Shown here: piece after piece, positions 1-64,000 of the stretch
Layout of the letters: every line of letters begins with the position of its first letter
Numbering within the stretch: the stretch's first letter is position 1
From: Alphaproteobacteria bacterium
GTDB taxonomy: Bacteria > Pseudomonadota > Alphaproteobacteria > Paracaedibacterales > VGCI01
NCBI GenBank assembly: GCA_016870095.1
Contig: VGCI01000006.1
Span: 7,349-71,348 of the forward strand
Reading direction: 5' to 3'
Length of the DNA stretch: 64,000 nucleotides
Position numbers and translations under genes: made by a program
Notes under the pieces: model-generated
What the model saw: only the letters and a program-made list of their open reading frames with translations
What the model was told of the DNA's origin: nothing
The model's database searches: none

Positions 1-186
1 TTCCAACATGGCACACCGCAGTTGTTCTTGGGTGAGATGTTGTTGAACCTCACTCAACCGCTGTTGCATATTTTGAAGATCGATGGCATTTTGCGATAAT
101 AACCGAGAGGCATGGTGGCGACAAAATAAGAACACGGTCGTACCTGCGATCAATGCTCCTCCCAAAATTCCCAATATCAAAATCAC
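1..186 (-). CDS. 5' part of a gene running off the window start: membrane-anchored coiled-coil protein (RmuC-like architecture, product uncertain)
   Basis: The reverse frame is open from GTG at 186 to base 1 (62 codons). It encodes a hydrophobic helix (M)ILILGILGGALIAGTTVFLF followed by a Q/L-rich segment NAIDLQNMQQRLSEVQQHLTQEQL. It is absent from the ORF track because it is truncated. The family guess rests on architecture only. Confidence 0.4.
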   Translation of the reverse strand, partial: MILILGILGGALIAGTTVFLFCRHHASRLLSQNAIDLQNMQQRLSEVQQHLTQEQLRCAMLE

Positions 187-452
187 GTTTCATTCCTCTC
201 AAGAGATGATGAGCTGATTTTACGCAGATTTCACATCACAATTCGAGGAGAATTTTTAAATGCATTAGGAAGCAAAGAAGGATTTTTACCTTGTGGTTCC
301 CAACATTAAATATAAATCTTCCCTGAAGATTTTTTTGCTGGAAAATAACTCTCTATGATTAAGTGTAAAATTGGCAGAAACTAGTGCTTCCTTTATCCAA
401 AAATATATGATTTTAGTAGGGAATAAGGTCTTTCAATTTAGGAATTAATAAA

Positions 453-1469
453 ATGCCCTATTTTAAATTCTTCTTTTTTTTATTCTTAGTCACTTTTTCA
501 CGGAATGCCGTTTCCACTGAAAATTATATTGACCCTAATGTGACTTCAGGGCTTCTAAAATTAAACGTTAATATTACAAAAGAGCAATTTCTCCTCTTTA
601 AAGAAGCCAAAAGAGAATTTTATAAGGGCACTCTCGAGCAGGTCAATCCCTGTGGGGATCAATTTGTTTTCTATGAGCTCATTGACCCCAACACACAAAG
701 CTCTTCATTCATTCTTGGAAGTAACCATAATCTCCCCTATGAGCTGCTCCCTAACTGGTTCACCCCATTCATCGAAAAAGAGATTGATGAGGTTTTTTTA
801 GAATCAGAATTTGCAACTTTTTGTCCAACACTATTTGAAAAAAATTCTCAAGATCAATTTACTAAAACTGTTCATTCACTTCTCGATCCTATCTTACGAG
901 TGTTTGGATTTACTGCTTCCCAGATAACAAAAGAAAGTGTATTTAACCTTCTCATGGGTTATGATGCCCTTCTCGGAACAGATTCTACCCTTTCCCTGCT
1001 GGCCCTAAGAATGAAAAAACCTGTTTTTCTATTGGATTCTCCCATGGAGTCAACAATAAATAATTTAACATTCTATAGGAAATCGCTAATGGTACAAGGG
1101 CTAACAAATCTGTTAGAAATGCCGGATACTTTCATTATGACGCATTATATTGATATAGAATCTAACTACCTGTGTGAAAAATCATCGAGCACCCAAACTC
1201 TTAAAACTGACCTGGAAGAGGATTTAAAAGGGTGGCTTGAGGATATAAATAGGGCGGAAGATCCTTCATTTCTGGAGGGATTGAAAGCCGAAGCAGAGTA
1301 TAATCTCACTTGTGTAGAAACTCGAAACACACAGTGGTTCGCTTCTCTTGTTTCCCTGGCTCCTTCAAGAAAATTAATTTGTGTTGGGGCCGGACATTTG
1401 CCAGATCTCCTTAAAAAATATAGAGAAGCTAGGTTTATATTAAAAGTGCATAAGAAATACCCTCTTTAG
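453..1469 (+). CDS. TraB/GumN family protein, secreted
   Basis: N-terminal signal-like segment FFFFLFLVTFSRNAVS. It has an FILGSNHNLP motif (GTxH-like) and a C-terminal ICVGAGHLPDLL motif typical of the TraB/PrgY/GumN family. Confidence 0.6.
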   Translation: MPYFKFFFFLFLVTFSRNAVSTENYIDPNVTSGLLKLNVNITKEQFLLFKEAKREFYKGTLEQVNPCGDQFVFYELIDPNTQSSSFILGSNHNLPYELLPNWFTPFIEKEIDEVFLESEFATFCPTLFEKNSQDQFTKTVHSLLDPILRVFGFTASQITKESVFNLLMGYDALLGTDSTLSLLALRMKKPVFLLDSPMESTINNLTFYRKSLMVQGLTNLLEMPDTFIMTHYIDIESNYLCEKSSSTQTLKTDLEEDLKGWLEDINRAEDPSFLEGLKAEAEYNLTCVETRNTQWFASLVSLAPSRKLICVGAGHLPDLLKKYREARFILKVHKKYPL

Positions 1470-1730
1470 GGTGTTATCCGGTTAGTATATTTACCATGCT
1501 ATTCCCGGAAAGGGTAATTCTCATTACATTCTAGCCCTTTTCCACCTCTGTGGAGGTGAAGCAATGGCTAAAGTGGAGGCATGTATTGGAGATAAATATT
1601 GATTATGGTTATTATTCTTCCAACTCCTATAATTACGTTGTTTAATAAAAAATTATATAAAATTTTTCTTTCTAAGTATATTATAACTATGTAACTTCGT
1701 TTCAAAAAAATTTATATGAAGGAGTGTAAT

Positions 1731-2198
1731 ATGTTAAAGGTTAAAAGTTTTTTTTGGGGTGTTATGACATTTTTACTCGGTTTAGCAATAGGTCAAGTAC
1801 AGGCAAAAAATTTAGATGTAAATGTTATCAATGAAGGTCCGGCTGTAAGTGGCTATAAGTTGAAACTAGAAATCCGCAAATTTAATGACCCAATATATGA
1901 ACATGAAATTGATTTGAAAATTCCAGCGTCTTCACGGGAGAAATTTCCCGTCGTGGCGGCTTTAGAAAAACATTTGCCTGACGGATTTGTTCCTGCAAGC
2001 AACACCATTGTTCATTTGATTAAAGATGGCAAAGTCGTTGCAACGAACCGTCTTGTTCATTCTTATCAATTAGATCAATTTGCTGGGTATCAAGTAAAGA
2101 TTAACACAAATGATATACACCCGGGCGATGTTAGTACCAAAGCCATATCCATAGTGGCAACATCAGATGCAGCTGGAATGGTACCTTTACATCAGTAA
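1731..2198 (+). CDS. hypothetical secreted protein
   Basis: The ORF has signal peptide MLKVKSFFWGVMTFLLGLAIGQVQA. AGGAG lies 6 nt upstream of the ATG at 1731, so the track start at 1716 would contain the SD. No recognisable domain. Confidence 0.55.
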   Translation: MLKVKSFFWGVMTFLLGLAIGQVQAKNLDVNVINEGPAVSGYKLKLEIRKFNDPIYEHEIDLKIPASSREKFPVVAALEKHLPDGFVPASNTIVHLIKDGKVVATNRLVHSYQLDQFAGYQVKINTNDIHPGDVSTKAISIVATSDAAGMVPLHQ

Positions 2199-2421
2199 TT
2201 ACATACAGACTAATATATCCACACATCTTAATTTTTAAAGTGAGTGAGGTGTGTGGAATTGTAAAAAAGATTTCCACAAGCTCGCCTCCTAATTCAAGTT
2301 TAGACTTCCGAACAATGGTATATCTTATCAAGATAGAAGCCTACAAAGTTTTCCGCTCGCTTTTCGGGAGGGATTTTGTATACTCTACAAAAAATAACAA
2401 ACAGTCTGGGGGGCTGACCGA

Positions 2422-3693
2422 ATGATATGGCAAGGCGTTTTAGGAATTTTTGTATTTTTGGGTATCGCTTGGGTTTTTAGTGAAAATCGAAAAGCAGTTG
2501 AGAAGCGGGACGTAATCTTAGGGGTTGGTTTGCAAATTGTTCTTGCGGTGATTATTACTCAATTTCCACTGATTCGTGGAGGTTTCGAAAGTCTCAGTCG
2601 GGTTGTGGAAGTGTTGAAACGAGCAACTCAAGAGGGTACAAAATTTGTTTTTGGTTACTTAGGGGGTGGTGCCGTTCCTTTTGAAATTATTCCTGATTCT
2701 GGCGTCAGTACCTTCATCTTTGGGCTCCAAGCTCTCCCAACAATTATGGTTGTGAGTGCCTTATCCATGTTGCTTTTTCACTTAGGAGTCTTGCCGGCTA
2801 TTGTTCGCATTTTTTCAAAAGGCTTACAACGGACCTTGCGAATTGGCGGCGCTCTTGGAGTGGTGGCGGCATCAAAAGTATTTCTTGGTAACCTTGAGGC
2901 TCCTCTTCTGGTTCGCCCCTATTTGAAAAACTTTAGCAGAAATGAACTTTTTACTGTCATGACATGTGGTATGGCGACAACGTCAGCGAGTGTTATGGCC
3001 CTTTATACCTCCATTCTTGAAGGCACAATCCCGAATCCCATCGCTCATATTTTGACAGCTTCTATTATTAGCATTCCTGCCGCCATTACTTTATCACGTA
3101 TTATGATTCCTCATGAAGGAGCCATGACTTCGGGCACACTTGTAGCACCCTACCGATTTACAAATTGGATGGATGCGGTCTCTCGAGGAACATCAGATGG
3201 ATTAACTATTTTTCTTCATGTAATGGCCATGTTAATTGTTGTGTTGGCGTTGGTATCTTTGCTGAATGCGTTTTTATCTTTTCTTCCGTCTCTCGGCGGA
3301 GAAGCTATTACTATGCAACGTATGTTGGGTTATGTGATGGCGCCTGTGACTTGGCTCATGGGCATTCCTTGGGCTGAAGCCATGACCGCTGGAAAATTAT
3401 TGGGAACAAAAACAGTTTTGAATGAAGTTGTCGCGTTTTTAGAATTATCTAAGGTTCCGCGTACGGAGTTAAGTGCTCATAGCGCTTTAATCATGACGTA
3501 TGCCTTGTGTGGATTTGCAAATTTTTCCGTCATTGGCATTATTATTGGCGGCATAGGAACTATGGTTCCCGAACGGCGGGATGAAATCGTTGCCTTGGGA
3601 CTGAAATCTGTTTTTGCCGGAACTCTTGCCACATGTATGAGTGGAACCTTAATAGGAATATTGACGCTCATGAGTGGGGGAGTTGTCAAATAA
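2422..3693 (+). CDS. nupC: NupC/NupG (CNT) family nucleoside transporter
   Basis: Polytopic protein with CNT hallmarks: QEGTKFVFGYLGG, LPAIVRIFSKGLQRTL, MTCGMATTSASVMALY and LCGFANFSVIGIIIGG. Confidence 0.85.
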   Translation: MIWQGVLGIFVFLGIAWVFSENRKAVEKRDVILGVGLQIVLAVIITQFPLIRGGFESLSRVVEVLKRATQEGTKFVFGYLGGGAVPFEIIPDSGVSTFIFGLQALPTIMVVSALSMLLFHLGVLPAIVRIFSKGLQRTLRIGGALGVVAASKVFLGNLEAPLLVRPYLKNFSRNELFTVMTCGMATTSASVMALYTSILEGTIPNPIAHILTASIISIPAAITLSRIMIPHEGAMTSGTLVAPYRFTNWMDAVSRGTSDGLTIFLHVMAMLIVVLALVSLLNAFLSFLPSLGGEAITMQRMLGYVMAPVTWLMGIPWAEAMTAGKLLGTKTVLNEVVAFLELSKVPRTELSAHSALIMTYALCGFANFSVIGIIIGGIGTMVPERRDEIVALGLKSVFAGTLATCMSGTLIGILTLMSGGVVK

Positions 3694-3772
3694 TTACGAA
3701 ATTTCTTGTATTATTGGTAAAAAAATCCTAAGTAATACTTAGTAATGATGTAATAATAAAGAGTATTTTCCC

Positions 3773-4291
3773 ATGGCACTATTGCCTGTCTTAACAGCAC
3801 CCAATCCCAGGTTAAACATTAAAGCAACGCCGGTTGACGTTGTGGATGATGATGTGCGTTGTCTGATGGATGATATGGTAGAAACCATGTATGCGAATGA
3901 TGGCATGGGACTTGCTGCTCCACAAGTTGGGGTGAGTAAACGGATTATCGTGTTAGATATCAACGCCAGCTATGAAGACAGGGAACCGAATGTCATGAAA
4001 CTGGTTAATCCCGAAGTTGTGTGGACATCGTCAGAAACATGTCCACAGGATGAAGCGTGCATATCGGTGCCCAATGTCTATGCCTCCGTTGTGCGGCCAA
4101 CTCGGGCAAAAATTCGGTATGTGGATGAAAATAATGTTTCCCATGAAATTGATACGGATGGTCTTTTTGCGCGATGTATTCAACACGAAATTGATCATTT
4201 GGATGGAATCCTTTATATCGATCATCTCTCGCGTTTAAAAAAAGAAATCATTTTGCGCAAATTGCGTAAAGCGCGTAAACTTCAGTTATGA
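3773..4291 (+). CDS. def: peptide deformylase
   Basis: All three PDF motifs are present: [15 protein letters not shown] (EGCLS variant) and QHEIDHLDG. Confidence 0.95.
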
Positions 4292-5235
4292 ACACTGCCC
4301 CTCTTCGATTAATTTTTATGGGGACGCCTGCTTTTTCGGTTCCCACTCTTCAAACACTTGTGGATAGTCGTCACCAACTTATCGCTGTCTATTCTCAGCC
4401 TCCTCGCCCTAGTGGTCGGGGACATCAGGTTCGAAAGAGTGCTGTTCATCAATTTGCTGAACAATGGGAAATTCCCATTTATACCCCTAAAAGTTTAAAA
4501 GGTGAAGCCGAACAAACTGAATTTGCGGCGCACAAAGCAGACTTAGCGATTGTTATCGCTTATGGATTAATTTTACCGCAAAAGATATTGGATGCGCCGC
4601 GGCTAGGATGTTTAAATGTTCACGCGTCTTTGTTGCCGCGATGGCGGGGCGCTGCCCCTATTCACCGAGCCATCGAAGCGGGTGATTTAGAGACCGGAAT
4701 TACGATTATGAAAATGGATGTTGGATTAGATACTGGGCCTATGCTTCTTAAAAAAAACATATCCATTGATGCCCATACAACAGCTACAAATCTTCATGAT
4801 GCTCTTTCAAATATGGGGGGGCCGTTGCTTCTTGAAGCCCTTGAAGCTTATGCAGCCGGGACATTGCAACCGACCCCTCAACCCTTGGAAGGAGTTACGT
4901 ACGCCACAAAACTAACGCGAGAAGAAGGTCAAATCGACTGGAAGTTGTCGGCCTCTGTTTGGGTGCGAAAAATTCAGGCGTTTACCCCTTGGCCAGGAGT
5001 TTGGTTTGAGCACGACGGGACACGCCTCAAAATTCTTGCCGCTGAATCTATTCCAGAAGCGCAAGGAATTCCCGGAACAATTTTAGATGATCACTTGACC
5101 ATTGCGTGTGGAGAAGGGGCATTGCGTCTCAAAATACTTCAACGTCCCGGGGGCGCGCCCTTGGATGCAAAAGACTTTTTGCGCGGGTATCTCTTGCCCA
5201 AGGGAACTGTATTATCATGCCCCGTTACAAAGTAA
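4288..5235 (+). CDS. fmt: methionyl-tRNA formyltransferase
   Basis: Motifs [32 protein letters not shown] and the C-terminal domain. Its start overlaps the def stop (ATGA), and def-fmt is the canonical order. Confidence 0.95.
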
Positions 5236-5966
5236 TTCTGGAGTACGAAGGCAATCGTTTCAGCGGATGGCAACGTCAACGTAAACAAGCTTCCGTACAG
5301 GAAACCCTCGAAAAAGCCATAAAAGAAATGTTTGCAGAAGAAGTGCTGGTTGAGGGGGCGGGCCGCACGGATGCAGGCGTGCATGCTTTGGGGCAAGTGG
5401 CCCATTTTGATTTATCGCAAGATGTTCCCCCCTATCGGGTGAGCGACGGATTGAATCATTTTTTGCGAGAGAGCGGCGTGGTTGTTTTACACACACAAGG
5501 TGTCCCCCCCGACTTTCACGCTCGGTTTTCTGCTACGGGCCGTGAATATGAGTACCGCATTTTGAATCGACGGGCTCCCTTAGTTATTGAAGCAAATCAG
5601 GCCTGGAATGTCATACCTCCTTTAAATATTACTAAAATGCAAGAGGCAGCTAACCATTTGGTTGGCCATCATGATTTTACTAGCTTTCGCTCTGCGCATT
5701 GTCAGGCACCGTCGCCGATAAGAACTCTGGATAAATTTGACATCATTCACAAGCCAGCTTTCGTAGGGGATTATATTATTGCTCACGTCGCCTCTCGCGC
5801 TTTCTTACACAATCAGGTCCGTATTATGATGGGAACCTTAAAATTGGTGGGAGAAGGACGATTGAGTGTAGAAAGTATCCCGGACCTTCTTCAAACACGG
5901 GATCGTCGCACCACAGGTCCTACGGCTCCTCCTCAAGGGCTATATTTGAAGAGCATTGCTTATTAA
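5217..5966 (+). CDS. truA: tRNA pseudouridine(38-40) synthase
   Basis: [21 protein letters not shown] and [15 protein letters not shown] (catalytic Asp motif). The ATG at 5217 was chosen because the track start at 5106 adds a non-homologous extension inside fmt. Confidence 0.93.
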
Positions 5967-6090
5967 AAAGACTTTCCATTGTCTTTTACGTTGTTTACCC
6001 GTTAAAATTGTGGTATATCAATAGATCAAGGTGTAATTAATAGAGTTCGTTATTGTACTTACACAAGCACAATAACAAAAAAGATTTGCA

Positions 6091-6450
6091 ATGACTTACG
6101 TTGTTACAGAAGCCTGTATAAGATGTAAATATATGGATTGTGTAGAGGTGTGTCCGGTTGATTGTTTTTACGAAGGTGAAAACATGTTGGTCATCAATCC
6201 AGAAGAGTGCATCGACTGTGGTGTTTGTGAGCCAGAATGTCCGGCAGAAGCAATTATTCCCGATACAGCGCAAGGCTCAGAAAAATGGGTAGAAATGAAT
6301 CAGCAGTATGCTGGACAATGGCCAAATATAACCCGCAAAGGGGCAACCCCTGAAGATGCAGATCAGTGGTTAACGGTAAAAAATAAGTTTCAAGATCATT
6401 TCAGTGAAAAACCCCCGCAACGGGATAATCCAATGGGGACAAAATCATAA
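6091..6450 (+). CDS. fdxA: 7Fe ferredoxin (3Fe-4S/4Fe-4S)
   Basis: The N-terminus [29 protein letters not shown]...[12 protein letters not shown] carries the FdxA-type cysteine pattern. Confidence 0.9.
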
Positions 6451-6524
6451 CCCCCTTGTAAAAAAGGTGATCGTAACCACCTATAGAGTTCAGGTCCTTA
6501 CATTCAATCGATAGAAAAGAGAGT

Positions 6525-7037
6525 TTGACAATGACGACCACAATGACAAAAAAGATGTTTAGTGAAGGTGATTATGTTGTGTACCCAGCCCATGGGGTGG
6601 GACGTATTGTTGGGCATGAAACCCAGTCCATTGGTGATATCGAGGTACAATTGTTAGTCGTATCTTTTGAAAAAGACCGAATGATTTTGCGTTTGCCCTT
6701 ATCCAAAGCGAAGACAGCTGGGTTACGGCCTTTAAGTACTTCTGAAGATATGACTCAAGCTTTGCAAATGCTAACTATTCGGACAAAGTCTCGCCGGACA
6801 ATGTGGAGTCGTCGAGCGCAAGAGTATGAAGCGAAAATTAATTCAGGTGATCCAAAATCTATTGCTGAAGTCATTCGCGATTTGTATCGTACGACCACTC
6901 AGTCGGATCAATCCTACAGCGAACGTCAGATTTATCAAGCAGCGTTGGAACGTTTTGTGCGAGAGCTTGCTGCTGTTGAGAAAATAGATGAATCATCCGC
7001 AACTGAAAAATTGGAAGGTTTTTTAAAAGCCGCATAA
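6525..7037 (+). CDS. carD: CarD family transcriptional regulator
   Basis: FSEGDYVVYPAHGVGRIVG matches the CarD/TRCF RID-like N-terminus. Its position after fdxA is the usual alphaproteobacterial order. The start is ambiguous (TTG 6525 or ATG 6531). Confidence 0.9.
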   Translation: MTMTTTMTKKMFSEGDYVVYPAHGVGRIVGHETQSIGDIEVQLLVVSFEKDRMILRLPLSKAKTAGLRPLSTSEDMTQALQMLTIRTKSRRTMWSRRAQEYEAKINSGDPKSIAEVIRDLYRTTTQSDQSYSERQIYQAALERFVRELAAVEKIDESSATEKLEGFLKAA

Positions 7038-7398
7038 AGATTTACATTTCAAGAAAGATTGTCAGGAGATTGAAGACATAAATTTTGAATTGTTGACAGC
7101 TTTCTTTGAAATGTTGAAGTCTATATTTCGAGATCAGAATTTGACGATAAGCTTTTACCAATTTCGGCACGATTCCCCAATTAAACAATAATAATACGAA
7201 CGATATTAGGGTGTGCGTCTTCTTGTCTCAAAGGCGTATTGAAGAGCCACAAGCGACCCCATTTTATGTTGGCAATGTATTATTAAGACTATAAACCCTA
7301 GTATAGAGGGTATTTTTTGTGTTAAGGGTGACTGTCAAGTTAAAGTTATGAAAGTAGATTTTTTAGTGAAGAATATAAATGGTTAGAGGGTTAATAAA

Positions 7399-8976
7399 AT
7401 GATGAGTTTCTTTAAAAAATGGTGTTGTCTGGTGTTGTCAATTTCTATGATGGTATCGACCATAGCGCCAACCTGGGCGGTGAAAATCAGTCATCACGAA
7501 CAATTTTTTCCATCCTCCTCACCCTCGACAGCACCATTAAAAGAATGTGTCGAAAGCTATAAAATCCAAGAAAAACCTCTTAGCCAACCTCTTCCAAAAT
7601 ATATTGATTCCGCCTCACAAAATTCTAAACCTACGAGAGTTGCATTTGCAAATTCTTCTAACCCTCTTCTTTCATTCGTGACATTTGCCTGTGCGCATCC
7701 CCTACAAGCCCTGATGTTCTTATTTTTAATGCAAGAAAGCTTCTTTAAATGTTATCCCCTTGTTAAAGTTCCTGGCGTTGCTGCTGGTCTTTCCGTATCG
7801 GGACTAAATCAAAATTTAACGTGGAATGGGGTGTTGGGTTCACCTGTTCTTCTTAATTCTATTGTTGTTTATGATACAATTCCTGAAGAGGTAAATGTTC
7901 ATTATGATTTAACCTTAACCCTTAGTGATATTACGGCGGGTAATCTCACTTGCAATGGAACGACTTCTCTTCAACCATCTTTTATTGGAGGCGTTTGGAG
8001 CGCGTATGGACTGATTACACCTGTAAATGATTTGTTGTTGAATTGTAAGCTATTATATATTCCTTTAAAAAGTTTTTTTAATTTAACAATTGCTGGAAAA
8101 GTTCTTAGTATTGAGCCGCAAGAAAAGATTCAGGGCAATATCACTATTACAAATGTTGGAAGTTCGTTATCGACTGGTTCAAGTTTAAATGGAATGACCA
8201 CACCATCAGCCTCAAGCCAACCAAGTTCATCTTCTATCTCTGCTTCATCTCTAGGTACCGCTTCAACAATTGGGACGAGTCAATCTCAATCCGGTACGAG
8301 CAATCAAAATTCCAGTTCTTCAACTGAGAATTCTAATGTTATGAGCGGGTTAACGGATTCTCTATCAAATGGATTTTCACCAACCAATGACTCTTTCGGA
8401 ACCTCTCTATTGTCTAACAATATACCCCCAACAAATCCTATGGCCACAACAACCAATTCCCTTCTAAATATTATGAACAGTTCTCAAGACAAATCAGCAA
8501 TGATTATTGGAAGTAGTGTAGGGGGATGTGTCATCCTCACAGGTGCTATCGTTGCCCTGATTGTGGGCTATAAACGACAGTGGTGTGGTTTAAATTCTTC
8601 AGCGAAACAATCTCTAGTTCAAGATAAAGCTTTAGAGTCTGGACAATCTAAGCAATATGCATCTTTGGGACTATATCATAATCTCCCTCAAGGTGCGGGA
8701 CAGTCTGATACAACGAACTACTCGAAACCGCCAGCCCCTGATTCTTTTGATCAAAGTCCGGGAGGCCTCTACACCAATGCACCCATCGCGCCGGCAGGGT
8801 CTCCCCAAGGAAATGGAGTATACACTAGTGCCCCCCTTGCTCCGGCTAATAGTAATGGTTCTGGACAAAATCCTTACATTGCCTGTGATGCCCCTTTAAC
8901 TTCTCCATTGAACAATTATGATCGGCTTACAAGTAGCGAGGCTGCTTACGTGGAATGCGGTGCGCCTTTGGAGTAA
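7399..8976 (+). CDS. hypothetical surface/membrane protein with a Ser/Thr-rich stalk, single TM helix and Tyr/Pro-repeat tail
   Basis: Signal peptide MMSFFKKWCCLVLSISMMVSTIAPTWA. The S/T-rich low-complexity run spans about 8161-8490 and the TM helix AMIIGSSVGGCVILTGAIVALIVGY spans 8497-8571. The 134-aa tail contains 8 Tyr. Confidence 0.6.
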   Translation: MMSFFKKWCCLVLSISMMVSTIAPTWAVKISHHEQFFPSSSPSTAPLKECVESYKIQEKPLSQPLPKYIDSASQNSKPTRVAFANSSNPLLSFVTFACAHPLQALMFLFLMQESFFKCYPLVKVPGVAAGLSVSGLNQNLTWNGVLGSPVLLNSIVVYDTIPEEVNVHYDLTLTLSDITAGNLTCNGTTSLQPSFIGGVWSAYGLITPVNDLLLNCKLLYIPLKSFFNLTIAGKVLSIEPQEKIQGNITITNVGSSLSTGSSLNGMTTPSASSQPSSSSISASSLGTASTIGTSQSQSGTSNQNSSSSTENSNVMSGLTDSLSNGFSPTNDSFGTSLLSNNIPPTNPMATTTNSLLNIMNSSQDKSAMIIGSSVGGCVILTGAIVALIVGYKRQWCGLNSSAKQSLVQDKALESGQSKQYASLGLYHNLPQGAGQSDTTNYSKPPAPDSFDQSPGGLYTNAPIAPAGSPQGNGVYTSAPLAPANSNGSGQNPYIACDAPLTSPLNNYDRLTSSEAAYVECGAPLE

Positions 8977-9020
8977 AATCAGGGGGCAGTTGCCTATGAG
9001 TTCAGAAAATATAAGATAAA

Positions 9021-9060
9021 AATAAGCCCAAAAGATTTTTTTCTTTTGGGCTTATTATTT
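9021..9060. terminator. bidirectional intrinsic terminator between convergent genes
   Basis: Perfect 14-bp stem AATAAGCCCAAAAG (9021-9034) / CTTTTGGGCTTATT (9043-9056) with an 8-nt loop. It is flanked by an A-run on one side and a T-run on the other. Confidence 0.7.
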
Positions 9061-9083
9061 TCAAGTTATAAAACGAATATTTA

Positions 9084-9797
9084 TTATCCCCAAATATATT
9101 TTAAAGAGATAAGTGCGGTGCTAACGCGCGGTGTAATTTTAAAAGTTGCGGTTCTTGTTAGCCCTCCCCCTACATTTTGAGCAGGTCCAGTTTTTGTTAT
9201 AGAACCATAGAAGGCATAGCGGTATTCAACCCCCAGGGCTAAGTTTTTATTAAGATTAAAGTCCATTCCAGCACCCGGGGCAAAGGCTATTTTTCGATCA
9301 CTTGAAGATATTCCAGTAAAAGAAGAGAAGGCAGGGTTATCTGTGATTGAGGTTAATTTAAAGCGACGACTTTCAATACCTAGACGAACAAATGGATGTA
9401 TACGATCGATGCAAGAATAGCCTAATCGAATTCCAAAACCCCACGCACCACTTGTGGATTCAACTTTTTGACGATCAGAAAAATTATTACCGGTAACTAC
9501 AATATAATTATTTTTATTAAGGTTACCAAATAGATAATCCACCTCCAAGCCTAGTGTAAAATTGTTTAGAGCGGCCATATAGCCAAAATTTATGTCAATC
9601 CCTCCGGTTGAATTGGCAAACTGGTTAGAAAGTATTCGAGAAGTGCCTCCATTATTTGTAGCGTAAGTAATAACAGCATTATGATTTCCGATAACATTGG
9701 CGGCGCCGAGTCCGACGTATACATTGTGTTTCGCTCCTGCCAAGGTGGAAGAAACTGCAGCCATAGTCATTAAACTTACCAGTAACACTTTTTTCAT
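9084..9797 (-). CDS. outer-membrane beta-barrel protein (OMP_b-brl / OmpA-like porin family)
   Basis: Signal peptide MKKVLLVSLMTMAAVSSTLAG and an alternating amphipathic beta-strand pattern with G/Y/F-rich strands such as GAGMDFNLNKNLALGVEYRY. GGAG SD lies before the ATG at 9797, so the track start at 9854 is rejected. Confidence 0.75.
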   Translation of the reverse strand: MKKVLLVSLMTMAAVSSTLAGAKHNVYVGLGAANVIGNHNAVITYATNNGGTSRILSNQFANSTGGIDINFGYMAALNNFTLGLEVDYLFGNLNKNNYIVVTGNNFSDRQKVESTSGAWGFGIRLGYSCIDRIHPFVRLGIESRRFKLTSITDNPAFSSFTGISSSDRKIAFAPGAGMDFNLNKNLALGVEYRYAFYGSITKTGPAQNVGGGLTRTATFKITPRVSTALISLKYIWG

Positions 9798-10056
9798 GAT
9801 TCCATCTCCCTCATTGTTAATTTCATTAAATTTACCTATTTTCAAATAAAACATTTACTTAAAGTTGTTCTCTATTAATTCTAGGCATAGTTTTTGAGCT
9901 TTGATAGCCGAAAAAGAATAAATTTAATAAAATTTTTTATATGTGTGATAAAATGTTGCAAGGCTTGAATGTTGAGGCAGAAAGGGGAATATTTATACGC
10001 TTCACTATGAAATAAGAATCGGGCAAGAGATAAGATTTGCAGTTTTTACATTTAAA

Positions 10057-10947
10057 TTAAGGCCGCCGCCAAACTTCTGCCACTTCTTTTAAGAAGGTAT
10101 AAAAGGCCTGAATTTTTGGCGAGCCCTCCAAACTTTTATGATAGGTAAAGTAATAAGGAATTTTAACATCCGGGTGATCGGGGAAAACATCCACAAGTAA
10201 ATTTTTTTCCACAGTTGTGCGCTCATAGACGAAAGATCCTATCCCGAGTCCTTCCAGTAATGCGTTGCGAAGTGCCGTTCCACTATTGACTTCGATATGG
10301 GCGCGGTATTGATTGTTAGGATCTCGATATTCATGTAAAATATTGTGAGATTTAAACGATTCCGGGTCAGATAGATTATAAAAAATGAGCTTGTGATTTT
10401 TCAGATCCTCAAAAGTTTTGGGGGAGGAATGAGATTTGATATAGCTCGGAGAAGCGTATACCCTTTGTAAGCCGTCATAGAGGTGATGTTGAATAATATC
10501 CGGATCAGAAAATTTTGTGGGAACAAGACCTAAATCAGCATCACCAATTTGAAATTGAAAAACATCGGCCAAAGACATAAATTTAAAATTAAGGTGGGGA
10601 TATTTATGGGTAAGGGCTGGGAGGTATCTGAAAATGTGATCGATGGTTCCTGTGCCCATTACAATTTTTAAAGTCCCTGAAGGATTGAGCTTTCTTTCAC
10701 GAATTAGAGCTGCTCCCTGATCAAGCCGACCAATGGTTTGTTGGCATAATTCTAAAAATTCTTGGCCTTCCGCTGTTAAACTGATGCCTCTTGAATGGCG
10801 AATAAAAAGAGTTATTCCCACTTCGTTGGCTAGAGCGGTCATTTGACGCCCTAAATTAGGTTGCGTGGTACCAACTTCTTGGGCGGCTTTACTCAAATTT
10901 TTAGTGCGCGCCACGACCGTAAAGGATTTAAGGTGGGTCAGTTCCAT
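10057..10947 (-). CDS. LysR family transcriptional regulator
   Basis: N-terminal wHTH MELTHLKSFTVVARTKNLSKAAQEVGTTQPNLGRQMTALANEVGITLF followed by a LysR substrate-binding region. Confidence 0.9.
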   Translation of the reverse strand: MELTHLKSFTVVARTKNLSKAAQEVGTTQPNLGRQMTALANEVGITLFIRHSRGISLTAEGQEFLELCQQTIGRLDQGAALIRERKLNPSGTLKIVMGTGTIDHIFRYLPALTHKYPHLNFKFMSLADVFQFQIGDADLGLVPTKFSDPDIIQHHLYDGLQRVYASPSYIKSHSSPKTFEDLKNHKLIFYNLSDPESFKSHNILHEYRDPNNQYRAHIEVNSGTALRNALLEGLGIGSFVYERTTVEKNLLVDVFPDHPDVKIPYYFTYHKSLEGSPKIQAFYTFLKEVAEVWRRP

Positions 10948-11251
10948 TTTAAATAGCCTCTATATATGGGAAATAATAATTATGCCATCATAATTATGAA
11001 TACCTTAATATCCTCTTAAAACCCATTTCATTATTGCACTTAATACAATGTCTAAAAACTTATATCACAAGAGAAATAGAATTGGGAAAAAATATGCCAG
11101 ATTAAGGAGGTGGGTATTACAGGGATCGTAAGAATTACTTTATATAGGGTACAATTTTTGTTTTTTTTACTAAATACTTAATATTAGAATATTTGAGAGT
11201 GTTTAGGGTTTTGACCTTACCATGTTATTGTTATCTTTTCTCTAAGATTTA

Positions 11252-11277
11252 AGAGAAGGCTTTTTATGGCCTTCTCT
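11252..11277 (-). terminator. hairpin downstream of the sORF pair (possible terminator)
   Basis: Perfect 9-bp stem AGAGAAGGC (11252-11260) / GCCTTCTCT (11269-11277) with an 8-nt loop. There is no clear U-tract on the reverse strand, so confidence is low. Confidence 0.35.
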
Positions 11278-11345
11278 AGAACCTATATGAACAAATTTAT
11301 TTTTTCATTAACATAATTACGTAAAATAACTAAAATTTTTGTAAC

Positions 11346-11411
11346 TTATTCGCCCACAAATATAGGTGAATAAGCTTGAGCTACTTTTGATTCGATAGTT
11401 AGTTTTTTCAT
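11346..11411 (-). CDS. sORF-A, 21-aa peptide MKKLTIESKVAQAYSPIFVGE (unknown function)
   Basis: ATG to TAA spans 22 codons, with AAGGAAG 6 nt upstream of the ATG. It is a paralogue of sORF-B with 18/21 aa identical. Differences are mostly synonymous, and similarity ends at the start and stop codons. Confidence 0.5.
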   Translation of the reverse strand: MKKLTIESKVAQAYSPIFVGE

Positions 11412-11513
11412 GTTAGTCTTCCTTATTTAAAAGTGAATTATAATTTATACAAAGAGTTGTTTTAAAGAATAACGGCTCTGCCTATTGCAGAGAGCAGTTA
11501 AAATCATTCCTGT

Positions 11514-11579
11514 TTATTCACCTACAAATATGGGTGAATAGCATTGTGCTACTTTTGATTCAATGGCTAGTTTTTGCAT
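11514..11579 (-). CDS. sORF-B, 21-aa peptide MQKLAIESKVAQCYSPIFVGE (unknown function)
   Basis: Same length and frame as sORF-A, with GGAG 6 nt upstream of the ATG at 11579. In-frame ATGs also occur at 11582, 11591 and 11594, so the N-terminus could be up to 5 aa longer. Confidence 0.5.
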   Translation of the reverse strand: MQKLAIESKVAQCYSPIFVGE

Positions 11580-12176
11580 CATAATCTCCATCATTAAAAA
11601 TATTATAAATACCTTGAGAAAGTGTTGAGGCTGTTTAGTGGCTTTTTTTAATTATTTTGCGAGCCTCTTTATACCTCTGTAGACTAGCCCACGATAATTT
11701 TTGGACCAATAAATATTTTTAATTTAATTGTCTTAAAATACATTTTAACAAACATAAAACCATTAATAATTTATTGAATAAACTTAGAAATTCTTTTAAC
11801 TATCTTCTAAAGCGACAAAACGCCACGCCCTAAAATAATTTTTGAGATATACAATAACTGCAGATGTTTTATTTAAAATATGCAATTCACTATTTGTCAT
11901 TTTATTTATGAATATTTACTTCACGCTTTCCAATGTATAGGCGTAAAGCCGGTGTTCACCCTGCATCAACAAGGGCAATACCCTTGATGAATTGACAATC
12001 AGAATTACCTTGCCCCTTAACCAGATGTTTACGCTCTTCCCTCTATGATTAAGGTTAATAAGGAACACGAAAGGCACACACGAATAATAAGATTCTGACA
12101 AAGTGCAAGCAGTTAAGGAGTTTGAGTCAATTTTTCTCTTTTTCTGCATTTCATGTCCAATAGTTTGTGAGGAAAA

Positions 12177-13055
12177 ATGAAACAATTTTCATCGGGTTCG
12201 ACTACAAAGCATGCGGACCTGGAGTATATCCGCCAGTTGATGGACCAGCCCCTACTGAAACGGGATGAAGAACATGAATTAGCGATTGCCTGGCACGATC
12301 GACATGACGAAAAGGCTTTACATCTCCTGGTGCAGGCTTATATGCGGTTAGTAGTGAGTACAGCAGTGCGATTCCGCCATTATGGCATTCCCTTATCAGA
12401 TCTTATTCAAGAAGGTAATCTTGGGCTCATGTATGCGGCTGAGCGGTTTGATCCAGAAAGAGATGTTCGTTTTTCCACCTATGCCAGGTGGTGGATACGG
12501 TCTCATATTCAAGAATATATATTGCGCAATTGGTCTATTGTTAGGACCGGCTCCACATCATCTCAAAAGCAGCTCTTTTTTAATTTGCGTCGTCTGAAGG
12601 CGCAATTGGCAAAAATGAGCACAGACCAAATGACGATGGAAGAAAGAGGACATATTGCTGAAACTTTGCAAGTTCCTTTACATGATGTTGAGGATATGGA
12701 AAATCGGCTTTCTTCACATGATTTATCTTTGAGTCATCCGATGAGTGAAACGGGTAGTGATGATTGGGTGGATTCATTGGCAGATCAAAATCCTGATCCC
12801 GAAACTTCAGCTGTTATTAATCTTGACGATAGTATTCGCCGATTATGGATTCAAGGCGCCATGCATTATTTAAGCCCGCGAGAGCGCATGATCATAACTG
12901 TGCGTCGGTTAGCAGATCATCCCACAACTTTAGAAGATGTTGGTAAAAAATTGAAAATTAGTAAAGAGCGCGTGCGTCAGTTGGAGGTCAGAGCGATTCG
13001 CAAGATGCGGCATCATTTGTTACACAACATTCAAGATTTAAAGGAAGTGTTGTAA
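12177..13055 (+). CDS. rpoH: RNA polymerase sigma-32 (heat-shock sigma factor)
   Basis: Sigma-70 regions 2-4 are present (QEGNLGLMYAAERFDP, STYARWWIR) together with the RpoH box QKQLFFNLRRLK. GAGGA lies 4 nt before the ATG. Confidence 0.93.
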   Translation: MKQFSSGSTTKHADLEYIRQLMDQPLLKRDEEHELAIAWHDRHDEKALHLLVQAYMRLVVSTAVRFRHYGIPLSDLIQEGNLGLMYAAERFDPERDVRFSTYARWWIRSHIQEYILRNWSIVRTGSTSSQKQLFFNLRRLKAQLAKMSTDQMTMEERGHIAETLQVPLHDVEDMENRLSSHDLSLSHPMSETGSDDWVDSLADQNPDPETSAVINLDDSIRRLWIQGAMHYLSPRERMIITVRRLADHPTTLEDVGKKLKISKERVRQLEVRAIRKMRHHLLHNIQDLKEVL

Positions 13056-13114
13056 GACAACACATCGCTTCTTACCCCGTTGGGGTGAAGAAAATTCTGC
13101 TCGTAGAGGAAGCT

Positions 13115-13957
13115 ATGCATAACAGTGAAACGATGAAAGTCACATTTTGGGGCGTGCGAGGGAGCCACCCTCAGTGCAAATCCGCTTTCGATAAGGTGGG
13201 GGGGCATACCAGCTGTGTCAGCTTAGAAATGGGCGATCAATATCTGTTTCTTGATGCGGGAACGGGGATTATTGACGCAGGGAATGAAATAATGAAGCGG
13301 GGAATCAATAAGGCTACTCTTATGATTTCTCATACTCATGTGGACCATATTGGTGGATTAGCATTTTTTAAACCTCTCTATCAGTCAGATTTTGAATTAT
13401 CAATTATTGCCAGCGGGCTTTTGTTAAAAGACGATACGGAAAAGGGAATAGAATCTGTGCTGGCAAAAGTTATGTCACCCCCTTATTTCCCCATTCCCTG
13501 GAATGAAATTCCCTGTACTCGCTCCCTTATAGATGTTCCCATCGGCGGACAGTTTTCTTTAAATCATTTGAAGGTATCTACAATAGCTTTGGATCATCCG
13601 GGGGGGAGTTCTGGCTATCGGATTGAGTGGGATGACAAATCTATTTGTTATATTACAGATACGAGTCATACTCCTGGCGTTCTGGCTCCCCATTTGATTG
13701 AATTTATACAGCGCACCAATTTAATGATTTATGATTCAACTTTTACTGAAGAAGAGTTTGCTTTAAAATCAACCTGGGGGCATTCAACTTGGAATCAAGG
13801 TGTTGCTTTAGCTAAGGCAGCGGCAATTGGAGAGCTTGCTCTTTTTCACCATGACCCAGATCATGATGATGTTTTTATGGCCGATATTGAATGTCAGGCT
13901 CAAAAGCACTTTTCCCATACCTTTGTGGCACGTCAAGGAATGACGCGGGAAATATAA
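13115..13957 (+). CDS. MBL-fold metallo-hydrolase
   Basis: HxHxDH motif ISHTHVDHIGG and family-typical N-terminus MKVTFWGVRGS. The start is uncertain (GTG 13085, ATG 13115 with GAGGAAG, ATG 13133). GTG 13085 lies inside a small hairpin that follows rpoH. Confidence 0.8.
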   Translation: MHNSETMKVTFWGVRGSHPQCKSAFDKVGGHTSCVSLEMGDQYLFLDAGTGIIDAGNEIMKRGINKATLMISHTHVDHIGGLAFFKPLYQSDFELSIIASGLLLKDDTEKGIESVLAKVMSPPYFPIPWNEIPCTRSLIDVPIGGQFSLNHLKVSTIALDHPGGSSGYRIEWDDKSICYITDTSHTPGVLAPHLIEFIQRTNLMIYDSTFTEEEFALKSTWGHSTWNQGVALAKAAAIGELALFHHDPDHDDVFMADIECQAQKHFSHTFVARQGMTREI

Positions 13958-13999
13958 GAACGAGAAATAGAAAATAATTTATCAAAGTTTAGGCCTTTT

Positions 14000-14758
14000 A
14001 TGTATTATTGGTTTCCATTTTTAGGATTTTGCATGCTCTTGATGATGCCTGCATTTTCTCTTGATGATCTCAAAACTAAAGAAATGCATGCTTATCCAAA
14101 AATGTGCAGAATATGGGACACAATTGAAAAAGTAAGATTTCCCAATCAAAGTCCTCTCATTCCCCATGCGATTTTCTATGACGGGGGAACCTGCTTGGAT
14201 ATATTTGTTACATTTGAGAGCGATAGTGGATTTATGGAATCTACGGGCGAAGAAAACGATGTTCCCGAAAGTCCTCGCTTTTTACCTTCGCCGAGGGCTG
14301 CCAAAAAAGAGGATAATGGTCATTTTGGAAACGAAACTCTTGACGGAAAATTTAGATATTACACTCAAAATGCAACTCTGCAAGATTCTAATATCCTTCC
14401 AGGGCCAATCACTATAAAATTGTGGTGCTATCGAGATTCGACGGGACTTAAAAAATTATACTTCACCAAAAGCAGTGCTGTTCTGCGATTATCCATACCA
14501 TCTTTAGACAGTAAATCTTTTAATTCGGATATGGCCAAATACCTTATAAAGGTCCTACAAAGTGGTTTTCGATCCCCACCTCAGCAAGGCATGGAATGCG
14601 TAGATTGGCGTGGGGAAGATAAAGTTATCAATATGGTAGTAAAAACATTAGGGCATCATTTTATTAGATATACGAATCGACCATTCTGCTCGGTCTTTAA
14701 AGGGATTGTTAACGAGTGTCGAGAAGAACGGAAAATTTTGGATGAAGTTGAAAGGTAA
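14000..14758 (+). CDS. hypothetical secreted protein (Cys-containing, no recognised domain)
   Basis: A 252-aa ORF with N-terminal hydrophobic signal YYWFPFLGFCMLLMMPAFS. A terminator hairpin follows it. Confidence 0.5.
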   Translation: MYYWFPFLGFCMLLMMPAFSLDDLKTKEMHAYPKMCRIWDTIEKVRFPNQSPLIPHAIFYDGGTCLDIFVTFESDSGFMESTGEENDVPESPRFLPSPRAAKKEDNGHFGNETLDGKFRYYTQNATLQDSNILPGPITIKLWCYRDSTGLKKLYFTKSSAVLRLSIPSLDSKSFNSDMAKYLIKVLQSGFRSPPQQGMECVDWRGEDKVINMVVKTLGHHFIRYTNRPFCSVFKGIVNECREERKILDEVER

Positions 14759-14796
14759 TTTCAGCCTTATACTCTCTAAATAACACCGTCTAACCG

Positions 14797-14829
14797 TTTA
14801 CCTCTCCCCAGAAACAGGAGAGAGGTAAA
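14797..14829. terminator. bidirectional terminator hairpin between convergent genes
   Basis: 10-bp stem TTTACCTCTC (14797-14806) / GAGAGGTAAA (14820-14829), with a T-run (tttttt) shortly downstream on the + strand. Confidence 0.6.
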
Positions 14830-14844
14830 TGATTACATATTTTT

Positions 14845-16122
14845 TCAAGTAAACTTAAGCTGCCCTTCGCCGTGATAGATCCGTACGAACTTTAAAGCAA
14901 TGAGTGAGGCAATTGCCGCACCAGTCAAATAAAAGGCAGGCACCATATTTGTACCCAACTGATTAATCATATAAGTGACGAGTATGGGGGCCGTACCGCC
15001 AAACAAGGGACCGCTGATGTTGGTCGTAACCGCGATGGCTGAGAAGCGAATGCTTGTCGGAAAGGCTTCCACCATCATAGCCGCGGTGGGGCCAAAATAA
15101 CCACCAGCCGCTATTGCAAAAACCAATTGTGCCCAAAAGATGGTCATCATATTTGTCGTAGTTGTTATAATCCAGAATAAGGGAATTGTGCCGCAAATGA
15201 ATATGAGGGCTGCGCCTGTCATTACGGGTTTGCGCCCAACCTTATCTGATAACCACGCCCCTAAAACAGTAAATACACAAACCAAAAATAGGTTAATTGT
15301 ATTGATCGTAAAGGCAACATCATCTGCTAAATGAAGTTGTTTGGTCATGAATGTTGGCATATAGGTGAACAAGGTGTAAAAGCTTAAATCATGTAGCATG
15401 ATCGCCAAAACAACAACAGTTAGAGTGATCCAATGCTCTTTAAAGACTTGAGTTATAGGGTATTTAGATACTTTACCTGATTCTTGAACGGCCATAAATT
15501 CAGGGGTTTCGGGTATTTTTGTTCGTAAATAATACCCAACAAAACATATAAGAATGCCTAATAAAAATGGTACGCGCCATCCCCACGTATTTAAATCGTG
15601 TTCTGACAAAACATAAGAAAATAAAGTAGCAGTGGCCGAGCCTAATAAAATACCCACTAAGCAACTTGTAATAGCAAAACTACCAATGAGACCGCGATGT
15701 TTGGGATCGGAATGCTCTGTTGTAAACGTAATAGAGCCTCCATAATTACCGCCCATAGAAAATCCTTGAAGCATTCGCATAACAATGAGCAATATTGAGG
15801 CAGAAATACCGATTTCTTCGTATGTTGGCAGCAAGCCGATGACAGCCGTGGGAATTGCCATCAAAATAATAGCTAGTACTAAAGCTTGCTTTCTTCCCAC
15901 TTTATCACCAATGTGGCCAAAGACTATCCCGCCCAAGGGGCGCACAAAAAACCCAACTGCAAAGACACCGAATGCTTTAATGAGTTCGGTGGTTTCATCG
16001 GCCGAGGGGAAAAAAAGTTTCCCCAATATGGGGGCAAAATAAGCAAATAAAATAAAATCATAAAATTCGAATAGGTTACCCATCATGCTGGTGACAACAG
16101 TTCGAAATAATGGTTTTTTCAT
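14845..16122 (-). CDS. MFS transporter, metabolite:H+ symporter (MHS, ProP-like) family
   Basis: GNLFEFYDFILFAYFAPILGKLFFP and GHIGDKVGRK motifs with about 12 TM segments. The ATG at 16122 is preceded by GGAG at 6 nt, whereas the track start at 16134 is TTG. Confidence 0.85.
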   Translation of the reverse strand: MKKPLFRTVVTSMMGNLFEFYDFILFAYFAPILGKLFFPSADETTELIKAFGVFAVGFFVRPLGGIVFGHIGDKVGRKQALVLAIILMAIPTAVIGLLPTYEEIGISASILLIVMRMLQGFSMGGNYGGSITFTTEHSDPKHRGLIGSFAITSCLVGILLGSATATLFSYVLSEHDLNTWGWRVPFLLGILICFVGYYLRTKIPETPEFMAVQESGKVSKYPITQVFKEHWITLTVVVLAIMLHDLSFYTLFTYMPTFMTKQLHLADDVAFTINTINLFLVCVFTVLGAWLSDKVGRKPVMTGAALIFICGTIPLFWIITTTTNMMTIFWAQLVFAIAAGGYFGPTAAMMVEAFPTSIRFSAIAVTTNISGPLFGGTAPILVTYMINQLGTNMVPAFYLTGAAIASLIALKFVRIYHGEGQLKFT

Positions 16123-16526
16123 AGCACGCTCCAATACATATATTGTCCCTTAATTTTATTAAGGGATAGAATTAACTTAAGGTTAAATTTATTTTGATGA
16201 ATAAAGAATATAAAAATGGTATATCGGCCTCAGCCGAGGAGTTGTAGGGAAAGGAGTAATAAAGAATTTGAATATAATATTTTCATAACAGTCTCAAATA
16301 TGTTTATTAAACACATGCATAACATAGGAGAAGAATGGTGTCTACTGATATCCACCATCCCTCCTAAATACATGAAAACAGAGGGTAATAGATTGCCAGT
16401 ATTTTAGGATGCCATGGGAAAATTCTATGAGGGGAAGATTTTTTTAATTGTTAATTAAAGATGTCGTAGGATATTATTTGAGCGTATTTTAATATTAATT
16501 TTTTATAAATATATGGGGAGTCAATC

Positions 16527-16868
16527 ATGAAAAAATTTCTAAGTTTAAGTGCTGTCGTTCTTTTATTAAATGTTGAAACGTTTGCTTGTGAAGATGCGAA
16601 AGTCGTAAATGATGCAGTTGCTAGAGCAAATTCATCTCAGCAGTTTGGGGAGGAAATGAAGGCTTATGGGGGGGTCAAACAAATTATGTCTTCTGGTAAC
16701 TTTCATGAAAGCGCAGAAGGCTGGGGGCGTTTTAAAGCTTATATTCTTCAGCATCCCTTAGTTCTTCGCCCTACGAAAGAGCATAATCCTATTTGTGTGT
16801 ATGATCGCTATAATGTTAGCGGGGGAAGTCTAGGTGTTGTCCTAAATAAAAAAGTTGCAGCAAAATAA
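16527..16868 (+). CDS. hypothetical small secreted protein
   Basis: A 113-aa ORF with signal peptide MKKFLSLSAVVLLLNVETFA and GGGGAG before the ATG. No recognised domain. Confidence 0.5.
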   Translation: MKKFLSLSAVVLLLNVETFACEDAKVVNDAVARANSSQQFGEEMKAYGGVKQIMSSGNFHESAEGWGRFKAYILQHPLVLRPTKEHNPICVYDRYNVSGGSLGVVLNKKVAAK

Positions 16869-17144
16869 TTTCTATTAAATACTTTCATGGGGCAAGCACC
16901 ATTCCCATATGACATAAAAGGAAAAATCTATGCTTGCTCCATATTCTTACAATCTTTAAGACTTGGATTTTTTTACCACAAGAAAATATGCAATTATTTT
17001 TTAAGTTAAATCTAGTTAAATAATTAAATAAATTAGCATCCTATCCTGGCCGAGGAGCAACGAATAAAAATTTGAAAATTCATCTATAGGTATACCAAAA
17101 AGATGAGACTAATATAAGAAAAAATCCTTAGTTTTCGGCTATTT

Positions 17145-17870
17145 TTAGGACGAAGTCAAATAATTTGACAACCTGATTTTGTACTTTTGAAATAGGGGTT
17201 GTTGAGGGGAAGGCACTTTGGGAGACCTCATTAACAAGTGCTGAATAAGCCAGAATCCTATGTAAATTAATGGAGAACAACAAATGATAAAGAAAGACTT
17301 AAAAAGATATGTGTGGATGATGAGCATTCCCATACGTTCTTTGGGGAGTATGGAAAAGAGAGTTAAGATACCTATGACGATGCAGGTATCGACAAATAGA
17401 GATAGAGTGCTGCTCGCATAACTTCTCAGCCATAACCATTTTTTACCCGTTATGCGGTGAATCCATAAATATAAAATGGCATCTAACCGTTGCCCGATGT
17501 AGCAAGCGATAAGGGATGCGATAAATGCAATATTATAATATCCAAAGACTTTATGAAAAGTTTCAGTGCTTACGCGAGACCATTCCGTTGCTTCAAGGAA
17601 GTCCATACCTATAATAATTAAAGCGATAAGAATATTCATGCAAATGGCGAGATGGATACAAAATTTTACTTTTGTAGCCCCAAAAAATTCACTAATTAGG
17701 CCGGTCAACATGAATGTGACAGGGTATAAAATAGCCCCTACTGATAGTTCTAGGGGATAAAAAGGGAAAATAGATATGGAGACAAATTTTTGGTAAATTA
17801 GATTCCCCATGACAATGAGAACTGAAAAGAGAGTACACAAACTCAAGTAGATTTTATCAGATATATTCAT
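17145..17870 (-). CDS. yhhQ: queuosine-precursor transporter (YhhQ/VUT, DUF165 family)
   Basis: Polytopic 241-aa protein containing the YPVTFMLTGLISEFFG segment that I recognise from the YhhQ family. Confidence 0.7.
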   Translation of the reverse strand: MNISDKIYLSLCTLFSVLIVMGNLIYQKFVSISIFPFYPLELSVGAILYPVTFMLTGLISEFFGATKVKFCIHLAICMNILIALIIIGMDFLEATEWSRVSTETFHKVFGYYNIAFIASLIACYIGQRLDAILYLWIHRITGKKWLWLRSYASSTLSLFVDTCIVIGILTLFSILPKERMGMLIIHTYLFKSFFIICCSPLIYIGFWLIQHLLMRSPKVPSPQQPLFQKYKIRLSNYLTSS

Positions 17871-17890
17871 TATGTTCTTAAGACTTTGAT

Positions 17891-20008
17891 TTATCCCGCG
17901 ACTTGATTGACCAACTGTTCAAATTCATCTTCTGTTTCGACATTGGGAGGCGCAGCTGGAGCAATGGCCCCGTGATCAGATATTTCATCAAAGTCTTCAA
18001 TATTCTCCTCTCGCTCTTCTGAAGCATCTTCATTTTCTATAATTAATTCGCCTTCAGGTTTGCCCGCTTCTCCATAAAGAGATTTCATAAAAGTAGCCCA
18101 AACACGCGCCGGTAACCTTCCTCCAGTGGATTTTTTTGCCATAGGTTTGTTGTTGTCATTTCCAGTCCAAACGCCGGCAACAAAATCTGGGGTATAACCC
18201 ACAAACCAGGCATCCGTATCACCATTACTGCCAGTTTTGCCGGCCACGGGAAATGACATTTTTGCCGCACGACCTGTTCCATTATTAACGGCACTGGTTA
18301 ACATACGGTTCATTTGACTTACATATTTTGCCTCAACAACCGGACTTGCAGATTCATTTTGACGCTGATAGAGAATTATTCCAGATTTATCTTTAATAGA
18401 TAAAATACCATAAGGCCAAACGCTCATACCATTGTTTGCAAATGTGCCAAATGCTGCAGTGAGATCAAGAAGGGTGACTTCCGTTGTCCCAAGCGCCATG
18501 CTGAGGTCGGTTACAATTTTACCATTAATCCCAAGACGACGGGCAACTTCTGCAATTCGTCGCGTTCCAACTTGTTGAGCAAGGCGAACCGTGCAGGAGT
18601 TAATGGATTTTGTGATCGCTTCTTGAAGGCTGTAGTCGTCTCCTTCTAAATATCGATATTGATGTTTACCAAAATTTCGGGGAGACCAATTACCAATGGT
18701 AATGGGTTCGTCTGAGACGCGTGTTTCAGGAGACATCCCGTATTCTAAGGCTGCTAAATAAACAAAAGGTTTCCAAGCAGAGCCGGGTTGTCGCAACGCT
18801 TGCGTTACACGATTGAACTGACTACCCTGATAGCTTTTACCCCCAACCATGGCTCGAACGGCACCATTGGGTGTCATTACGACCATTGAAATTTCACTTG
18901 TTTTTAGGTCTTTCCCCATATCTTCTAATAAATTCAAAGCCGCTTCTTCCGCTTTCTTTTGCATGACCAGGTCAAGCGTTGTGACAACAACCAAGTCTTT
19001 ATCGGCTATACTCACGTAGTTTGAAATTGAGTCATAAACCCAGTCTGCAAAAAATTGATAACCATTTCCTGTGGCTGAAGTTTGACTAAATGTAGCTTCT
19101 GCATGACGCATATGTTCATCAGCAGATTGAATATATCCGGCTTCTTGCATCTGATCTAAAACTACTTTAGCCCTGGCTCGGGAGCGTTCAGGATGAGCTG
19201 TCGGAGAGTAGCGAGAGGGCGCTTTTAGCAAACCTGCAATCACTGCTGCTTCATAAACGGTAATTTGTCGGGCGGATTTCTTGAAATATTTATGGGCGGC
19301 GGCATCGACACCATAAGTACCCGCGCCAAAATAAACCCGATTGAGATAAATAGTCATAATTTGATCTTTTGTGAAATTCCATTCGAGCCAGACGGCCATA
19401 ATGGCTTCCTGAATTTTTCTTCGCAAAGATCGATCGTTATGTCCATAAAGCCCTTGAGTCATTAGGAAATTTTTTGCGAGCTGCTGCGTAATTGTGGAGC
19501 CTCCTTGCACGACACGATCGGCTCGGTAGTTTGTATAGGCTGCGCGAAGTAAGCCGATAATATCAACACCAAAATGACTATAAAAGCGGCGATCTTCAAT
19601 GGCCATGAGGGCTTGGGGAATATAAGGAGAAAGATCTTGAACGCGGATCGTATCCTCATATAAGTCACCATACGTACCAATAACCGTTCCATCTTGAGTC
19701 ATAATAGTTACACTGGGTCGTCGGGAGGTTGCTTGAAGGCGACTAATATCGGGTAAGTCGTAACTAAACCAAAGAACACCCATTCCCCCTAAGCATAAAA
19801 TCCAAATGCCCATCGTTAAAAATAGACGAATAATTACCCATTTTATTGATAATGGATGCCGCTTCTTAGAAGGGGGTTTGGTCGACCCTCTTTTTTTGGA
19901 TTTGCGTTTAGCCGTGGATTTTGTGGCGGCTGAAGAGCGCATATCCTCCTGGCCTTCAGATAAAGTAGGGCGCTCAAATCCGAATAGTGTGGGAGGTTGT
20001 TTCGCCAC
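17891..20008 (-). CDS. mrcA: class A penicillin-binding protein 1A (transglycosylase/transpeptidase)
   Basis: GT51 motifs EDRRFYSHFGVD and GGSTITQQLAKN, transpeptidase motifs SAWKP (SxxK) and KTGS. It starts at GTG and has a Lys-rich cytoplasmic N-tail before the TM anchor. Confidence 0.9.
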   Translation of the reverse strand: MAKQPPTLFGFERPTLSEGQEDMRSSAATKSTAKRKSKKRGSTKPPSKKRHPLSIKWVIIRLFLTMGIWILCLGGMGVLWFSYDLPDISRLQATSRRPSVTIMTQDGTVIGTYGDLYEDTIRVQDLSPYIPQALMAIEDRRFYSHFGVDIIGLLRAAYTNYRADRVVQGGSTITQQLAKNFLMTQGLYGHNDRSLRRKIQEAIMAVWLEWNFTKDQIMTIYLNRVYFGAGTYGVDAAAHKYFKKSARQITVYEAAVIAGLLKAPSRYSPTAHPERSRARAKVVLDQMQEAGYIQSADEHMRHAEATFSQTSATGNGYQFFADWVYDSISNYVSIADKDLVVVTTLDLVMQKKAEEAALNLLEDMGKDLKTSEISMVVMTPNGAVRAMVGGKSYQGSQFNRVTQALRQPGSAWKPFVYLAALEYGMSPETRVSDEPITIGNWSPRNFGKHQYRYLEGDDYSLQEAITKSINSCTVRLAQQVGTRRIAEVARRLGINGKIVTDLSMALGTTEVTLLDLTAAFGTFANNGMSVWPYGILSIKDKSGIILYQRQNESASPVVEAKYVSQMNRMLTSAVNNGTGRAAKMSFPVAGKTGSNGDTDAWFVGYTPDFVAGVWTGNDNNKPMAKKSTGGRLPARVWATFMKSLYGEAGKPEGELIIENEDASEEREENIEDFDEISDHGAIAPAAPPNVETEDEFEQLVNQVAG

Positions 20009-20070
20009 AATTTACCTTAATGTAAAATTCTTTAAATATTGTTGCTAGTATAATATTCGTATTTATACCA

Positions 20071-22524
<2,454 letters not shown>

Positions 22525-22566
22525 TCAGTTTTTAATACAGTTGCTCTATAATTGTGACAGTTAAAA

Positions 22567-23739
22567 TCAAATTGTCAAAGTTGCATTATGAACCGTCAAG
22601 AATTGTGCTTGAGGGTTCAGGTCTTGGAAGGCAGACTTTTCGGTTCCGGTCATCCAGACTTGAAAAGGGCCCTTAGAAGACTCAAGAGATGAATCTTTGG
22701 CGGGCCCACAAATTTCTTGAAATAAAATCAGCCGGTGCTGATCATCCAAGTGTGCTGCAATGTCATCTAACAATAAGATAACTGGGCACGTACGATAATT
22801 TTCTTGAACTTTTATAAAAGCCAAGGTTAAGGCAAGTAACAACATTTTCTGTTCTCCCGTGGAGCATAGCTCTGCTGGAAGCTGTTTGGCAAGATGGTGT
22901 ACTTGAAAATCACTCCGGTGAGGCCCAATGGCAGCTCCGCCAGCCTCTCCATCTTGATAACGATTACTTGCAAGCCTTGCTGCATATTGGTCTTCAACGG
23001 CAAGCGCCGGTTGATTTGTTGTCCAGCATTCAATTTCACCTTTCATTTCAGCGCGAAATTGAGGAAATGGAAAAGATTTTTCGATTCGTTGAGCACTTTC
23101 CAAGCTTTTAACGACCTGTTGCCGAGCCACCACAATGGCGACGCCATCTTCTGCCAAGTGTCTTTCTAAAGTTGAAACCCACAAGGGATCATAACGTCCT
23201 TCTCGCAGGAGGTGTGCACGTTCGCGCAAATGGTGTTCATATCGATGAAGTCTTGATGCATGATTTGCATCCACTGCAAAAACGAGTCGATCAATAAACT
23301 TTCGCCTAACGGATGCAGGCTCTAAGAATAGTCGATCCATTTGAGGCGTTACCCAAATGACACTGATCCAATCAGTTAAGGATGCCTGACTTTTTGCTGG
23401 CGTACCATTAATTTTAACCACACGGCGTTCGTTTCCTATGGCTGTGTAATCTAATCCAGTTCCCAATTGAACAGGACCGTGATACGTTTCTACGGTAGCT
23501 GCAATTGCCCATAAGGTTGGATGAGTCATATCATCATTCACTTTTTTAAGATTGGTGACTTGTGACAGCTTAATACTTCGCAATCCTCGGCCGGGAGACA
23601 AAAAAGAAAGAGCTTCCAAAATGTTTGTCTTACCTGCTCCGTTAGGTCCTGTCAGAACGATAGTGTCAGCGTGAAGATGGAGGTCTAATCCTTGATAATT
23701 TCGAAACTGATGCAACGCAAGTCGCGACAAACCCATCAT
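22567..23739 (-). CDS. recF: DNA replication and repair protein RecF
   Basis: LALHQFRNY...LTGPNGAGKTNILEAL (Walker A) and the signature region. The start is set at the MMGLSRL ATG (23739) instead of the longer track ORF. Confidence 0.93.
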   Translation of the reverse strand: MMGLSRLALHQFRNYQGLDLHLHADTIVLTGPNGAGKTNILEALSFLSPGRGLRSIKLSQVTNLKKVNDDMTHPTLWAIAATVETYHGPVQLGTGLDYTAIGNERRVVKINGTPAKSQASLTDWISVIWVTPQMDRLFLEPASVRRKFIDRLVFAVDANHASRLHRYEHHLRERAHLLREGRYDPLWVSTLERHLAEDGVAIVVARQQVVKSLESAQRIEKSFPFPQFRAEMKGEIECWTTNQPALAVEDQYAARLASNRYQDGEAGGAAIGPHRSDFQVHHLAKQLPAELCSTGEQKMLLLALTLAFIKVQENYRTCPVILLLDDIAAHLDDQHRLILFQEICGPAKDSSLESSKGPFQVWMTGTEKSAFQDLNPQAQFLTVHNATLTI

Positions 23740-23845
23740 AGGTGAAGGTTGAACAGAAATATTTTCTTTGCATTGTCGTATCTGCACTTAATGATAGTCC
23801 CTGCCATACTTTTTTATCATGTGATATCTTGCGACCTTGCTTTTA

Positions 23846-24964
23846 TCAGACCCGCATGGGCATGAGAACATAAGTTGCTTCTTGATTTGTCATCCCCTTA
23901 ATAATGGCTGGCGCATCCCCATTTGCCAGAACAACTTGAGCTTCATCCTCATCAATTTGTTGGGCAATATCAAGTAAATAACGAGCATTAAAACCGATTT
24001 CAACGGGAGCATGCGGAAAGTCGATCGCAATCTCTTCGGTGGCATTACCTAAATCATGACTTGCTGCAGATAGGGTGAGCATATTGTTGTTTAAACTCAT
24101 TTTTATAGTTCTAATCTTGTCATTCGAAACGGTAGCCACTCGATCGACAGCTGCTGCGAAAGTTTTTGCATCAATAATGGCAATTTTATCATTACCACTC
24201 GGAATGGCTTTTTCATATTCCGGGTAAGTTGCATCAATTAATCGAGAACTTAACACGGCATTCTCAAACGCAAATTCAATGCGTGTTGGAGAGAGAGCAA
24301 CTTGAACTTCAGTGGTTGTATCATCTACCAATTTGCGAGCTTCTGTGATGGTTTTGCGTCCAATAATGATGCCAGGGATATTTTCGGCTCCTTCAGGCAA
24401 AGGGACTTCAATATAGGCAAGGCGATGCGCATCTGTGGCGACGGAGCGAAGGATTTTTTGCCCTTCTCTTTCCAGTGTATGAAAGTGTATTCCATTTAGA
24501 TAATAGCGGGTTTCTTCTGTGGACATAGCAAATTTTGCACGGTCTAAAAGCTTTTTAAATATCGCGATGGGTAAAGAAAAATGGAAGGGTAATTCCCCTT
24601 GAGTGAGTTGGGGAAAATCTTCGGGATCCAGGCAAGACAGATTAAAACGAGATCGCCCCCCTTTTAAGTTTAATTGGCCTGTTTCCGACAAATAAGTCAG
24701 TTCAATCGTGGACCCTTCGGGAAGTTTTCTCACAATATCAAATAGCATTTGAGCAGAGACAGTCGTTGTACCTGGCTCAGTCACAATTGCAGGGACTGTC
24801 TCTATGAGAGCAAGATCCGTATCTGTAGTAATTAAACTTAAGCCCATGGGCGTTGCGCTTAAAAGAACGTTACTTAGGATGGGGATTGTTGTTCTTCGTT
24901 CAACAACACTTTGACCATGGGAAAGGGCTTTTAAAAAAGCGGATCTATCAACTGTTAACTTCAT
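23846..24964 (-). CDS. dnaN: DNA polymerase III beta sliding clamp
   Basis: MKLTVDRSAFLKAL...ILSNVLL N-terminus, 372 aa, and its position between dnaA and recF. Confidence 0.95.
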   Translation of the reverse strand: MKLTVDRSAFLKALSHGQSVVERRTTIPILSNVLLSATPMGLSLITTDTDLALIETVPAIVTEPGTTTVSAQMLFDIVRKLPEGSTIELTYLSETGQLNLKGGRSRFNLSCLDPEDFPQLTQGELPFHFSLPIAIFKKLLDRAKFAMSTEETRYYLNGIHFHTLEREGQKILRSVATDAHRLAYIEVPLPEGAENIPGIIIGRKTITEARKLVDDTTTEVQVALSPTRIEFAFENAVLSSRLIDATYPEYEKAIPSGNDKIAIIDAKTFAAAVDRVATVSNDKIRTIKMSLNNNMLTLSAASHDLGNATEEIAIDFPHAPVEIGFNARYLLDIAQQIDEDEAQVVLANGDAPAIIKGMTNQEATYVLMPMRV

Positions 24965-24972
24965 GACTTAAA

Positions 24973-26403
24973 TTATACCTCCAAGTTTCTACGTAAAATA
25001 TCGAGATCATCTGAAAATTCTCGATCTTGAATTCTGACTTCTTCAACTTTGCGCACAGCATGTAAGACGGTTGTGTGGTCGCGTCCACCAAATTTTCTGC
25101 CAATTTCAGGAAGAGATCGAGATGTTAATGTCTTAGCCAAATACATAGCGACTTGACGAGGACGGGCAACATTTTGAGATCGTCTAGCAGACTGCATATC
25201 TGAAATCTTAATGCCATAATACTCTGAGACACGCTTTTGAATATCCTCGATTGTGATACGTCGATCATTCGCTTTTAAAAGATCTCGCAAAACATCATGA
25301 GTTGTTTCCAAGGTAATTTCGCGGCCCACGAGAGTGGCATGGGCGATAATACGATTTAAGGCACCTTCAAGTTCGCGGATGTTTGAACTGATCTTGCGCG
25401 CTAAAAATTCCATAACATCTTTTGGAATTCCTATATTTAAAGTATCTGCTTTGGCGTGTAAAATTCCTAATCGTAATTCATAGGTTGTCGGATGAATATC
25501 CGCCACCAGTCCCCATCCAAGGCGGGATTTTAAACGATCTTCCATGCCTTCCAAATCAGAAGGAGACTTGTCAGCAGAAATAATTATTTGATGATTTTGA
25601 TCAACGAGAGCATTGAAAGTATGAAAAAATTCTTCTTGCGTCGTTTCTTTACCGCTGATGAATTGAACATCATCAATCATGAGAACATCAACGGAACGGA
25701 ACAGTTCTTTGAATGACACCGTATCTTTGAAACGTAAGGCACGAATAAATTGATACATAAATTTTTCTGCTGATAAATAGATAACGCGACGTTTGGGATG
25801 ATAGGTTTTAATGTGCCAGGCAATCGCATGCATTAAGTGGGTTTTACCAAGACCAACCCCGCCATATAAGAACAGGGGGTTGAATTGAGCCGTTTGAGAT
25901 TCTGCAACGCGTAAAGCAGCGGCATAAGCAAGTTCGTTAGGTTTGCCAACCACAAAATTATCAAAAGTGAATCGAGGATCAAGGGCTGCGCCAAGAACAT
26001 CTCGATCTATGCCAATGGATTCTTCATCGATGAGAGAAGCTTCTTTGGGACTTTGAGGAGTGCCCGCTGGGAGAATTTCATCTGGCTGTTGGGAAGGTAG
26101 CGGGACCGGAGTGCCCATTTTAACAATAACTTCAACTGCCGTAATAGAGGGATTTAGGCCTAGCCAGAGGAGCCGAATGCGTTCCACATAATGAGAAACA
26201 ACCCAATCACGCATAAAACGCGTTGGGGCAGCAATTCGAACAGTGTTTCCCAAAACATCGATTACAAACAGGGGTTTAATCCAGCTCTTAAACACAGCTT
26301 CACCAAATTCTAACCGCAACTGCTCACGAACTTTTTCCCACTGAGGGATAGTTTCGGTAGTATGATCTATGTCTTTTGATTCTGTTAATGCCAGCGCTGT
26401 CAA
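24973..26403 (-). CDS. dnaA: chromosomal replication initiator protein DnaA
   Basis: AAA+ Walker A GGVGLGKTHL and the domain IV DNA-binding helix GGRDHTTVLHA. It starts at TTG. Confidence 0.96.
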   Translation of the reverse strand: MTALALTESKDIDHTTETIPQWEKVREQLRLEFGEAVFKSWIKPLFVIDVLGNTVRIAAPTRFMRDWVVSHYVERIRLLWLGLNPSITAVEVIVKMGTPVPLPSQQPDEILPAGTPQSPKEASLIDEESIGIDRDVLGAALDPRFTFDNFVVGKPNELAYAAALRVAESQTAQFNPLFLYGGVGLGKTHLMHAIAWHIKTYHPKRRVIYLSAEKFMYQFIRALRFKDTVSFKELFRSVDVLMIDDVQFISGKETTQEEFFHTFNALVDQNHQIIISADKSPSDLEGMEDRLKSRLGWGLVADIHPTTYELRLGILHAKADTLNIGIPKDVMEFLARKISSNIRELEGALNRIIAHATLVGREITLETTHDVLRDLLKANDRRITIEDIQKRVSEYYGIKISDMQSARRSQNVARPRQVAMYLAKTLTSRSLPEIGRKFGGRDHTTVLHAVRKVEEVRIQDREFSDDLDILRRNLEV

Positions 26404-26790
26404 AAAAATACCCTAACTCTAAAATGAATTGATTATCAAGGAAACTGCTAAAAAGAGGAGAACACTTCCCTCAATGATATACCAACCTATTTTTACCTGA
26501 TCTGACGCCTAAAACCAATGAGAAAATGGCCTCTTTTAAAACATAATGAAAAACTCCCGAATTATGGGCGGTATATCTAGCTGACCATGGCATTGCGAGG
26601 ACCTCTTACTCGGGAAACTTTCATAATAATCTAGAAATTACACCAAAAGCTCTAATAGTATTCATAATATTTCAAGAAAAAATTTATAAAATTTTACTTA
26701 TTATTCAGTCTCTTTTGCACAAATCTATAAAAAATTGAAAAAAATTATCTATTTTTTGAGTGAAATCTGTTCACACTGCAGGTAAAGTCG

Positions 26791-27696
26791 GTGGAGAATG
26801 AAGCCTATGAAAAGGAATTTCCAGGAATGCGATTCTGTTTATTAAAGCATGGATTATTAGTTGCAACCCTAATAGAGTTAGGTATTTTAAGCAGCGGGCC
26901 TATTGTGGCCAACACAATCCCTGAAGCAACTCCGCTTTCCGCCTCTCAGAATGAAGTAAATCAGAGTCCTTCTGCTGACTTAACATCATCAGCTTCGCAG
27001 GAATTCTCGTCAGATGAAGGACCTAATGATCCTTTAGAACCCCTCAATAGATTTGTGTTCTCGATAAACGAAATTCTTGATTTCGCACTTTTAAGGCCTG
27101 TTGCAGAAATTTATCGAGCTGTTACTCCCGACCCCCTAAAACGAGGTGTATCAAATGTTTTGGATAATCTATTTGCACCTGTCAGTTTCTTAAACCATAT
27201 TTTTCAAGGCGAGCCAGAACGGGCTACCGTAACCCTTTTCCGTTTCTTGCTAAACTCTAGCATTGGCTTTTTAGGGATTTCAGACTTTGCGTCTGATAGG
27301 GGCTATCCTCGCTATGACACGGACTTTAATCAGACATTAATAACGTGGGGTATTGATACAGGTCCCTATTTGGTTTTACCATTATTAGGATCTTCCTCAT
27401 TCCGGGGTACGGCTGGGTTTGTGGCAGACTATTATGCAGATCCTCTTAATATATATCTTAATAATCACCATCATTGGAAATATCATTATTGGTTGACCGT
27501 TCGTTATGGATTCGATATGCTGAGGAATCGCGAGAAAGTCATTGAAACAATAGATAATTTAAGAAGTGGCTCTTTCGACTTTTATATTACAATGCGGAGT
27601 ATTTACTTCCAACGTCAGGCCTATTTGGCTGAAAAACTAAAATCTGCAAAATCTCCAGAGGTAGCTAAGGAGGAACAAACAAGGGTGACTTCATAA
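26791..27696 (+). CDS. mlaA: MlaA/VacJ family outer-membrane lipid-asymmetry protein
   Basis: DPLEPLNRFVFSINEILDFALLRPVAEIYRAVTP and FLNHIFQG are VacJ family motifs. The start is GTG 26791 or ATG 26827. Confidence 0.8.
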   Translation: MENEAYEKEFPGMRFCLLKHGLLVATLIELGILSSGPIVANTIPEATPLSASQNEVNQSPSADLTSSASQEFSSDEGPNDPLEPLNRFVFSINEILDFALLRPVAEIYRAVTPDPLKRGVSNVLDNLFAPVSFLNHIFQGEPERATVTLFRFLLNSSIGFLGISDFASDRGYPRYDTDFNQTLITWGIDTGPYLVLPLLGSSSFRGTAGFVADYYADPLNIYLNNHHHWKYHYWLTVRYGFDMLRNREKVIETIDNLRSGSFDFYITMRSIYFQRQAYLAEKLKSAKSPEVAKEEQTRVTS

Positions 27697-27762
27697 CCGT
27701 TTGTTAATCTCTTTCTTGTAGGCTTTACATTAAGGATTATTGCAATCAAGAACGAGGATATT

Positions 27763-28350
27763 ATGATTAAGAATTTTTTTTATTCCCTAGTCGCTATTTT
27801 GTTTTTCTCGCAACTTAGCTCTCAATCAATTTTGGCAGACACCCCTGACGGAGCCAAGGCTTTTATAGAAGATTTAGGTCGACGAGCCATTAACTCTCTG
27901 ACGAAGCCAGACGTATCACAAGAGCAGTTAGAATCCAATTTTGAAAAACTTTTGAATGAAGGATTTGATGTTCCTGGTATTGCAAGATTTGTTATGGGGC
28001 GGTATTGGGTTCAAATGAATGATGAACAAAAAGAGAGATTTGTTCCCCTATTTAAAGCTCGTCTTAAAAAGTCTTATGCAAATCGTTTCCAAGCCTATCG
28101 TGGTGTTGTTTTCGTTGTCAAAGATGCGCGCCAAGAAAAAGATCACGTTATTGTATCCAGTACCATTCAGAAACCTGGCGAAGCTTTGACACCGGTTGAG
28201 TGGCGTGTGGCAGGCGGAAAAATTCATGATGTAAAAGTTGAAGGCGTAAGTATGAGTATCACCATTCGAGATGAATATAATGCTCTTGTTCAATCCAACA
28301 ACCGGAATATTGAAAAATTCATGAGCATGATTGCTGGATCTGTACAATAA
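27763..28350 (+). CDS. mlaC: MlaC/Ttg2D family phospholipid-binding periplasmic protein
   Basis: Signal peptide followed by FDVPGIARFVMGRYW, typical of the toluene-tolerance Ttg2D family. It sits next to mlaA. Confidence 0.7.
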   Translation: MIKNFFYSLVAILFFSQLSSQSILADTPDGAKAFIEDLGRRAINSLTKPDVSQEQLESNFEKLLNEGFDVPGIARFVMGRYWVQMNDEQKERFVPLFKARLKKSYANRFQAYRGVVFVVKDARQEKDHVIVSSTIQKPGEALTPVEWRVAGGKIHDVKVEGVSMSITIRDEYNALVQSNNRNIEKFMSMIAGSVQ

Positions 28351-28387
28351 TTTTTTTCAGAAATTTTAAGAGATAATCAAAAAACTG

Positions 28388-28430
28388 ATATATCCCCCCT
28401 GTAAACGGGGATATATATAGCCCTTTTTTA
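28388..28430 (+). terminator. intrinsic terminator after mlaC
   Basis: 10-bp stem ATATATCCCC (28388-28397) / GGGGATATAT (28407-28416) with a 9-nt loop, and a T6 run at 28424-28429. Confidence 0.65.
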
Positions 28431-28588
28431 TTGTAAGGGGCGGCATATTCTCCCCTCTTAAAAATACCTTCTAGAAATTTACTTCAAGACACGCCAATAT
28501 AAGGAACGGAACAACAAAACATAGGGCAACTTTCTTCAAGGCAAGACTTTAAAGAGGCTGCTAAAATATCGGGTTTGATTCGTTTATT

Positions 28589-29155
28589 ATGGAAAATGTA
28601 TTTTCACCAGGAATTTTAACTTCTCTACCCGGTCGGTACGCAAAAGCTCTTTTCGACTTGGCAAAAGAGAAGAAGCAAACGGGGGGTGTAGGATCTAGCT
28701 TAACCTCTTTGGTTCATCTTATCCAATCCTCTCTCGTTTTAAAGCAGGCTCTAAGTAACCCAACAATCAGCTGCAAAGACCAAACGGCTGCGCTTGTCGA
28801 AATATGTGTACATCTCAAAACACCTAAAATATTTCAGTCTTTTATTGCGCAATTGATGAAAGCGCAACGCATAGCTTATCTGACAAGGATTGATAAAATC
28901 TATCAAAACTTAATGTTATACGAGAAAGGGCAAGAAAACATTGAAGTCATCTCTGCCCATCCCTTGACAACGGCTCAGGTACACTTGTTACAAGACAAGT
29001 TAAAACAGGTCTTTCCTAGAACACTGAAACTTACTTTGGTTAATGATTCAAGTGTATTGGGAGGAATAATGGTTCGAATTGGGTCTCGTGTTATTGATGC
29101 CACTCTGATTACACAACTCAATAAACTTGCCACGGTGATGAAAGGAAATACCTAA
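28589..29155 (+). CDS. atpH: F0F1 ATP synthase subunit delta
   Basis: [14 protein letters not shown]-terminus and C-terminal [13 protein letters not shown]. Its stop overlaps the atpA start (TAATG). Confidence 0.9.
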
Positions 29156-30690
29156 TGGAACTAAGAGCTGCGGAAGTTTCCGCCATTTTAAAAGAACAAA
29201 TTAAAGATTTTGATCCTAAAGCGGACATTGCGGAAAGCGGCATTGTTGTTTCTGTTGGAGACGGCATTGCCCGTATTTATGGATTAGAGAATATCCAATC
29301 AGGTGAGTTGGTCCTCTTTCCCAATGATATTAAGGGTATGGCCCTTAATTTAGGAACGGATAATGTGGGTGTTGTTATCTTTGGAAACGATAGAGATATT
29401 CGAGAGGGTGATCGGGTCAAAAGAACTCAAAAAATTGTAGACGTTCCTGTCGGGAAAGGGCTTTTGGGGCGTGTTGTAGATGGTTTGGGAAATCCCATTG
29501 ATGGCAAAGGGCCTTTGAAAAATGTGACCCTATCTCAAGTGGAAGTAAAAGCGCCGGGAATTATTGCCCGTCAACCTGTGTCAGAGCCTATGCAGACCGG
29601 TATTAAAGCTATTGATAGTTTGGTTCCCATTGGACGGGGTCAAAGAGAATTAATCATTGGGGATCGGCAAACAGGTAAAACGGCGATCGTTTTGGATGCC
29701 ATAATTAATCAAAAAGGCATAAATAAAGGTAAAAATGAGTCGCAAAAGCTTTATTGTATTTATGTGGCTATTGGCCAGAAGCGTTCCTCTGTGGCTCGAA
29801 TTGTGAAGACCTTAGAAGAAAATGGAGCCTTAGAATATTCTATTGTGGTTGCGGCCACAGCTTCAGATCCAGCACCTATGCAATACCTTGCTCCTTATAC
29901 TGGGTGTACGATGGGGGAATATTTTCGAGATAATGGGATGCATGCGCTGATTATTTATGATGATTTATCTAAACATGCGGTTGCCTATCGACAAATGTCA
30001 TTATTATTGCGTCGTCCCCCAGGTCGAGAAGCGTATCCCGGAGATGTCTTTTATCTTCACTCTCGGTTGCTTGAACGGGCTGCCAAAATGGATACACCTT
30101 TTGGTAGTGGATCTTTGACGGCCTTACCTATTGTAGAAACTCAAGCGGGTGATGTTTCTGCGTATATTCCAACCAATATTATTTCGATTACCGATGGCCA
30201 AATTTTTTTGGAGACGGAATTGTTTTATAAAGGAATACGTCCGGCAATTAATGTTGGTTTATCCGTCAGTCGTGTTGGATCTGCCGCTCAGAAAAAAGCG
30301 ATGAGACAAGTTGCAGGACGCATTAAACTTGAGCTGGCTCAATATCGTGAAATGGCGGCATTTTCTCAATTCTCATCAGATTTAGATGCTTCAACACAAA
30401 AATTATTGAATCGGGGGGAGCGATTGACCGAGCTCCTTAAACAAAAACAATACAGCCCTTTGAGCATGGAGGAACAAGTTGTTTCTCTTTTTGCGGGCGT
30501 GAAGGGATTTCTTGATTCAATCCCCATTAAAGATATTCAAAAATTTGAGGAAGAATACCTTGAAGTATTGCAAATGAACCAACCTGAAATTTTTGAAGAC
30601 ATAAGAGCAACTGGTGCTTTAAGCGAAGAGACAGAAAAAAAGTTAGCAAAATTTCTAACAACATTTTGTTCTTCCTACACATCTCGTTAA
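29155..30690 (+). CDS. atpA: F0F1 ATP synthase subunit alpha
   Basis: Walker A GDRQTGKT plus the conserved [23 protein letters not shown] segment. Confidence 0.97.
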
Positions 30691-30709
30691 GAGTAAAGAA
30701 GAGGATTTT

Positions 30710-31627
30710 ATGTCGAGCCTTAAGACACTACGCACTCGTATCCGCAGTGTGAAATCAACACAAAAGATAACCTCTGCCATGAAGATGGTAGCGGCGGCAC
30801 GCTTGCGTCGTTCCCAGGAAAGAGTTGAGCTAGTCCGTCCCTATGATCGAGCTATGTATGAAATGGTAAGTCACTTATTAACACAAAATAGAAATGATCT
30901 AGCTAAAGAGCCTATTCTTTTGACAGGGCATCATAATTTGCCCATTCATCTCCTGATTGTTGTGACGACAGATCGGGGTTTATGTGGAGGATTTAATGCT
31001 GCTGTGATTCGGGAAGCAAAAGCAGTTATTAGCAAACTAAAAGCGGAAGAAAAGCAGGTAAAAATTTTTTGTTTGGGGCGAAAGGGACGAGATCTCTTGC
31101 GTCAGGAATTTGGAGACTTAATTATTGAAACGGTGCAGCATGGTCATAAAAATGCGGAAGGGAAAAAGACAGAGAACTTTACAGATGCCTTAGAATTTTC
31201 CACGAAACTTCAAGATATGCTGAAGGATCGACAGTTTGGTGAGGCCTCCATTCTGTTTACAATTTTTCACTCTGCGCTTCATCAATCTATTGCCCATCAC
31301 TTTTTAGTACCTTTTCGCACAAGCACGGAAACCTCAGCGATATCTGCACCTGAATTTAAGTCTTCTTTGAATTCTCTTTATGAGTATGAACCGAATGTAG
31401 ATTCTTTATTGGATTTTTTGCTGCCGCGATATTTGGCTGTAGAGATTTATCGGGTTTTATTGGAAAATGAGGCAAGCGAACAGGGGGCAAGAATGACCGC
31501 CATGGATAATGCAACGCGAAATGCGCAAGATATGATTCAAAAGCTTGCTCGAACCTATCACCAGACGCGTCAAGCTTATATTACTAAAGAGCTAATTGAA
31601 ATTATCTCAGCGGCAGAGGCTATGTAA
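30710..31627 (+). CDS. atpG: F0F1 ATP synthase subunit gamma
   Basis: IRSVKSTQKITSAMKMVAAARLRR N-terminus and ITKELIEIISAAEA C-terminus. Confidence 0.95.
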   Translation: MSSLKTLRTRIRSVKSTQKITSAMKMVAAARLRRSQERVELVRPYDRAMYEMVSHLLTQNRNDLAKEPILLTGHHNLPIHLLIVVTTDRGLCGGFNAAVIREAKAVISKLKAEEKQVKIFCLGRKGRDLLRQEFGDLIIETVQHGHKNAEGKKTENFTDALEFSTKLQDMLKDRQFGEASILFTIFHSALHQSIAHHFLVPFRTSTETSAISAPEFKSSLNSLYEYEPNVDSLLDFLLPRYLAVEIYRVLLENEASEQGARMTAMDNATRNAQDMIQKLARTYHQTRQAYITKELIEIISAAEAM

Positions 31628-31664
31628 GGGTAAAAATAATGAGGTCCAAGTGGGTAAGGCCTAG

Positions 31665-33146
<1,482 letters not shown>

Positions 33147-33149
33147 ATT

Positions 33150-33395
33150 ATGCAATTATCTTTAATTTCTCCTGATGGAATTATTTACTCGGGTGACGTG
33201 GAAATGATTGTGGTTCCCGGCGCTAAAGGAGATTTTGGAGTTTTGCATCGGCATGCTCCTTTTATGACAATGCTGCGCCCTGGTCCGATAACGCTGTATC
33301 AAGATGGTCAAAAAGCTCAGGTTTTTAATATTTCCGGGGGGTTTTGTGAAGTGACCCCTGAGAACTGTGTGATCCTGATCGATTCGGTTCAGTAA
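33150..33395 (+). CDS. atpC: F0F1 ATP synthase subunit epsilon, N-terminal beta-sandwich domain only
   Basis: The 81-aa product aligns by eye to the epsilon N-domain (…GVLHRHAPFMTMLRPGPI…SGGFCEVTPENCVILIDSV) and stops where the C-terminal helical hairpin would begin. Confidence 0.85.
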   Translation: MQLSLISPDGIIYSGDVEMIVVPGAKGDFGVLHRHAPFMTMLRPGPITLYQDGQKAQVFNISGGFCEVTPENCVILIDSVQ

Positions 33396-33396
33396 C

Positions 33397-33711
33397 GTGG
33401 AAGATAAAACTTTATTTGTTGTTATTCTTCGGTATCTTGTCCCTATTGAGACCATTCTTGCGCAAAGGGGGGAGCACTTAGATTTTCTTGATAAATATTA
33501 TAAAGAAGGAATTTTTCAGGCTTCTGGCCCCCAAATTCCTCGATATGGAGGAGTGATTTTAGCCTCGGCACCAAATCGAGATGACCTCACTAAAATCTTA
33601 GAAGAAGATCCCTTTTACAAATATAAGTCGGCAGAGTACCAAGTCATTGAATTTGCGATCAATAAACAGTCTGATGCTTTTGCTCAATTTCTGAAAAATA
33701 TCCTAAAATAG
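33397..33711 (+). CDS. YciI-like protein
   Basis: LFVVILRY…RGEHLDFLDKYYKEGIFQASGP…GGVILA…DPFY matches the YciI family pattern. Its GTG start lies 1 nt after the atpC stop. Confidence 0.65.
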   Translation: MEDKTLFVVILRYLVPIETILAQRGEHLDFLDKYYKEGIFQASGPQIPRYGGVILASAPNRDDLTKILEEDPFYKYKSAEYQVIEFAINKQSDAFAQFLKNILK

Positions 33712-33713
33712 CG

Positions 33714-34421
33714 TTAGAATTTATAAATCAACGAAACCGTAAATTGATGAATTCTCGGCAAAATTTTACCCGTAAAGACTGTATTGGGAACATCAGTTTC
33801 TTGAGAAATATTCTTGGATTGAAAGTTGTTATAGATTCTGTAGGTATAATCAACTCTTGTTGCAAGAGAGTCCGTTAGCTTGAATTGCATGCCGACACCA
33901 GGCGCATAGCCAAAGAGCCATTTGTTTTCTTGGCCACTGGTACCCGGTGACTTTGAATTGACATACTTAATTCTAAATTGACTGACAAAAAAATCAAACT
34001 TTAAAAAGACATCTATAGTTTTTGTGAGATCTTTTCCAAAAAGAAAGCTCATACCATTAGAATATTTTTGACTGACCTCAAAATCAGCAATTCCGAAGGG
34101 TAAATTAACACCAATATTGGGATCATAGAATGAATTGCCTTTTCTTTTGATATGATATTGGTGGAGAGTGGTAAACAATTCACTTGAAAAGAAAAAGTTG
34201 GGTTGTTGATTGCGTGTACCCAAAATGAGAGATTCATTCCAGCCTGTTGTATCCATATTTAATATCAGGCTATTCTCTCCAATATTATTTTTTAGATATG
34301 CTTTAAATGTATTTTGCGATTTCGAAAGACCAAAACCGATTCCCACGTAAGGATTCCAGGAGGCTTGACTATAAGTTGATAAAGCAAAAAATGTAAATAA
34401 TAACTTCAAATTTATTTTCAT
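33714..34421 (-). CDS. outer-membrane beta-barrel protein (OMP_b-brl family)
   Basis: Signal peptide MKINLKLLFTFFALSTYSQA, alternating beta-strand pattern and a terminal aromatic residue (…SLIYKF). It looks like a paralogue-type of the 9084-9797 protein. Confidence 0.7.
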   Translation of the reverse strand: MKINLKLLFTFFALSTYSQASWNPYVGIGFGLSKSQNTFKAYLKNNIGENSLILNMDTTGWNESLILGTRNQQPNFFFSSELFTTLHQYHIKRKGNSFYDPNIGVNLPFGIADFEVSQKYSNGMSFLFGKDLTKTIDVFLKFDFFVSQFRIKYVNSKSPGTSGQENKWLFGYAPGVGMQFKLTDSLATRVDYTYRIYNNFQSKNISQETDVPNTVFTGKILPRIHQFTVSLIYKF

Positions 34422-34472
34422 AAAAGTTCTTCATTTCGTTTAATGTGGACAAAATTATATTTTTTCTATTAT

Positions 34473-34495
34473 TTTGCATCATTTTAAGATGCAAA
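34473..34495. promoter_or_regulatory. 23-bp palindrome upstream of the OMP gene (possible operator)
   Basis: TTTGCATC-attttaa-GATGCAAA has perfect 8-bp arms and lies 52-74 nt upstream of the start codon at 34421. Confidence 0.3.
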
Positions 34496-34972
34496 GAATC
34501 GGTCAATTTAGTTTAGAAAATGTATATATTATTATGAAGCCTCAAGATTGAGACCTTTTTAAACAAGCAATATCATGAAGGGGGTAAAAGTTACAACCGA
34601 TGAGTTGGGTGGCCAAGACAAAAATTGTGGTTATGATTTATCTCTTTTATTAAATGTAGCGAATAACATAAGCTAAAGAAATGGATTTTGGCCTATGTAA
34701 AAATTTTTATATGCGTCTTTTAGCCGCACAACTTTGTGGGTAGTGCTGATTTGCGGATAAAGTAATTTGCAGTTTTATTCTAAGAAGTTATGTATAATTT
34801 TTTACCTGCAAGAAATAACCTAGATGTGATACAAATTTTTTAGTCCCACACGTGGGTAAATTTCAAAATATAATCTTTGTAAAATCTTTAATAAATTCCT
34901 ATGAAATTATTGGGTTTTTAAAAGACGTATATAAACAAAAATTTTAAATTCCAAGCTTAAAAAAATACATTA

Positions 34973-36688
34973 ATGGAAAGTTTTGCCATGTTTTATAAAG
35001 CCTCGCTCTCTCTTATTTTTCTCTTTACTGTTTCAGGCAAATATTGTTCGGCAACAACTCTGGAAATGATAGAAGCCCTTGCTAAGGCCAAGGGTGTTGA
35101 GTTTACTCCTAAAAAAACAGCTAGAATAAGAATACAACAAGGGGGCTTAGGAGTTATAAATGAAATTTTAGTTGAGCAAGCTCAACAGAAAGAAAAACTA
35201 AGAGAAGAAGGAATTGCTCGAAAATTAGCTTTTGTACAAGAAGAGGAAGCAAATAAACGGGCTGTAGAGAGAGCCAAAGCCGAATTAGAAATAGATCAAC
35301 TTAAACAACATGAAGTAATAAAGCGAGATCAAGAAAGACAGGCTCATCAAAAACTAGTTGAAGATTTGGAGCGAACCTGGACAGAAAAGCTTCAGGCACA
35401 AAAATTTTTAATGGAGCAGGCCATCTCCGATGCAAAATCGCTTTCTGGGGAAAATGGAGAAGCCGCTAGAGAAATAGTTGTTGAGGAGGGTGTCGCAGAA
35501 CTTCAAGCCAGATTACAAGAAATGGAGCAGGAAAAAAATGACCTATTGAATGCTCTGGGAACATTAAAAGGGGGCCAAGTCCTTTTACCCACAAAGGGAA
35601 CAGAATTCATTGTATATGGAGCGCCATACTTTCATACGCATAATCTCAAAGAACCCAATATATCCCTAGATGAAACTTTGAATCAAAAACTTAATTCTAT
35701 TAAAGAGTGTGTTCAGACACTCTTAGATGAAATGGAGAAAAATGCAAAGCTCAAAGCTGTTCAACGGATGCTGACAAAACGACAACTGGAGAGATTGAAG
35801 GCAGGGGCTGAAGAATTTGATGCTGGCAATTTTTTAAGAACATTTAATGAAGTTAAAGGCCAGTTACCTACAATGACAGATAGCCCGGCATTTCAAACAA
35901 TTGAGGTCGCCACAAAATGGATCGAAAAAAACCGCAAAGCCTTATCTAAAGTTGGAGAACACAGACTTTATGTTCAACGTCAGCACGAGGCCGCTCAACT
36001 TGTCCAAGATAAAATGCAAGAATTCGAGGAATTCTATGAAGATTATTTGGATAGAGTGGTTGCAGATATGTGTAAATGGCTTTCTCCAACGGCAACTGAT
36101 GGGGAAGCTATAAAAGATTTAAAACGTGAGTTTAAATTAAAAATTCAGAAAGATAGCATACCGGAGCTGAAAAAATATCTCAGTGGATCAATTCCTATCT
36201 TTGGAACTACGGATTCTTTTTTGATGCAGATGTTTGTCAAATGTGGGCAAGGAAAAGAGTTTGGGAATTTTAAAGAAGTGCTTCTGGCTTATTCTGCACT
36301 CTTTAATGAATATGGCGAAATGAGTAAACTTGTTGAAGAATTATTAAATTATCAATTTTTCCAAAAACGCTACCAATCCTTGCGTAAAACTCTTGCAACT
36401 TTAGATTTAAGCCAAATTGCAGATAAAGCGATTCGAGAAATTTTAATAGTAATGAGAGACGAAGATGTGTTGGTTTACTCAGAGACAAAAACATCAATTT
36501 TTGCCGCTGCGATTCCAGGGGCTCTAAAAGAATACATTGGCAAATTCGCTATTGCTCCGGGTGAAAATTTAATAGTCAGTACCGTTGAAAAAATATTGAT
36601 TGCTTATTTGCAGATTGATGCTTTTTCAAATAGTTTGAGAGCTGCAAATCCTAAGGTTATTGATTTCCATATCAAAGAGAAAAAATAA
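34973..36688 (+). CDS. hypothetical secreted coiled-coil protein
   Basis: A 571-aa ORF with N-terminal hydrophobic segment SLSLIFLFTVSGKYCSA. Residues about 60-200 are E/K/Q-rich and heptad-like (KEKLREEGIARKLAFVQEEEANKRAVERAKAELEIDQLKQ…). No recognised catalytic motif. Confidence 0.6.
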   Translation: MESFAMFYKASLSLIFLFTVSGKYCSATTLEMIEALAKAKGVEFTPKKTARIRIQQGGLGVINEILVEQAQQKEKLREEGIARKLAFVQEEEANKRAVERAKAELEIDQLKQHEVIKRDQERQAHQKLVEDLERTWTEKLQAQKFLMEQAISDAKSLSGENGEAAREIVVEEGVAELQARLQEMEQEKNDLLNALGTLKGGQVLLPTKGTEFIVYGAPYFHTHNLKEPNISLDETLNQKLNSIKECVQTLLDEMEKNAKLKAVQRMLTKRQLERLKAGAEEFDAGNFLRTFNEVKGQLPTMTDSPAFQTIEVATKWIEKNRKALSKVGEHRLYVQRQHEAAQLVQDKMQEFEEFYEDYLDRVVADMCKWLSPTATDGEAIKDLKREFKLKIQKDSIPELKKYLSGSIPIFGTTDSFLMQMFVKCGQGKEFGNFKEVLLAYSALFNEYGEMSKLVEELLNYQFFQKRYQSLRKTLATLDLSQIADKAIREILIVMRDEDVLVYSETKTSIFAAAIPGALKEYIGKFAIAPGENLIVSTVEKILIAYLQIDAFSNSLRAANPKVIDFHIKEKK

Positions 36689-36753
36689 TTTCTCAGCATC
36701 TCTTGGGTTGACGGCAGGTAATCGCTAATGTCACTCTTTATAGAAACAAGAGT

Positions 36754-37674
36754 GTGCTCACTTTGCCTACAGTAATGCGAGAAATATTTATGAATTTACA
36801 AGCCATTAGTTCTTTACTTCCTTATTTCACTTTAGGTTTGTTTATCGTGGGTTTGTTTTTGACACGATCTCGCATCATCCTCGCTCCCCTCTTTGCGGCG
36901 CAACTTGTCTTTGCCTTTATCCAAGGAGTTATTAATCCCTTAGGACTTTTCGCTATCGTTGCGTTTTGGGGATTATGCACTCTTCATTGGCGGCATTTGT
37001 CTACCAAAGAGTGGTACAATCTGATACGCATATTCGCTTTAAGTCTTGTTGCCATTGCCTTTGCCAGTCATATGGTTCCTGGATTTCATAATTTACGCTT
37101 TTTCACGGGAATTTTAATTTCGCCATCTGCTGCGCCTTTCACAATGTATTTAAATTTTGACAAAACCATTGCTGCGGTTGTGTTGGTAATGGCTAGTGGT
37201 CTATTTGTCCGGCAGGCAAATCCGTTTGGCATGAAAACCTTACGCAATACGGTCCTCATTTCTGCCTTATGCATTGCTGTCCTTATCCCGCTAACTATTT
37301 TGAGTGGGTATGTGCAGTTTGATCCAAAGTTTCCAGAAGTTTTTTGGTTCTGGGCCTTTAATAATCTTTATTTTGTGTGTTTTGCGGAAGAAGTTATTTT
37401 TCGAGGTATGATCCAAAGTCATCTGATGACTTTGGCCCATCGTTGGAAACTATCTCCTTTTATACCTATTGTTATTTCCGCAATTCTTTTTGCCGTGGCC
37501 TTACCCGGTCATCGACAAGGGGGGGTAGATTTCATGGCATTTACTGTCGTAGCTGGCTTATTTTATGGGTACGCCTATCATCGCACGCGGCGTTTAGAAT
37601 CCGCTATCTTGGTGCATTTCATAGTGAACGTAACTCATTTTCTGTTTTTTACATACCCTATGTTGGCGCGATAA
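36754..37674 (+). CDS. CPBP family intramembrane glutamic endopeptidase (CAAX protease/Abi family)
   Basis: Polytopic protein with motif 1 FAEEVIFRG (EExxxR), motif 2 ILFAVALPGH and motif 3 LVHFIVNVTH. The start is ambiguous (GTG 36754, ATG 36775 or 36790). Confidence 0.8.
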   Translation: MLTLPTVMREIFMNLQAISSLLPYFTLGLFIVGLFLTRSRIILAPLFAAQLVFAFIQGVINPLGLFAIVAFWGLCTLHWRHLSTKEWYNLIRIFALSLVAIAFASHMVPGFHNLRFFTGILISPSAAPFTMYLNFDKTIAAVVLVMASGLFVRQANPFGMKTLRNTVLISALCIAVLIPLTILSGYVQFDPKFPEVFWFWAFNNLYFVCFAEEVIFRGMIQSHLMTLAHRWKLSPFIPIVISAILFAVALPGHRQGGVDFMAFTVVAGLFYGYAYHRTRRLESAILVHFIVNVTHFLFFTYPMLAR

Positions 37675-37775
37675 AATAACGAACTATAAATTTTAAAAAT
37701 TCTTAATTTTCATTCCCTTCGCCATTAATTTATGTCATTTAGATATTTTAGATACGGTCATAGGAGTCACTAAAA

Positions 37776-38474
37776 ATGATCACACAAGCCATGGTATTAG
37801 CTGCAGGTGAAGGGCGTCGATTACGCCCCCTAACGGAACATATCCCAAAACCCCTGATTCCGGTTGGAGGAAAAGCAATGTTAGATCATGCGTTGGATCA
37901 ATTGTCCGCAATTGGTGTGACACGTTGTGTGGTCAATACTCATTATTTGGCGGATCAAATTCATACCCATCTTGGGGGAAGAGGATCACCGGAAATTACA
38001 ATCTCTCATGAACCTGAACTTTTAGATACAGGGGGGGGTATTGCAAAAGCATTGGCGCATTTTCAAGGAGAGCCCTTTTATGTTTTGAATGCAGACATTT
38101 GGTGGGTTGATGGTCATCAGTCGTGCTTAAAACAGCTTGCCAAAGTATGGGATTCAGAAAAAATGGATGCGTTGTTGCTTTTGGTTCCTCTTGACAATGC
38201 CATTGGGTTTGAGGGCGTGGGAGATTATTTCTTGAAGTCAGATGGGCGTGTCCAATATCGAGGAGAAAAGCTCGTAGCACCTTATATATTTTCTGGGATT
38301 CGTATCCTTCATCCTCACCTTCTAGAGAATGAAAAAATTCACCCTTTTTCGATTATGCCCTTTTTTCACAAAGCCGAAAGAGAGGGACGTCTTTATGGTG
38401 CAGTATTTGACGGGGATTGGGGAGATATGGGGACACTGGAAAGTTTAAAGGAAATTCAAGAGGTTGTTGGATGA
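37776..38474 (+). CDS. sugar-phosphate nucleotidyltransferase (MurU-like)
   Basis: MVLAAGEGRRLRPLTEHIPKPLIPVGG is a nucleotidyltransferase G-loop. It sits immediately upstream of addB with an ATGA overlap, the usual alphaproteobacterial position of murU. Confidence 0.72.
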   Translation: MITQAMVLAAGEGRRLRPLTEHIPKPLIPVGGKAMLDHALDQLSAIGVTRCVVNTHYLADQIHTHLGGRGSPEITISHEPELLDTGGGIAKALAHFQGEPFYVLNADIWWVDGHQSCLKQLAKVWDSEKMDALLLLVPLDNAIGFEGVGDYFLKSDGRVQYRGEKLVAPYIFSGIRILHPHLLENEKIHPFSIMPFFHKAEREGRLYGAVFDGDWGDMGTLESLKEIQEVVG

Positions 38475-41317
38475 TCTCTTCTCCCGAACGTCCGCTGAAA
38501 GGCCTCTGTGCAGTTCCTCTTGGCGTTCCTTTTTTACCAACTTTAGTTGAGAAACTGATAGGTGAAACAGCCTCTGACCCCTTAAGTTTAGGACGCTATT
38601 TAGTCATTCTTCCCACCCGCCGTGGGTGCTTAATGCTTCAAGAAGCTTTCCTGAAAGCAACGCGGAAGGGTTGTCGAATTCTCCCTCGAATTATGGCTCT
38701 GGCGGATATCGAGGAAGGAGCAGAGCTACCCGGATATAGCCCCCTTACTCTTTTGCCGTTGGCAATGCCTTCCTCGCAGAGATTGGGCTTGATGAGTCAA
38801 CTGGTGTTGGCCTTTGAACGGCAAAAAGAAGGAGGGCATCAAAACCCAGCGGGGGCCGTACGTTTGGCTCAGGAACTCATGCATTTAGTAGACGAAGTTG
38901 AAACGACCGGTTTAAATTTGAGCGATCTAAAAACGTTGGTGGGTGCGGATTATGCTGTTCATTGGCAATTAACACTGGATTTTTTAAAAATCCTGACAGA
39001 TTTATGGCCCCCCATTCTAGACCAGGCGGGTTACATAGAACCAGCAACGCGAAAACGTCTTATTTTAGAGCAAGTAGCGACTCATTGGAGTCCCCATTAT
39101 CCTGTTATTTTAGCTGGGACAACGGCCACACGCCCTGCAACGGCACAATTGGCGAAAGCTATTCTGAATTTTAACAATGGTTGCGTTGTTTTAGCAGGTG
39201 TTGATCGCTCTCTTGTGTCAATAAATGAGGAGGCGTTACCTCTGACACACCCTCAATATACTCTTCATCAATTCATGACTTATTTGCAATCTCCTGTTAT
39301 GTGGTTAGAGGGGGCTGCGCCAGTCTCTGCAAGATCAGTGGTCTTGTCTATGGCAATGTCCGCAAATCCGCAAGAAGAATGGCGCATTTCCCCAAAGATG
39401 GCTGAAGAGACATTATCTTCTCTACAAGGCATTGAGGCCCCTTCTGTTTTGGAAGAAGCTCGCCAAATTGCACTGATTATGCGCTATGAATTAGAACAAC
39501 CAGAACAAGTAATTGCTCTGGTAACACCGGATGGAGAGTTAGCACGTCGGGTTCGAGCAGCGTTAGGGCGGTGGGGATTGCACGCAAATCTATCCAGTGG
39601 GCTACCCTTTACTCAATCAGTCGTCGGGCGTTTTTTGGCCTTAACGAGTCTACTGGCGCAGGACTTTGGTGCGGCGGATCTGTTGGCGCTTCTTAAACAT
39701 CCTCTCTATGCGAAAGGGCGCGATCGAGTATCACATTTAATAGAAACTCGTCGTTTTGAGATGGCTTCGTTGCGAGGCACTCACCTATTAGAGATGGAAA
39801 AATTACCTTTTCCCGGGTATGAATTATGCATTCCGTTATTAGCTTTAAATGATGGTCAAACTCATTCTTTTGCCGATTTCTTAAAGGCACATAAAGCGAT
39901 TGCTGAAGCTTTAGTGGGGGCAGAAGATTCAAAGTCGTCTTTTCTTTGGGCGGAAGAAGATGGTCAAGTTGCTTCAGACTTCTTTGAAGATTTACTCGAA
40001 CATGCCCATTGCTACCCCTCACTTATGGGAAAGGATTATTCACTTTTTTTGCGCAATCTGATGGCCCAGGAAGTGGTTAGAGATCGTGAAGGGATTGGGT
40101 CGCGAATTTTGATTTTGGGGGCGTTGGAAGCGCGTTTATTACACGCTGACGTGGTAATTTTAGGGGGATTGAATGAAGGGTCCTGGCCTGGAGTTATTGA
40201 GGATGATCCCTGGCTTAGTCGTTCCATGAGAGAATCCTTCGGATTGCCTCCAACGGAACGTAAAGTAGGATTATCCGCCCATGATTTTTGTACAGGGATG
40301 ACGGCACAAAAAGTGTATATGACTCGTTCTCTTAAGAGAGCGGGCGCTCCCACGCTCCCCAGTCGTTGGTGGCAACGTCTTTCTGCATTATTGGCTACAG
40401 GTGGGGGAGAGCTGAAATCAACTCAACCTTGGTTAACTTGGTCGACGCTTCTTGATCAACCCCAAGAGCACATTAAGTTTGCTCCTCCGGCACCTTGCCC
40501 CCCGCTTTCTGCTCGACCACGTCGCTTGTCTGTGACAGAAGTGGGAACGCTTCTTCAGGATCCCTATAGTATTTACGCAAAGAAGATTTTGAATATTAGA
40601 CCCCTGGATCCTCTGGATGCAGATTTATCTTTGGCAGAACGGGGACAAGCCATTCATCAGGCTTTGGATGCTTTTGTGAGGTCGGGTGTAAATCCGGCTT
40701 CTTCAGAAGCTATTACAGTTCTTGAAACTATGGGAAGAGAAGCTTTTGGAAACCTACTTATGGATCCCAGAGCGATGGCATTTTGGTGGCCGCGGTTTCA
40801 ACGAGTAAGTGTATGGTTTTTAAGTCAGATGGTCAAAGATCAATCGCATATTTACCAGATTAAAACAGAAGTTGAAGGAGCCATAGAAATTCCAACGGCC
40901 AGAGGTCCGATTGTGCTGACCTCAAAAGCTGATCGAATTGATATTATGACAACGAAGCAAGCCTGTATCATTGATTATAAGACGGGCAGTGTGCCCTCTA
41001 GAAATTTTGTGCTACGAGGTTTGGCTCCTCAATTGTCTCTTGAGGGCGTGATTTTGAAGGTTGGAGGTTTTTCAGATTTGCCGGCTCTTGAGGTTGAAAA
41101 TTTATGTTATTGGCGTGTAACGGGGGGAACTCCTGTGGGGGAGATCATTTCGTTTGATGATGCATCGACATTAATATCTTCGGCTGAGCACGGGGTGCGG
41201 CGATTGTTTGAAATTTTCTTAAGTAAAGAAATACCATTTCATGCCTGCCCTGATCCTCTCCTCATTCCTGTCTATCACGATTATGCGCATCTAGAACGTA
41301 TTAAAGAGTGGGGATAA
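38471..41317 (+). CDS. addB: double-strand break repair protein AddB (alphaproteobacterial type)
   Basis: N-terminus VPLGVPFLPTLVEKL…YLVILPTRRGCLMLQEAF and a C-terminal PD-(D/E)xK-like region IDIMTTKQACIIDYKTG. The ATG at 38471 overlaps the upstream stop, so the track start at 38417 is rejected. Confidence 0.9.
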   Translation: MISSPERPLKGLCAVPLGVPFLPTLVEKLIGETASDPLSLGRYLVILPTRRGCLMLQEAFLKATRKGCRILPRIMALADIEEGAELPGYSPLTLLPLAMPSSQRLGLMSQLVLAFERQKEGGHQNPAGAVRLAQELMHLVDEVETTGLNLSDLKTLVGADYAVHWQLTLDFLKILTDLWPPILDQAGYIEPATRKRLILEQVATHWSPHYPVILAGTTATRPATAQLAKAILNFNNGCVVLAGVDRSLVSINEEALPLTHPQYTLHQFMTYLQSPVMWLEGAAPVSARSVVLSMAMSANPQEEWRISPKMAEETLSSLQGIEAPSVLEEARQIALIMRYELEQPEQVIALVTPDGELARRVRAALGRWGLHANLSSGLPFTQSVVGRFLALTSLLAQDFGAADLLALLKHPLYAKGRDRVSHLIETRRFEMASLRGTHLLEMEKLPFPGYELCIPLLALNDGQTHSFADFLKAHKAIAEALVGAEDSKSSFLWAEEDGQVASDFFEDLLEHAHCYPSLMGKDYSLFLRNLMAQEVVRDREGIGSRILILGALEARLLHADVVILGGLNEGSWPGVIEDDPWLSRSMRESFGLPPTERKVGLSAHDFCTGMTAQKVYMTRSLKRAGAPTLPSRWWQRLSALLATGGGELKSTQPWLTWSTLLDQPQEHIKFAPPAPCPPLSARPRRLSVTEVGTLLQDPYSIYAKKILNIRPLDPLDADLSLAERGQAIHQALDAFVRSGVNPASSEAITVLETMGREAFGNLLMDPRAMAFWWPRFQRVSVWFLSQMVKDQSHIYQIKTEVEGAIEIPTARGPIVLTSKADRIDIMTTKQACIIDYKTGSVPSRNFVLRGLAPQLSLEGVILKVGGFSDLPALEVENLCYWRVTGGTPVGEIISFDDASTLISSAEHGVRRLFEIFLSKEIPFHACPDPLLIPVYHDYAHLERIKEWG

Positions 41318-41378
41318 AAATAATTTTGCGTTTTCCCGCAGGGTCTTGCTGGTCTTATAAAGCGCCAAAAGAATGAAT

Positions 41379-41813
41379 TTACTGACTCAAATGTGAAATT
41401 CTAAATTCCAACAAATCAATGTTCTCAGAATATCCAGTTTTAAAATGGGCGCGATAAAAACATCGAGTTATATTTCCAACTCTTTCTGATTTTCTATACT
41501 CAATTTGTGCTATCCACGGTTTCTTTTTGCCCTGGATTCCAGACATAATAATTTCCTCTCGATACTCCGGGGTGATGAACCAAGGTATTCCGTTTATGGG
41601 AACAATAAGTCTGGTTTGTGTTTTATCAAATTTAGCATGACTTAAGTTATCTATAAAACCCTTTACAGTTTCAGGTGTTGAAAAAATTGGGGGAGTAATA
41701 GGATTCGCTTTCTCCAAATCCGTTTCAGATGCGAATAAAGGAGAAAGGACTAACAGTTGAGTTAGTAAAAATAATATAAATGTGAGTTTAGGGTTCAAAA
41801 AATTTGATAACAT
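41379..41813 (-). CDS. hypothetical secreted protein
   Basis: A 144-aa ORF with signal peptide LTFILFLLTQLLVLSPLFA. No recognised domain. Confidence 0.5.
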   Translation of the reverse strand: MLSNFLNPKLTFILFLLTQLLVLSPLFASETDLEKANPITPPIFSTPETVKGFIDNLSHAKFDKTQTRLIVPINGIPWFITPEYREEIIMSGIQGKKKPWIAQIEYRKSERVGNITRCFYRAHFKTGYSENIDLLEFRISHLSQ

Positions 41814-42121
41814 TTCCTATAAGACCATTTGAATTTATTATTGCTTATCATAAAGGAGTACCTTTGAAGACATATATTTCACAAACAACATTATTATTCA
41901 TAATGATGGATTTTTTAAATATCAATAATAATAATTTTTTTGAATTCGTTATGGCCAATTTAATAACAAAAAACGACAAATATTTAAGGTTTAAGCGGTC
42001 AAGTTTAAATTATTATAAATTTTAAAAAATTCTTTTTAACACTTTATTAGGCTTTGTTTTGTTAAATTTAAGGCAGTCCCATTGCAACTCACAAGTCGGT
42101 ATAGGAGTGAAAATATTCATC

Positions 42122-44164
42122 ATGGATTTGCCGTCAATTTCCAAGAAAATCATTCCTATGTTTGCTGCCTCCTTATCGATGATTATTGGCGCCCTAGTGA
42201 TATGGGGTTGGCACACGAATAATGTGACTTTAATCCAAGTTCAGCCCCAATTTGCTGGGATGCAATATAATAGCGCACTGTGCTTTATTGCAGCGGCTAT
42301 AGGTATTATAGGGATTTGTAAAAATTGGCGCTTACTTCCCTTTTTAATGGGAATTTTTATCATGGGTGTAAGCTACCTTACCCTCATTGAATATGTTTTC
42401 CAAATAAACTTGGGTATCGACGAACTTTTTATGCACGTTGCTCCTGGCGCTCAAAATTCTATGCCAGGGCGCATGTCCCCGAATGGTGCGCTGATACTCA
42501 GTCTTATGGGCACCTCCATTTTTATTTTAAGCAATTATGTAAGGTCTAGGTTAGAGATAAGGAGTCTGCTCTTTATTCTGATGGTTCTGACTTTAATCCC
42601 CTTAGCAATGAGTTTTGTCGGAATATTTGGCTACATAGTGGATATGCCAGCAACTTATGGTTGGGGCAGTTATACGCGTATGGCAATTCATAATACGATT
42701 ACAAATATTCTTCTTTGTATAGCTCTGATATCGATTATTTGCATCAAAGCTTCTGAAGCAAATTTTTCTTTTTTATCCTGGGTTCCTTTGCTCGTTTTTG
42801 TTGTCATTGAAGTTATAACACTATCGTTTTGGGAAGCATCTTTGGCATATATCGAAAAAAATAAACATCAACGGAACACCTTAGCAGCTCAGAGCGTAAA
42901 AAATGTTATAAGAGAAGAATTGGAATATAGGACGGAATCCTTGTCGCGGATGGCTAAGAGATGGGAATCTCGAAAGGGAGGCACTCCTTATCAGGAATGG
43001 TCTCAAGATGCTTTGAATTCTATTGCTGACCAACCGGGTTATGAAGCCATTGAGTGGGTAGACGCCGAGTATTTTGTTAAATGGATTGCGCCTTTACGCG
43101 GCAATGAGGCGGCTTTAGGCCTTAATCTTTTGGATGGTAAAAAACGATCACGTCATTTGGAAACTCTGCGTCAAGATGGGAAAACTATCATAACCCCTAT
43201 GCTAACATTGACCTCTGGTGAAAATGGATTTTTGATTTATACCCCCGTAGGGCGCGGAGAAAATTTCCAAGGAATTATTGTTGGTGTTGTGAATGCCAAA
43301 GCATTTTTTGAAGAAGTGTTTCGAGAAGCGATTACCGACTATAATATTGCTATTTACTACCACAATGGAATCGTTTATCAACGCCATCCGGATCTTGGTT
43401 ACCCGACTGATAATAATAGTATTACATATGAAGTCACGGATTATGAATGGTCAATTACCTCTTGGCCTGTTCCCGCCCTCGTAGCTAAACAACAATCCTG
43501 GCTTCCTTATGTGATTTTGATTATTGGATTTATTGTCGCAACAATGCTGGCCTTAATTGCCCATTTAGCACAAATAGCCCATCGAAATGCTCTGCAAGCA
43601 GCTGCTGAAATTAAGACGCGACGAAAAACCGAACAACAACTTATTCTGTATTCGAAAAAATTAAAAAAATTATCTCTCTTGGATTCTTTAACGGGAATTA
43701 ATAATCGTCGCTCCCTTACAGCTATTCTCCAAACAGAAATGACTCAAATAAAAAAGGGACAGAAATACCTCTCTATTATATTGCTCGATATAGATTTTTT
43801 CAAAAAAATTAATGACACTTATGGCCATGTCACGGGAGACACAGTTCTCCAAAAAGTTGGAAGTATACTGAAGAAAAACACACGTTCTGTGGATACGGTC
43901 GCTCGATATGGAGGGGAAGAATTCTGTATTGTTTTGAATAATGCTACCGACCGCGAAGCTTATGAAGTTGCCGAAAAATTACGACACTTGCTTGCCCAAC
44001 AAATATTTCATAGCGAAAAGCAGCATACGTTTCAGATAACCTGTAGTTTTGGGGTCTATCAAGTCCCCTCTAACACAAAGAAAATTACCCAAGTTTTTGA
44101 AATTGTGGACGGAGCCCTCTATACAGCTAAAAATTCAGGACGCAATTGTGTTGTATTGGTGTAA
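42122..44164 (+). CDS. membrane sensor diguanylate cyclase (multi-TM + periplasmic sensor + GGDEF)
   Basis: The GGDEF domain has an intact A-site RYGGEEF (GGEEF at 43910-43924) and an I-site RSVD five residues upstream. About 7 N-terminal TM helices precede an extracytoplasmic CHASE-like region, then another TM and a coiled-coil linker. The start is ATG 42122 or TTG 42059. Confidence 0.85.
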   Translation: MDLPSISKKIIPMFAASLSMIIGALVIWGWHTNNVTLIQVQPQFAGMQYNSALCFIAAAIGIIGICKNWRLLPFLMGIFIMGVSYLTLIEYVFQINLGIDELFMHVAPGAQNSMPGRMSPNGALILSLMGTSIFILSNYVRSRLEIRSLLFILMVLTLIPLAMSFVGIFGYIVDMPATYGWGSYTRMAIHNTITNILLCIALISIICIKASEANFSFLSWVPLLVFVVIEVITLSFWEASLAYIEKNKHQRNTLAAQSVKNVIREELEYRTESLSRMAKRWESRKGGTPYQEWSQDALNSIADQPGYEAIEWVDAEYFVKWIAPLRGNEAALGLNLLDGKKRSRHLETLRQDGKTIITPMLTLTSGENGFLIYTPVGRGENFQGIIVGVVNAKAFFEEVFREAITDYNIAIYYHNGIVYQRHPDLGYPTDNNSITYEVTDYEWSITSWPVPALVAKQQSWLPYVILIIGFIVATMLALIAHLAQIAHRNALQAAAEIKTRRKTEQQLILYSKKLKKLSLLDSLTGINNRRSLTAILQTEMTQIKKGQKYLSIILLDIDFFKKINDTYGHVTGDTVLQKVGSILKKNTRSVDTVARYGGEEFCIVLNNATDREAYEVAEKLRHLLAQQIFHSEKQHTFQITCSFGVYQVPSNTKKITQVFEIVDGALYTAKNSGRNCVVLV

Positions 44165-44430
44165 GGAAACTCTTCCCACAAATCTTTCTTGGCAGGCTCA
44201 TTTTACTATTCTTTTCTCATTCGATCCGTTACTTTTATTTTCTAAAAAATATCTATCAAAATTCATAAAATAATAAGATTCCCTTCATTTTTAAGATAAA
44301 AAAGAATGTCCGTAATTTGTACTTATGTATGTACTTACGATTATTTTGCGGATAGGAGAAAGCGAGATTTTTAAAATAGATTAAGCGAGTTCAAGGTTCA
44401 CTAACTTAAAATTATGAGAGAGGGTTAAGC

Positions 44431-45534
44431 ATGATTTCTCAAAAAAAACTTTTTATTAATACATTAAGTACTCGCTTTAGATGGTTAACAATTAAAAGCT
44501 GCTTTCTGGGAAGCCTGACTGTTTTTGCCAGTTGGCAAGCCTCTCCTTGCAGAGGTTTCGATGAATTTAATCAAAGTGAAGATGCTTTTCGATACCAAAG
44601 TCATTATCATTTTCATCCTGAAAATGGCACACCCCAATTTTGGTCGCATAGGGAAAGGGTTAGAAATATTGGGCTAACAAGAGAGCCTGTGGAACGGTAT
44701 CGCCCGAGAAGTATTTTATCCTTACCACAATCTTCTGAAGAAATTTTTACTAAGCATTTCGCAGAGACAAATTCGACAGTTTCTAACTCAAAAGCCATAA
44801 TACTGGGGACAAATGATTGGAGACAATCCGTTGAACATCAAGGTGATCTCGGAACTTGTGCAAGTTTTGCAACGGTAGAAGGTTTGAAATTTGTTCATAA
44901 AAACACTTCTCTTTCTCACCCTTATCTTATTGTAAAAGCAGAAAAACGCGATGATTGTATAAATAACGGTATTTCACTTGGTCATACGATGGATACAGCT
45001 CTTGATATTGGTGTCGTTGATGGAAATTTGTGGCCCTACAAACCTTACGCTGCTTCAGTAAAAGCCACAAATAGTGAGATTAGAGATCCAGATCATTGGA
45101 ATATTTGTTTAAATCCCCCTTTTACGAAACTTGTCGAAAAAAACTTTGTTAAATATGCTTTTGAGGATGTAAAAAGCCTCTTTTTATCGGAACAAAGACG
45201 TTGCAAAATTGGTGAACGTTGCGAATTTTCCAAAAGCTTGACCATCTGTCAAGCGCTTACAGAAAACAAATGTCCTGTTATTATTTCAGTTCCAGTTGAT
45301 GTGGGGGGTTGGCCAATATCAGGTGTGATTGAAACGCTCAATAGAGCAAACGGTTTTCATGCGATTACGATCTACGGATATGACCCCAAAACCGAATTTT
45401 TTTATTTTAAGAATACGTGGGGGCAAAATTGGGGCGAGCAGGGTCATGGTCGTATGAGTTTTTCTTATGTCGATAAGCATGCTAGTGAGGCATGGGTTGG
45501 CATAGGGGGAAGATTATTAGCATTTACGCAGTAA
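44431..45534 (+). CDS. papain-like (C1 family) cysteine peptidase, secreted
   Basis: NDWRQSVEHQGDLGTCASFATVEG matches papain DWRQ…QGSCGSCWAF (Cys codon at 44857). NGFHAITIYGYD carries the His and FKNTWGQNWGEQGHGRM the Asn/Trp box. An N-terminal hydrophobic signal is present. Confidence 0.85.
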   Translation: MISQKKLFINTLSTRFRWLTIKSCFLGSLTVFASWQASPCRGFDEFNQSEDAFRYQSHYHFHPENGTPQFWSHRERVRNIGLTREPVERYRPRSILSLPQSSEEIFTKHFAETNSTVSNSKAIILGTNDWRQSVEHQGDLGTCASFATVEGLKFVHKNTSLSHPYLIVKAEKRDDCINNGISLGHTMDTALDIGVVDGNLWPYKPYAASVKATNSEIRDPDHWNICLNPPFTKLVEKNFVKYAFEDVKSLFLSEQRRCKIGERCEFSKSLTICQALTENKCPVIISVPVDVGGWPISGVIETLNRANGFHAITIYGYDPKTEFFYFKNTWGQNWGEQGHGRMSFSYVDKHASEAWVGIGGRLLAFTQ

Positions 45535-45592
45535 AGGCTTAGATAAACGTTAATTCTTAAAGAGTTTCAAATATATTATGGGAGAACAGTGA

Positions 45593-46465
45593 ATGAAAGT
45601 ATTTTTAAGTAGAGTTTTTGGTATTCCGTTTTTTACCGCTTTTGTCTTTTTTAGCTTGCCAACACAGGCTATTCAGTTCGGATTTGTATATGATTATCGT
45701 CTGGATGAGCCTTCTAAAAGAATTTTGGGAGATGCCGCTGGTAAATTAAGCCGTGCCATTATTACGGAATATCCAAAACACCCAAGAGACCAAAAATTTG
45801 ATGTTGTAATAACCGTCAAGCTACAAAGCATTGATGGTGAGGGTGGAACCTTAGCCCAAGCTGGTCCCACCAAATTTGTGACATATAATCATGATGGAGG
45901 ACAATACGTTACCGCTGGAACACTAGAAATTGACTTAGCAGATTTAAGAAGTCCTGGCCTTCTCAATATTGTTACGCATGAAATCTGTCATATTCTTGGT
46001 TTTGGGACTTTGTGGGAAGAATATAAACTCGTTAACACTAATGCTGCTGGTGAACAGTATTTTATAGGGACTCACGCAGCTCAAGCTTATACAAACTTAA
46101 GGGGTCGTCAAGGTTTAAGGGATAATCGGCTATGGAGTGTGCCGTTGGAAAGTGGAGGGGGTCCCGGCACCATCGGCGCTCACTGGTCTGAAACGGAATT
46201 TTATAATGAGCTTATGACAGGCTATTATAACGAGAATATCACTAATCCCTTGAGTTCCGTTACATTGGCTTCCTTCGTTGACTTGGGTCATAAGGTTAAC
46301 TATACCAGTGCTGATCATTATCAATTACCAAGGACTATTAATTCGGGTGCGTTCATAGGTGCTCAATTGGGGCAATATAATTATAACAGAAGGCCCTATC
46401 ATAACTGTACGCATCATTTACATTATACGCCCTATAATTGTGGTGCCACATGCGCAGTTCAATAA
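45593..46465 (+). CDS. leishmanolysin-like (M8-type) zinc metallopeptidase, secreted
   Basis: Signal peptide, HEICHILGFG (HExxHxxGF, 45977-), and downstream GAHWSETEFYNELMTG resembling the third-His/Met-turn region of GP63-like enzymes. Confidence 0.72.
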   Translation: MKVFLSRVFGIPFFTAFVFFSLPTQAIQFGFVYDYRLDEPSKRILGDAAGKLSRAIITEYPKHPRDQKFDVVITVKLQSIDGEGGTLAQAGPTKFVTYNHDGGQYVTAGTLEIDLADLRSPGLLNIVTHEICHILGFGTLWEEYKLVNTNAAGEQYFIGTHAAQAYTNLRGRQGLRDNRLWSVPLESGGGPGTIGAHWSETEFYNELMTGYYNENITNPLSSVTLASFVDLGHKVNYTSADHYQLPRTINSGAFIGAQLGQYNYNRRPYHNCTHHLHYTPYNCGATCAVQ

Positions 46466-46531
46466 AAAATTGTTCGTATCATTTTGAAAAAAGTGCGGCA
46501 AAATCATAAATAAACAGTATTTAGCAAATTT

Positions 46532-46575
46532 AGAGCTGCCCTATCCGAAATGGACTTGGCGGCTCTTTGTTGTTT
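46532..46575 (+). terminator. possible terminator after the metallopeptidase gene
   Basis: 9-bp stem AGAGCTGCC / GGCGGCTCT (one G-U pair) with a 17-nt loop, followed by T-rich ttgttgttt. Confidence 0.35.
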
Positions 46576-46693
46576 CGGCCCTCTACAGGACAAATAAATT
46601 GGAAATATTTATTTTGATATGAGGTAATTTGGAGTAGTCTATAACAGAATCTTATCCGGCTAAATTAAGTAAATTATAAGGAGTTACGCCCCC

Positions 46694-49600
46694 TTGAGTA
46701 CAGCTCAATTCTTGGCAGCAGATCCAAAAGTGAGTGCGTGGGTGGTCGCATCTGCGGGTACGGGCAAGACAAAGGTTTTGACAGATCGCATATTAAATTT
46801 ACTTCTTCAAGGATTTGCTCCTGAGCGTATTTTATGCTTAACATTCACAAAAGCTGCAGCCTCAGAAATGGCTAATCGTTTAATGAAACGATTAGCGCAC
46901 TGGGCGACATTACCGGAGCTTGAGCTGAAGCGAGACCTTCAGGAAATCTCAAGTGAGACAATCATATCTCTTCAACTTATTTCGCGAGCGCGACAATTAT
47001 TTACCCTTGTATTAGATGCGCCAGGTGGCATGAAAATTCAAACCATTCATGGTTTCTGTCAATCAGTTTTGTCTCGTTTTCCTATTGAAGCAGGAATTCC
47101 TCCCCATTTCCGCGTTTTGGATGATTTGTTAGCGGAAGAATTGTGGCTGGAAGCCCAGCGTCGCGTATTTGCGAAGCCCTCATCTTTAGCTGATGCAGCG
47201 CTTTCCACGTTAAATCCCTATATGGCGGATCAGAGATTCAGTTCAATCTTAAACGATTTTTACTATGATCGATCGCGCATTGAAGTGCTTCTCAAAAGAT
47301 ATGATAATTTGTGGGATTATGCGACTGAACTATTGGCCTTTTTAGAAGTTGATAAGCGACTTGAAAATCCCGAAGAGCTTTTACAGCCTGATTTAATATC
47401 GAGACTAAAAACTCAATTTGAGCCCTTCGAGACTGATTTCGAGGCTTATATAAAAACATATTTGACACAAAAAAATGAAATACGCAAAAAACTGAAACCG
47501 GAACAAATGCCTCAGGCGGAACGTGTATATCAATTTGTGCGCTCCTTATCCGCTTTGGAAGTTGTCCAACGCACAATTGCGACTTTAGCGCTTTTTCAAG
47601 AGATTATTCAAGATTACCAACATCAGAAATCCCGTCGCAGCGTATTAGATTATGATGATCTAATTCAAAAGACCCAGAACTTATTAAATCAGCCGGGTAT
47701 TGCGGCATGGGTATTATATAAATTAGATGGAGGTATTGATCACTTATTAGTTGATGAAGCCCAAGATACAAATGCAGATCAATGGGATATTATTCTCAGT
47801 TTAACTTCAGAATTCTTTACACAAAATAAATCTCGTCGAACAATTTTTGCGGTGGGGGATCCCAAGCAATCGATTTACAGTTTTCAAGGGGCAAACCCGG
47901 AAGATTTTCTAAAAATAAAAGATCATTTTTCTCAGTTGTCACAAAAAGGGGGCCAGAATTGGCGAGACGTTCGATTGGATTTATCTTACCGGTCAACGGC
48001 AACTATTTTGAATATTGTTGATGAAGTTTTTGCCAATGATCAAAACAAAAAAGGTATCTGCTTTGATAGTTCAGATATAATTCATCATGCTCATCGAGAA
48101 CCATCGATCGCGCATCTTCCGAGTTTAGTGGAATTATGGCCTCTGATTGAGCCGGAAGAAGATGATGGAGAATTGGGTGAGTTGGAATGGCACTTGCCTT
48201 TAGAACGTGTAGATCGTGCGAGCCCACAATCTCGTCTGGCGCACTATTTAGCGGAGCAAGTTGAGAGCTGGATTCATGCTAAAGGTCTCTTGCCCTCAAC
48301 GCATCAGCCCATACAACCTCGGGATATTCTTATTCTGGTTCGTAAGCGCAGTATCTTGGGGCAAGAAATCATACGTGCTCTTAAGAAGCGGAATATTCCT
48401 GTTGCAGGTGCAGATCGACTAATATTGTCAGATCATATTGCCGTCATGGATCTCTTGGCTTTGGGTCAATTTTCCGTTCTTCCAGAAGATGACCTCAGTT
48501 TGGCCAGTATTTTGCGCAGCCCCTTAATCGGAATGAGTGAGGATGACTTGTTCAGTCTTGCCCACGGACGTCCGGGGACACTTTGGGCGTCATTGTCAAA
48601 AAATGCTCAAGAGAAACTTTCATTTCAAGAAGCATATATTTGGTTAAAAGCATGCTTAAGGGAAGTAGATCTGTGTCCAGTATATGAATTTTATAGTTGG
48701 GTATTAACGCAGCAAGAAGGGCGCTGTCGATTTTTAAGTCGTTTAGGGCATGAAGTAGAGGATGCTTTAGAAGAATTTTTGAGCCTTTGCCTAAATTATG
48801 ATCAGGAGCATGCAGGATCTCTCCAAGGATTTATTCACTTTATGACTCATCAGACCCAAGAGATTAAGCGGGATACATCTGACACGATTCATAACCAGGT
48901 TCGGTTGATGACGGTACACGGGTCTAAAGGACTTCAGGCACCCATTGTCATTTTACCCGAAGCTGCCGAATCTGGAAAAGAGCGCGCGGATTCTCTTTTA
49001 TGGACAGATAAACTTGTGATGTTACGACCAACTCAAGTTCAAGATACCGCCGATACTAAGTATTTTAAAGATAAGGAATGGCAAGCGACCACTGAAGAGC
49101 GACGTCGATTATTGTATGTAGCGTTGACGCGGGCTCAAGATCGTCTTTATGTTGGGGGATGGAAATCAGCGAGAGAGTTAGCCAAGGACTGTTGGTACCA
49201 AGTTATAAAAGATGCATTATACATAAAGTCTGAAAGCAATGTATATTCCCATGATCAACAGATTCTCCCCCCAGACATAAACACATTTAACTCCTCTGAA
49301 GCTTTTGTTGAAGATGTATTGACCTTACCAGAATGGGCTCTTACCTCTCCCCTTGAGATGCCTAAAACTCTGAACGATTCTCAATGGGAAAAGAGTTATT
49401 CCTTAAAAGCAATTGAGCGTGGCATCCTTATTCATAGGTTATTTGAATATTTGCCTGAATTGGAAACGCATCTTCGGTATGGGAAAGCTTGTCAGATAAT
49501 CGAGAAGGAAGGCCTCCTTATCTCTGATTGGCAAAGCGATATTGAGACAACTTTAAAAATTTTAAATGATCCCAATCTTGCGGACATATTTGGGCCTCAT

Positions 49601-49864
49601 TCTTTGGCTGAGGTACCTGTAAGTGGTGTTGTCGATGGCATACCTTTTCAAGGACGTATTGATCGCCTCCATGTAACGGAGGAGACACTTACAATTATTG
49701 ATTATAAATCCGATCAAAATCCTGCGGGTTCTGCAGAGGATATTCCAGACACCTATAAAAGGCAACTTGAGGGATATGCAGCCGCACTGAAATCAATATA
49801 CCCTAAACATCGAATTCGCAAAATTATCCTTTGGACAACGGGTCCAAAGGTTCAAATCTTGTGA
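46694..49864 (+). CDS. addA: double-strand break repair helicase AddA (UvrD-type helicase + nuclease)
   Basis: AADPKVSAWVVASAGTGKTKVLTDRILNLLL (Walker A), LCLTFTKAAASEM, LLVDEAQDTN and a C-terminal nuclease motif IIDYKSD. The TTG start is preceded by AGGAG. Confidence 0.92.
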   Translation: MSTAQFLAADPKVSAWVVASAGTGKTKVLTDRILNLLLQGFAPERILCLTFTKAAASEMANRLMKRLAHWATLPELELKRDLQEISSETIISLQLISRARQLFTLVLDAPGGMKIQTIHGFCQSVLSRFPIEAGIPPHFRVLDDLLAEELWLEAQRRVFAKPSSLADAALSTLNPYMADQRFSSILNDFYYDRSRIEVLLKRYDNLWDYATELLAFLEVDKRLENPEELLQPDLISRLKTQFEPFETDFEAYIKTYLTQKNEIRKKLKPEQMPQAERVYQFVRSLSALEVVQRTIATLALFQEIIQDYQHQKSRRSVLDYDDLIQKTQNLLNQPGIAAWVLYKLDGGIDHLLVDEAQDTNADQWDIILSLTSEFFTQNKSRRTIFAVGDPKQSIYSFQGANPEDFLKIKDHFSQLSQKGGQNWRDVRLDLSYRSTATILNIVDEVFANDQNKKGICFDSSDIIHHAHREPSIAHLPSLVELWPLIEPEEDDGELGELEWHLPLERVDRASPQSRLAHYLAEQVESWIHAKGLLPSTHQPIQPRDILILVRKRSILGQEIIRALKKRNIPVAGADRLILSDHIAVMDLLALGQFSVLPEDDLSLASILRSPLIGMSEDDLFSLAHGRPGTLWASLSKNAQEKLSFQEAYIWLKACLREVDLCPVYEFYSWVLTQQEGRCRFLSRLGHEVEDALEEFLSLCLNYDQEHAGSLQGFIHFMTHQTQEIKRDTSDTIHNQVRLMTVHGSKGLQAPIVILPEAAESGKERADSLLWTDKLVMLRPTQVQDTADTKYFKDKEWQATTEERRRLLYVALTRAQDRLYVGGWKSARELAKDCWYQVIKDALYIKSESNVYSHDQQILPPDINTFNSSEAFVEDVLTLPEWALTSPLEMPKTLNDSQWEKSYSLKAIERGILIHRLFEYLPELETHLRYGKACQIIEKEGLLISDWQSDIETTLKILNDPNLADIFGPHSLAEVPVSGVVDGIPFQGRIDRLHVTEETLTIIDYKSDQNPAGSAEDIPDTYKRQLEGYAAALKSIYPKHRIRKIILWTTGPKVQIL

Positions 49865-49880
49865 TGTTCACTTCAAATTT

Positions 49881-51578
49881 TTAAGTCTTAGACTCTGAGA
49901 GTTCATTTTCAGATAGAGCATCCTCACGCTCTTCCTTCCTGGCTTCAAAAACACTTTTTCTTTTTAGGGCAACTTTTTTAGGTGTATTTTTTTCAGTCTT
50001 TAAGCCATTTTCGAAAAAGTTAGGAGTATAGCCCGTTAGTTGTAGGGCTGCTTCAAAATCTTTTTTGTCTGATGCGGAATCTGCTACGTTCTCTTCCTCT
50101 TCCTCAAATTCTCCTCTGGCTATATGTTTTTGAAATTGACCGGTAGCAACACTTAAAACAATTGTATTGATGTCTGCAGTGGCATCAACCGTTGTGCGGG
50201 TTGCTTCCGTTATGAACACATCATTTGCAGAATCTAAATTATCAATAAGGGAACGTTTAGCAACTATAAATTCGTTTAGGTAGGCATTGCGAATATTTCG
50301 TTTTTCTTTAATTAACTTTGTAAGATGCGCAGATTTTGAAAGAGCGTTTTTATGTTCTGCGTAAGAAGTGCGGACAGTTCGTTCTATTTGTCGAAGAGAA
50401 AGACCTAAACGTGCGTGTGATTCTGAAAGACGTTTGATGGTTTCTCGAGATTTTGCTAAATCGGCTCCGCCATTAAACAAGTTATGACGAGCAACAACCA
50501 TAGCTGTCAGTCGACCTTGAGATCCAGTTGTGGCGCTCATGTTCCGATCTTTTTCTCCTTCTAATTCCAAGGTAATTGTGGGAACAAGTTTCGAGCTGCT
50601 TTCTTTATTGGTGGATTCTGCAATTTGAACGTTACTTTTAGCAACCTTAATTGCGTTGTTGTTGTCGATAGCCATACGAACGGCCATTTCAATGGAATCA
50701 GGAATTAAATAAGCGGGGAGTTTAATGCGCTTAATTTGATCAGGTGCTTCCTTACCAACCACCTCAATAAATTTTGCTTTTGCAACTTCTAGATCAGATT
50801 GAATATTTGATTTCGTAACAAAAGTATCTTGTAAACGAGAGTCAACTTGATATAAATCCGAAATTGGAGCTGCGCCAGCTTGAACAATTTCTGCTACTTT
50901 TTCCTTCATGGATTGATGAAACCGAATGTTATTATCAGCAATTCGTAAGAGACGTTGCAGTCTGCGAATATCGATAGCTGCTGTGGCAGCATCTAGTATG
51001 GCTGTATCGGTGGTTATTCCAAGTGTTCCTCGGGCTTGTTGTTCTTGCGAGCGTGCACGAGCTACACGTGATGAAGTTGCATTCCCATCAAATAGAATCT
51101 GCCGAATGATAACAGAAGGGTCACTGCGGGTTGTGCTAATTGTTCCTGAGCTGGCAAGGGGGTTCAGGGAGTTAATACCAAAACTGCGGCGAAAATTGTC
51201 TCGTCCGACACTGGCACGTAAATCAACTGTGGGCATATATCCGGCTTTAGCTTGTGTAATAACTTCCTCGGCTGCACTTAAAGCTTGTTTGTCAGCATTG
51301 ATGCTGGGTTGATGAGTTAATGCTTCTTTAATAATGCCTGAAAGACTACTTGCTGAAGACTTAATAGGTTGTTTGTATTGAGTTAGTGTATCGTGTGAAA
51401 AAGGGGAAATTTCACTCGCAATCTTATTTTCAGATTCTGCATTCGCAGCCTCATTACTCATTTTTGCCTTAATTGGGGAAGGGGGTGGTGGTAAGGAAGC
51501 CTTGCTCATCGGAGTATACCCAAGTATGAAAGACAAAGCAAAATAAGGCCCAATTTTTGTTAGACTTATTCTATTCAT
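49881..51578 (-). CDS. tolC: TolC family type I secretion outer-membrane protein
   Basis: IKEALTHQPSINADKQALSAAEEVITQAKAGYMPTVDLRASVG is a TolC repeat start, and the helical/beta repeat is duplicated. The start is set at MNRISL (51578). Both N- and C-termini carry unusually long charged extensions. Confidence 0.85.
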   Translation of the reverse strand: MNRISLTKIGPYFALSFILGYTPMSKASLPPPPSPIKAKMSNEAANAESENKIASEISPFSHDTLTQYKQPIKSSASSLSGIIKEALTHQPSINADKQALSAAEEVITQAKAGYMPTVDLRASVGRDNFRRSFGINSLNPLASSGTISTTRSDPSVIIRQILFDGNATSSRVARARSQEQQARGTLGITTDTAILDAATAAIDIRRLQRLLRIADNNIRFHQSMKEKVAEIVQAGAAPISDLYQVDSRLQDTFVTKSNIQSDLEVAKAKFIEVVGKEAPDQIKRIKLPAYLIPDSIEMAVRMAIDNNNAIKVAKSNVQIAESTNKESSSKLVPTITLELEGEKDRNMSATTGSQGRLTAMVVARHNLFNGGADLAKSRETIKRLSESHARLGLSLRQIERTVRTSYAEHKNALSKSAHLTKLIKEKRNIRNAYLNEFIVAKRSLIDNLDSANDVFITEATRTTVDATADINTIVLSVATGQFQKHIARGEFEEEEENVADSASDKKDFEAALQLTGYTPNFFENGLKTEKNTPKKVALKRKSVFEARKEEREDALSENELSESKT

Positions 51579-51718
51579 ATCACTGCCTCTATATCCTCTT
51601 TTATATAATGATATCATTATATTAAAAATTTTATATATTTTTTTATCTAAAATTAAGATAGTTGAAACTTTTTGTGTGGTTTGATTGAGGGGTAAGGTAT
51701 GATTAAGGGTGCATTTTT

Positions 51719-53881
51719 ATGGCTAATGAACGCGAAACTGGGCCGAGAGAAAGTCTTAAGTATGGAGATGCTTTACTCCATTGCTTAGAGATTATATCGG
51801 GTTTGTTAAATTATCGCGTTTCCACGGAGTCTTTTAAAGCAGGTTTGCCTATTGGGCCAAAGGGATTTTCTCCGGCAATGTTATTGCAAGCCGCCGAACG
51901 GTTTAATTTTAAGTCAAAAATAGTCGCCCGTACACTCAATGAACTTTCTTCCCATTTATTACCTTGTATTCTCATGATGAGAGGAGGAAAAGCTTGTGTT
52001 TTGGTGGCCATAGATGAGTTTGTCGCTACAGTCTTTTTCCCGGAGGAAAAAAAAACACCCCAAACCCTACCAATTGAAGAATTAAGAGAACAATATACAG
52101 GTAAAATGATTCTTGTGGCTCATAAGCCATTGGAAAAAGAGGAATCAAGAGATACACCTCTCTCGTGGTTTTGGGATACCTTAAAAGTTTTTAGCTCAAT
52201 TTATACTCAAGTTGTTTTGTCTTCAGCATTAATAAACCTTTTCTTATTGGCGGGCACATTATATGCAATGAATATTTATGATAGAGTATTGCCAAATAAA
52301 GCTTTTGATACATTACTAGTTTTGTCTATTGGTATATTTGTAATTTATTTCTTTGATTTTGCGTTGCGCATGATACGGGGATACTTTGTGGATATTGCTG
52401 GAAAAAATATGGATGTATTGTTGGGGAGCTTTTTATATCAGCGTATTTTAGGTTTACAATTTATCCACCGCCCTGCATCTGCTGGTGGACTTGCGCATTA
52501 TTTAAAAGAATTTGAGGGGGTTCGAGAATTTTTTTCATCTACAACTATTGTCACTCTCGTTGATATTCCTTTTGCCATATTATTTTTGATTGCAATCGCT
52601 ATGATTTCAATATCTATGGTCATGGTTCCTATTACAGCCATCGTTCTTATTTTGATTATTAGCTTTGCAATGCAACCGGCAATGAAGGGGTCCGTTAAGA
52701 ATCTTCTATCTCAGATGGAATATAAGCATGGAATTTTGATGGAATCTTTGTCTGGGCTTGAAACGGTTAAATCTATGAATGCAGAAGGGAGAATGTTGCA
52801 TAAGTGGGAAGAATCGGTTTCAGGAGCAGCTTTAGCTGCCAACAGAGTGTATTATATGTCGCTGCTTTCCTCTAATGCGATCTTTTTTATACAAAATGCG
52901 GCATACGTTTTTCTGATAGTTATCGGTGTTTATGAAGTTGCAGCAGGCACATTATCTGTTGGAGGTTTGATTGCGGCCACAATCCTAACCACGCGGGCAA
53001 TTGCATCAATGGGAAGTGTCGTTGGGTTAACAGCACGCTTTAACCAAGCTTATGCTTCCTTAAAACTTCTTGATCTAATCGTAAATTTGCCGGCTGAGCG
53101 ACCTCCCTCTATGCGATACATTCACCGCAACATTTTTGAGGGAGAAATTGATTTTATAGATGTAGAATTTGCCTATCCTGGTCAGAAATTAAAAGCGTTA
53201 AGAAATCTTTCTTTTAAAATTAAAGCTAGAGAAAAAGTAGCATTAATTGGTCGAATGGGTTCTGGCAAAACGACAATAGAAAAGTTACTCCTGGGGCTAT
53301 ATTACCCCAATTCGGGAACTATTTTAATTGATGGCATTGATATGCGCCAATTAGATCCCGTAGAAATTCGCTCTTCAATTGGGTACGTATCTCAAGAGAT
53401 TTTCTTATTTAGAGGCACTGTTCGGGATAATATTGCTATTGGAAATGTGACAGCCGATGATCAGCAAATTTTGAGAGCTTCCAAACTTGCTGGTGTTGAT
53501 GATTTTGTGCGTCAACATCCGATGGGGTATGATATGCCAATTGGTGAAGGTGGTTCTGGCTTATCAGGGGGACAGCGTCAATCTATTGCCATTGCAAGAG
53601 CCCTTCTTCATGACCCCTCAATCTTAGTTTTGGATGAGCCTTCGGCCTCTATGGATCCTGAATCTGAATTTTTGTTGATTAAACGCTTAGAAGAGCATAT
53701 TCCTGAAAAAACTCTCATTGTTGTGACTCATCGTAATTCAGTTTTATCTTTGGTAGATCGTATCATTGTCATTGATCAAGGACGTATAGCAGCTGATGGT
53801 CCGCGGGATAAAATTTTAGAATTACTTGTTAAAGGATCTGTAACTCAAGAATCTCCTATAGAAGAAGAGGAGGCTGATTAA
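51719..53881 (+). CDS. type I secretion system permease/ATPase with degenerate N-terminal C39-like domain (LssB/LapB-like)
   Basis: N-terminus GDALLHCLEIISGLLNYRVSTESFKAGLPIGPKGFSP…LPCILMM matches the LssB family pattern. It has a 6-TM ABC exporter domain, Walker A GRMGSGKTT, signature LSGGQRQ and Walker B ILVLDEP. Confidence 0.9.
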   Translation: MANERETGPRESLKYGDALLHCLEIISGLLNYRVSTESFKAGLPIGPKGFSPAMLLQAAERFNFKSKIVARTLNELSSHLLPCILMMRGGKACVLVAIDEFVATVFFPEEKKTPQTLPIEELREQYTGKMILVAHKPLEKEESRDTPLSWFWDTLKVFSSIYTQVVLSSALINLFLLAGTLYAMNIYDRVLPNKAFDTLLVLSIGIFVIYFFDFALRMIRGYFVDIAGKNMDVLLGSFLYQRILGLQFIHRPASAGGLAHYLKEFEGVREFFSSTTIVTLVDIPFAILFLIAIAMISISMVMVPITAIVLILIISFAMQPAMKGSVKNLLSQMEYKHGILMESLSGLETVKSMNAEGRMLHKWEESVSGAALAANRVYYMSLLSSNAIFFIQNAAYVFLIVIGVYEVAAGTLSVGGLIAATILTTRAIASMGSVVGLTARFNQAYASLKLLDLIVNLPAERPPSMRYIHRNIFEGEIDFIDVEFAYPGQKLKALRNLSFKIKAREKVALIGRMGSGKTTIEKLLLGLYYPNSGTILIDGIDMRQLDPVEIRSSIGYVSQEIFLFRGTVRDNIAIGNVTADDQQILRASKLAGVDDFVRQHPMGYDMPIGEGGSGLSGGQRQSIAIARALLHDPSILVLDEPSASMDPESEFLLIKRLEEHIPEKTLIVVTHRNSVLSLVDRIIVIDQGRIAADGPRDKILELLVKGSVTQESPIEEEEAD

Positions 53882-55206
53882 TGTCGCTGCCTCCTGAACA
53901 AGATCTGGATTTTTTACCGCCACGAGTGGCTGCTCTTGTGCGTGTCGGTCACAAGAAAACATATTTGACTCAAAAAATTATTCTTCTCTTCTCTATGGTT
54001 TTTATTGTTTGGGCACATTTTTCTGAACTCCACGAAGTTACAAAGGGAACAGGTAGAATTGTTTCTTCGACTCATATTCAAACCATTAGCAATCTAGAGG
54101 GCGGTATTGTTAAGGAGATTTTAGTGCGCGAAGACCAGCAAGTTATGCAAGGTCAGGTTCTTGCTCGTTTAGATCCAACAATTTCTCACGCGAAATATAT
54201 ACAAGATACTGAAAATTACTATAGATTTTTGGCCACTTCTGAAAGATTACGTGCGCAAATTGCGAATAGAGAATCCTTTGTTCCCAGTCAAGACCTAATG
54301 ATGAATGCACCGAATCTGGCTCTTCAGGAACAACAACGTTTTTTATCAAATAAGCTAAAAAAACAAAATGATATACAAATTGCGAAAAAAGATTTTCAAA
54401 TCAAAAAACAAGAAGTTTATGAAACAAAAGCAAAATTAACAGATGCTCAGAAGCAATACGAATATGCTTCAGAGCAAGCTAAAATTGTAAAGCCACTTTA
54501 TGAAAAAAAAATATATTCAAAAGTTGATTATATAAAAATAAGTAGAGATTTGGCTGAGCAGGAGGCACAACAAAAAGTATTGTCATCAAGTTTGAAACGG
54601 CTCACCGTATCCTTGGGACAAGCCAAAGATAAACTTACTCAAATTCAAATTCGCTATAAAAATGAAGACCTACTTGAACTTCGTGATGTTGAAGGAAGAT
54701 TAGCCGAAGCGAGAGGCGCCCAAACTACAGATCGTGACCGTGTTATGCGTATGGAAATTCGGTCTCCCATTACAGGAACAATTCGTGATTTAAAAATACG
54801 CACTGTGGGGGGAACTGTCCAGCCTGGTGAAGCCATGATGGATATTGTTCCTTTAAACGATACATTGGTGGTTGAAGCTCAAATTGTCCCGGCAGATGTT
54901 GGTTTCATTAGACAAGGCATGGAAGCCACAATAAAAGTTACAGCTTTTGATTTCAGTAGTTATGGAGGACTTCAAGGGGTAATTGAAGACATTAGTGCAG
55001 ACACAATTACAGATAAGCGAGAAGTAACTTTTTATCGTGTTTTATTGAAAACGAGTTCCAGTGTGCTTGTAAAAGATGGAAAATCTCATCCGATATTGCC
55101 AGGTATGCAAGTTGAAGTGGATATTTTGACAGGGAAGAAATCTATTCTTGCTTACTTCATGAAGCCGTTTACAAGAGCCCTATCAAACTCAATGACGGAA
55201 CGTTAA
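53881..55206 (+). CDS. HlyD family type I secretion membrane fusion protein (LssD-like)
   Basis: A TM anchor is followed by TKGTGRIVSSTHIQTISNLEGGIVKEILVREDQQVMQGQVLARLDPT (lipoyl-like hairpin) and a long coiled-coil. Its start overlaps the ABC stop (TAATG). Confidence 0.9.
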   Translation: MSLPPEQDLDFLPPRVAALVRVGHKKTYLTQKIILLFSMVFIVWAHFSELHEVTKGTGRIVSSTHIQTISNLEGGIVKEILVREDQQVMQGQVLARLDPTISHAKYIQDTENYYRFLATSERLRAQIANRESFVPSQDLMMNAPNLALQEQQRFLSNKLKKQNDIQIAKKDFQIKKQEVYETKAKLTDAQKQYEYASEQAKIVKPLYEKKIYSKVDYIKISRDLAEQEAQQKVLSSSLKRLTVSLGQAKDKLTQIQIRYKNEDLLELRDVEGRLAEARGAQTTDRDRVMRMEIRSPITGTIRDLKIRTVGGTVQPGEAMMDIVPLNDTLVVEAQIVPADVGFIRQGMEATIKVTAFDFSSYGGLQGVIEDISADTITDKREVTFYRVLLKTSSSVLVKDGKSHPILPGMQVEVDILTGKKSILAYFMKPFTRALSNSMTER

Positions 55207-55261
55207 GACTTATTAAAGGGACAGATCCTTCGTCATATAGCATTCATGCGATTTGGCATAA

Positions 55262-55771
55262 TTATGTGGGAAAGCGTTTCATAACAAATCGATTGATGGT
55301 CCAAACTGTAGGAGGGTAAAGACCTATAGTGAGTAACATACCTGGAATGAGGGGTAAAATGCCTGTCCATTCATGTTTTACAAACGATATGAGAATTGCG
55401 TATATAAAAGCATCAACGACCACAAGTAGCCCAAACCCTGCCCAGATCCAGTGGAATCTTTGGTGATATAAGATTCGCTTTTGGGTCATGACAAGCATAT
55501 AGGCAATAAGCAATCGTAAGGCTGAAAATCCAAGTGGGTAGGCATAAATTCCATCAAGAATTAAACTTATTAAAACCAATTGCTCAACAGGAAGTAAGTC
55601 TGATCGATAGAAAGACCAATAGTAAAGAATAATAAGAAGCGGTGTGGGATAAATTCCTATTTTTTGCCAAATGGGAAGAATCGTTAAACATAAAACCGAA
55701 AGCAGAAAGCAAAAAACAAGTAAGCGACGCTTCCACGTTTGCCAAAGCAATGATTCTTCATTAAATATCAT
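55262..55771 (-). CDS. mreD: rod shape-determining protein MreD
   Basis: A 169-aa polytopic membrane protein directly downstream of mreC. Confidence 0.8.
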   Translation of the reverse strand: MIFNEESLLWQTWKRRLLVFCFLLSVLCLTILPIWQKIGIYPTPLLIILYYWSFYRSDLLPVEQLVLISLILDGIYAYPLGFSALRLLIAYMLVMTQKRILYHQRFHWIWAGFGLLVVVDAFIYAILISFVKHEWTGILPLIPGMLLTIGLYPPTVWTINRFVMKRFPT

Positions 55772-55834
55772 AAAACTAAATCCAGAGTTTATAAAAGAAG
55801 GAAAATTTATTTCTCAATTCTGTCATAAGGAAAT

Positions 55835-56722
55835 TCAAAGGCCAAGAAGAATTGTCACAAAAGAAGGTGTATCTTTGACGAAGGGACGGGCTTTTATAAT
55901 ATCACTTGTAACATGAGTGATGACAGCGACAGGAAGCCCCCGAGGAAAAATTCCCCCGTAGCCAGAAGTGATTAAGCGATCACCAACTTTGACTTTAACC
56001 TTAGCGCTCTTTTCAAGATGGATGAGTTGTAATTCAGGCCCATTCTGACCCGCAACAATGCCATGATCTTGAGTTGACTCCACTTCAACAGGAATGCGAG
56101 ATGATAAATCTGTCAATGGCATAACACGAGCTGAGAGTGTTGAAAATCCTCCAACCTCACTGATTCTTCCCACCACACCTTCGGCCGTAATTACGGCTTG
56201 ATCTTTGGTAATGCCTTCGCCAGCTTGGATGGTTAGCATTGTATTCATGCCATCACTAATTCGTCCAATAACTCGGGCAGAAATACGCTCAATTTTGGGG
56301 TCGGGAATAGCTTTGGCAAGTTGTTGAAGTTGTTGCTGGTCTAGAGTTTGCTGGCGTAATGTTTGTATGAGCGTCAGATATCGTTCATTTTCTTCCCGTA
56401 AAACTGTCACTTCCGTCCGTAGACTGTGGTGTGTACGCAAAACATCACTCCACGACGTAAGGGCTGTAAACGGTTGGCTGATAACATCAATAAGAGGTGC
56501 CGTAATATCCAAGAGCGCCGTGTTTAAATGTTGAACGGCCTTATTGTCCCGAATAGATAAAGTAAAAATGATTAGAGCACCTGCTAGAAAAGTAAAAAGT
56601 CCCAAAGGATAAGACGGTTGGCTTAAAGAAAGACGGTTAAGAAAAGTCGGATAGAGTGTAGATCTTGAGGGCTGCCGTTTCAGCGCTAGCGTTTTTAGTC
56701 CGGAAGGTGCAAATTTAGTCAT
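55835..56722 (-). CDS. mreC: rod shape-determining protein MreC
   Basis: TM anchor, coiled-coil (LREENERYLTLIQTLRQQ) and beta-domains ending …ITSGYGGIFPRGLPVAVI. The ATG at 56722 is preceded by AAGAGGTG. Confidence 0.9.
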   Translation of the reverse strand: MTKFAPSGLKTLALKRQPSRSTLYPTFLNRLSLSQPSYPLGLFTFLAGALIIFTLSIRDNKAVQHLNTALLDITAPLIDVISQPFTALTSWSDVLRTHHSLRTEVTVLREENERYLTLIQTLRQQTLDQQQLQQLAKAIPDPKIERISARVIGRISDGMNTMLTIQAGEGITKDQAVITAEGVVGRISEVGGFSTLSARVMPLTDLSSRIPVEVESTQDHGIVAGQNGPELQLIHLEKSAKVKVKVGDRLITSGYGGIFPRGLPVAVITHVTSDIIKARPFVKDTPSFVTILLGL

Positions 56723-57010
56723 AAAAAAATACACCTCTTGGTTAAACGAAGGTTTTTAGTGAGTTCTTTCGAATTGAATAACTTAAGCCATTCGCATGGG
56801 AAGAACTGCCCTTATAATAACGGACTCCCGGCTGACTTTAAAGAGTCTTTTTAAGAATAATTAAAGAATCTTAGTTGCATTTATTTGTGACATAACACCG
56901 CAAGAACTTTAGAGGGAGATGCGATGACCTTATTTTCTAACACATCAGCAAATTAAGAAAATTATGATTACAATTCCTGAAAATGCCAAAGCTTACATTA
57001 TTCACAATTT

Positions 57011-58240
<1,230 letters not shown>

Positions 58241-58362
58241 TCATAATTTTTAAAAAGAATCATGTCAATAAGAGGTTCGAAATTCATCTTGACGAGGGGG
58301 ATAATTTAACGTTAGCTCAGTTCTACAATTAAGTGCCCAAGATGAAATAAAGGAGAAAATTT

Positions 58363-58962
58363 ATGACACACACACTTCCTAACTTACCTTATGATATCAA
58401 TGCGTTAGAGCCACACATTTCCGCACAAACTTTGACTTTTCATCATGGGAAACACCACCAAACGTATGTTACAAATCTCAATAATTTGATTCAAAATACG
58501 GAATTTCAAGATAAATCTCTAGAAGAGATTATTTTTGCGACGGCGACGATACCTGAAAAGGCAGGCATTTTTAATAATGCAGCCCAAGTTTGGAATCATA
58601 CGTTTTTTTGGAATTGTATGAAGCCTAGGGGCGGTGGACAGCCAACAGGTGAGTTGAAAATGCTTATTGAAAAAACTTTTGGATCCTATGAAACTTTTGC
58701 TGCTGAATTTAAACAAGCTGCTATAACACAATTTGGCAGTGGCTGGGCATGGTTGGTTGTTGAGAAGGGTAATTTGCGGATTATGAAAACCGCCAATGCT
58801 GATCTTCCTATGGTTCATGGGGCAACAGCTTTATTAACTTGTGATGTTTGGGAACATGCCTATTACCTTGATTATCAAAATCGCCGTCCAGATTATGTGG
58901 ATACTTTTTTGACACATCTTGTAAATTGGGATTTTGTGGCGAGCCATTTGAATGCAAACTAA
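58363..58962 (+). CDS. sodB: superoxide dismutase (Fe/Mn family, Fe-type features)
   Basis: LPYDINALEPHIS, FHHGKHHQTYV, AAQVWNHTFFW and DVWEHAYYLDYQNRRPDY. Confidence 0.92.
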   Translation: MTHTLPNLPYDINALEPHISAQTLTFHHGKHHQTYVTNLNNLIQNTEFQDKSLEEIIFATATIPEKAGIFNNAAQVWNHTFFWNCMKPRGGGQPTGELKMLIEKTFGSYETFAAEFKQAAITQFGSGWAWLVVEKGNLRIMKTANADLPMVHGATALLTCDVWEHAYYLDYQNRRPDYVDTFLTHLVNWDFVASHLNAN

Positions 58963-58996
58963 TTTAATAAAATTATTCTGTATTCTGCCTTAAAAA

Positions 58997-60640
58997 ATGA
59001 GAAGTAAAATAATCATGCACTCACAAAATTTAAAAGTAAGTCTTTGTGTGGGGTTGTTTTTCGTGGTGAATTTTGGGCCTACAATACTTCCGATTTGGGG
59101 GCAAGATCCAAAGATAGACATTGGGGAGATCGGTTCGGAAAGCCATTCGCAAACAACGTCAAGCCAGTTGGATGTTTCTCTTATTTCTGATTCGCGTGGG
59201 TCAATTTTAAGTTTTGATTGGGGCAAAAAAAAGCCAGCTCTGGCTGTTGTAAAAGAGTCTGTATGCCTTAAAAATGGAAAGTGGTGGATTGTTTTTGATG
59301 AGGGCGCCATACCGACACTTCCCGATTTGAATGAATACCCGATTACGGCAATTAAAAGCATTCAGATTATTCCCGTAAAAGATGCTGTCGTCTTACAAAT
59401 CACAACAGATCCTGAATTTATGCCTGACATTGAAAAAGAAGGGGATAAGTGGCAAATCATTTTTAAACCACAACCCATAACGCTGAAGCATGAAGTGATT
59501 TTACAGTTTCCTCACTCTAAAGAGGAGGGATTCGTTGTTGAGTTAGAAAACTCAGGGAAGGAAGTTCGGTTTATCGATTCTACGACGGGGTATATTAACG
59601 TTATATTTCCAACCCTAAGAGTGGGCTTGGGAAGAGAGAAACATCAAACTTTTCCCGAATTTCATCTTTTAAGTTCGGCTCAAGGTATTGGTTTTCAGCT
59701 GGTAAAGGAGGATATGGCGCTCCAGGTCTCCTCTCATGCAATCAAGCTCTCCCATCCAGATGGTTTAGCAATTTCAGCTTCTGAAGACAGAGATCGGGTC
59801 CGTCCCGCAGTTGAATCTATCGGATTTTTTACAGATGCCCAAGATCTGGATTGGGTTGCGCGATGCCAAAAGATAAATGAAGAACTATTGGATTTACCCC
59901 ACAGTCAACATGGTCCCGGTGAATTAGAAATAGCTTGGCTATTGTTGAGTTATGGTCGAATAGAAGAGGCAATGGGATATTTAGCTCATTTGGCCCAAGA
60001 GCGTCCTAGCATTACAGATTTGCCATTGTTCCACATGCTTCATGGCATGGGGAGTCTTCTTCTGAATCGCTTGTCAGAAGCTCAAACGCAATTATGGTCA
60101 TTGCAAACTGAACCAGAAGCTCAAGTTTGGTTGTCGACGGTCAATGCTCTTCAACATTCTCATAACATTGCTATAAATTCTAAACGACTTCAAGAGCTTA
60201 GGGCTCGGTTTCAAGAAGCCAAACACCTGATTAAATCTTATCCAAAACCATTACGGCAACAATACGTGTCGATCGTTTTAATGGCGGGTATTGCGGTCCA
60301 GGACCTTGAAACTTTAAAAGCATTTCTTGAACAAGAATTAAGTCCTGAACATTCGAATCAACGAGAGGTTTATGAGCTCGCTCGAGCCAGAGTTTTGATG
60401 AGTCAGATAAAACCAGAAGCTGCCATGCAAATTTTGGGCGAATTGATGGAAAAAGCAACCTCTCCCCTAGTGCGGGCTATTGCTTGTTTTGATTATATAT
60501 GTCATCGCTTGGAGACAAAATTAATGAAGCCAGAAGATGCGCTTTCACAATTAGAAGCTATTCGTCTCCAATGGCATGGAGGTTGGTTAGATCGTCAAAT
60601 AGAAGCGTATCTTGTAAAGTGGCGAGCTCAGAAAAATTAA
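58997..60640 (+). CDS. hypothetical exported protein with helical-repeat (TPR-like) C-terminal half
   Basis: A 547-aa ORF with N-terminal hydrophobic segment VSLCVGLFFVVNFGPTILPIWG. The C-terminal ~250 aa are alpha-helical repeat-like (AWLLLSYGRIEEAMGYLAHLAQ…). No catalytic motif recognised. Confidence 0.55.
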   Translation: MRSKIIMHSQNLKVSLCVGLFFVVNFGPTILPIWGQDPKIDIGEIGSESHSQTTSSQLDVSLISDSRGSILSFDWGKKKPALAVVKESVCLKNGKWWIVFDEGAIPTLPDLNEYPITAIKSIQIIPVKDAVVLQITTDPEFMPDIEKEGDKWQIIFKPQPITLKHEVILQFPHSKEEGFVVELENSGKEVRFIDSTTGYINVIFPTLRVGLGREKHQTFPEFHLLSSAQGIGFQLVKEDMALQVSSHAIKLSHPDGLAISASEDRDRVRPAVESIGFFTDAQDLDWVARCQKINEELLDLPHSQHGPGELEIAWLLLSYGRIEEAMGYLAHLAQERPSITDLPLFHMLHGMGSLLLNRLSEAQTQLWSLQTEPEAQVWLSTVNALQHSHNIAINSKRLQELRARFQEAKHLIKSYPKPLRQQYVSIVLMAGIAVQDLETLKAFLEQELSPEHSNQREVYELARARVLMSQIKPEAAMQILGELMEKATSPLVRAIACFDYICHRLETKLMKPEDALSQLEAIRLQWHGGWLDRQIEAYLVKWRAQKN

Positions 60641-60924
60641 GACCCTCATTTGCCATTAAAATATTCCTTGACATTTTATTCTTGAATATTCATATCTTTA
60701 ATTCAAAATCAATTGATGCGGATAAAAAAATGATAGGGCCTTCAAGCCATAAAAATAAAGAATTCCTCCTCTCTGTTATAGGGCGGACCATCTTTATTAT
60801 GATTCCATCTAAATCCCTCAAGCGCAGCTAGCGCTATATTTTATTTTTTCATTAACACAATTTAGGTTAATTATTTTCCCCCTTCCCGGGAGATATTGTT
60901 ATATATTTTTATTAGGAGATACTG

Positions 60925-62232
60925 ATGTCGACAAGACACAAAGCTGACAAAATTGGCCTTTGGCCATTGACCTCTCTCGTTACAGGGAATTTGGTTGGAT
61001 CTGGCGTTTATTTATTGCCGGCTACCTTAGCAATATATGGGACAATTAGTATATTTGGATGGATAGCCGCTTCATTGGGTGCGATCCTACTTTCCCTAGT
61101 TTTTGCTGATTTGAGCTCTCAGGAAACCAAAACGGGTGGTCCTTATCTTTATGCTCGGGAAGCTTTTGGAGACACGGTAGGCTATTACATTTGTTGGGGA
61201 TATTGGTTTTTGACATGGATTAGCAATCCGGCTTTAGCCATTGGTGCTGTAGGCTATATCTCTGTTATTAGCGGGGGTTTGAGTTCTTTAACACACTTCA
61301 TCCTTGAGGTTTGTATTGTTATCAGCCTGACAATTTTTAACCTCCTGGGTTTAAAGGTAACGGGACGTGCAGAACTATTCATTACGATTTTGAAGGTTAT
61401 TCCCCTTTTGTTATTGCCCATTATTGGTCTTTGTTTCATAGATATTTCTACATTTTCTCATCATATCAATGTATCAGATAAATCATTTGGTGCTGCCCTC
61501 AATGCCGCAACTTTGGCAGCTTTGTGGTGTTTTGTGGGGCTTGAGACGGGAACAGTTCCGGCGGGTCAAGTTCATCAAGCCTCTCGTACAGTTCCTCAAG
61601 CAACTATTTTAGGAACTATCATTGCAGCAATCATCTATGTTTTGGGTGCTGTAGTTATTATGGGCGTTGTTTCGCCGGCAGATCTTTTGCAGTCAAAGGC
61701 ACCATATGCAGATGCTGCGCAGCGCATCTTTGGTGGAGCTTGGGGTATGCCAGTGGCTTTGGCCGCAGTTATATCTTGTTTAGGGACGCTAAATGGTTTC
61801 TTAATTATTGTGGGACGTATTCCTTATGGGGCAGCGGAAGATGGGTTGTTTCCGAAATTTTTTACACAGACAACTCGTCATGGTACGCCTTATTGGGGGG
61901 TGTTGATTTCTTCACTTTGCTCTATTCCTATTTTGTTGCTGTCTTTGCAAAATACCTTAATGGAACAATTTAATTTCGTTATCGAAATCGCGGTAACATT
62001 GATTTTAATTGTTTATAGCGTCTGTGTGTTAGCCTATCTGAAGCTCTTGTTCCGCGATGGTAGAAACACATTTCCCAAAATTGCATTGGGTCTTGGAGCT
62101 CTTCTCTTTACCGGGTGGGCTATATGGGCAGCAAATTTTAAGATGGTATGTTTTTCATTGGTTATTCTTCTCTTGGGTATTCCGATGCGTTTGTGGATGA
62201 CGCGGTCTCGGGCGAGTCTCAATCAAAATTGA
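60925..62232 (+). CDS. APC superfamily amino acid/polyamine transporter (basic amino acid/polyamine antiporter-like)
   Basis: KIGLWPLTSLVTGNLVGSGVYLLPATLA is an N-terminal APC signature, and there are about 12 TM segments. Confidence 0.85.
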   Translation: MSTRHKADKIGLWPLTSLVTGNLVGSGVYLLPATLAIYGTISIFGWIAASLGAILLSLVFADLSSQETKTGGPYLYAREAFGDTVGYYICWGYWFLTWISNPALAIGAVGYISVISGGLSSLTHFILEVCIVISLTIFNLLGLKVTGRAELFITILKVIPLLLLPIIGLCFIDISTFSHHINVSDKSFGAALNAATLAALWCFVGLETGTVPAGQVHQASRTVPQATILGTIIAAIIYVLGAVVIMGVVSPADLLQSKAPYADAAQRIFGGAWGMPVALAAVISCLGTLNGFLIIVGRIPYGAAEDGLFPKFFTQTTRHGTPYWGVLISSLCSIPILLLSLQNTLMEQFNFVIEIAVTLILIVYSVCVLAYLKLLFRDGRNTFPKIALGLGALLFTGWAIWAANFKMVCFSLVILLLGIPMRLWMTRSRASLNQN

Positions 62233-62329
62233 TTCTCCTTGTTTGTTCTGCTTTTTTGTCAGTGTATTGCATTGCATAATAAAATTATTCTAAAGTGAGC
62301 TAATAATTTTATAAAGAAGAAAGGCTAAC

Positions 62330-63394
62330 ATGAAACGCAATCTTTTCCTGAGTTCTTTTATAGCCCTTGCTTTTCTTTCTCTGTTTTTCTGGAAATCCCA
62401 GCGGGGAGAAATCGATTCATTTTCTCAAAAAGCCTCTCTATTTGCTGAACAGGGTAAGGTAACAGATTCTATTGTAAAATTGATGGGGCTGACGGGAATT
62501 CGCATAGAAGGAGACCCGATTCAAGCGGAAACTTCGTGGCCAGCACCACTCATATATCTTAAATCACGCAAATTAGATGATGTTGTTGCCGCGGTTCAGG
62601 GAAAAAGAGATCCTCGAATTTCATGGCTGGGCAATCCTAAAAAAGAGCGGTGGGAAGATGACAATACAAAGCCGGCTTTATCTCCAGCTCAGACTCAAGA
62701 CATTATCAAAATATCTTTAGAGTCATTACGATTGGCCCCTCGGATTGATCCGGAAACTTCGGCTCATAATTCTCGGGGAATTTTGTTCTTAGGAGCAACA
62801 TTGTCCCGAGTGCGTGATCGACTGGCATATTTAAATGATCAATATCGGTTACGCAAGTTGGCGCTGACTCTTCCCGTTTATATTTTAACAGGAGAAAGAC
62901 CCCTTGATGAAAAGGTTGGAGAAACGGCTGCGAGCTTAACGAACTCGGACAATAAAATTATTCCTTTTCGTAAGGATTGGGTTTCATCTGGAAAGCCGGT
63001 AACTGATGAAGGGGAGATGATTAAGCTCGTATTTTCTCAGTCCCGCCATGAAGACCTTGAGATGAGTAACGTGTTTTATGTGTACTCCCCCAGAGGAAGA
63101 GAAAGAAGAGCGACAACAGAGAGTACCATTATCCAGTGGTTAAAGGAATTCCATCCTAAAGCGGGTCGATACGTTGCTATTTCTAATCAACCCTATATCT
63201 TTTATCAAGAAAGTGTTATTCGTCGTGTCCTTCTTCAAGCGGCTCGCGCAGATATTCAAGTGGACGTCATTGGGTCTGAAATAGAGCCTAAAGATAAGTC
63301 TCCTGATTTAGATACAGAGCAAGCTAAGAACCTGTTGAATAACATATCTCGTATTTTATATGAGCTGTTAGAAATAAAGAAAATTTGCAAATAA
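62330..63394 (+). CDS. hypothetical membrane-anchored protein (possibly YdcF/ElyC DUF218-like fold)
   Basis: N-terminal anchor LFLSSFIALAFLSLFFW. It resembles the DUF218 layout loosely (ILFLGATLSRVRDRL…VYILTGERPL…RATTESTI…VAISNQPYIFYQ). The assignment is weak. Confidence 0.45.
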   Translation: MKRNLFLSSFIALAFLSLFFWKSQRGEIDSFSQKASLFAEQGKVTDSIVKLMGLTGIRIEGDPIQAETSWPAPLIYLKSRKLDDVVAAVQGKRDPRISWLGNPKKERWEDDNTKPALSPAQTQDIIKISLESLRLAPRIDPETSAHNSRGILFLGATLSRVRDRLAYLNDQYRLRKLALTLPVYILTGERPLDEKVGETAASLTNSDNKIIPFRKDWVSSGKPVTDEGEMIKLVFSQSRHEDLEMSNVFYVYSPRGRERRATTESTIIQWLKEFHPKAGRYVAISNQPYIFYQESVIRRVLLQAARADIQVDVIGSEIEPKDKSPDLDTEQAKNLLNNISRILYELLEIKKICK

Positions 63395-63407
63395 GGAATT
63401 TTGAGGT

Positions 63408-63791
63408 TTAAATTTTTTCCTTAAGAAGTTTTTCAATTCTTTGGGCTTCATCGAAGCTCTCATCAAGTCGGAATCGGAGAGTCGGAGTGAATTTTGACTT
63501 CAATTCTTTGCCAAGCTGATGTCGAATATATCCTGTTATCTCCTTAAGATAACTTATTGTTTCCACACGATATTGACCCCCTAAGGGCATAATGTAAACT
63601 GTGGCATTCTGCAAATCAGGCGACATTTGGACTTGCGTGATGGTCACGGAAGTTGGCAGTCCGGGTTCTGGAAACTCTGCACGTAAAAATAAAGTTGATA
63701 GAATATGACGCACTTCTTCACCAACTCGCAGTCGTCTATGGCTGGGGGCTTTGGGGGGGGTAAATAAACTATCTTTTTGTCGTGACGTCAT
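63408..63791 (-). CDS. rbfA: ribosome-binding factor A
   Basis: RRLRVGEEVRHILSTLF…VTITQVQMSPDLQNATVYIMPLGG is the RbfA core. The start is set at ATG 63791 because the track start at 63872 overlaps the infB 3' end. Confidence 0.88.
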   Translation of the reverse strand: MTSRQKDSLFTPPKAPSHRRLRVGEEVRHILSTLFLRAEFPEPGLPTSVTITQVQMSPDLQNATVYIMPLGGQYRVETISYLKEITGYIRHQLGKELKSKFTPTLRFRLDESFDEAQRIEKLLKEKI

Positions 63792-63807
63792 TTTCCTGAT
63801 TTTAGCC

Positions 63808-64000
63808 CTAAATTTGTCGGGCAATACTCTCGATTTCATAACATTCAAGGATGTCTTTTTCTTGAATGTCATTGTAATTTTCTAAAACAATTCCACACTC
63901 ATAGGACTCTTTGACATCTTTCACTTCATCCTTAAAGCGCTTCAGAGACTTCAAGGAGCCTTCATGAATTACGACATTGTCGCGCAATAGTCTTATTTTC
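63808..64000 (-). CDS. infB: translation initiation factor IF-2, 3' end (gene continues beyond window end)
   Basis: My reverse-strand translation from 63999 reads [63 protein letters not shown] with stop at 63808-63810. This is the typical IF-2 C-terminus, and infB-rbfA is the conserved order. It is not in the ORF track. Confidence 0.9.

Follow-up and report, generated by a model that had tools for sequence, protein, structure and literature searches.

The window, that is the whole 64,000-nucleotide stretch of DNA that was analysed, contains on the forward strand an open reading frame at 7399–8976 whose 525-aa product is here named X. X is composed, in order, of a signal peptide, an ectodomain of ~225 aa, a Ser/Thr-rich stalk, a single transmembrane (TM) helix followed by KRQW, and a 134-aa tail. 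The signal peptide, the sequons, the stalk, the TM helix, the KRQW segment and the tail with its eight tyrosines had all been named in the original prediction, and each was found where it had been placed. A 360-bp intergenic region (7038–7398, + strand), which contains the presumed promoter, lies 5' of X and is 100% identical to contig L022. Sequence inspection revealed a Shine-Dalgarno-like AGAGGG at 7385–7390, 8 nt 5' of the ATG at 7399; a sigma-70-like match at 7164–7192 is weak, and matches in the 5' region are not above those in shuffled sequences. A bidirectional intrinsic-terminator hairpin at 9021–9056 is common to X and its convergent neighbor at 9084–9854 (− strand), which encodes a small β-barrel outer-membrane protein (OMP; Pfam OMP_b-brl, E = 4.5e-13) with the ATG at 9797 as its likely true start. 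Whole-protein scans of X against Pfam, NCBIfam, PHROGs and PADLOC gave no match, and an Rfam scan over 6000–12500 returned nothing real. Omega is below 1 in nearly all regions and pairs of the X orthologues. Judged from these values, the ribosome-binding site, the terminator and four orthologues all placed after carD, X is a real gene.

The signal peptide (residues 1–27, 7399–7479, +) is of the Sec type. It begins with MMSFFKK, which supplies the KK of the n-region, continues into a hydrophobic core and ends at the AXA-like cleavage site TWA/V within PTWA/VK; the stretch IAPTWAVK is invariant in 4/4 orthologues. The Gly-rich TM helix (residues 367–391, 8497–8571, +) reaches 2.13 on the Kyte-Doolittle scale with a summed Hessa-scale value of ~0 to −1.5, and the basic flank KRQWCG that follows it, including its Cys, is invariant across the four proteins. 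By hydrophobicity and flanking-charge rules, which define the topology call, X is directly predicted to be exported by Sec, cleaved after TWA and held in the inner membrane by a stop-transfer helix, N-out/C-in; the same rules predict a cytoplasmic location, inside the bacterium, for its tail. The type I layout claimed earlier is borne out by the cleavable signal peptide, the single stop-transfer helix and the basic flank. With Sec export followed by stop transfer, host kinases would therefore be barred from the tail unless some further delivery step exists. Signal-peptide-bearing single-pass proteins with a long C-terminal cytoplasmic tail are uncommon in diderm bacteria, and this was counted against the explanation preferred below.

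Residues 89–117 (NPLLSFVTFACAHPLQALMFLFLMQESFFK, 7663–7749, +) form a conserved hydrophobic helix-break-helix (omega 0.03–0.20) that is helical in a low-confidence AF2 model. We considered this segment as a second TM helix, which would move the tail to the periplasm, and rejected it: the segment contains His, Pro and Gln here and Lys, Glu and His in the orthologues, and the four proteins reach at best +3.2 to +10 on the summed Hessa scale. A lipoprotein was rejected as X lacks a lipobox, and a C-terminal sorting tag (LPXTG, PEP-CTERM or GlyGly-CTERM) was rejected because the chain runs on for 134 residues beyond the TM helix; no sorting-domain match was found in X with NCBIfam or Pfam.

The folded part of the ectodomain (residues ~131–254, 7789–8160, +) was characterized by profile searches, BLASTP, hhalign, AF2 and Foldseek. 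An X-only profile matches the adhesin fragment P0005 (E = 5.5e-20), BLASTP aligns the ectodomain with the same fragment at 40% identity (E = 3e-10), and when X was compared with an adhesin-repeat profile in hhalign, the probability was 96.7% (E = 3.4e-10). In Pfam, P0005 scores above the thresholds of Cadherin_5, Cadherin_4, Big_9 and SWM_repeat. A mixed profile yielded 213 more matches, and among the 120 matches listed many carry the same Pfam domains as P0005. Since no direct Pfam match of X to the Cadherin or Big families was obtained even at E ≤ 10, either with the whole protein or with the isolated domain of the four orthologues, membership in the bacterial cadherin-like group is by transitive homology only. 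On these profile and alignment data, residues ~131–254 are a single bacterial cadherin-like repeat from the giant-adhesin repeat family. The AF2 model of the domain (pLDDT 89, pTM 0.82) is an Ig-like β-sandwich of ten strands and one helix. Its Foldseek matches in the PDB include protocadherins, E-cadherin, a fibrillar-adhesin domain and pilins, with weak TM-scores of 0.4–0.56; a PDB sequence search with the ectodomain profile found nothing at E ≤ 10. The search for remote homology and structure that had been proposed for the ectodomain thus led to a bacterial cadherin-like β-sandwich and not to a eukaryotic affinity.

Giant-adhesin repeats (Cadherin_5 PF17892, Cadherin_4 PF17803, Big_9 PF17963) are homologous to X over residues ~148–235, and share with it the β-sandwich (predicted in X) and the signature TLTLSD..AG.L, GGVW.A.G and N[LF]TIA. 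Giant adhesins, however, carry tens of tandem copies, whereas X has one. The acidic SDVD motif at the start of the adhesin repeat, which we take to be the Ca2+ site, is lost in X: adhesin VVSDVDS aligns with VVYD-TIPEE or VVSDPTIPEE, and neither SDVD nor DxD is kept. The architectures differ as well, for the domain in X is joined to a Sec signal, a Ser/Thr stalk, a TM anchor and a long tail, whereas the adhesin repeats belong to a giant adhesin of the T1SS type.

On both sides of the helix pair and the folded domain the exported part is variable. The Pro/Ser/Lys-rich mature N-terminal segment (residues 28–88, 7480–7662, +) shows 33–70% amino-acid identity between orthologues with omega 0.22–0.54, and no homologues of it were found. 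The low-complexity stalk (residues 255–366, 8161–8496, +) is rich in Ser (32%), Thr (13%) and Asn (12%), and no other part of X varies so much (33–76% identity, omega 0.3–0.9).

X had been described as built like a glycoprotein, with an ectodomain dense in N-x-S/T sequons; this reading is weak. The sequon density is only modest: the ectodomain contains six (NSS85, NLT139, NLT182, NGT186, NLT228 and NIT247), where shuffled sequences give 2.4 (P = 0.02), the stalk has fewer than expected (3 against 5.6), and the whole of X gives P = 0.09. In the alignment to the bacterial repeat consensus, NLT139 falls on NLS, NLT228 (FNLTIAG) on SN[LF]TIAT, and the third NLT on the AGSL(S/T/N) motif. Bacterial PglB uses the sequon form D/E-x-N-x-S/T, and inspection of X found none of its sequons in this form.

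The C-terminal tail (residues 392–525 plus the stop codon, 8572–8976, +) is predicted to be disordered. It is unstructured in the full-length AF2 model, which is of low confidence (4 sequences, pLDDT 27). Its eight tyrosines lie in YTNAPIAP, YTSAPLAP, YIACDAPL, YVECGAPL, YASL, YHNL, YDRL and YSKP. All eight are invariant among the four orthologues, which are only 58–68% identical overall, and so pass the test of conservation that the original prediction had set; 58% of the tail columns are invariant in total, among them C396, H427, C496 and C520. The tail is the best-conserved part of X (75–91% identity and omega 0.09–0.16 over residues 392–500), and by these values the tail is under strong purifying selection.

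The original prediction had described four of the tyrosines as one repeated unit. The pattern Y-x(2-4)-A-P-[LI] indeed occurs four times in X against 0.03 expected, with the reservation that it was defined post hoc. Alignment of the orthologues shows that the four units are better seen as two pairs. Pair A, [LV]YT[NKS]AP[IL]APA, comprises LYTNAPIAPA (Y458) and VYTSAPLAPA (Y475) at 8770–8847 (+), and none of the four orthologues departs from its Y, T, A, P, A, P and A. Pair B, Y[IV][AE]C[DG]xPL, comprises YIACDAPL (Y493) and YVECGAPL (Y517, close to the C-terminus) at 8875–8970 (+), with YDRL (Y507) between the two units; here Y-[IV]-x-C-[DG] is invariant and the AP[LI] part is degenerate in one orthologue (P0004). 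No DNA-level tandem repeats were found beneath the motifs.

Known short motifs are not enriched in the tail: YxxPhi occurs three times against 1.07 expected (P = 0.08), YxN twice against 0.6 (P = 0.11) and PxxP three times against 1.35 (P = 0.13), none of them above chance. No EPIYA-like, NPxY or other canonical tail motif was found in X, nor any enrichment of SH2, SH3 or endocytic motifs. An exhaustive profile search of 1.84 billion representative proteins gave no credible tail homologue outside the X family. Matches to P0126 and P0127 were rejected as spurious, as single repeats score 15–17 or ~3 bits, identical repeats swell the totals, and the tyrosines are unaligned. A PDB sequence search with the tail profile found nothing at E ≤ 10.

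Comparison with L022 indicated how the variability of X arises. The window is 100% identical to it at the DNA level over 5720–7480 (1.76 kb), 47–87% identical up to ~8740, and 97–98% identical beyond, so that a cassette at 7480–8740 (+) distinguishes two otherwise identical genomes. The drop falls exactly at the signal-peptide cleavage site, and dS rises from 0 in fdxA and carD to ~1.5 in the X ectodomain. Segment by segment, the nearest neighbors switch between X alleles in a mosaic map, and residues 250–307 of the window allele have only 37–48% DNA identity to the other three. From these patterns we conclude that homologous recombination between strains exchanges the exported part and the TM region of X and thereby creates mosaic alleles. 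Assembly chimerism in L022, a formal possibility, is made less likely by the return to 97–98% identity and by a mosaic that appears in every pair. A diversity-generating retroelement was rejected as the cause, given the indels, a divergence reaching 50–60% and the involvement of all bases. Selection tests are weak with only four X alleles. Recombination-driven hypervariability of this kind fits exposure at the cell surface, not periplasmic confinement, and counts against the placement preferred below.

The OMP neighbor shows similar behavior. It shares 71% amino-acid identity with its counterpart in L001, against 98% for RpoH and CarD; the differences are grouped in discrete stretches between conserved blocks, and the region diverges from L022 from ~9096 until the end of that contig. 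Both genes are hypervariable, and the OMP may be functionally linked to X. The block had been called variable-looking, which holds for the sequences of both genes and for the lack of X next to carD/rpoH in the Finniella sp. genome L002. It does not hold for the position of X, which lies at the same chromosomal site 3' of carD in 4/4 carriers. The comparison of sister genomes suggested earlier thus far shows four carriers at one locus and no X beside carD/rpoH in L002.

Among 5.8 billion proteins, X is found in just four clusters at 90% identity, all in one Candidatus Finniella-like clade. A profile scan with the family alignment over GTDB species-representative genomes found no relative, and scans of metagenome contigs with the tail alignment and then the full alignment gave pattern matches, none of which was confirmed by tblastn. 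With four clusters and a tail that is unique among the representatives searched, X does not belong to a widespread ordinary bacterial family. The GC content of X (0.412) and its GC3 (0.307) compare with 0.411 ± 0.029 and 0.340 ± 0.034 in the window genes. RpoH is 87–92% identical to that of Finniella MAGs, and on this basis the source organism is close to Candidatus Finniella (Paracaedibacteraceae). Members of Candidatus Finniella are cytoplasmic endosymbionts of cercozoans and ciliates, and the host-interaction mechanisms of Holosporales/Paracaedibacteraceae are described as poorly understood (PMC11909080). The cytoplasmic lifestyle of this clade in protists makes a role of X in host interaction plausible.

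We propose, with about even confidence, that X functions as an envelope protein anchored in the inner membrane, polymorphic in its exported part and with a docking tail that stays constant. The exported part is predicted to consist of a variable disordered tip, the conserved hydrophobic helix pair, one cadherin-like β-sandwich and the extended ~110-aa Ser/Thr stalk, and it would span the periplasm. It might bind something that is variable in its own right, or be the target of such a thing; candidates are the polymorphic OMP next to X, a phage or bacteriocin, and a host factor. The tail, constant and disordered, could then offer short linear docking sites, through its two pairs of Tyr motifs and its invariant Cys and His, to a conserved bacterial cytoplasmic partner. 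No bacterial partner or enzymatic domain was identifiable for X, which makes the docking step pure inference. The likeness to a eukaryotic type I glycoprotein would be convergent: the domain is a bacterial one of Ig-like type, the linker is of low complexity, and composition accounts for the N-x-S/T triplets.

Eukaryotic type I receptors and mucin-like glycoproteins, such as cadherins and SibA, do have the same order of parts as X, namely a signal peptide, an Ig/cadherin-like fold, a Ser/Thr stalk, a Gly-rich TM helix, a juxtamembrane Cys and a tail containing Tyr. The diderm topology, however, would put the ‘ectodomain’ of X in the periplasm, and X, which has protocadherins among its weak Foldseek matches, showed no sequence homology to any eukaryotic protein. 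X could in principle be such a receptor, an adhesion protein acquired from the protist host by horizontal transfer, as the original prediction had allowed; its type I layout, Gly-rich helix, juxtamembrane Cys and Tyr-rich tail would be in keeping with this. Viridiraptorid and many ciliate genomes are poorly represented in databases, so that a lack of matches is weak evidence, and since some amoebal adhesion receptors, for example Dictyostelium SibA, contain bacterial-type repeats, a bacterial-looking domain alone does not decide against a host origin. Nevertheless, we regard a host-derived gene as very improbable. Bacterial adhesin repeats share 40% identity with the domain, no sequence-database search returned a eukaryotic homologue of X, and the matches of the folded domain carry bacterial cadherin-like Pfam domains. 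The GC and GC3 are native to the genome, the signal peptide, ribosome-binding site and terminator are all of bacterial type, and the locus is chromosomal at an identical position in every carrier. X looks eukaryotic, yet the eukaryotic reading is mostly unsupported, given a bacterial ectodomain, searches that found no eukaryotic homologue and a tail predicted in the bacterial cytoplasm. The case calls for caution, as an ordinary bacterial adhesin module can pass for a eukaryotic glycoprotein when it combines a high density of N-x-S/T with a Ser/Thr stalk and an Ig-like fold.

A bacterial protein directed at the host is also conceivable. X would be moved into a host membrane with its tail facing the host cytosol, where the Tyr, PxxP and juxtamembrane-Cys motifs would serve phosphorylation, adaptor binding, sorting or palmitoylation, in the manner of the Tir, CagA, Tarp and Bep effectors or of Coxiella effectors with endocytic sorting motifs. 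The endosymbiotic clade, a unique disordered tail that is the best-conserved part of X with 8/8 Tyr and C396 invariant, a hypervariable mosaic exodomain like that of host-exposed antigens, and the three conserved YxxPhi and three PxxP motifs are consistent with this; so are the precedents of effectors carrying sorting motifs (PMC5176192) and of inner-membrane-intermediate effectors with a cytoplasmic C-terminal signal (PMC11602083). We nonetheless judge it unlikely. A classical Sec signal and a stop-transfer helix predict retention in the bacterial inner membrane, the YxxPhi, PxxP and YxN motifs are at chance level, neither an EPIYA-like motif nor a eukaryotic homologue was found, and within the window no secretion system could be tied to X, the only one there being a T1SS 41 kb away. 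The two-step route of Legionella SidF and other transmembrane T4SS effectors, the single such route on record, proceeds through an inner-membrane intermediate and needs short periplasmic loops (PMC11602083). Like X, these effectors are inserted in the inner membrane with a C-in tail able to present a C-terminal signal, but they have neither a cleavable signal peptide nor a large folded exodomain, whereas X exports ~340 residues including a folded domain. A more specific form, to which we give a rather low probability, is a Sec-dependent anchored host-interaction factor in or contacting host membranes, whose novel Tyr/Cys motifs engage host machinery and whose exodomain recombines to escape recognition. 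The motifs [LV]YTxAP[IL]APA and Y[IV]xC[DG]xPL, previously undescribed, may be candidate binders of host adaptor, sorting or kinase machinery. A polymorphic adhesin or recognition receptor at the cell surface seems comparably doubtful. Its exodomain would reach the outside of the outer membrane by an unspecified route, perhaps with the adjacent OMP, and would mediate attachment or strain-specific recognition as in Myxococcus TraA, with negative frequency-dependent selection keeping the allelic diversity. In its favor, the domain belongs to a family of extracellular adhesins, alleles within identical genomic backgrounds form a strong mosaic, the convergent OMP likewise evolves fast and has its differences in discrete stretches, and the 110-aa extended stalk could cross the periplasm. 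However, no known mechanism takes an inner-membrane-anchored polypeptide across the outer membrane, X has no autotransporter, T1SS, sortase-like or lipoprotein signal, its tail excludes C-terminal sorting tags, and the presumed Ca-binding SDVD motif of the extracellular repeats is replaced by a [YS]D(P)TIPEE-type sequence.

Being clade-restricted and chromosomally fixed, with a shuffled exodomain and a unique, strictly conserved tail, the X locus is a concrete candidate for host interaction, and where variable modules are separated from constant ones, the molecule usually sits at a contested interface. A tail at work inside the bacterium would define a new docking module built of short motifs; a tail at work in the host would represent a new class of eukaryote-mimicking anchor, and X would, should the host-directed form be true, have evolved independently as a bacterial likeness of a eukaryotic type I receptor. 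CagA with its EPIYA motifs, Tir, Tarp and Bartonella BepD-F are tyrosine-phosphorylated bacterial effectors with repeated motifs. X resembles them in that it comes from a host-associated bacterium and in that conserved Tyr motifs recur in one of its disordered segments. It differs in its Sec signal and stop-transfer anchor, in motifs that are not EPIYA-like and show no SH2 consensus above chance, and in having no T3SS/T4SS link found, and tyrosine-kinase signaling in the host lineage is not established. Mosaic surface-protein genes of intracellular alphaproteobacteria, for example Wolbachia wsp, are a further parallel: like wsp, the X alleles consist of recombined divergent segments in close genomes, and the adjacent OMP is similar in this respect. 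Unlike wsp, X is an α-helical single-pass anchor, not an outer-membrane barrel, and it carries in addition a strongly conserved module predicted to be cytoplasmic.

The ORF at 7399-8976 (+) is the sole long one at its position and encodes a product of 525 aa, here called X. A Shine-Dalgarno-like AGAGGG lies 8 nt upstream of its ATG, and its GC (0.412) and GC3 (0.307) are typical for genes of the window. A hairpin at 9021-9056, with a 15-bp stem and T-runs on both strands, separates X from a convergent small beta-barrel gene (OMP). The original prediction held X to be a eukaryote-like type I glycoprotein with a Tyr-repeat tail. All the sequence features it listed were found, and its reading of them is supported in part, with the type I architecture upheld. 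The product consists of a signal peptide (residues 1-27, ending at TWA before VK), an exported part with six N-x-S/T triplets within residues 28-254, a stalk (residues 255-366; Ser 32%, Thr 13%, Asn 12%), a single, strongly hydrophobic TM helix (residues 367-391) followed by KRQW, and a 134-aa tail with eight tyrosines. Residues 89-117 were rejected as a membrane helix: His, Pro and Gln are present there, with Lys and Glu in orthologues, and on the Hessa scale the best sum for this stretch ranges from +3.2 to +10 across the four proteins, compared with about 0 to -1.5 for the helix at 367-391. Because this segment is no membrane helix, X is predicted to be N-out, C-in, in agreement with the positive-inside rule. 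Sec export and one stop-transfer anchor are directly predicted. A sorting-tag protein was ruled out.

Remote homology and structure prediction did reveal a relative of the ectodomain, but it is a bacterial cadherin-like adhesin repeat and not a eukaryotic domain. A profile built from four X ectodomains alone matched a bacterial adhesin fragment, P0005, at E = 5.5e-20. This piece of a giant tandem-repeat protein exceeds the Pfam gathering scores for Cadherin_5, Cadherin_4, Big_9 and SWM_repeat, and each of its repeats aligns by BLASTP to X residues 148-235 (40% identity, E = 3e-10). Comparison of the X profile with 30 P0005-type repeats by hhalign gave 96.7% probability and E = 3.4e-10. With a mixed profile, 213 additional proteins were recovered; among the 120 matches listed, many bear these Pfam domains as well, and for two of them the source uses the name "Bacterial cadherin-like domain". 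AlphaFold2, run on the mixed-profile alignment, predicted residues 118-256 to fold into a beta-sandwich that includes a single helix (pLDDT 89, pTM 0.82), for which a Foldseek search of the PDB returned just generic Ig-like/cadherin-like neighbours (TM-scores 0.4-0.56). While homology and fold place X with this adhesin-repeat family, X itself reaches no Pfam model and lacks both the SDVD acidic motif and tandem repetition. It would work partly like the family, and on these comparisons of sequence and predicted fold the ectodomain is a divergent, single-copy bacterial cadherin-like repeat.

The reading of X as a glycoprotein is weak. NLT139 aligns to the NLS opening each adhesin repeat, AGNLT182 to AGSL(S/T/N) and FNLTIAG228 to SN[LF]TIAT, so the apparent sequons seem largely to be part of the bacterial repeat signature. 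Within the ectodomain they are modestly in excess (6 vs 2.4 expected, P = 0.02); the stalk has fewer than expected, and over the protein as a whole there is no significant enrichment (P = 0.09).

Contig comparison was the most informative part of the analysis. A contig carrying another X allele, P0002 (L022, positions 1-3513, run SRR22388173), shares the genomic background of window 5720-9240, a sign that strains are polymorphic here, or possibly that the assembly is chimeric. The two are 100% identical, with a single mismatch in 1.76 kb, over 5720-7480, a stretch that runs from fdxA and carD through the intergenic region to the end of the signal peptide. Precisely where the signal peptide is cleaved, identity falls to 47-87%, until about 8740; it returns to 97-98% over the distal tail and terminator (8741-9095) and falls again within OMP. 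Correspondingly, dS is 0 for fdxA and carD and about 1.5 for the X ectodomain. A sliding-window comparison of four X alleles revealed a mosaic. The window allele is closest to P0002 at residues 1-30 (DNA identity 100%) and 442-525 (83-98%), and to P0003 at residues 86-130 (83-90%) and 353-441 (87-96%). Although the genome background of P0002 is that of the window, over most of the exodomain it is nearest P0004 (residues 16-204 and 220-382, 69-93%), except in windows 190-219 and 205-234, where identity of this pair is 59-64% and other pairs are nearer. At residues 250-307 the window allele is only 37-48% identical to all others. Given this mosaic, the exported part has been repeatedly swapped by homologous recombination of divergent alleles while the tail was kept, and recombination has diversified the exported module.

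The OMP gene (9084-9854 (-), likely true start 9797; Pfam OMP_b-brl) is fast-evolving, with 71% amino-acid identity to its orthologue at locus L001 vs 98% for rpoH and carD. Its differences are bunched in discrete stretches between conserved blocks, and it differs from L022 though the 1.76 kb upstream of X are identical.

The tail is the best-conserved region of X, with identity of 75-91% and omega of 0.09-0.16 over residues 392-500, compared with 33-76% and 0.3-0.9 for the stalk. As the original prediction requires, its tyrosines are conserved: all eight are invariant in four orthologues, vs 58% of all tail columns. Also invariant are C396 (juxtamembrane, 8584-8586), H427 (8677-8679), C496 (8884-8886) and C520 (8956-8958), whereas the ectodomain cysteines are not conserved. 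The three cysteines and one histidine could form a metal or redox site or, were the tail in a host, could be acylation sites. The four Y...AP[LI] units form two pairs, [LV]YT[NKS]AP[IL]APA and Y[IV][AE]C[DG]xPL; the combined pattern, set post hoc, occurs 4 times vs 0.03 expected. No DNA-level repeat was found behind the units, and the generic eukaryotic motifs YxxPhi, PxxP and YxN occur at chance frequency. PDB sequence searches with the tail gave no match. When 1.84 billion representative proteins were searched exhaustively with a HMMER profile, only the family itself and two repeat proteins came back. The latter were judged spurious because their scores are summed from weak repeats (3 to 12 identical matches of 15-17 or about 3 bits each) with the tyrosines unaligned. 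The tail thus appears to be a clade-specific invention, and this unique, disordered segment is under strong constraint.

A search of 5.8 billion proteins placed the X family in four 90%-identity clusters only: the window protein (P0001, which NCBI lists as hypothetical, from an alphaproteobacterial MAG) and P0002, P0003 and P0004, with 68%, 62% and 58% identity to it. The pair fdxA-carD lies directly upstream of X in 4/4 carriers, and OMP, lysR and rpoH lie downstream where contigs reach far enough. The window RpoH is 87-92% identical to those of Candidatus Finniella-named MAGs and 62% to that of Candidatus Odyssella. A Finniella sp. locus with rpoH and carD lacks homologues of X, OMP and lysR, and a pattern scan covering a single genome for each GTDB species found no X relatives; X is therefore confined to a narrow subclade. 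Finniella species are endosymbionts in the cytoplasm of cercozoan amoeboflagellates and ciliates, and the host-interaction mechanisms of the group are poorly known (PMC11909080).

To our knowledge, a cadherin-like domain of this kind has not been described before in a protein with a Sec signal, a helical anchor and a comparable tail. We give about an even chance to X being a bacterial inner-membrane protein with a variable exodomain and a constant docking tail. Anchored in the inner membrane, it would reach across the periplasm towards the outer membrane with its exported module, a bacterial adhesin repeat borne by a flexible stalk. There the variable module would bind, or be targeted by, a varying partner (the polymorphic OMP, a phage or bacteriocin, or a host factor), and the constant tail would offer a cytoplasmic partner a place to dock. 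The strongest competing explanation is the host mimic first suggested, which would fit the endosymbiont lifestyle, the conserved linear motifs and juxtamembrane Cys, and the antigen-like variability. We consider it unlikely, as X carries both a Sec signal and a stop-transfer anchor, and canonical motifs are not enriched. Moreover, the sole documented pathway for inner-membrane-inserted effectors depends on a C-terminal signal that faces the cytoplasm and on periplasmic loops being short (PMC11602083); X has the cytoplasm-facing C-terminus but not the short loops. With EPIYA-type effectors X shares just the idea of repeated Tyr motifs. A surface-displayed role in recognition or adhesion, reached by an unknown route, seems less likely still. 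Acquisition from the host is very improbable: X resembles eukaryotic type-I receptors in layout only, and its bacterial adhesin-repeat homology and typical GC and GC3 speak against eukaryotic origin. Rather than a eukaryotic gene residing in a bacterium, X is a clearly defined candidate for an interface protein, open to testing and unusual in that its exodomain recombines while its tail is unique and invariant.

Elsewhere in the window, a 1.2-kb gene-poor, AT-rich spacer (10950-12170; GC 28-30% vs 40% for the window) between lysR and rpoH matches nothing in Rfam and contains no convincing ORF. A dnaA-dnaN-recF-gyrB cluster (20071-26403 (-)) indicates that the window adjoins the origin of chromosome replication; beyond the cluster lie mlaA and mlaC (26791-28350). 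At 49881-55206 lies a type I secretion set, comprising a TolC-like OEP (-), an ABC exporter with an N-terminal C39 peptidase domain and an HlyD-family adaptor, for which no obvious substrate was found; its neighbours include a papain-family C1 protease (44431-45534) and a CHASE-GGDEF protein (42059-44164). The ORFs 1716-2198, 14000-14758, 34973-36688 and 58997-60640 (160-571 aa), with no Pfam family or a sub-threshold match only, may be further lineage-specific proteins of the endosymbiont clade. For truA, the mechanical ORF start at GTG 5106 (5106-5966) gives a 130-nt overlap with fmt, and orthologous gene calls (249 aa, MPRYKV...) indicate ATG 5217 (5217-5966) as the true start.

Follow-up and report, generated by a model that had tools for sequence, protein, structure and literature searches.

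Two short open reading frames lie upstream of a LysR-type regulator gene

Between rpoH and a gene for a LysR-type transcriptional regulator, the window (the whole 64-kb stretch of DNA that was analysed) carries two short open reading frames (sORFs) in tandem on its minus strand. sORF B, the upstream copy (copy 1), spans 11579..11514 and encodes the peptide MQKLAIESKVAQCYSPIFVGE followed by a stop codon, and sORF A, the downstream copy (copy 2), spans 11411..11346 and encodes MKKLTIESKVAQAYSPIFVGE plus a stop codon; both were found where an earlier interpretation made from the letters alone (hereafter the sequence-only reading) had placed them. Since copy B has extra in-frame ATGs upstream, mechanical ORF calling extends it to 26 aa (11594..11514); given the family alignment and the spacing to the Shine-Dalgarno sequence (SD), we favour the ATG at 11579 as its start. 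The LysR gene (10057..10947, minus strand) is co-oriented with the sORFs and downstream of them, as had been stated, and encodes a protein of 296 aa with the Pfam domains HTH_1 and LysR_substrate, for which there is no NCBIfam equivalog. It is followed by an OMP β-barrel gene. In the source contigs, no genes are called between rpoH and LysR, save spurious over-extended ORFs. Short ORFs are numerous in the AT-rich intergenic DNA of the locus.

When recomputed, the comparison of the two copies gave the same values as the sequence-only reading, with 55 of 66 nucleotides identical and three codons changing the amino acid. Seven of the 11 differences fall at codon position 3, three at position 1 and one at position 2, and pN/pS between A and B is 0.20. 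The similarity does end at the boundaries of the sORFs, ungapped identity over the 100-nt flanks being 37% on the upstream and 26% on the downstream side, roughly what chance gives in such AT-rich DNA. The pN/pS value indicates that both tandem duplicates are kept under constraint. Position 13 is variable and is a Cys in one of the copies. The strain-level contigs (L001-L008) carry identical sORFs and thus provide no population-level signal.

The sORFs belong to a family paired with the LysR gene

We found 12 related sORFs of 20 to 24 codons in about nine metagenomic lineages, namely those of the window, L012 (two copies), L017, L021, L013, L019, L027-29, L014, L026 and L030. All 12 have a GGAG-type SD 6-8 nt before the ATG, and all lie co-oriented with and 127-566 nt upstream of a LysR gene. 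The clade that bears the family is made of uncultured freshwater alphaproteobacteria related to Paracaedibacter, in which the sORF nearly always closely precedes the gene for this one LysR-type regulator. Orthologues of the regulator with an upstream sORF are 56-89% identical and are the only conserved neighbour of the family, the other flanking genes varying among lineages. One LysR homologue with 56% identity (P0017, in L022-24) comes without a sORF. A protein search with a peptide profile, built from head-to-tail peptide doublets and used without the LysR anchor, returned a single protein (P0106), which is found 168 nt upstream of a LysR gene in all three of its contigs, this LysR-sORF pair being surrounded by integrase, resolvase, IS1595 transposase and ParA genes.

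The gene is duplicated in this genome and in its close relative L012. sORF B shares 85% of its nucleotides with its L012 ortholog (3578-3643) and sORF A 83% with L012 copy 2, compared to 79% for the LysR gene. The intergenic DNA around the sORFs is itself 71-77% conserved between these two closest genomes, so that the sORF signal alone is modest there. The spacer between sORF and LysR, which is long and variable, is only 39% identical. In more distant lineages, the flanks are unalignable, and nothing but the peptide and the SD can be recognised.

Conservation of the peptide is concentrated in a core, V10-x-Q12-x-[YF]14-[SAC]15-P16-I17-[FT]18-[VIT]19, where P16 and I17 are invariant, while the N-terminal half and a tail of one to five residues vary. 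The C-terminal YSPIFVGE that had been described as invariant is so within this genome but not in relatives, whose last residues are …VGA, …VGC, …VHN, …VAINK or …FTQ, the terminal GE not being conserved. Along the 20-24 aa of the family peptides (GRAVY from -0.78 to +0.46), charged residues are scattered. The peptides contain no amino-acid runs that could serve as regulatory codons, and no hydrophobic transmembrane stretch of the kind expected from a type I toxin or a small membrane protein, in agreement with the view that they are not type I toxin-like.

Substitutions point to selection on the peptide

Among seven sequences, the annotated frame contains no stop codon whereas the other five frames contain 2-19, and at a nucleotide identity of 0.78 the encoded residues are 0.73 identical in the annotated frame against 0.53-0.64 in the others. 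With orthologues included, codon position 3 accounts for 13 of the 19 minimum substitutions, a significant excess (p=0.0019) which the two copies of the window alone could only suggest. pN/pS ranges from 0.05 to 0.44 among the six closest sequences (0.05 for sORF A versus L012 copy 2), and all four third bases are used in the codons of Pro16 and Val19. In the divergent pair L026/L030, as read from the sequences, NQYFCPITIK is kept and three of the four C-terminal nucleotide changes are synonymous. The frame, the start codon and the SD are also kept at orthologous positions in about nine lineages, with no stops or frameshifts; conservation of the frame in relatives is what the sequence-only reading had proposed to look for. 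Together, these data directly support purifying selection on the peptide, as had been claimed, which is strongest on the core from V10 to [VIT]19. Judged from these alignments, the sORFs very probably form a genuine, selected coding family linked to the LysR gene.

Alternatively, the similarity could be non-coding, reflecting a duplicated DNA segment or a protein-binding site such as the imperfect palindrome TATTCACC-N10-GGTGAATA, with reading frames that are open by chance. Many short ORFs do arise in AT-rich intergenic DNA, and inside codons 14-21 copy B has a perfect inverted repeat with 8-bp arms, which has one mismatch in copy A. However, the peptide is conserved and the palindrome is not in L012 copy 2, L013 and more distant members, which led us to reject a binding site in the C-terminal codons. 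Moreover, only one of the six frames remains open, the third-position excess has a p value of 0.002, every member keeps the SD and its distance to the ATG, and the members are recognisable as protein where the DNA flanks are unalignable. The comparative data have thus largely refuted the non-coding explanation, to which we give next to no credence. The earlier claim that the pair is neither a DNA repeat nor a structured RNA agrees with the single open frame, the lack of any Rfam match and the lack of a consensus fold.

The peptides match no described family

Searches with the peptides in Pfam-A, in NCBIfam (including its RiPP-precursor and leader-peptide models) and in PHROGs returned no match at E≤10, queries of 21 aa having low sensitivity, and neither DUF1127 nor any other Pfam family was matched even at this threshold. 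A profile search of the PDB gave a chance match only (E=1.3). In Rfam, no match was found in the whole window at gathering thresholds, and at E≤10, Rhizobiales sRNA families included, only three chance-level matches were found, none over the sORFs. The family that the sequence-only reading did not recognise thus had no match in Pfam, NCBIfam, PHROGs, Rfam and PDB. We also found no match to the peptide family in 185,579 species-representative genomes, and none to its motif in the literature searched. A YSPIFVGE-plus-stop pattern had no match in genome contigs and two chance matches in metagenome contigs, one in a hairpin (L010) and one out of frame (L011), while the broader ESKV-x3-[YF]SPIFV pattern matched an Asgard archaeon MAG once, at chance level, and nothing in viral contigs.

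If the sORFs encoded precursors of secreted signalling peptides or of RiPPs, their shortness, conserved C-terminal core and duplication would fit, since some RiPP precursor arrays look similar; the Cys of one copy could be added to this picture. Against it, genes for radical-SAM proteins, YcaO, peptidases, cyclases or ABC exporters are absent within ±15 kb, where the neighbours are housekeeping genes, and LysR is the sole conserved neighbour over about nine lineages. The peptides have no signal sequence, no Gly-Gly leader (as had been noted before) and no leader/core organisation, and they match no NCBIfam or Pfam precursor family even at E≤10. Of the roles put forward by the sequence-only reading, a small regulatory protein is therefore still viable, whereas a signalling or modified-peptide precursor is disfavoured and, with no maturase, peptidase or exporter nearby, very unlikely.

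Expression signals around the sORFs

Each copy has its own SD 6 nt from the ATG and is followed by a hairpin, both as previously reported. The SD is AGGAAG for sORF A (11423-11418, minus strand) and GGAG for sORF B (11589-11586, minus strand), and in an alignment of eight lineages (T/A)ATGGAG-N7-8-ATG is the only conserved block upstream of the sORF. After sORF B, CTGCTCTCTGCAATAGGCAGAGCCG then TTATTCTTT (11468..11497, minus strand; core 11492-11476) form a terminator-like hairpin with a T-rich tail. As read from the alignment, its pairing is preserved in L012 by a compensatory change (G-C in the window, A-T in L012), and the L012 counterpart stem has a predicted energy of -15.6 kcal/mol. After sORF A, GAGAAGGCC-ataaaa-AGCCTTCTC (11253..11276, minus strand) forms a hairpin that starts 70 nt past the stop codon, is terminator-like with a weak T-tail and is conserved in L017. 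Thus, a terminator-like hairpin follows both copies here, and also the first copy in L012, which, like L013, has a strong terminator 3' of the sORF; no clear terminator was found 3' of the sORF in L019, L030 and L012 copy 2.

A sigma-70-like promoter candidate, TTAAAA-17-TATAAT (11437..11465, minus strand), precedes sORF A with 10 of 12 consensus matches; in total, promoter-like matches across the region are not above shuffles, and this candidate is to be read as a consensus match only. Another promoter-like site, TTCATA-16-TATTAT, is found directly 5' of LysR, in a block conserved between the window and L012. Further upstream, 151 nt from the ATG of sORF B, we noticed a conserved AT-rich element, CAATTAAATTAAAAATATTTATTGG (11706..11730, minus strand), which could be a putative UP-element plus -35 box or a regulator site. 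Relative to the sORF ATG, its position is -149 to -157 in the window, L012, L017, L013, L019 and L026, with an EM log-likelihood of 91.1 compared to 80.8±2.1 in shuffles; each locus has a single occurrence, as does the 64-kb window as a whole. L030 has only a weak version (PWM score 6.6), and the element is absent upstream of two sORF-less LysR homologues examined, L022/L024 and L031, the latter with only 186 nt available. A second EM motif, TGTSRTGGG…, had inconsistent positions.

MFE folding of the leader alone leaves the SD free of pairing in each of the six lineages, and in folds including the sORF the mean unpaired probability from SD to AUG is 0.29-0.66. Folding z-scores of the leader range from +0.06 to -2.15, that is, its stability is not above shuffles, and RNAalifold predicted no pairs in a consensus structure. 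For these two reasons we make no claim of a leader switch, and a conserved 5' leader hairpin or SD-anti-SD switch (GGAGAUA…UCUCCCA arms in L013 and L026) was dropped.

The sORFs might also be dual-function or mainly regulatory sRNAs, i.e. base-pairing transcripts of about 120-250 nt in which the ORF is secondary, SgrT being such a secondary short ORF of SgrS. Synonymous positions are unusually constant, GAATCAAAAGTA being identical in six of the seven closest sequences, with one base of L012 copy 2 as the sole exception, and conservation between the window and L012 extends to the intergenic DNA that surrounds the sORFs (71-77%). Tandem small units with terminators beside an LsrB-like regulator also have a precedent in AbcR1/AbcR2 of the Rhizobiales, although in Agrobacterium these lie downstream of vtlR, with trxB upstream (PMC7486931). 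Several observations speak against sRNAs: substitutions are codon-periodic, amino acids are conserved where nucleotides are not, distant lineages retain only peptide and SD, no Rfam family matches even at E≤10 (Rhizobiales sRNAs included), secondary structure is not conserved, and L012 copy 2 and L013 have lost the imperfect palindrome that copy B carries in its C-terminal codons. We consider a main role as sRNA improbable.

The sORF could also act in cis, a role that the sequence-only reading had not considered, as a leader or arrest peptide whose upstream ORF regulates the LysR transcript. The nascent motif Q-x-[YF]-S-P-I-F-V would then stall the ribosome, possibly upon sensing a small molecule, and stalling would set LysR expression by altering termination at the hairpin or Rho access in the spacer; the tandem copies found here would be two attenuators in series. 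Exit-tunnel arrest motifs typically have a conserved C-terminal core with a variable N-half and tail, and the ErmCL stalling motif IFVI contains I-F-V as the sORF core does. In line with this, conservation is concentrated in residues 10-19, with invariant P16/I17 and a variable N-half and tail, and the position upstream of and co-oriented with LysR is strictly conserved while the other neighbours all change. A terminator-like hairpin stands between sORF and LysR in the window, L017, L012 and L013, whereas L019 and L030, which lack a clear terminator, have spacers of 127-168 nt compatible with co-transcription. The AT-rich promoter-like element is also upstream of the sORF and not directly upstream of LysR.

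However, no conserved antiterminator or SD-sequestering structure was found (no RNAalifold pairs, stability within shuffles), the stretch separating sORF and LysR is long (127-566 nt), variable and unconserved, and the motif stands at varying distances from both the stop codon and the hairpin. The promoter-like TTCATA-16-TATTAT directly upstream of LysR, within the block conserved between the window and L012, and a promoter-like site plus terminator for each copy after duplication, which is more typical of trans-acting small genes, also speak against a leader. In the literature searched, we found no precedent for a sORF or leader peptide that controls a LysR regulator. Overall, we regard cis action as less likely, but as a serious rival. 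Since terminators are not universal, in some lineages the sORF may simply stand at the head of the LysR mRNA, as its first cistron or as a leader.

A proposed small-protein gene paired with a LysR-type regulator

Taking these observations together, we propose, with middling confidence, that the locus holds two tandem copies of an undescribed small-protein gene in a module with an LsrB/VtlR-like LysR-type regulator. The terminators, the compensatory change, the promoter-like site, the poorly conserved spacer, the unpaired SD and the duplication argue for an independent gene, and whether its product is a trans-acting small protein rather than a cis-acting leader appears evenly balanced. Each sORF would be expressed from a short, mostly monocistronic mRNA, starting for copy B at a promoter marked by the AT-rich element about 150 nt upstream and for copy A at the local TATAAT promoter. 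The translated product would be a peptide of about 2.3 kDa, soluble and cytoplasmic, and its conserved C-terminal half may be a short binding motif for a protein partner. The adjacent LysR may either control the sORF promoter or be the partner of the peptide itself. This relation is proposed by analogy to VtlR/LsrB with the AbcR sRNAs and small-protein genes, to GcvA-GcvB and to OxyR-OxyS. The VtlR box GCAT-N3-TG-N3-T is absent from both strands of the 220 nt upstream of the sORF in nine lineages and classic LTTR boxes upstream of the sORFs are absent or at chance level, so that control by LysR is purely inferential.

A bolder and rather unlikely extension is that sORF and LysR form a self-contained, transferable peptide-plus-regulator cassette, with which the evidence is compatible in that the pairing persists while other neighbours change, and that one pair lies among integrase, resolvase, IS1595 transposase and ParA genes. 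Two versions would fit the evidence: either the cytoplasmic 21-aa peptide is the cognate ligand or an anti-activator of the LysR-type regulator, or the nascent peptide works as a new ribosome-arrest module, sensing a small molecule and so gating production of the transcription factor. To our knowledge, no LTTR that senses an intracellular peptide has been described.

Bacterial small proteins and leader peptides of less than 30 aa are missed by gene callers, and this locus adds a new family that is comparatively well supported and has a clear genomic partner, a LysR-type regulator distantly related to LsrB/VtlR of host-associated alphaproteobacteria. LysR-type regulators are a very large family of bacterial transcription factors, and should the peptide turn out to act on the regulator as its partner or ligand, or to control it as a nascent-chain sensor, it would add a regulatory layer not described for them. 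In practice, as this case shows, sORFs of uncultured lineages can be validated by using an adjacent gene as anchor and comparing the intergenic regions of orthologous loci. The finding concerns a narrow, uncultured clade whose source assemblies are all metagenomic.

Comparison with known systems

The best PDB match of the LysR protein is LsrB/VtlR of A. tumefaciens (9HH1, E=3e-29; next match 6e-22), with only 105 bits over the full length. VtlR/LsrB directly activates a few small transcripts, including a small-protein gene, and in Rhizobiales the tandem AbcR1/AbcR2 sRNAs adjoin it (PMC7486931). Both there and here an alphaproteobacterial LTTR stands beside tandem small transcription units; small-protein genes activated by VtlR in Rhizobiales are atu1667, BAB1_0914 and BAB2_0512. 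In contrast, the AbcR genes of Agrobacterium are downstream of vtlR, with trxB upstream (PMC7486931), whereas the small genes here are upstream of the regulator and the trxB-vtlR synteny is not present at this locus. AbcR are sRNAs, while the small genes here are clearly coding and have no AbcR-like or other Rfam match. According to PMC11975290, LsrB is restricted to Rhizobiales; as read from our alignment and numbered as in that paper, its conserved redox cysteines C144 and C273 align to Leu and Thr, respectively.

GcvA is among the better NCBIfam and PDB matches of the LysR protein, far below the family cutoff. Enterobacterial GcvA-GcvB and OxyR-OxyS each combine a LysR-type regulator gene with an adjacent small transcript that the regulator activates; there the small transcript is divergent and non-coding, whereas at this locus it is co-oriented and coding.

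With TnaC, ErmCL, SecM and SpeFL, the sORFs share an ORF of 20-24 codons with a strong SD, 5' of one particular co-oriented gene. The C-terminal conservation with an invariant Pro, and I-F-V as in ErmCL, could also be taken as a likeness to arrest peptides, and as between tnaC and tnaA of the tna operon, a hairpin or a long spacer separates the sORF from the gene that follows. Unlike in known leader or arrest systems, the downstream gene here encodes a transcription factor, no alternative RNA structure is conserved, the distance varies from 127 to 566 nt, and each copy has its own terminator and promoter-like site.

Finally, SgrT, SpfP, AzuC and the DUF1127 proteins show no sequence similarity to the peptides here, and a fixed pairing with LysR is not described for them. 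Nevertheless, SgrS/SgrT, Spot 42/SpfP, AzuCR/AzuC and the LsrB-regulated DUF1127 proteins of Agrobacterium likewise involve a very short soluble peptide, and stand-alone small proteins and dual-function sRNAs resemble this locus in that the transcript is short and carries an SD and a terminator of its own. Like stand-alone small proteins, the sORFs described here were overlooked by gene callers, and their peptides probably bind a larger protein.

Two 21-codon sORFs lie upstream of a LysR-type regulator gene

The minus strand of the window carries two sORFs of 21 codons, copy B upstream (11579..11514, peptide MQKLAIESKVAQCYSPIFVGE) and copy A downstream (11411..11346, peptide MKKLTIESKVAQAYSPIFVGE). 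A sequence-only reading had described this pair, and we could confirm it: 55 of 66 nt are identical between the copies, 7 of the 11 differences are third-position changes and the encoded residue differs in 3 codons. Similarity indeed ends at the sORF boundaries, with 37% and 26% identity in the 100 nt on each side, no more than chance at 40% GC. Each copy also has its own Shine-Dalgarno (SD) sequence on the minus strand, 6 nt before the ATG (AGGAAG for A, GGAG for B). On the same strand, copy B is followed by a terminator-like hairpin (11492-11476) whose tail is T-rich, and copy A by another hairpin (11276-11253); between the first hairpin and copy A there is a σ70-like promoter candidate (TTAAAA-17-TATAAT, 11465-11437). 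Both hairpins proposed earlier were recovered. In a mechanical ORF list copy B appears with 26 aa, owing to extra in-frame ATGs upstream; we favour the 21-aa form because the alignment of relatives and the SD spacing fit its start. As anticipated for ORFs of this size, the source assemblies call no gene at either sORF, and the 64-kb window holds no further copy. One Logan contig (SRR28595019, 5,098 nt; L006 1-66) starts exactly at the sORF A ATG, probably because the assembly broke within or close to the duplicated segment.

The sORFs sit in a 1.2-kb intergenic region between the gene of a 296-aa LysR-type regulator (10947..10057, same strand; hereafter LysR), to which they are upstream and co-oriented as originally noted, and a divergent RpoH (σ32) gene (12177..13055). 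Housekeeping and transport genes make up the surrounding ±15 kb (nucleoside transporter, def, fmt, ferredoxin, CarD, OMP β-barrel, MBL hydrolase, MFS transporter, PBP1, gyrB, recF and dnaN), with no maturase, peptidase or exporter among them. Of the two kinds of role first proposed, this gene context speaks against a precursor of a RiPP or signal, which we regard as highly improbable, while a small regulatory protein fits the explanation that we prefer below at roughly even odds.

Several neighbours can be described further. The MBL-fold protein adjoining rpoH (13085-13957, +) has a precomputed match to PF23023 (Anti-Pycsar Apyc1) in source contigs, as well as to Lactamase_B_2, and weak RNase Z similarity; its synteny is kept in the metagenome contig L012. 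Synteny there extends to two proteins with no Pfam or NCBIfam match, of 525 aa (7399-8976, +; 539 aa in L012) and 252 aa (14000-14758, +; 252 aa in L012). Pfam identifies gyrB, recF and dnaN within 20071-26403 (-), and the 476-aa ORF adjoining dnaN (24973-26403, -) is probably dnaA, in which case the window would cover the region of the chromosomal replication origin, some 9-15 kb away from the sORFs. By exact look-up, the LysR protein occurs in freshwater metagenome assemblies (e.g. JGI 3300020109), and its more distant homologues bear the label Candidatus Paracaedibacter.

The sORFs belong to a family paired with LysR

Using the LysR gene as an anchor, we collected homologues at graded identity and searched their contigs for an upstream sORF. 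Such sORFs were found beside LysR orthologues of 89% (MQKLTIESKVTQSYSPIFVGE, L017), 79% (two copies ending in …SPIFVGA and …SPIFVGC, L012), 76% (MDRVSCESKVTLGFSPIFVAINK, L013), 73% (MERISYERKVNQTFSPIFTQ, L019/L020), 72% (MKKIICEAKVTQGYSPIFVHN, L021), 64% (MEKINYEQNVSQLYAPIFIAADFK, L014), 56% (MERINLSALINQYFCPITIKG, L026) and 55% identity (MEKIILLGTLNQYFCPITIKK, L030), in all cases upstream of and co-oriented with LysR. In every family member a GGAG-type SD precedes the ATG by 6-8 nt, and the stop codon lies 127-566 nt before the LysR start. On the far side, genes vary by locus (rpoH, ABC transporter, histidine phosphatase, rbfA, integrases, PLD-like gene), which leaves LysR as the only neighbour shared by all loci. 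No sORF was found upstream of one LysR homologue of 56% identity (P0017; L022-24); another (P0027), whose contig ends 186 nt upstream, was left out of this presence/absence scoring.

We also searched proteins with a peptide profile and no LysR anchor, the profile being entered as head-to-tail doublets to reach the minimum length. The only called protein retrieved was an over-extended ORF with MERISYERKVNQTFSPIFTR at its C-terminal end; in 3/3 of its contigs (L027, L028, L029), a gene for a 296-aa LysR begins 168 nt downstream of it. This peptide-only match is an unbiased confirmation of the linkage. The surroundings (L027 79-6523) include a tandem pair of genes of the phage-integrase family, a resolvase gene and a ParA-like gene followed by a small ORF; L027 also has an IS1595 transposase. 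This setting suggests a plasmid or integrative element and a pair possibly mobile as a unit.

Searched at E≤10, Pfam, NCBIfam and PHROGs gave no match to the peptides, and PDB sequences gave no meaningful one. Rfam had no model for the locus, permissive thresholds included, and full-text literature searches for the peptide motif returned nothing relevant. Degenerate amino-acid-level DNA patterns gave chance-level matches only in 185,579 species-representative genomes, a large metagenome collection and IMG/VR. The family, already unrecognised in the sequence-only reading, is thus new among known bacterial small-protein and leader-peptide genes.

The substitution pattern points to a selected peptide

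Only the annotated frame is free of stops in the seven closest sequences (the other five frames have 2-19), and amino-acid identity is 0.73 in this frame versus 0.53-0.64 in the others, at 0.78 nt identity. Third positions take 13/19 minimum substitutions in the five closest sequences (p=0.0019), and pairwise pN/pS is 0.05-0.44 among the six closest. The Pro16 and Val19 codons use all four synonymous third bases. Between L026 and L030, as read from the sequences, the N-terminal halves differ and NQYFCPITIK is kept, 3/4 nt changes in the C-terminal half being synonymous. Compared with L012, the window's sORFs are 83-85% identical, the LysR gene 79% and the sORF-to-LysR spacer 39%. By these comparative measures the sORFs form a genuine coding family under purifying selection, as first proposed, and a coding family linked to LysR is in our judgement very probable. 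A non-coding repeat, against which the same data speak, is the least credible reading. A dual-function sRNA is improbable, given the codon-periodic substitutions and the lack of conserved structure.

Across the family alignment M1, P16 and I17 are invariant, E7, V10, Q12 and F18 are near-invariant and the last 1-5 residues vary. The supposedly invariant C-terminal YSPIFVGE did not hold, since with such variation '…VGE' is genome-specific. Its codons form an imperfect palindrome, TATTCACC-N10-GGTGAATA (11517-11540 in copy B, with perfect 8-bp arms; 11349-11372 in copy A), because of which a similar '…YSPTN[IM]GE' can be read from the opposite strand. We rejected a binding site or hairpin in these codons because the palindrome is not kept in L012 copy 2 or L013.

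Terminators, copy number and an upstream element

Pairing in the copy B hairpin is kept in L012 through a compensatory G-C to A-T change, as read from the alignment (strong stem of -15.6 kcal/mol, U-rich tail), and L013 has a very strong terminator 3' of its sORF; no clear terminator follows the sORF in L019, L030 or L012 copy 2. L017 (300-940, aligned to window 10940-11760) has a single sORF with a 5' flank like that of copy B and a 3' flank like that of copy A, and all more distant lineages have one copy each. The two-copy state of the window and L012 would therefore be a clade-specific duplication, either resolved by recombination in L017 or arisen after the L017 lineage split.

An EM motif search over sORF upstream regions found an AT-rich element, approximately AAATTA-N3-TTAAAA-N4-5-T-N-TTG (CAATTAAATTAAAAATATTTATTGG in the window, 11706-11730, -), scoring about 4.8 SD over mononucleotide shuffles and occurring once per locus and once in the window. 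Its position relative to the sORF ATG is -149 to -157 in the window, L012 (3427-3451), L017, L013 (3549-3573), L019 (922-946) and L026 (124-148), -128 in L021 (761-785) and -91 in L014 (3188-3212); in L030 the element is weak. The distance is nearly fixed in the first six, and the DNA between element and sORF does not align among them. The element is missing upstream of LysR homologues with no observed sORF (L022/L024; L031, 186 nt available). With -10 candidates 17-18 nt downstream it resembles an UP-element plus -35 box, which would imply a leader of about 95 nt; a regulator-binding site is equally possible. Predicted leaders fold no better than shuffles and share no consensus structure. In L013 (3607-3665) and L026 (181-241), SD-like and anti-SD-like stem arms (GGAGAUA… and …UCUCCCA) precede the true SD by about 35 nt; a translational switch built on them found no support in folding statistics or consensus structure.

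A trans-acting small protein is the preferred reading

As the main rival we see control of LysR expression in cis, by a leader or arrest peptide. Invariant position and orientation relative to LysR, a conserved C-terminal part that contains an invariant Pro-Ile as well as an I-F-V tripeptide, hairpins ahead of LysR and the promoter-like element upstream of the sORF would all suit it, but we found no conserved alternative structure, sORF-LysR spacing is variable and the literature searched offers no precedent; we consider it rather unlikely. We give about an even chance to independent, trans-acting small-protein genes functionally coupled to the neighbouring LsrB-like regulator, because each copy has a strong SD, a terminator and a promoter-like site, and because both copies of the tandem duplication are constrained while the long LysR spacer is unconserved. 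The product of these small-protein genes would be a soluble peptide of about 2.3 kDa (GRAVY about 0, no transmembrane segment) whose conserved C-terminal half may serve as a binding motif, and the genes would be either a target or a partner of LysR. What stands out about this well-supported family is that it has a LysR-type regulator as its fixed partner, within a narrow clade of uncultured alphaproteobacteria; the family offers a clear experimental handle but is narrowly distributed.

Comparison with LsrB/VtlR

LysR has no NCBIfam equivalog, and its closest solved relative is 9HH1, the LsrB (alias VtlR) of Agrobacterium tumefaciens (PMC11975290). In Rhizobiales, LsrB/VtlR adjoins the tandem AbcR1/AbcR2 sRNAs and directly activates a handful of small transcripts, small-protein genes among them (PMC7486931). 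Judged from sequence, membership of LysR in this group fails on four points: Leu and Thr stand at the aligned positions of the conserved LsrB cysteines C144 and C273; trxB, which adjoins the LsrB/VtlR gene in Agrobacterium (PMC7486931), is not adjacent here; the VtlR box is missing from the sORF upstream regions; and the small genes lie upstream of LysR but downstream of VtlR (PMC7486931). As an analogy, LsrB/VtlR is nevertheless useful.

Follow-up and report, generated by a model that had tools for sequence, protein, structure and literature searches.

Candidate exported proteases of the papain-like C1 and leishmanolysin-like M8 families in an accessory islet between addB and addA of a Paracaedibacteraceae-like alphaproteobacterium

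The Pfam families Peptidase_C1 and Peptidase_M8 were originally described in eukaryotes. Leishmanolysin (GP63) of Leishmania major (PDB 1lml, MEROPS M8) is synthesized as a precursor of approximately 600 amino acids, and its solved chain comprises 478 residues. In bacteria, proteins named 'leishmanolysin-related zinc metalloendopeptidase' by NCBI occur in Ca. Odyssella thessalonicensis and Ca. Paracaedibacter symbiosus, both featuring a short single-domain architecture of 274–280 amino acids. Regarding family C1, the closest described systems are xylellain of Xylella fastidiosa (3ois) and further short prokaryotic C1A peptidases including Lpg2622 of Legionella pneumophila (6a0n), in which a short N-terminal extension replaces the I29 prodomain. 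In xylellain, the extension reportedly occupies the active-site cleft. Lpg2622 is reportedly a type II secretion substrate. Short C1A peptidases are present in all major bacterial phyla, and their transfer was inferred to have proceeded mainly from bacteria to eukaryotes (PMC10380794). Literature searches on bacterial M8 enzymes or on Holosporales proteases retrieved nothing specific, and proteases are essentially undiscussed in the Holosporales-group literature examined.

The window analyzed here, a 64-kb stretch of DNA, is chromosomal DNA of an alphaproteobacterium that is Holosporales/Paracaedibacteraceae-like and occurs in freshwater metagenomes. Its deduced AtpA and AtpD proteins are 76% and 83% identical to those of P. 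symbiosus, and AddAB is of the alphaproteobacterial type. Genes encoding a C1 peptidase of 367 amino acids (44431..45534, + strand; Pfam PF00112, 38.6 bits) and an M8 peptidase of 290 amino acids (45593..46465, + strand; PF01457, 43.9 bits) were identified within this window. The nearest relatives of both proteases sit in the amoeba symbionts Odyssella, Paracaedibacter and Caedibacter, and by analogy with these relatives the organism may itself be host-associated. As the best explanation, with a probability of roughly 70%, it is proposed that the two genes belong to an accessory islet of a Paracaedibacteraceae-like bacterium and encode a prokaryote-type C1 peptidase and a 'mini' M8 peptidase, which would both be extracytoplasmic. 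The finding is real yet fairly ordinary, both proteases joining known families.

The islet comprises approximately 5.4 kb (41318..46693) and harbors a 144-amino-acid ORF with a signal-like N-terminus, a CHASE-GGDEF gene and the C1 and M8 genes between addB and addA. Its left flank is formed by addB of the alphaproteobacterial type (38417..41317, + strand; NCBIfam TIGR02786 addB_alphas, 770 bits), for which gene callers place the start 54 nt later on identical contigs, resulting in 948 amino acids. The right flank is formed by addA, likewise of the alphaproteobacterial type (46694..49864, + strand; TIGR02784 addA_alphas, 1040 bits). The 144-amino-acid ORF (41379..41813, − strand), featuring a signal-like N-terminus with a site between LFA and SET after residue 28, matched a family in neither Pfam nor NCBIfam; a 59% identical copy is present in locus L001 and absent from locus L162. 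Furthermore, the islet encodes a membrane-bound CHASE-GGDEF diguanylate cyclase (42059..44164, + strand; Pfam GGDEF 160 bits, CHASE 51.5 bits), for which a later start yielding 680 amino acids is preferred by gene callers. L162, representing the closest relative devoid of the C1 and M8 proteases, encodes a 67% identical CHASE-GGDEF protein directly abutting addA, and this gene is the older component of the islet.

Among 47 related metagenome loci, addB and addA are neighbors with gaps of 11–785 nt in 46, the sole exception being L162, which carries other cargo and no proteases at this site. The islet gene order, together with the exact C1 protein, recurs on 16 contigs originating from several samples, and the gene order is also repeated in L001. 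Insertion of the islet into the otherwise conserved addB-addA adjacency, as assumed in the original prediction, is thus strongly supported, and its content varies among close relatives. The locus provides a clean case of an accessory-gene site within a normally invariant DNA-repair gene pair. Mobile-element boundaries were considered and rejected, since inspection of ORFs and Pfam matches revealed no integrase or transposase in the islet, repeats at its flanks are short and at chance level only, and no tRNA genes were found within the 64-kb window. Searches against Rfam returned no islet match at E<=1 and none at the gathering score across the whole window. In view of the upstream GGDEF gene, the 266 nt leading into the C1 gene had been considered as a place for an RNA element such as a c-di-GMP riboswitch, which was rejected on this basis.

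The two protease genes are adjacent on the same strand and separated by a spacer of 58 nt (45535–45592), confirming the coordinates, strand and spacing originally given for them. RBS-like sequences (GAGAGGG and GGGAGAA) precede the two start codons, and a promoter-like site was not found in the 266-nt C1 leader. Both genes are probably co-transcribed, because the spacer is short, each gene possesses its own Shine-Dalgarno-like sequence and no terminator-like site is predicted between them. The signal-like N-termini previously noted for both ORFs were supported by a simple heuristic. In the M8 protein, K2, R7 and a hydrophobic core precede a site between TQA and IQF after residue 26; the C1 protein has a basic n-region, a hydrophobic core at residues 23–35 and a site between VFA and SWQ after residue 33, the n-region being unusually long and the core only moderately hydrophobic according to the same heuristic. 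Signal-like N-termini were also seen in further subfamily members. A lipobox near Cys40 of the C1 protein was considered and rejected, since in 'ASPC' position −1 is occupied by Pro and homologues do not conserve the Cys. Based on these features, C1 and M8 are probably Sec-exported proteases of the Holosporales-like bacterium.

The Peptidase_C1 match (E 1.6e-9; gathering score 20.7) covers residues 129–343, and the translation carries DWRQ...QGDLGTCASFA, NGFHAITIYGYD and FKNTWGQNWGEQGHG. The active-site motif QGDLGTC (44839..44859, + strand) includes the oxyanion-hole residue Gln137 and the nucleophile Cys143, and the stretch from the catalytic His310 (NGFHAIT) to Asn328 (FKNTWG) is located at 45358..45414 (+ strand). 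In HMMER alignments to papain-family chains of the PDB, QGDLGTC falls on QGxCGSC, H310 on the catalytic His and KNTWG on KNSWG. Accordingly, C143, H310, Q137, N328 and W330 are in register with papain Cys25, His159, Gln19, Asn175 and Trp177, and within LGTCASF, Leu140 and Ala144 occupy the positions of Cys22 and Trp26. In an alignment of 14 sequences of the C1 subfamily, Q137, L140, C143, H310 and W330 are invariant and N328 is nearly so; Cys176 and Cys226 are also invariant. The protein is composed of the signal-like region (residues 1–33), a predicted disordered region (33–93) and the catalytic domain (approximately 100–367), the latter mostly exceeding a pLDDT of 90 in an AlphaFold model with an overall pLDDT of 76.9. 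A helix is predicted at residues 103–109. Foldseek identified bacterial xylellain (3ois) as the top match (E 1.7e-13), with xylellain, Der p 1, papain and cathepsins all reaching a probability of 1.0, indicating the two-lobed papain fold. The protein is a short prokaryote-type, xylellain-like cysteine endopeptidase that belongs to the papain family and has a complete Gln-Cys-His-Asn set, for which activity is predicted.

The C1 protein shares the papain fold and the Gln/Cys/His/Asn residues with xylellain and the short prokaryotic C1A peptidases including Lpg2622, and like them it is bacterial and possesses a short N-terminal extension in place of the I29 prodomain. However, TM values of 0.71–0.73 to xylellain (normalized to the target) are accompanied by an identity of only 17–18%, and the C1 protein is a member of a small subfamily of its own, which is characterized by the invariant residues Leu140, Cys176 and Cys226; it also carries the predicted disordered region ahead of its catalytic domain. 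At E<=1e-30, 16 of 1.84 billion representatives fell into this subfamily, the only named members so far being those of Caedibacter sp. 38-128 and Ca. C. acanthamoebae, with metagenome sequences making up the remainder. Cluster look-ups of C1 relatives likewise led almost exclusively to metagenome proteins. A profile search of the subfamily against a word-indexed database yielded six proteins and no named outgroups. Relatives from metagenomes reached 64–90 bits, named bacterial genomes across many phyla contributed matches 24–30% identical over the catalytic domain, and one Phytophthora sequence was present at 71 bits. The original prediction had regarded the enzyme as eukaryote-type, which does not agree with these results: the I29 inhibitor prodomain (PF08246, ERFNIN-type) gave no match at E<=0.1 and was found in none of the 144 nearest representatives, the CGSCWAF motif with the disulfide cysteine Cys22 is absent from the protein, and the best fold match is the bacterial xylellain.

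The Peptidase_M8 match (E 1.8e-11; gathering score 21) is confined to profile positions 197–337 of 529. Both protein family assignments exceed the Pfam gathering scores, their catalytic residues align with solved structures and all motifs quoted beforehand are present in the translations, HEICHILGFG and GAHWSETEFYNELMTG being those of the M8 protein. The zinc-binding motif HEICH (His129, Glu130, His133) is encoded at 45977..45991 (+ strand), and the third zinc ligand His197 (GAHW) together with Met208 of the Met-turn (NELMTG) at 46181..46216 (+ strand). Comparison with leishmanolysin 1lml by HMMER aligned HEICH with HEMAH, GAHW with GSHI and NELM with DELM, and G136 and F137 complete the HExxHxxGF motif. 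Zinc ligands, catalytic Glu and Met208 are invariant in an alignment of 38 sequences. A signal peptide (residues 1–26), a catalytic core (approximately 27–245) and a Cys/His-rich tail (approximately 266–290) were distinguished, and in the model (pLDDT 79.9) the fold begins at residue 29, straight after the signal peptide. Leishmanolysin 1lml was the only strong PDB match in Foldseek (E 1e-11, TMq 0.58, TMt 0.38). The protein is a 'mini' metzincin of the leishmanolysin family with HExxHxxGF motif, distal His and Met-turn, and is predicted to be active.

Compared to GP63, the HExxHxxGF zinc site, the Met-turn, an insertion of approximately 63 residues ahead of the third His and the fold of the N-terminal and central domains are held in common. 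The M8 protein differs by its small size, by the absence of the C-terminal domain, the 1lml match covering only part of the target, and by the absence of the N-terminal cysteine-switch propeptide, its first Cys being C132 within HEICH. It carries a Sec signal, and its Cys/His-rich tail at the C-terminus, of the form PYHNC...C, is specific to the clade. Identity to GP63 amounts to 19% across the structure and to 27% for the core.

The nearest M8 relatives are those of Odyssella (49% identity) and Paracaedibacter symbiosus (47%), which share the short architecture, the signal peptide and the PYHNC...C tail. They scored 245–251 bits, followed by mostly bacterial sequences at 105–127 bits, and form one clade with the window protein (82 of 100 bootstraps) that is nested among bacterial sequences. 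Core identities of 38–46% to proteins of Gemmatimonadota, Planctomycetota, cyanobacteria and Gallionella were determined. This placement, together with the low core identity to GP63, does not support the earlier designation of the M8 enzyme as eukaryote-type. In P. symbiosus, the gene is located after the ATP synthase operon and not at addB-addA, whereas in Odyssella it adjoins a gene for an S1 trypsin-like protease; the 339-residue protein encoded upstream of the Odyssella gene was examined as a C1-like candidate and rejected, lacking any C1 similarity. Both genes are patchily distributed without synteny between lineages, and their pairing was found only in the lineage of the window.

Based on these results, the normally tight addB-addA junction would have turned into an accessory-gene site in this lineage, gaining the CHASE-GGDEF sensor first, with the two-gene protease cassette also being held in the sub-lineage of the window. 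The proteases would be made with Sec-type signal peptides and therefore would act outside the cytoplasm. Most likely, they would break down extracellular proteins or those of a (protist) host, whether to gain amino acids or to act as effectors on that host; the secreted effector or nutrient-acquisition function suggested before is plausible in light of their relatives in amoeba symbionts. Such proteins are the presumptive substrates, and signal-peptide cleavage and export past the periplasm may likewise be assumed. No outer-membrane route was evident within the window, type II secretion genes being absent. The adjacent type I secretion system is unlikely to export the proteases, since its exporter is of the C39 type, which normally serves double-glycine leader peptides and not Sec substrates, and Sec-like signals are found at the N-termini of the proteases. 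The effectors of Holosporales-type symbionts of protists are poorly known, and the result adds two candidate exported proteases to them. Its practical value is modest: the proteins are candidates for biochemical work on a bacterial mini-M8 enzyme and on a short C1A subfamily that is divergent.

A farther-reaching interpretation considers the addB-addA junction as a lineage-specific hotspot, at which host-directed effector cargo is swapped by homologous recombination among Paracaedibacteraceae-like symbionts, and regards the C1 subfamily and the mini-M8 clade as undescribed symbiont-specific families of effector proteases jointly acting on protist host proteins, the conserved PYHNC...C tail of the latter possibly being a C-terminal latency switch that blocks the zinc. 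Among the cargo seen so far are, in one strain, an LRR-like protein and, in another, the protease cassette. This interpretation is speculative and rather unlikely.

Alternatively, C1 and M8 could be housekeeping proteases of the periplasm or envelope, serving quality control or maturation, for instance with one activating the other, and being neither released nor host-directed. Sec-type signals are the only ones visible, the lack of type II secretion genes in the window fits such a location, and the S1 protease neighboring M8 in Odyssella could indicate a proteolytic maturation pair. However, the genes are accessory, missing from the closest relative L162, patchy elsewhere and without conserved synteny, they evolve faster than housekeeping genes, and the characterized relative Lpg2622 is said to be secreted by the type II system. 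Retention in the envelope for housekeeping is accordingly considered improbable.

The proposed extracytoplasmic protease cassette was furthermore weighed against decay, i.e., a remnant of unneeded genes drifting to pseudogenes without current function. dN/dS values of 0.29–0.34 for C1 and 0.24–0.25 for M8 were obtained, exceeding those of the flanking genes (0.05–0.09) by a factor of 3–6 and nevertheless remaining clearly below 1; purifying, though relaxed, selection acts on both genes. Holosporales-type bacteria typically show genome reduction, and three other lineages have disrupted C1 homologues, namely by an in-frame stop at codon 262 in L001, by a deletion that shifts the frame in Ca. C. 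acanthamoebae and by a split into parts of 166 and 182 amino acids in L087, the latter on eight contigs. The C1 family is therefore dispensable and may be in the process of being lost. In contrast, both window ORFs are of full length with every catalytic residue kept, the identical C1 protein occurs on the 16 contigs mentioned above, and an intact copy of 97% identity exists in L007, so that a cassette without present function has little likelihood.

Acquisition from a eukaryotic host, which had also been suggested, is very improbable and a recent event of this kind is largely refuted: sequence-only searches of the PDB do rank plant and animal papain-like enzymes (C1) and Leishmania GP63 (M8) first, two Hondaea proteins besides the Phytophthora sequence appear at middle ranks of the homologues and relatives of the organism live intracellularly in protists, but the PDB holds mostly eukaryotic members and its matches are weak (33.5 and 27.7 bits) compared to the bacterial and metagenomic relatives, the eukaryotic hallmarks of both families are missing, the proteases essentially fall into ordinary bacterial clades and the prevailing direction inferred for short C1A peptidases is the opposite one. 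Both proteases fall within bacterial branches of the C1 and M8 families and are not recent gains from a eukaryotic host. Since the two families have widespread short forms in prokaryotes, papain-like or leishmanolysin-like signatures in a bacterium are by themselves insufficient to claim transfer from a eukaryote, and this corrects a common inference. GC3 gave no strong foreign signal either, with values of 0.28 for C1 and 0.32 for M8 as compared to 0.31–0.37 for housekeeping genes.

The two open reading frames of the original prediction, 44431-45534 (+, 367 aa) and 45593-46465 (+, 290 aa), were recovered with a spacer of 58 nt between them, and every catalytic motif quoted for them was found in their translations. 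Pfam profile searches placed the first product in Peptidase_C1 (38.6 bits, gathering score 20.7) and the second in Peptidase_M8 (43.9 bits, gathering score 21); they are referred to as C1 and M8. Gln137, Cys143, His310 and Asn328 of C1 are in register with solved papain-family chains, as are His129-Glu130-His133, His197 and Met208 of M8 with leishmanolysin (GP63, 1lml). The signal-like N-termini were backed by a simple heuristic, with a long basic n-region, a hydrophobic core (residues 23-35) and VFA/SWQ in C1, and K2, R7, a hydrophobic core and TQA/IQF in M8; homologues likewise start signal-like. The best-supported reading is that C1 and M8 represent endopeptidases that would be exported by the Sec pathway and would cleave proteins outside the cytoplasm, where they may degrade host or environmental proteins or act as host-directed effectors. 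Export past the periplasm, substrates and zymogen control are inferred.

HMMER, run exhaustively against 1.84 billion representatives, revealed 16 C1 relatives at E<=1e-30, followed by a score gap beyond which the general C1 family was reached (1,902 hits at E<=0.001). Members of this subfamily are mostly metagenome sequences, the only named genomes being Caedibacter sp. 38-128 and Ca. Caedibacter acanthamoebae (41% identity each). Among 185,579 species genomes, other full-length matches did not exceed 30% identity, higher values being confined to short C-terminal segments; these low-identity matches were scattered over Bacteriovoracia, Omnitrophota, Planctomycetota, Verrucomicrobiota, Paenibacillus and others. 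All subfamily members share Q137, C143 and H310, and nearly all share N328; C176 and C226 represent two further invariant cysteines. Unlike in papain, an invariant Leu140 takes the place of the disulfide-forming Cys22 and Ala144 that of Trp26. The I29 prodomain is absent from C1, as determined by Pfam search, and from 144 of the 144 nearest representatives. In the AlphaFold model, a papain fold is predicted with confidence from about residue 100 onwards, and residues 33-93 are disordered; among solved structures, bacterial xylellain (3ois, E 1.7e-13) matches the model best, and the matches also include Legionella Lpg2622. According to Kordis and Turk (PMC10380794), every major bacterial phylum has short xylellain-type C1A peptidases, which are rare among Alphaproteobacteria; extracellular ones bear signal peptides, and eukaryotic C1A enzymes probably descend from a bacterial ancestor. 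Based on the missing I29 prodomain, the xylellain match and this survey, C1 is therefore a prokaryote-type short C1A peptidase and not a eukaryote-type cathepsin, a label that the residues at the Cys22 and Trp26 positions also speak against.

For M8, a word-indexed search yielded 193 homologues, the top named ones originating from Ca. Odyssella thessalonicensis (49%) and Ca. Paracaedibacter symbiosus (47%), both named 'leishmanolysin-related zinc metalloendopeptidase' by NCBI. Lower-ranked homologues belong to Gemmatimonadota (often Big_2 fusions), Planctomycetota, cyanobacteria and Gallionella, and two come from the labyrinthulomycete Hondaea. When catalytic cores were compared by neighbour joining, M8 and seven short relatives formed one clade (82/100 bootstraps) amid bacterial sequences; the core of M8 is 56-57% identical to those of the symbiont proteins, 38-46% identical to those of other bacteria and 27% identical to that of GP63. 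The M8 model (pLDDT 79.9) had 1lml as its only strong match (E 1e-11), covering part of that structure (TMt 0.38), and the Pfam match was limited to profile positions 197-337 of 529. Compared with GP63, M8 is a mini-leishmanolysin that lacks the C-terminal domain. It also has no N-terminal cysteine-switch propeptide, its first cysteine being that within HEICH. A Cys/His-rich C-terminal tail, PYHNCxxH...C with invariant C272, is common to the symbiont mini-M8 clade (residues 266-290, window 46388-46462; low-confidence in the model). Because an N-terminal propeptide is missing, this tail might, speculatively, bind metal or act as a latency element. The truncated architecture, the distance of the core from GP63 and the position of the clade also speak against the description of M8 as eukaryote-type. 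With both enzymes belonging to bacterial short-form lineages, acquisition from a eukaryotic host is not supported. C1 and M8 add further members to already known families; all named members of these two uncharacterised groups, the C1 subfamily and the mini-M8 clade, are amoeba symbionts.

The claim that the genes reside in an inserted islet is well supported. The islet of about 5.4 kb separates addB (38417-41317) from addA (46694-49864), both of alphaproteobacterial type by NCBIfam equivalog match, and comprises a 144-aa ORF (41379-41813, -) whose N-terminus is clearly signal-like and which matches no family, a CHASE-GGDEF gene, C1 and M8. In the related contig L001, the 144-aa ORF is retained at 59% identity. 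The junction was surveyed in 80 metagenome loci encoding AddA relatives, each with 10 kb of upstream flank. Both genes were present in 47 loci and directly adjacent in 46 of them (gaps 11-785 nt). The sole exception, locus L162, is the closest relative (AddA 84% identity over the 124 residues present) and features a 4.7-kb gap in which the same CHASE-GGDEF gene, at 67% identity, directly adjoins addA. In place of the 144-aa ORF, C1 and M8, L162 harbours two unrelated minus-strand ORFs (5340-7380): the product of one (257 aa) belongs to no known family, and that of the other (328 aa) bears a weak LRR_6 signature. The junction is therefore a variable accessory site and acts as a point where accessory, possibly effector-like, cargo is swapped. 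The GGDEF gene has resided there longer; the protease pair is confined to the sub-lineage of the window. No integrase, significant repeats or tRNA were found at the islet borders, and the AT shift is only slight (GC3 0.28-0.32 for C1 and M8 vs 0.31-0.37 for housekeeping genes).

Pairing of C1 with M8 is restricted to close relatives of the window, namely the 16 contigs with the identical C1 protein, L007 (97%) and L001 (84-90%). Outside this group, homologues occupy unrelated genomic places: that of C1 adjoins era-rnc-lepB in the Caedibacter sp. lineage, lies beside nuo genes on a 130-kb contig, and in L087 is located within a mobile region (integrase, MobA/TraI relaxase, TraD), while the M8 homologue of P. 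symbiosus follows the ATP synthase operon. In another symbiont, Ca. Odyssella thessalonicensis, M8 likewise has an endopeptidase from a different catalytic class as its partner: the next gene on the same strand encodes an S1 trypsin-like protease of 320 aa (L005 10001-12090; PF00089, 30.7 bits). Large GerE-NB-ARC-TPR (STAND-type) proteins adjoin C1 subfamily genes on two unrelated contigs (L002 11476-15057; L087 581-7482); this may be fortuitous or reflect a neighbourhood that recurs in symbiont-like genomes.

Comparison of the window with L001 or L007 (Nei-Gojobori) resulted in dN/dS values of 0.29-0.34 for C1 and 0.24-0.25 for M8, versus 0.05-0.09 for AddB, AddA and GGDEF. Selection on both proteases is purifying but relaxed, as is common in secreted proteins. 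The C1 homologue is broken in L001 (3608-4711) by an in-frame TAA at codon 262 within a cluster of changes, and in the complete Ca. Caedibacter acanthamoebae genome (L009 ~9735-10830) by a frameshifting deletion after 'TIGSAM'; in L087 (9448-10549) it is split into 166 + 182 aa, a split shown by eight contigs. The C1 family can be dispensed with and has been lost repeatedly. At synonymous sites, the C1-M8 cassette is 2-6 times less diverged than its flanks, with dS of 0.22-0.25 vs 0.48-0.54 for L001 (window 44750-45950) and 0.044-0.119 vs 0.278 for L007; towards L007, a tract at ~43,900-45,750 reaches 97-99% identity, compared with 91-95% in flanking DNA. Low dS and the high-identity tract suggest that strains have recently exchanged the cassette by homologous recombination.

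Co-transcription of C1 and M8 is plausible because of the 58-nt spacer, Shine-Dalgarno-like sequences before both starts and the lack of a terminator-like site between them. No known riboswitch linking them to the upstream GGDEF gene was found. Directly after addA, a complete type I secretion system is encoded (49881-55206): the TolC-like outer-membrane component is on the minus strand, and the HlyD-family adaptor and the ABC exporter, whose N-terminus carries a C39 peptidase domain, are on the plus strand. This domain points to a bacteriocin or a peptide with a double-glycine leader as cargo; no obvious substrate gene was identified. As the exporter is of the C39-ABC type, this system is unlikely to carry the Sec-signal proteins C1 and M8.

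Several JGI and SRA samples contain contigs, 16 in total, that encode the exact C1 protein, with constant gene order (addB, 144-aa ORF, CHASE-GGDEF, C1, M8, addA, type I secretion genes); L094 (67 kb, JGI 3300020109) matches the window at 100% identity along 12.5 kb. The JGI identifiers are close to one contained in the name of a 'DeepCast' lake MAG, and according to a Holosporales review such bacteria have come from Lake Tanganyika metagenomes; a freshwater-lake origin may be inferred. Uptake transporters of the window, a Na+-dependent nucleoside transporter, an MFS/sugar-type transporter and a Vut_1 vitamin-uptake transporter (2422-3693, 14845-16134, 17145-17870), are compatible with, and not diagnostic of, a nutritionally dependent lifestyle. 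Based on the presence of dnaA-dnaN-recF-gyrB, the ATP synthase operon and mreBCD, the window is chromosomal and near the probable replication origin; dnaA-dnaN-recF-gyrB are at 20071-26403 (-) and 26404-26790. AtpA and AtpD share 76% and 83% identity, respectively, with Ca. Paracaedibacter symbiosus. The distance from dnaA to the protease islet is ~15-20 kb, and over the window cumulative GC skew climbs near-monotonically, dnaA marking no clear switch.
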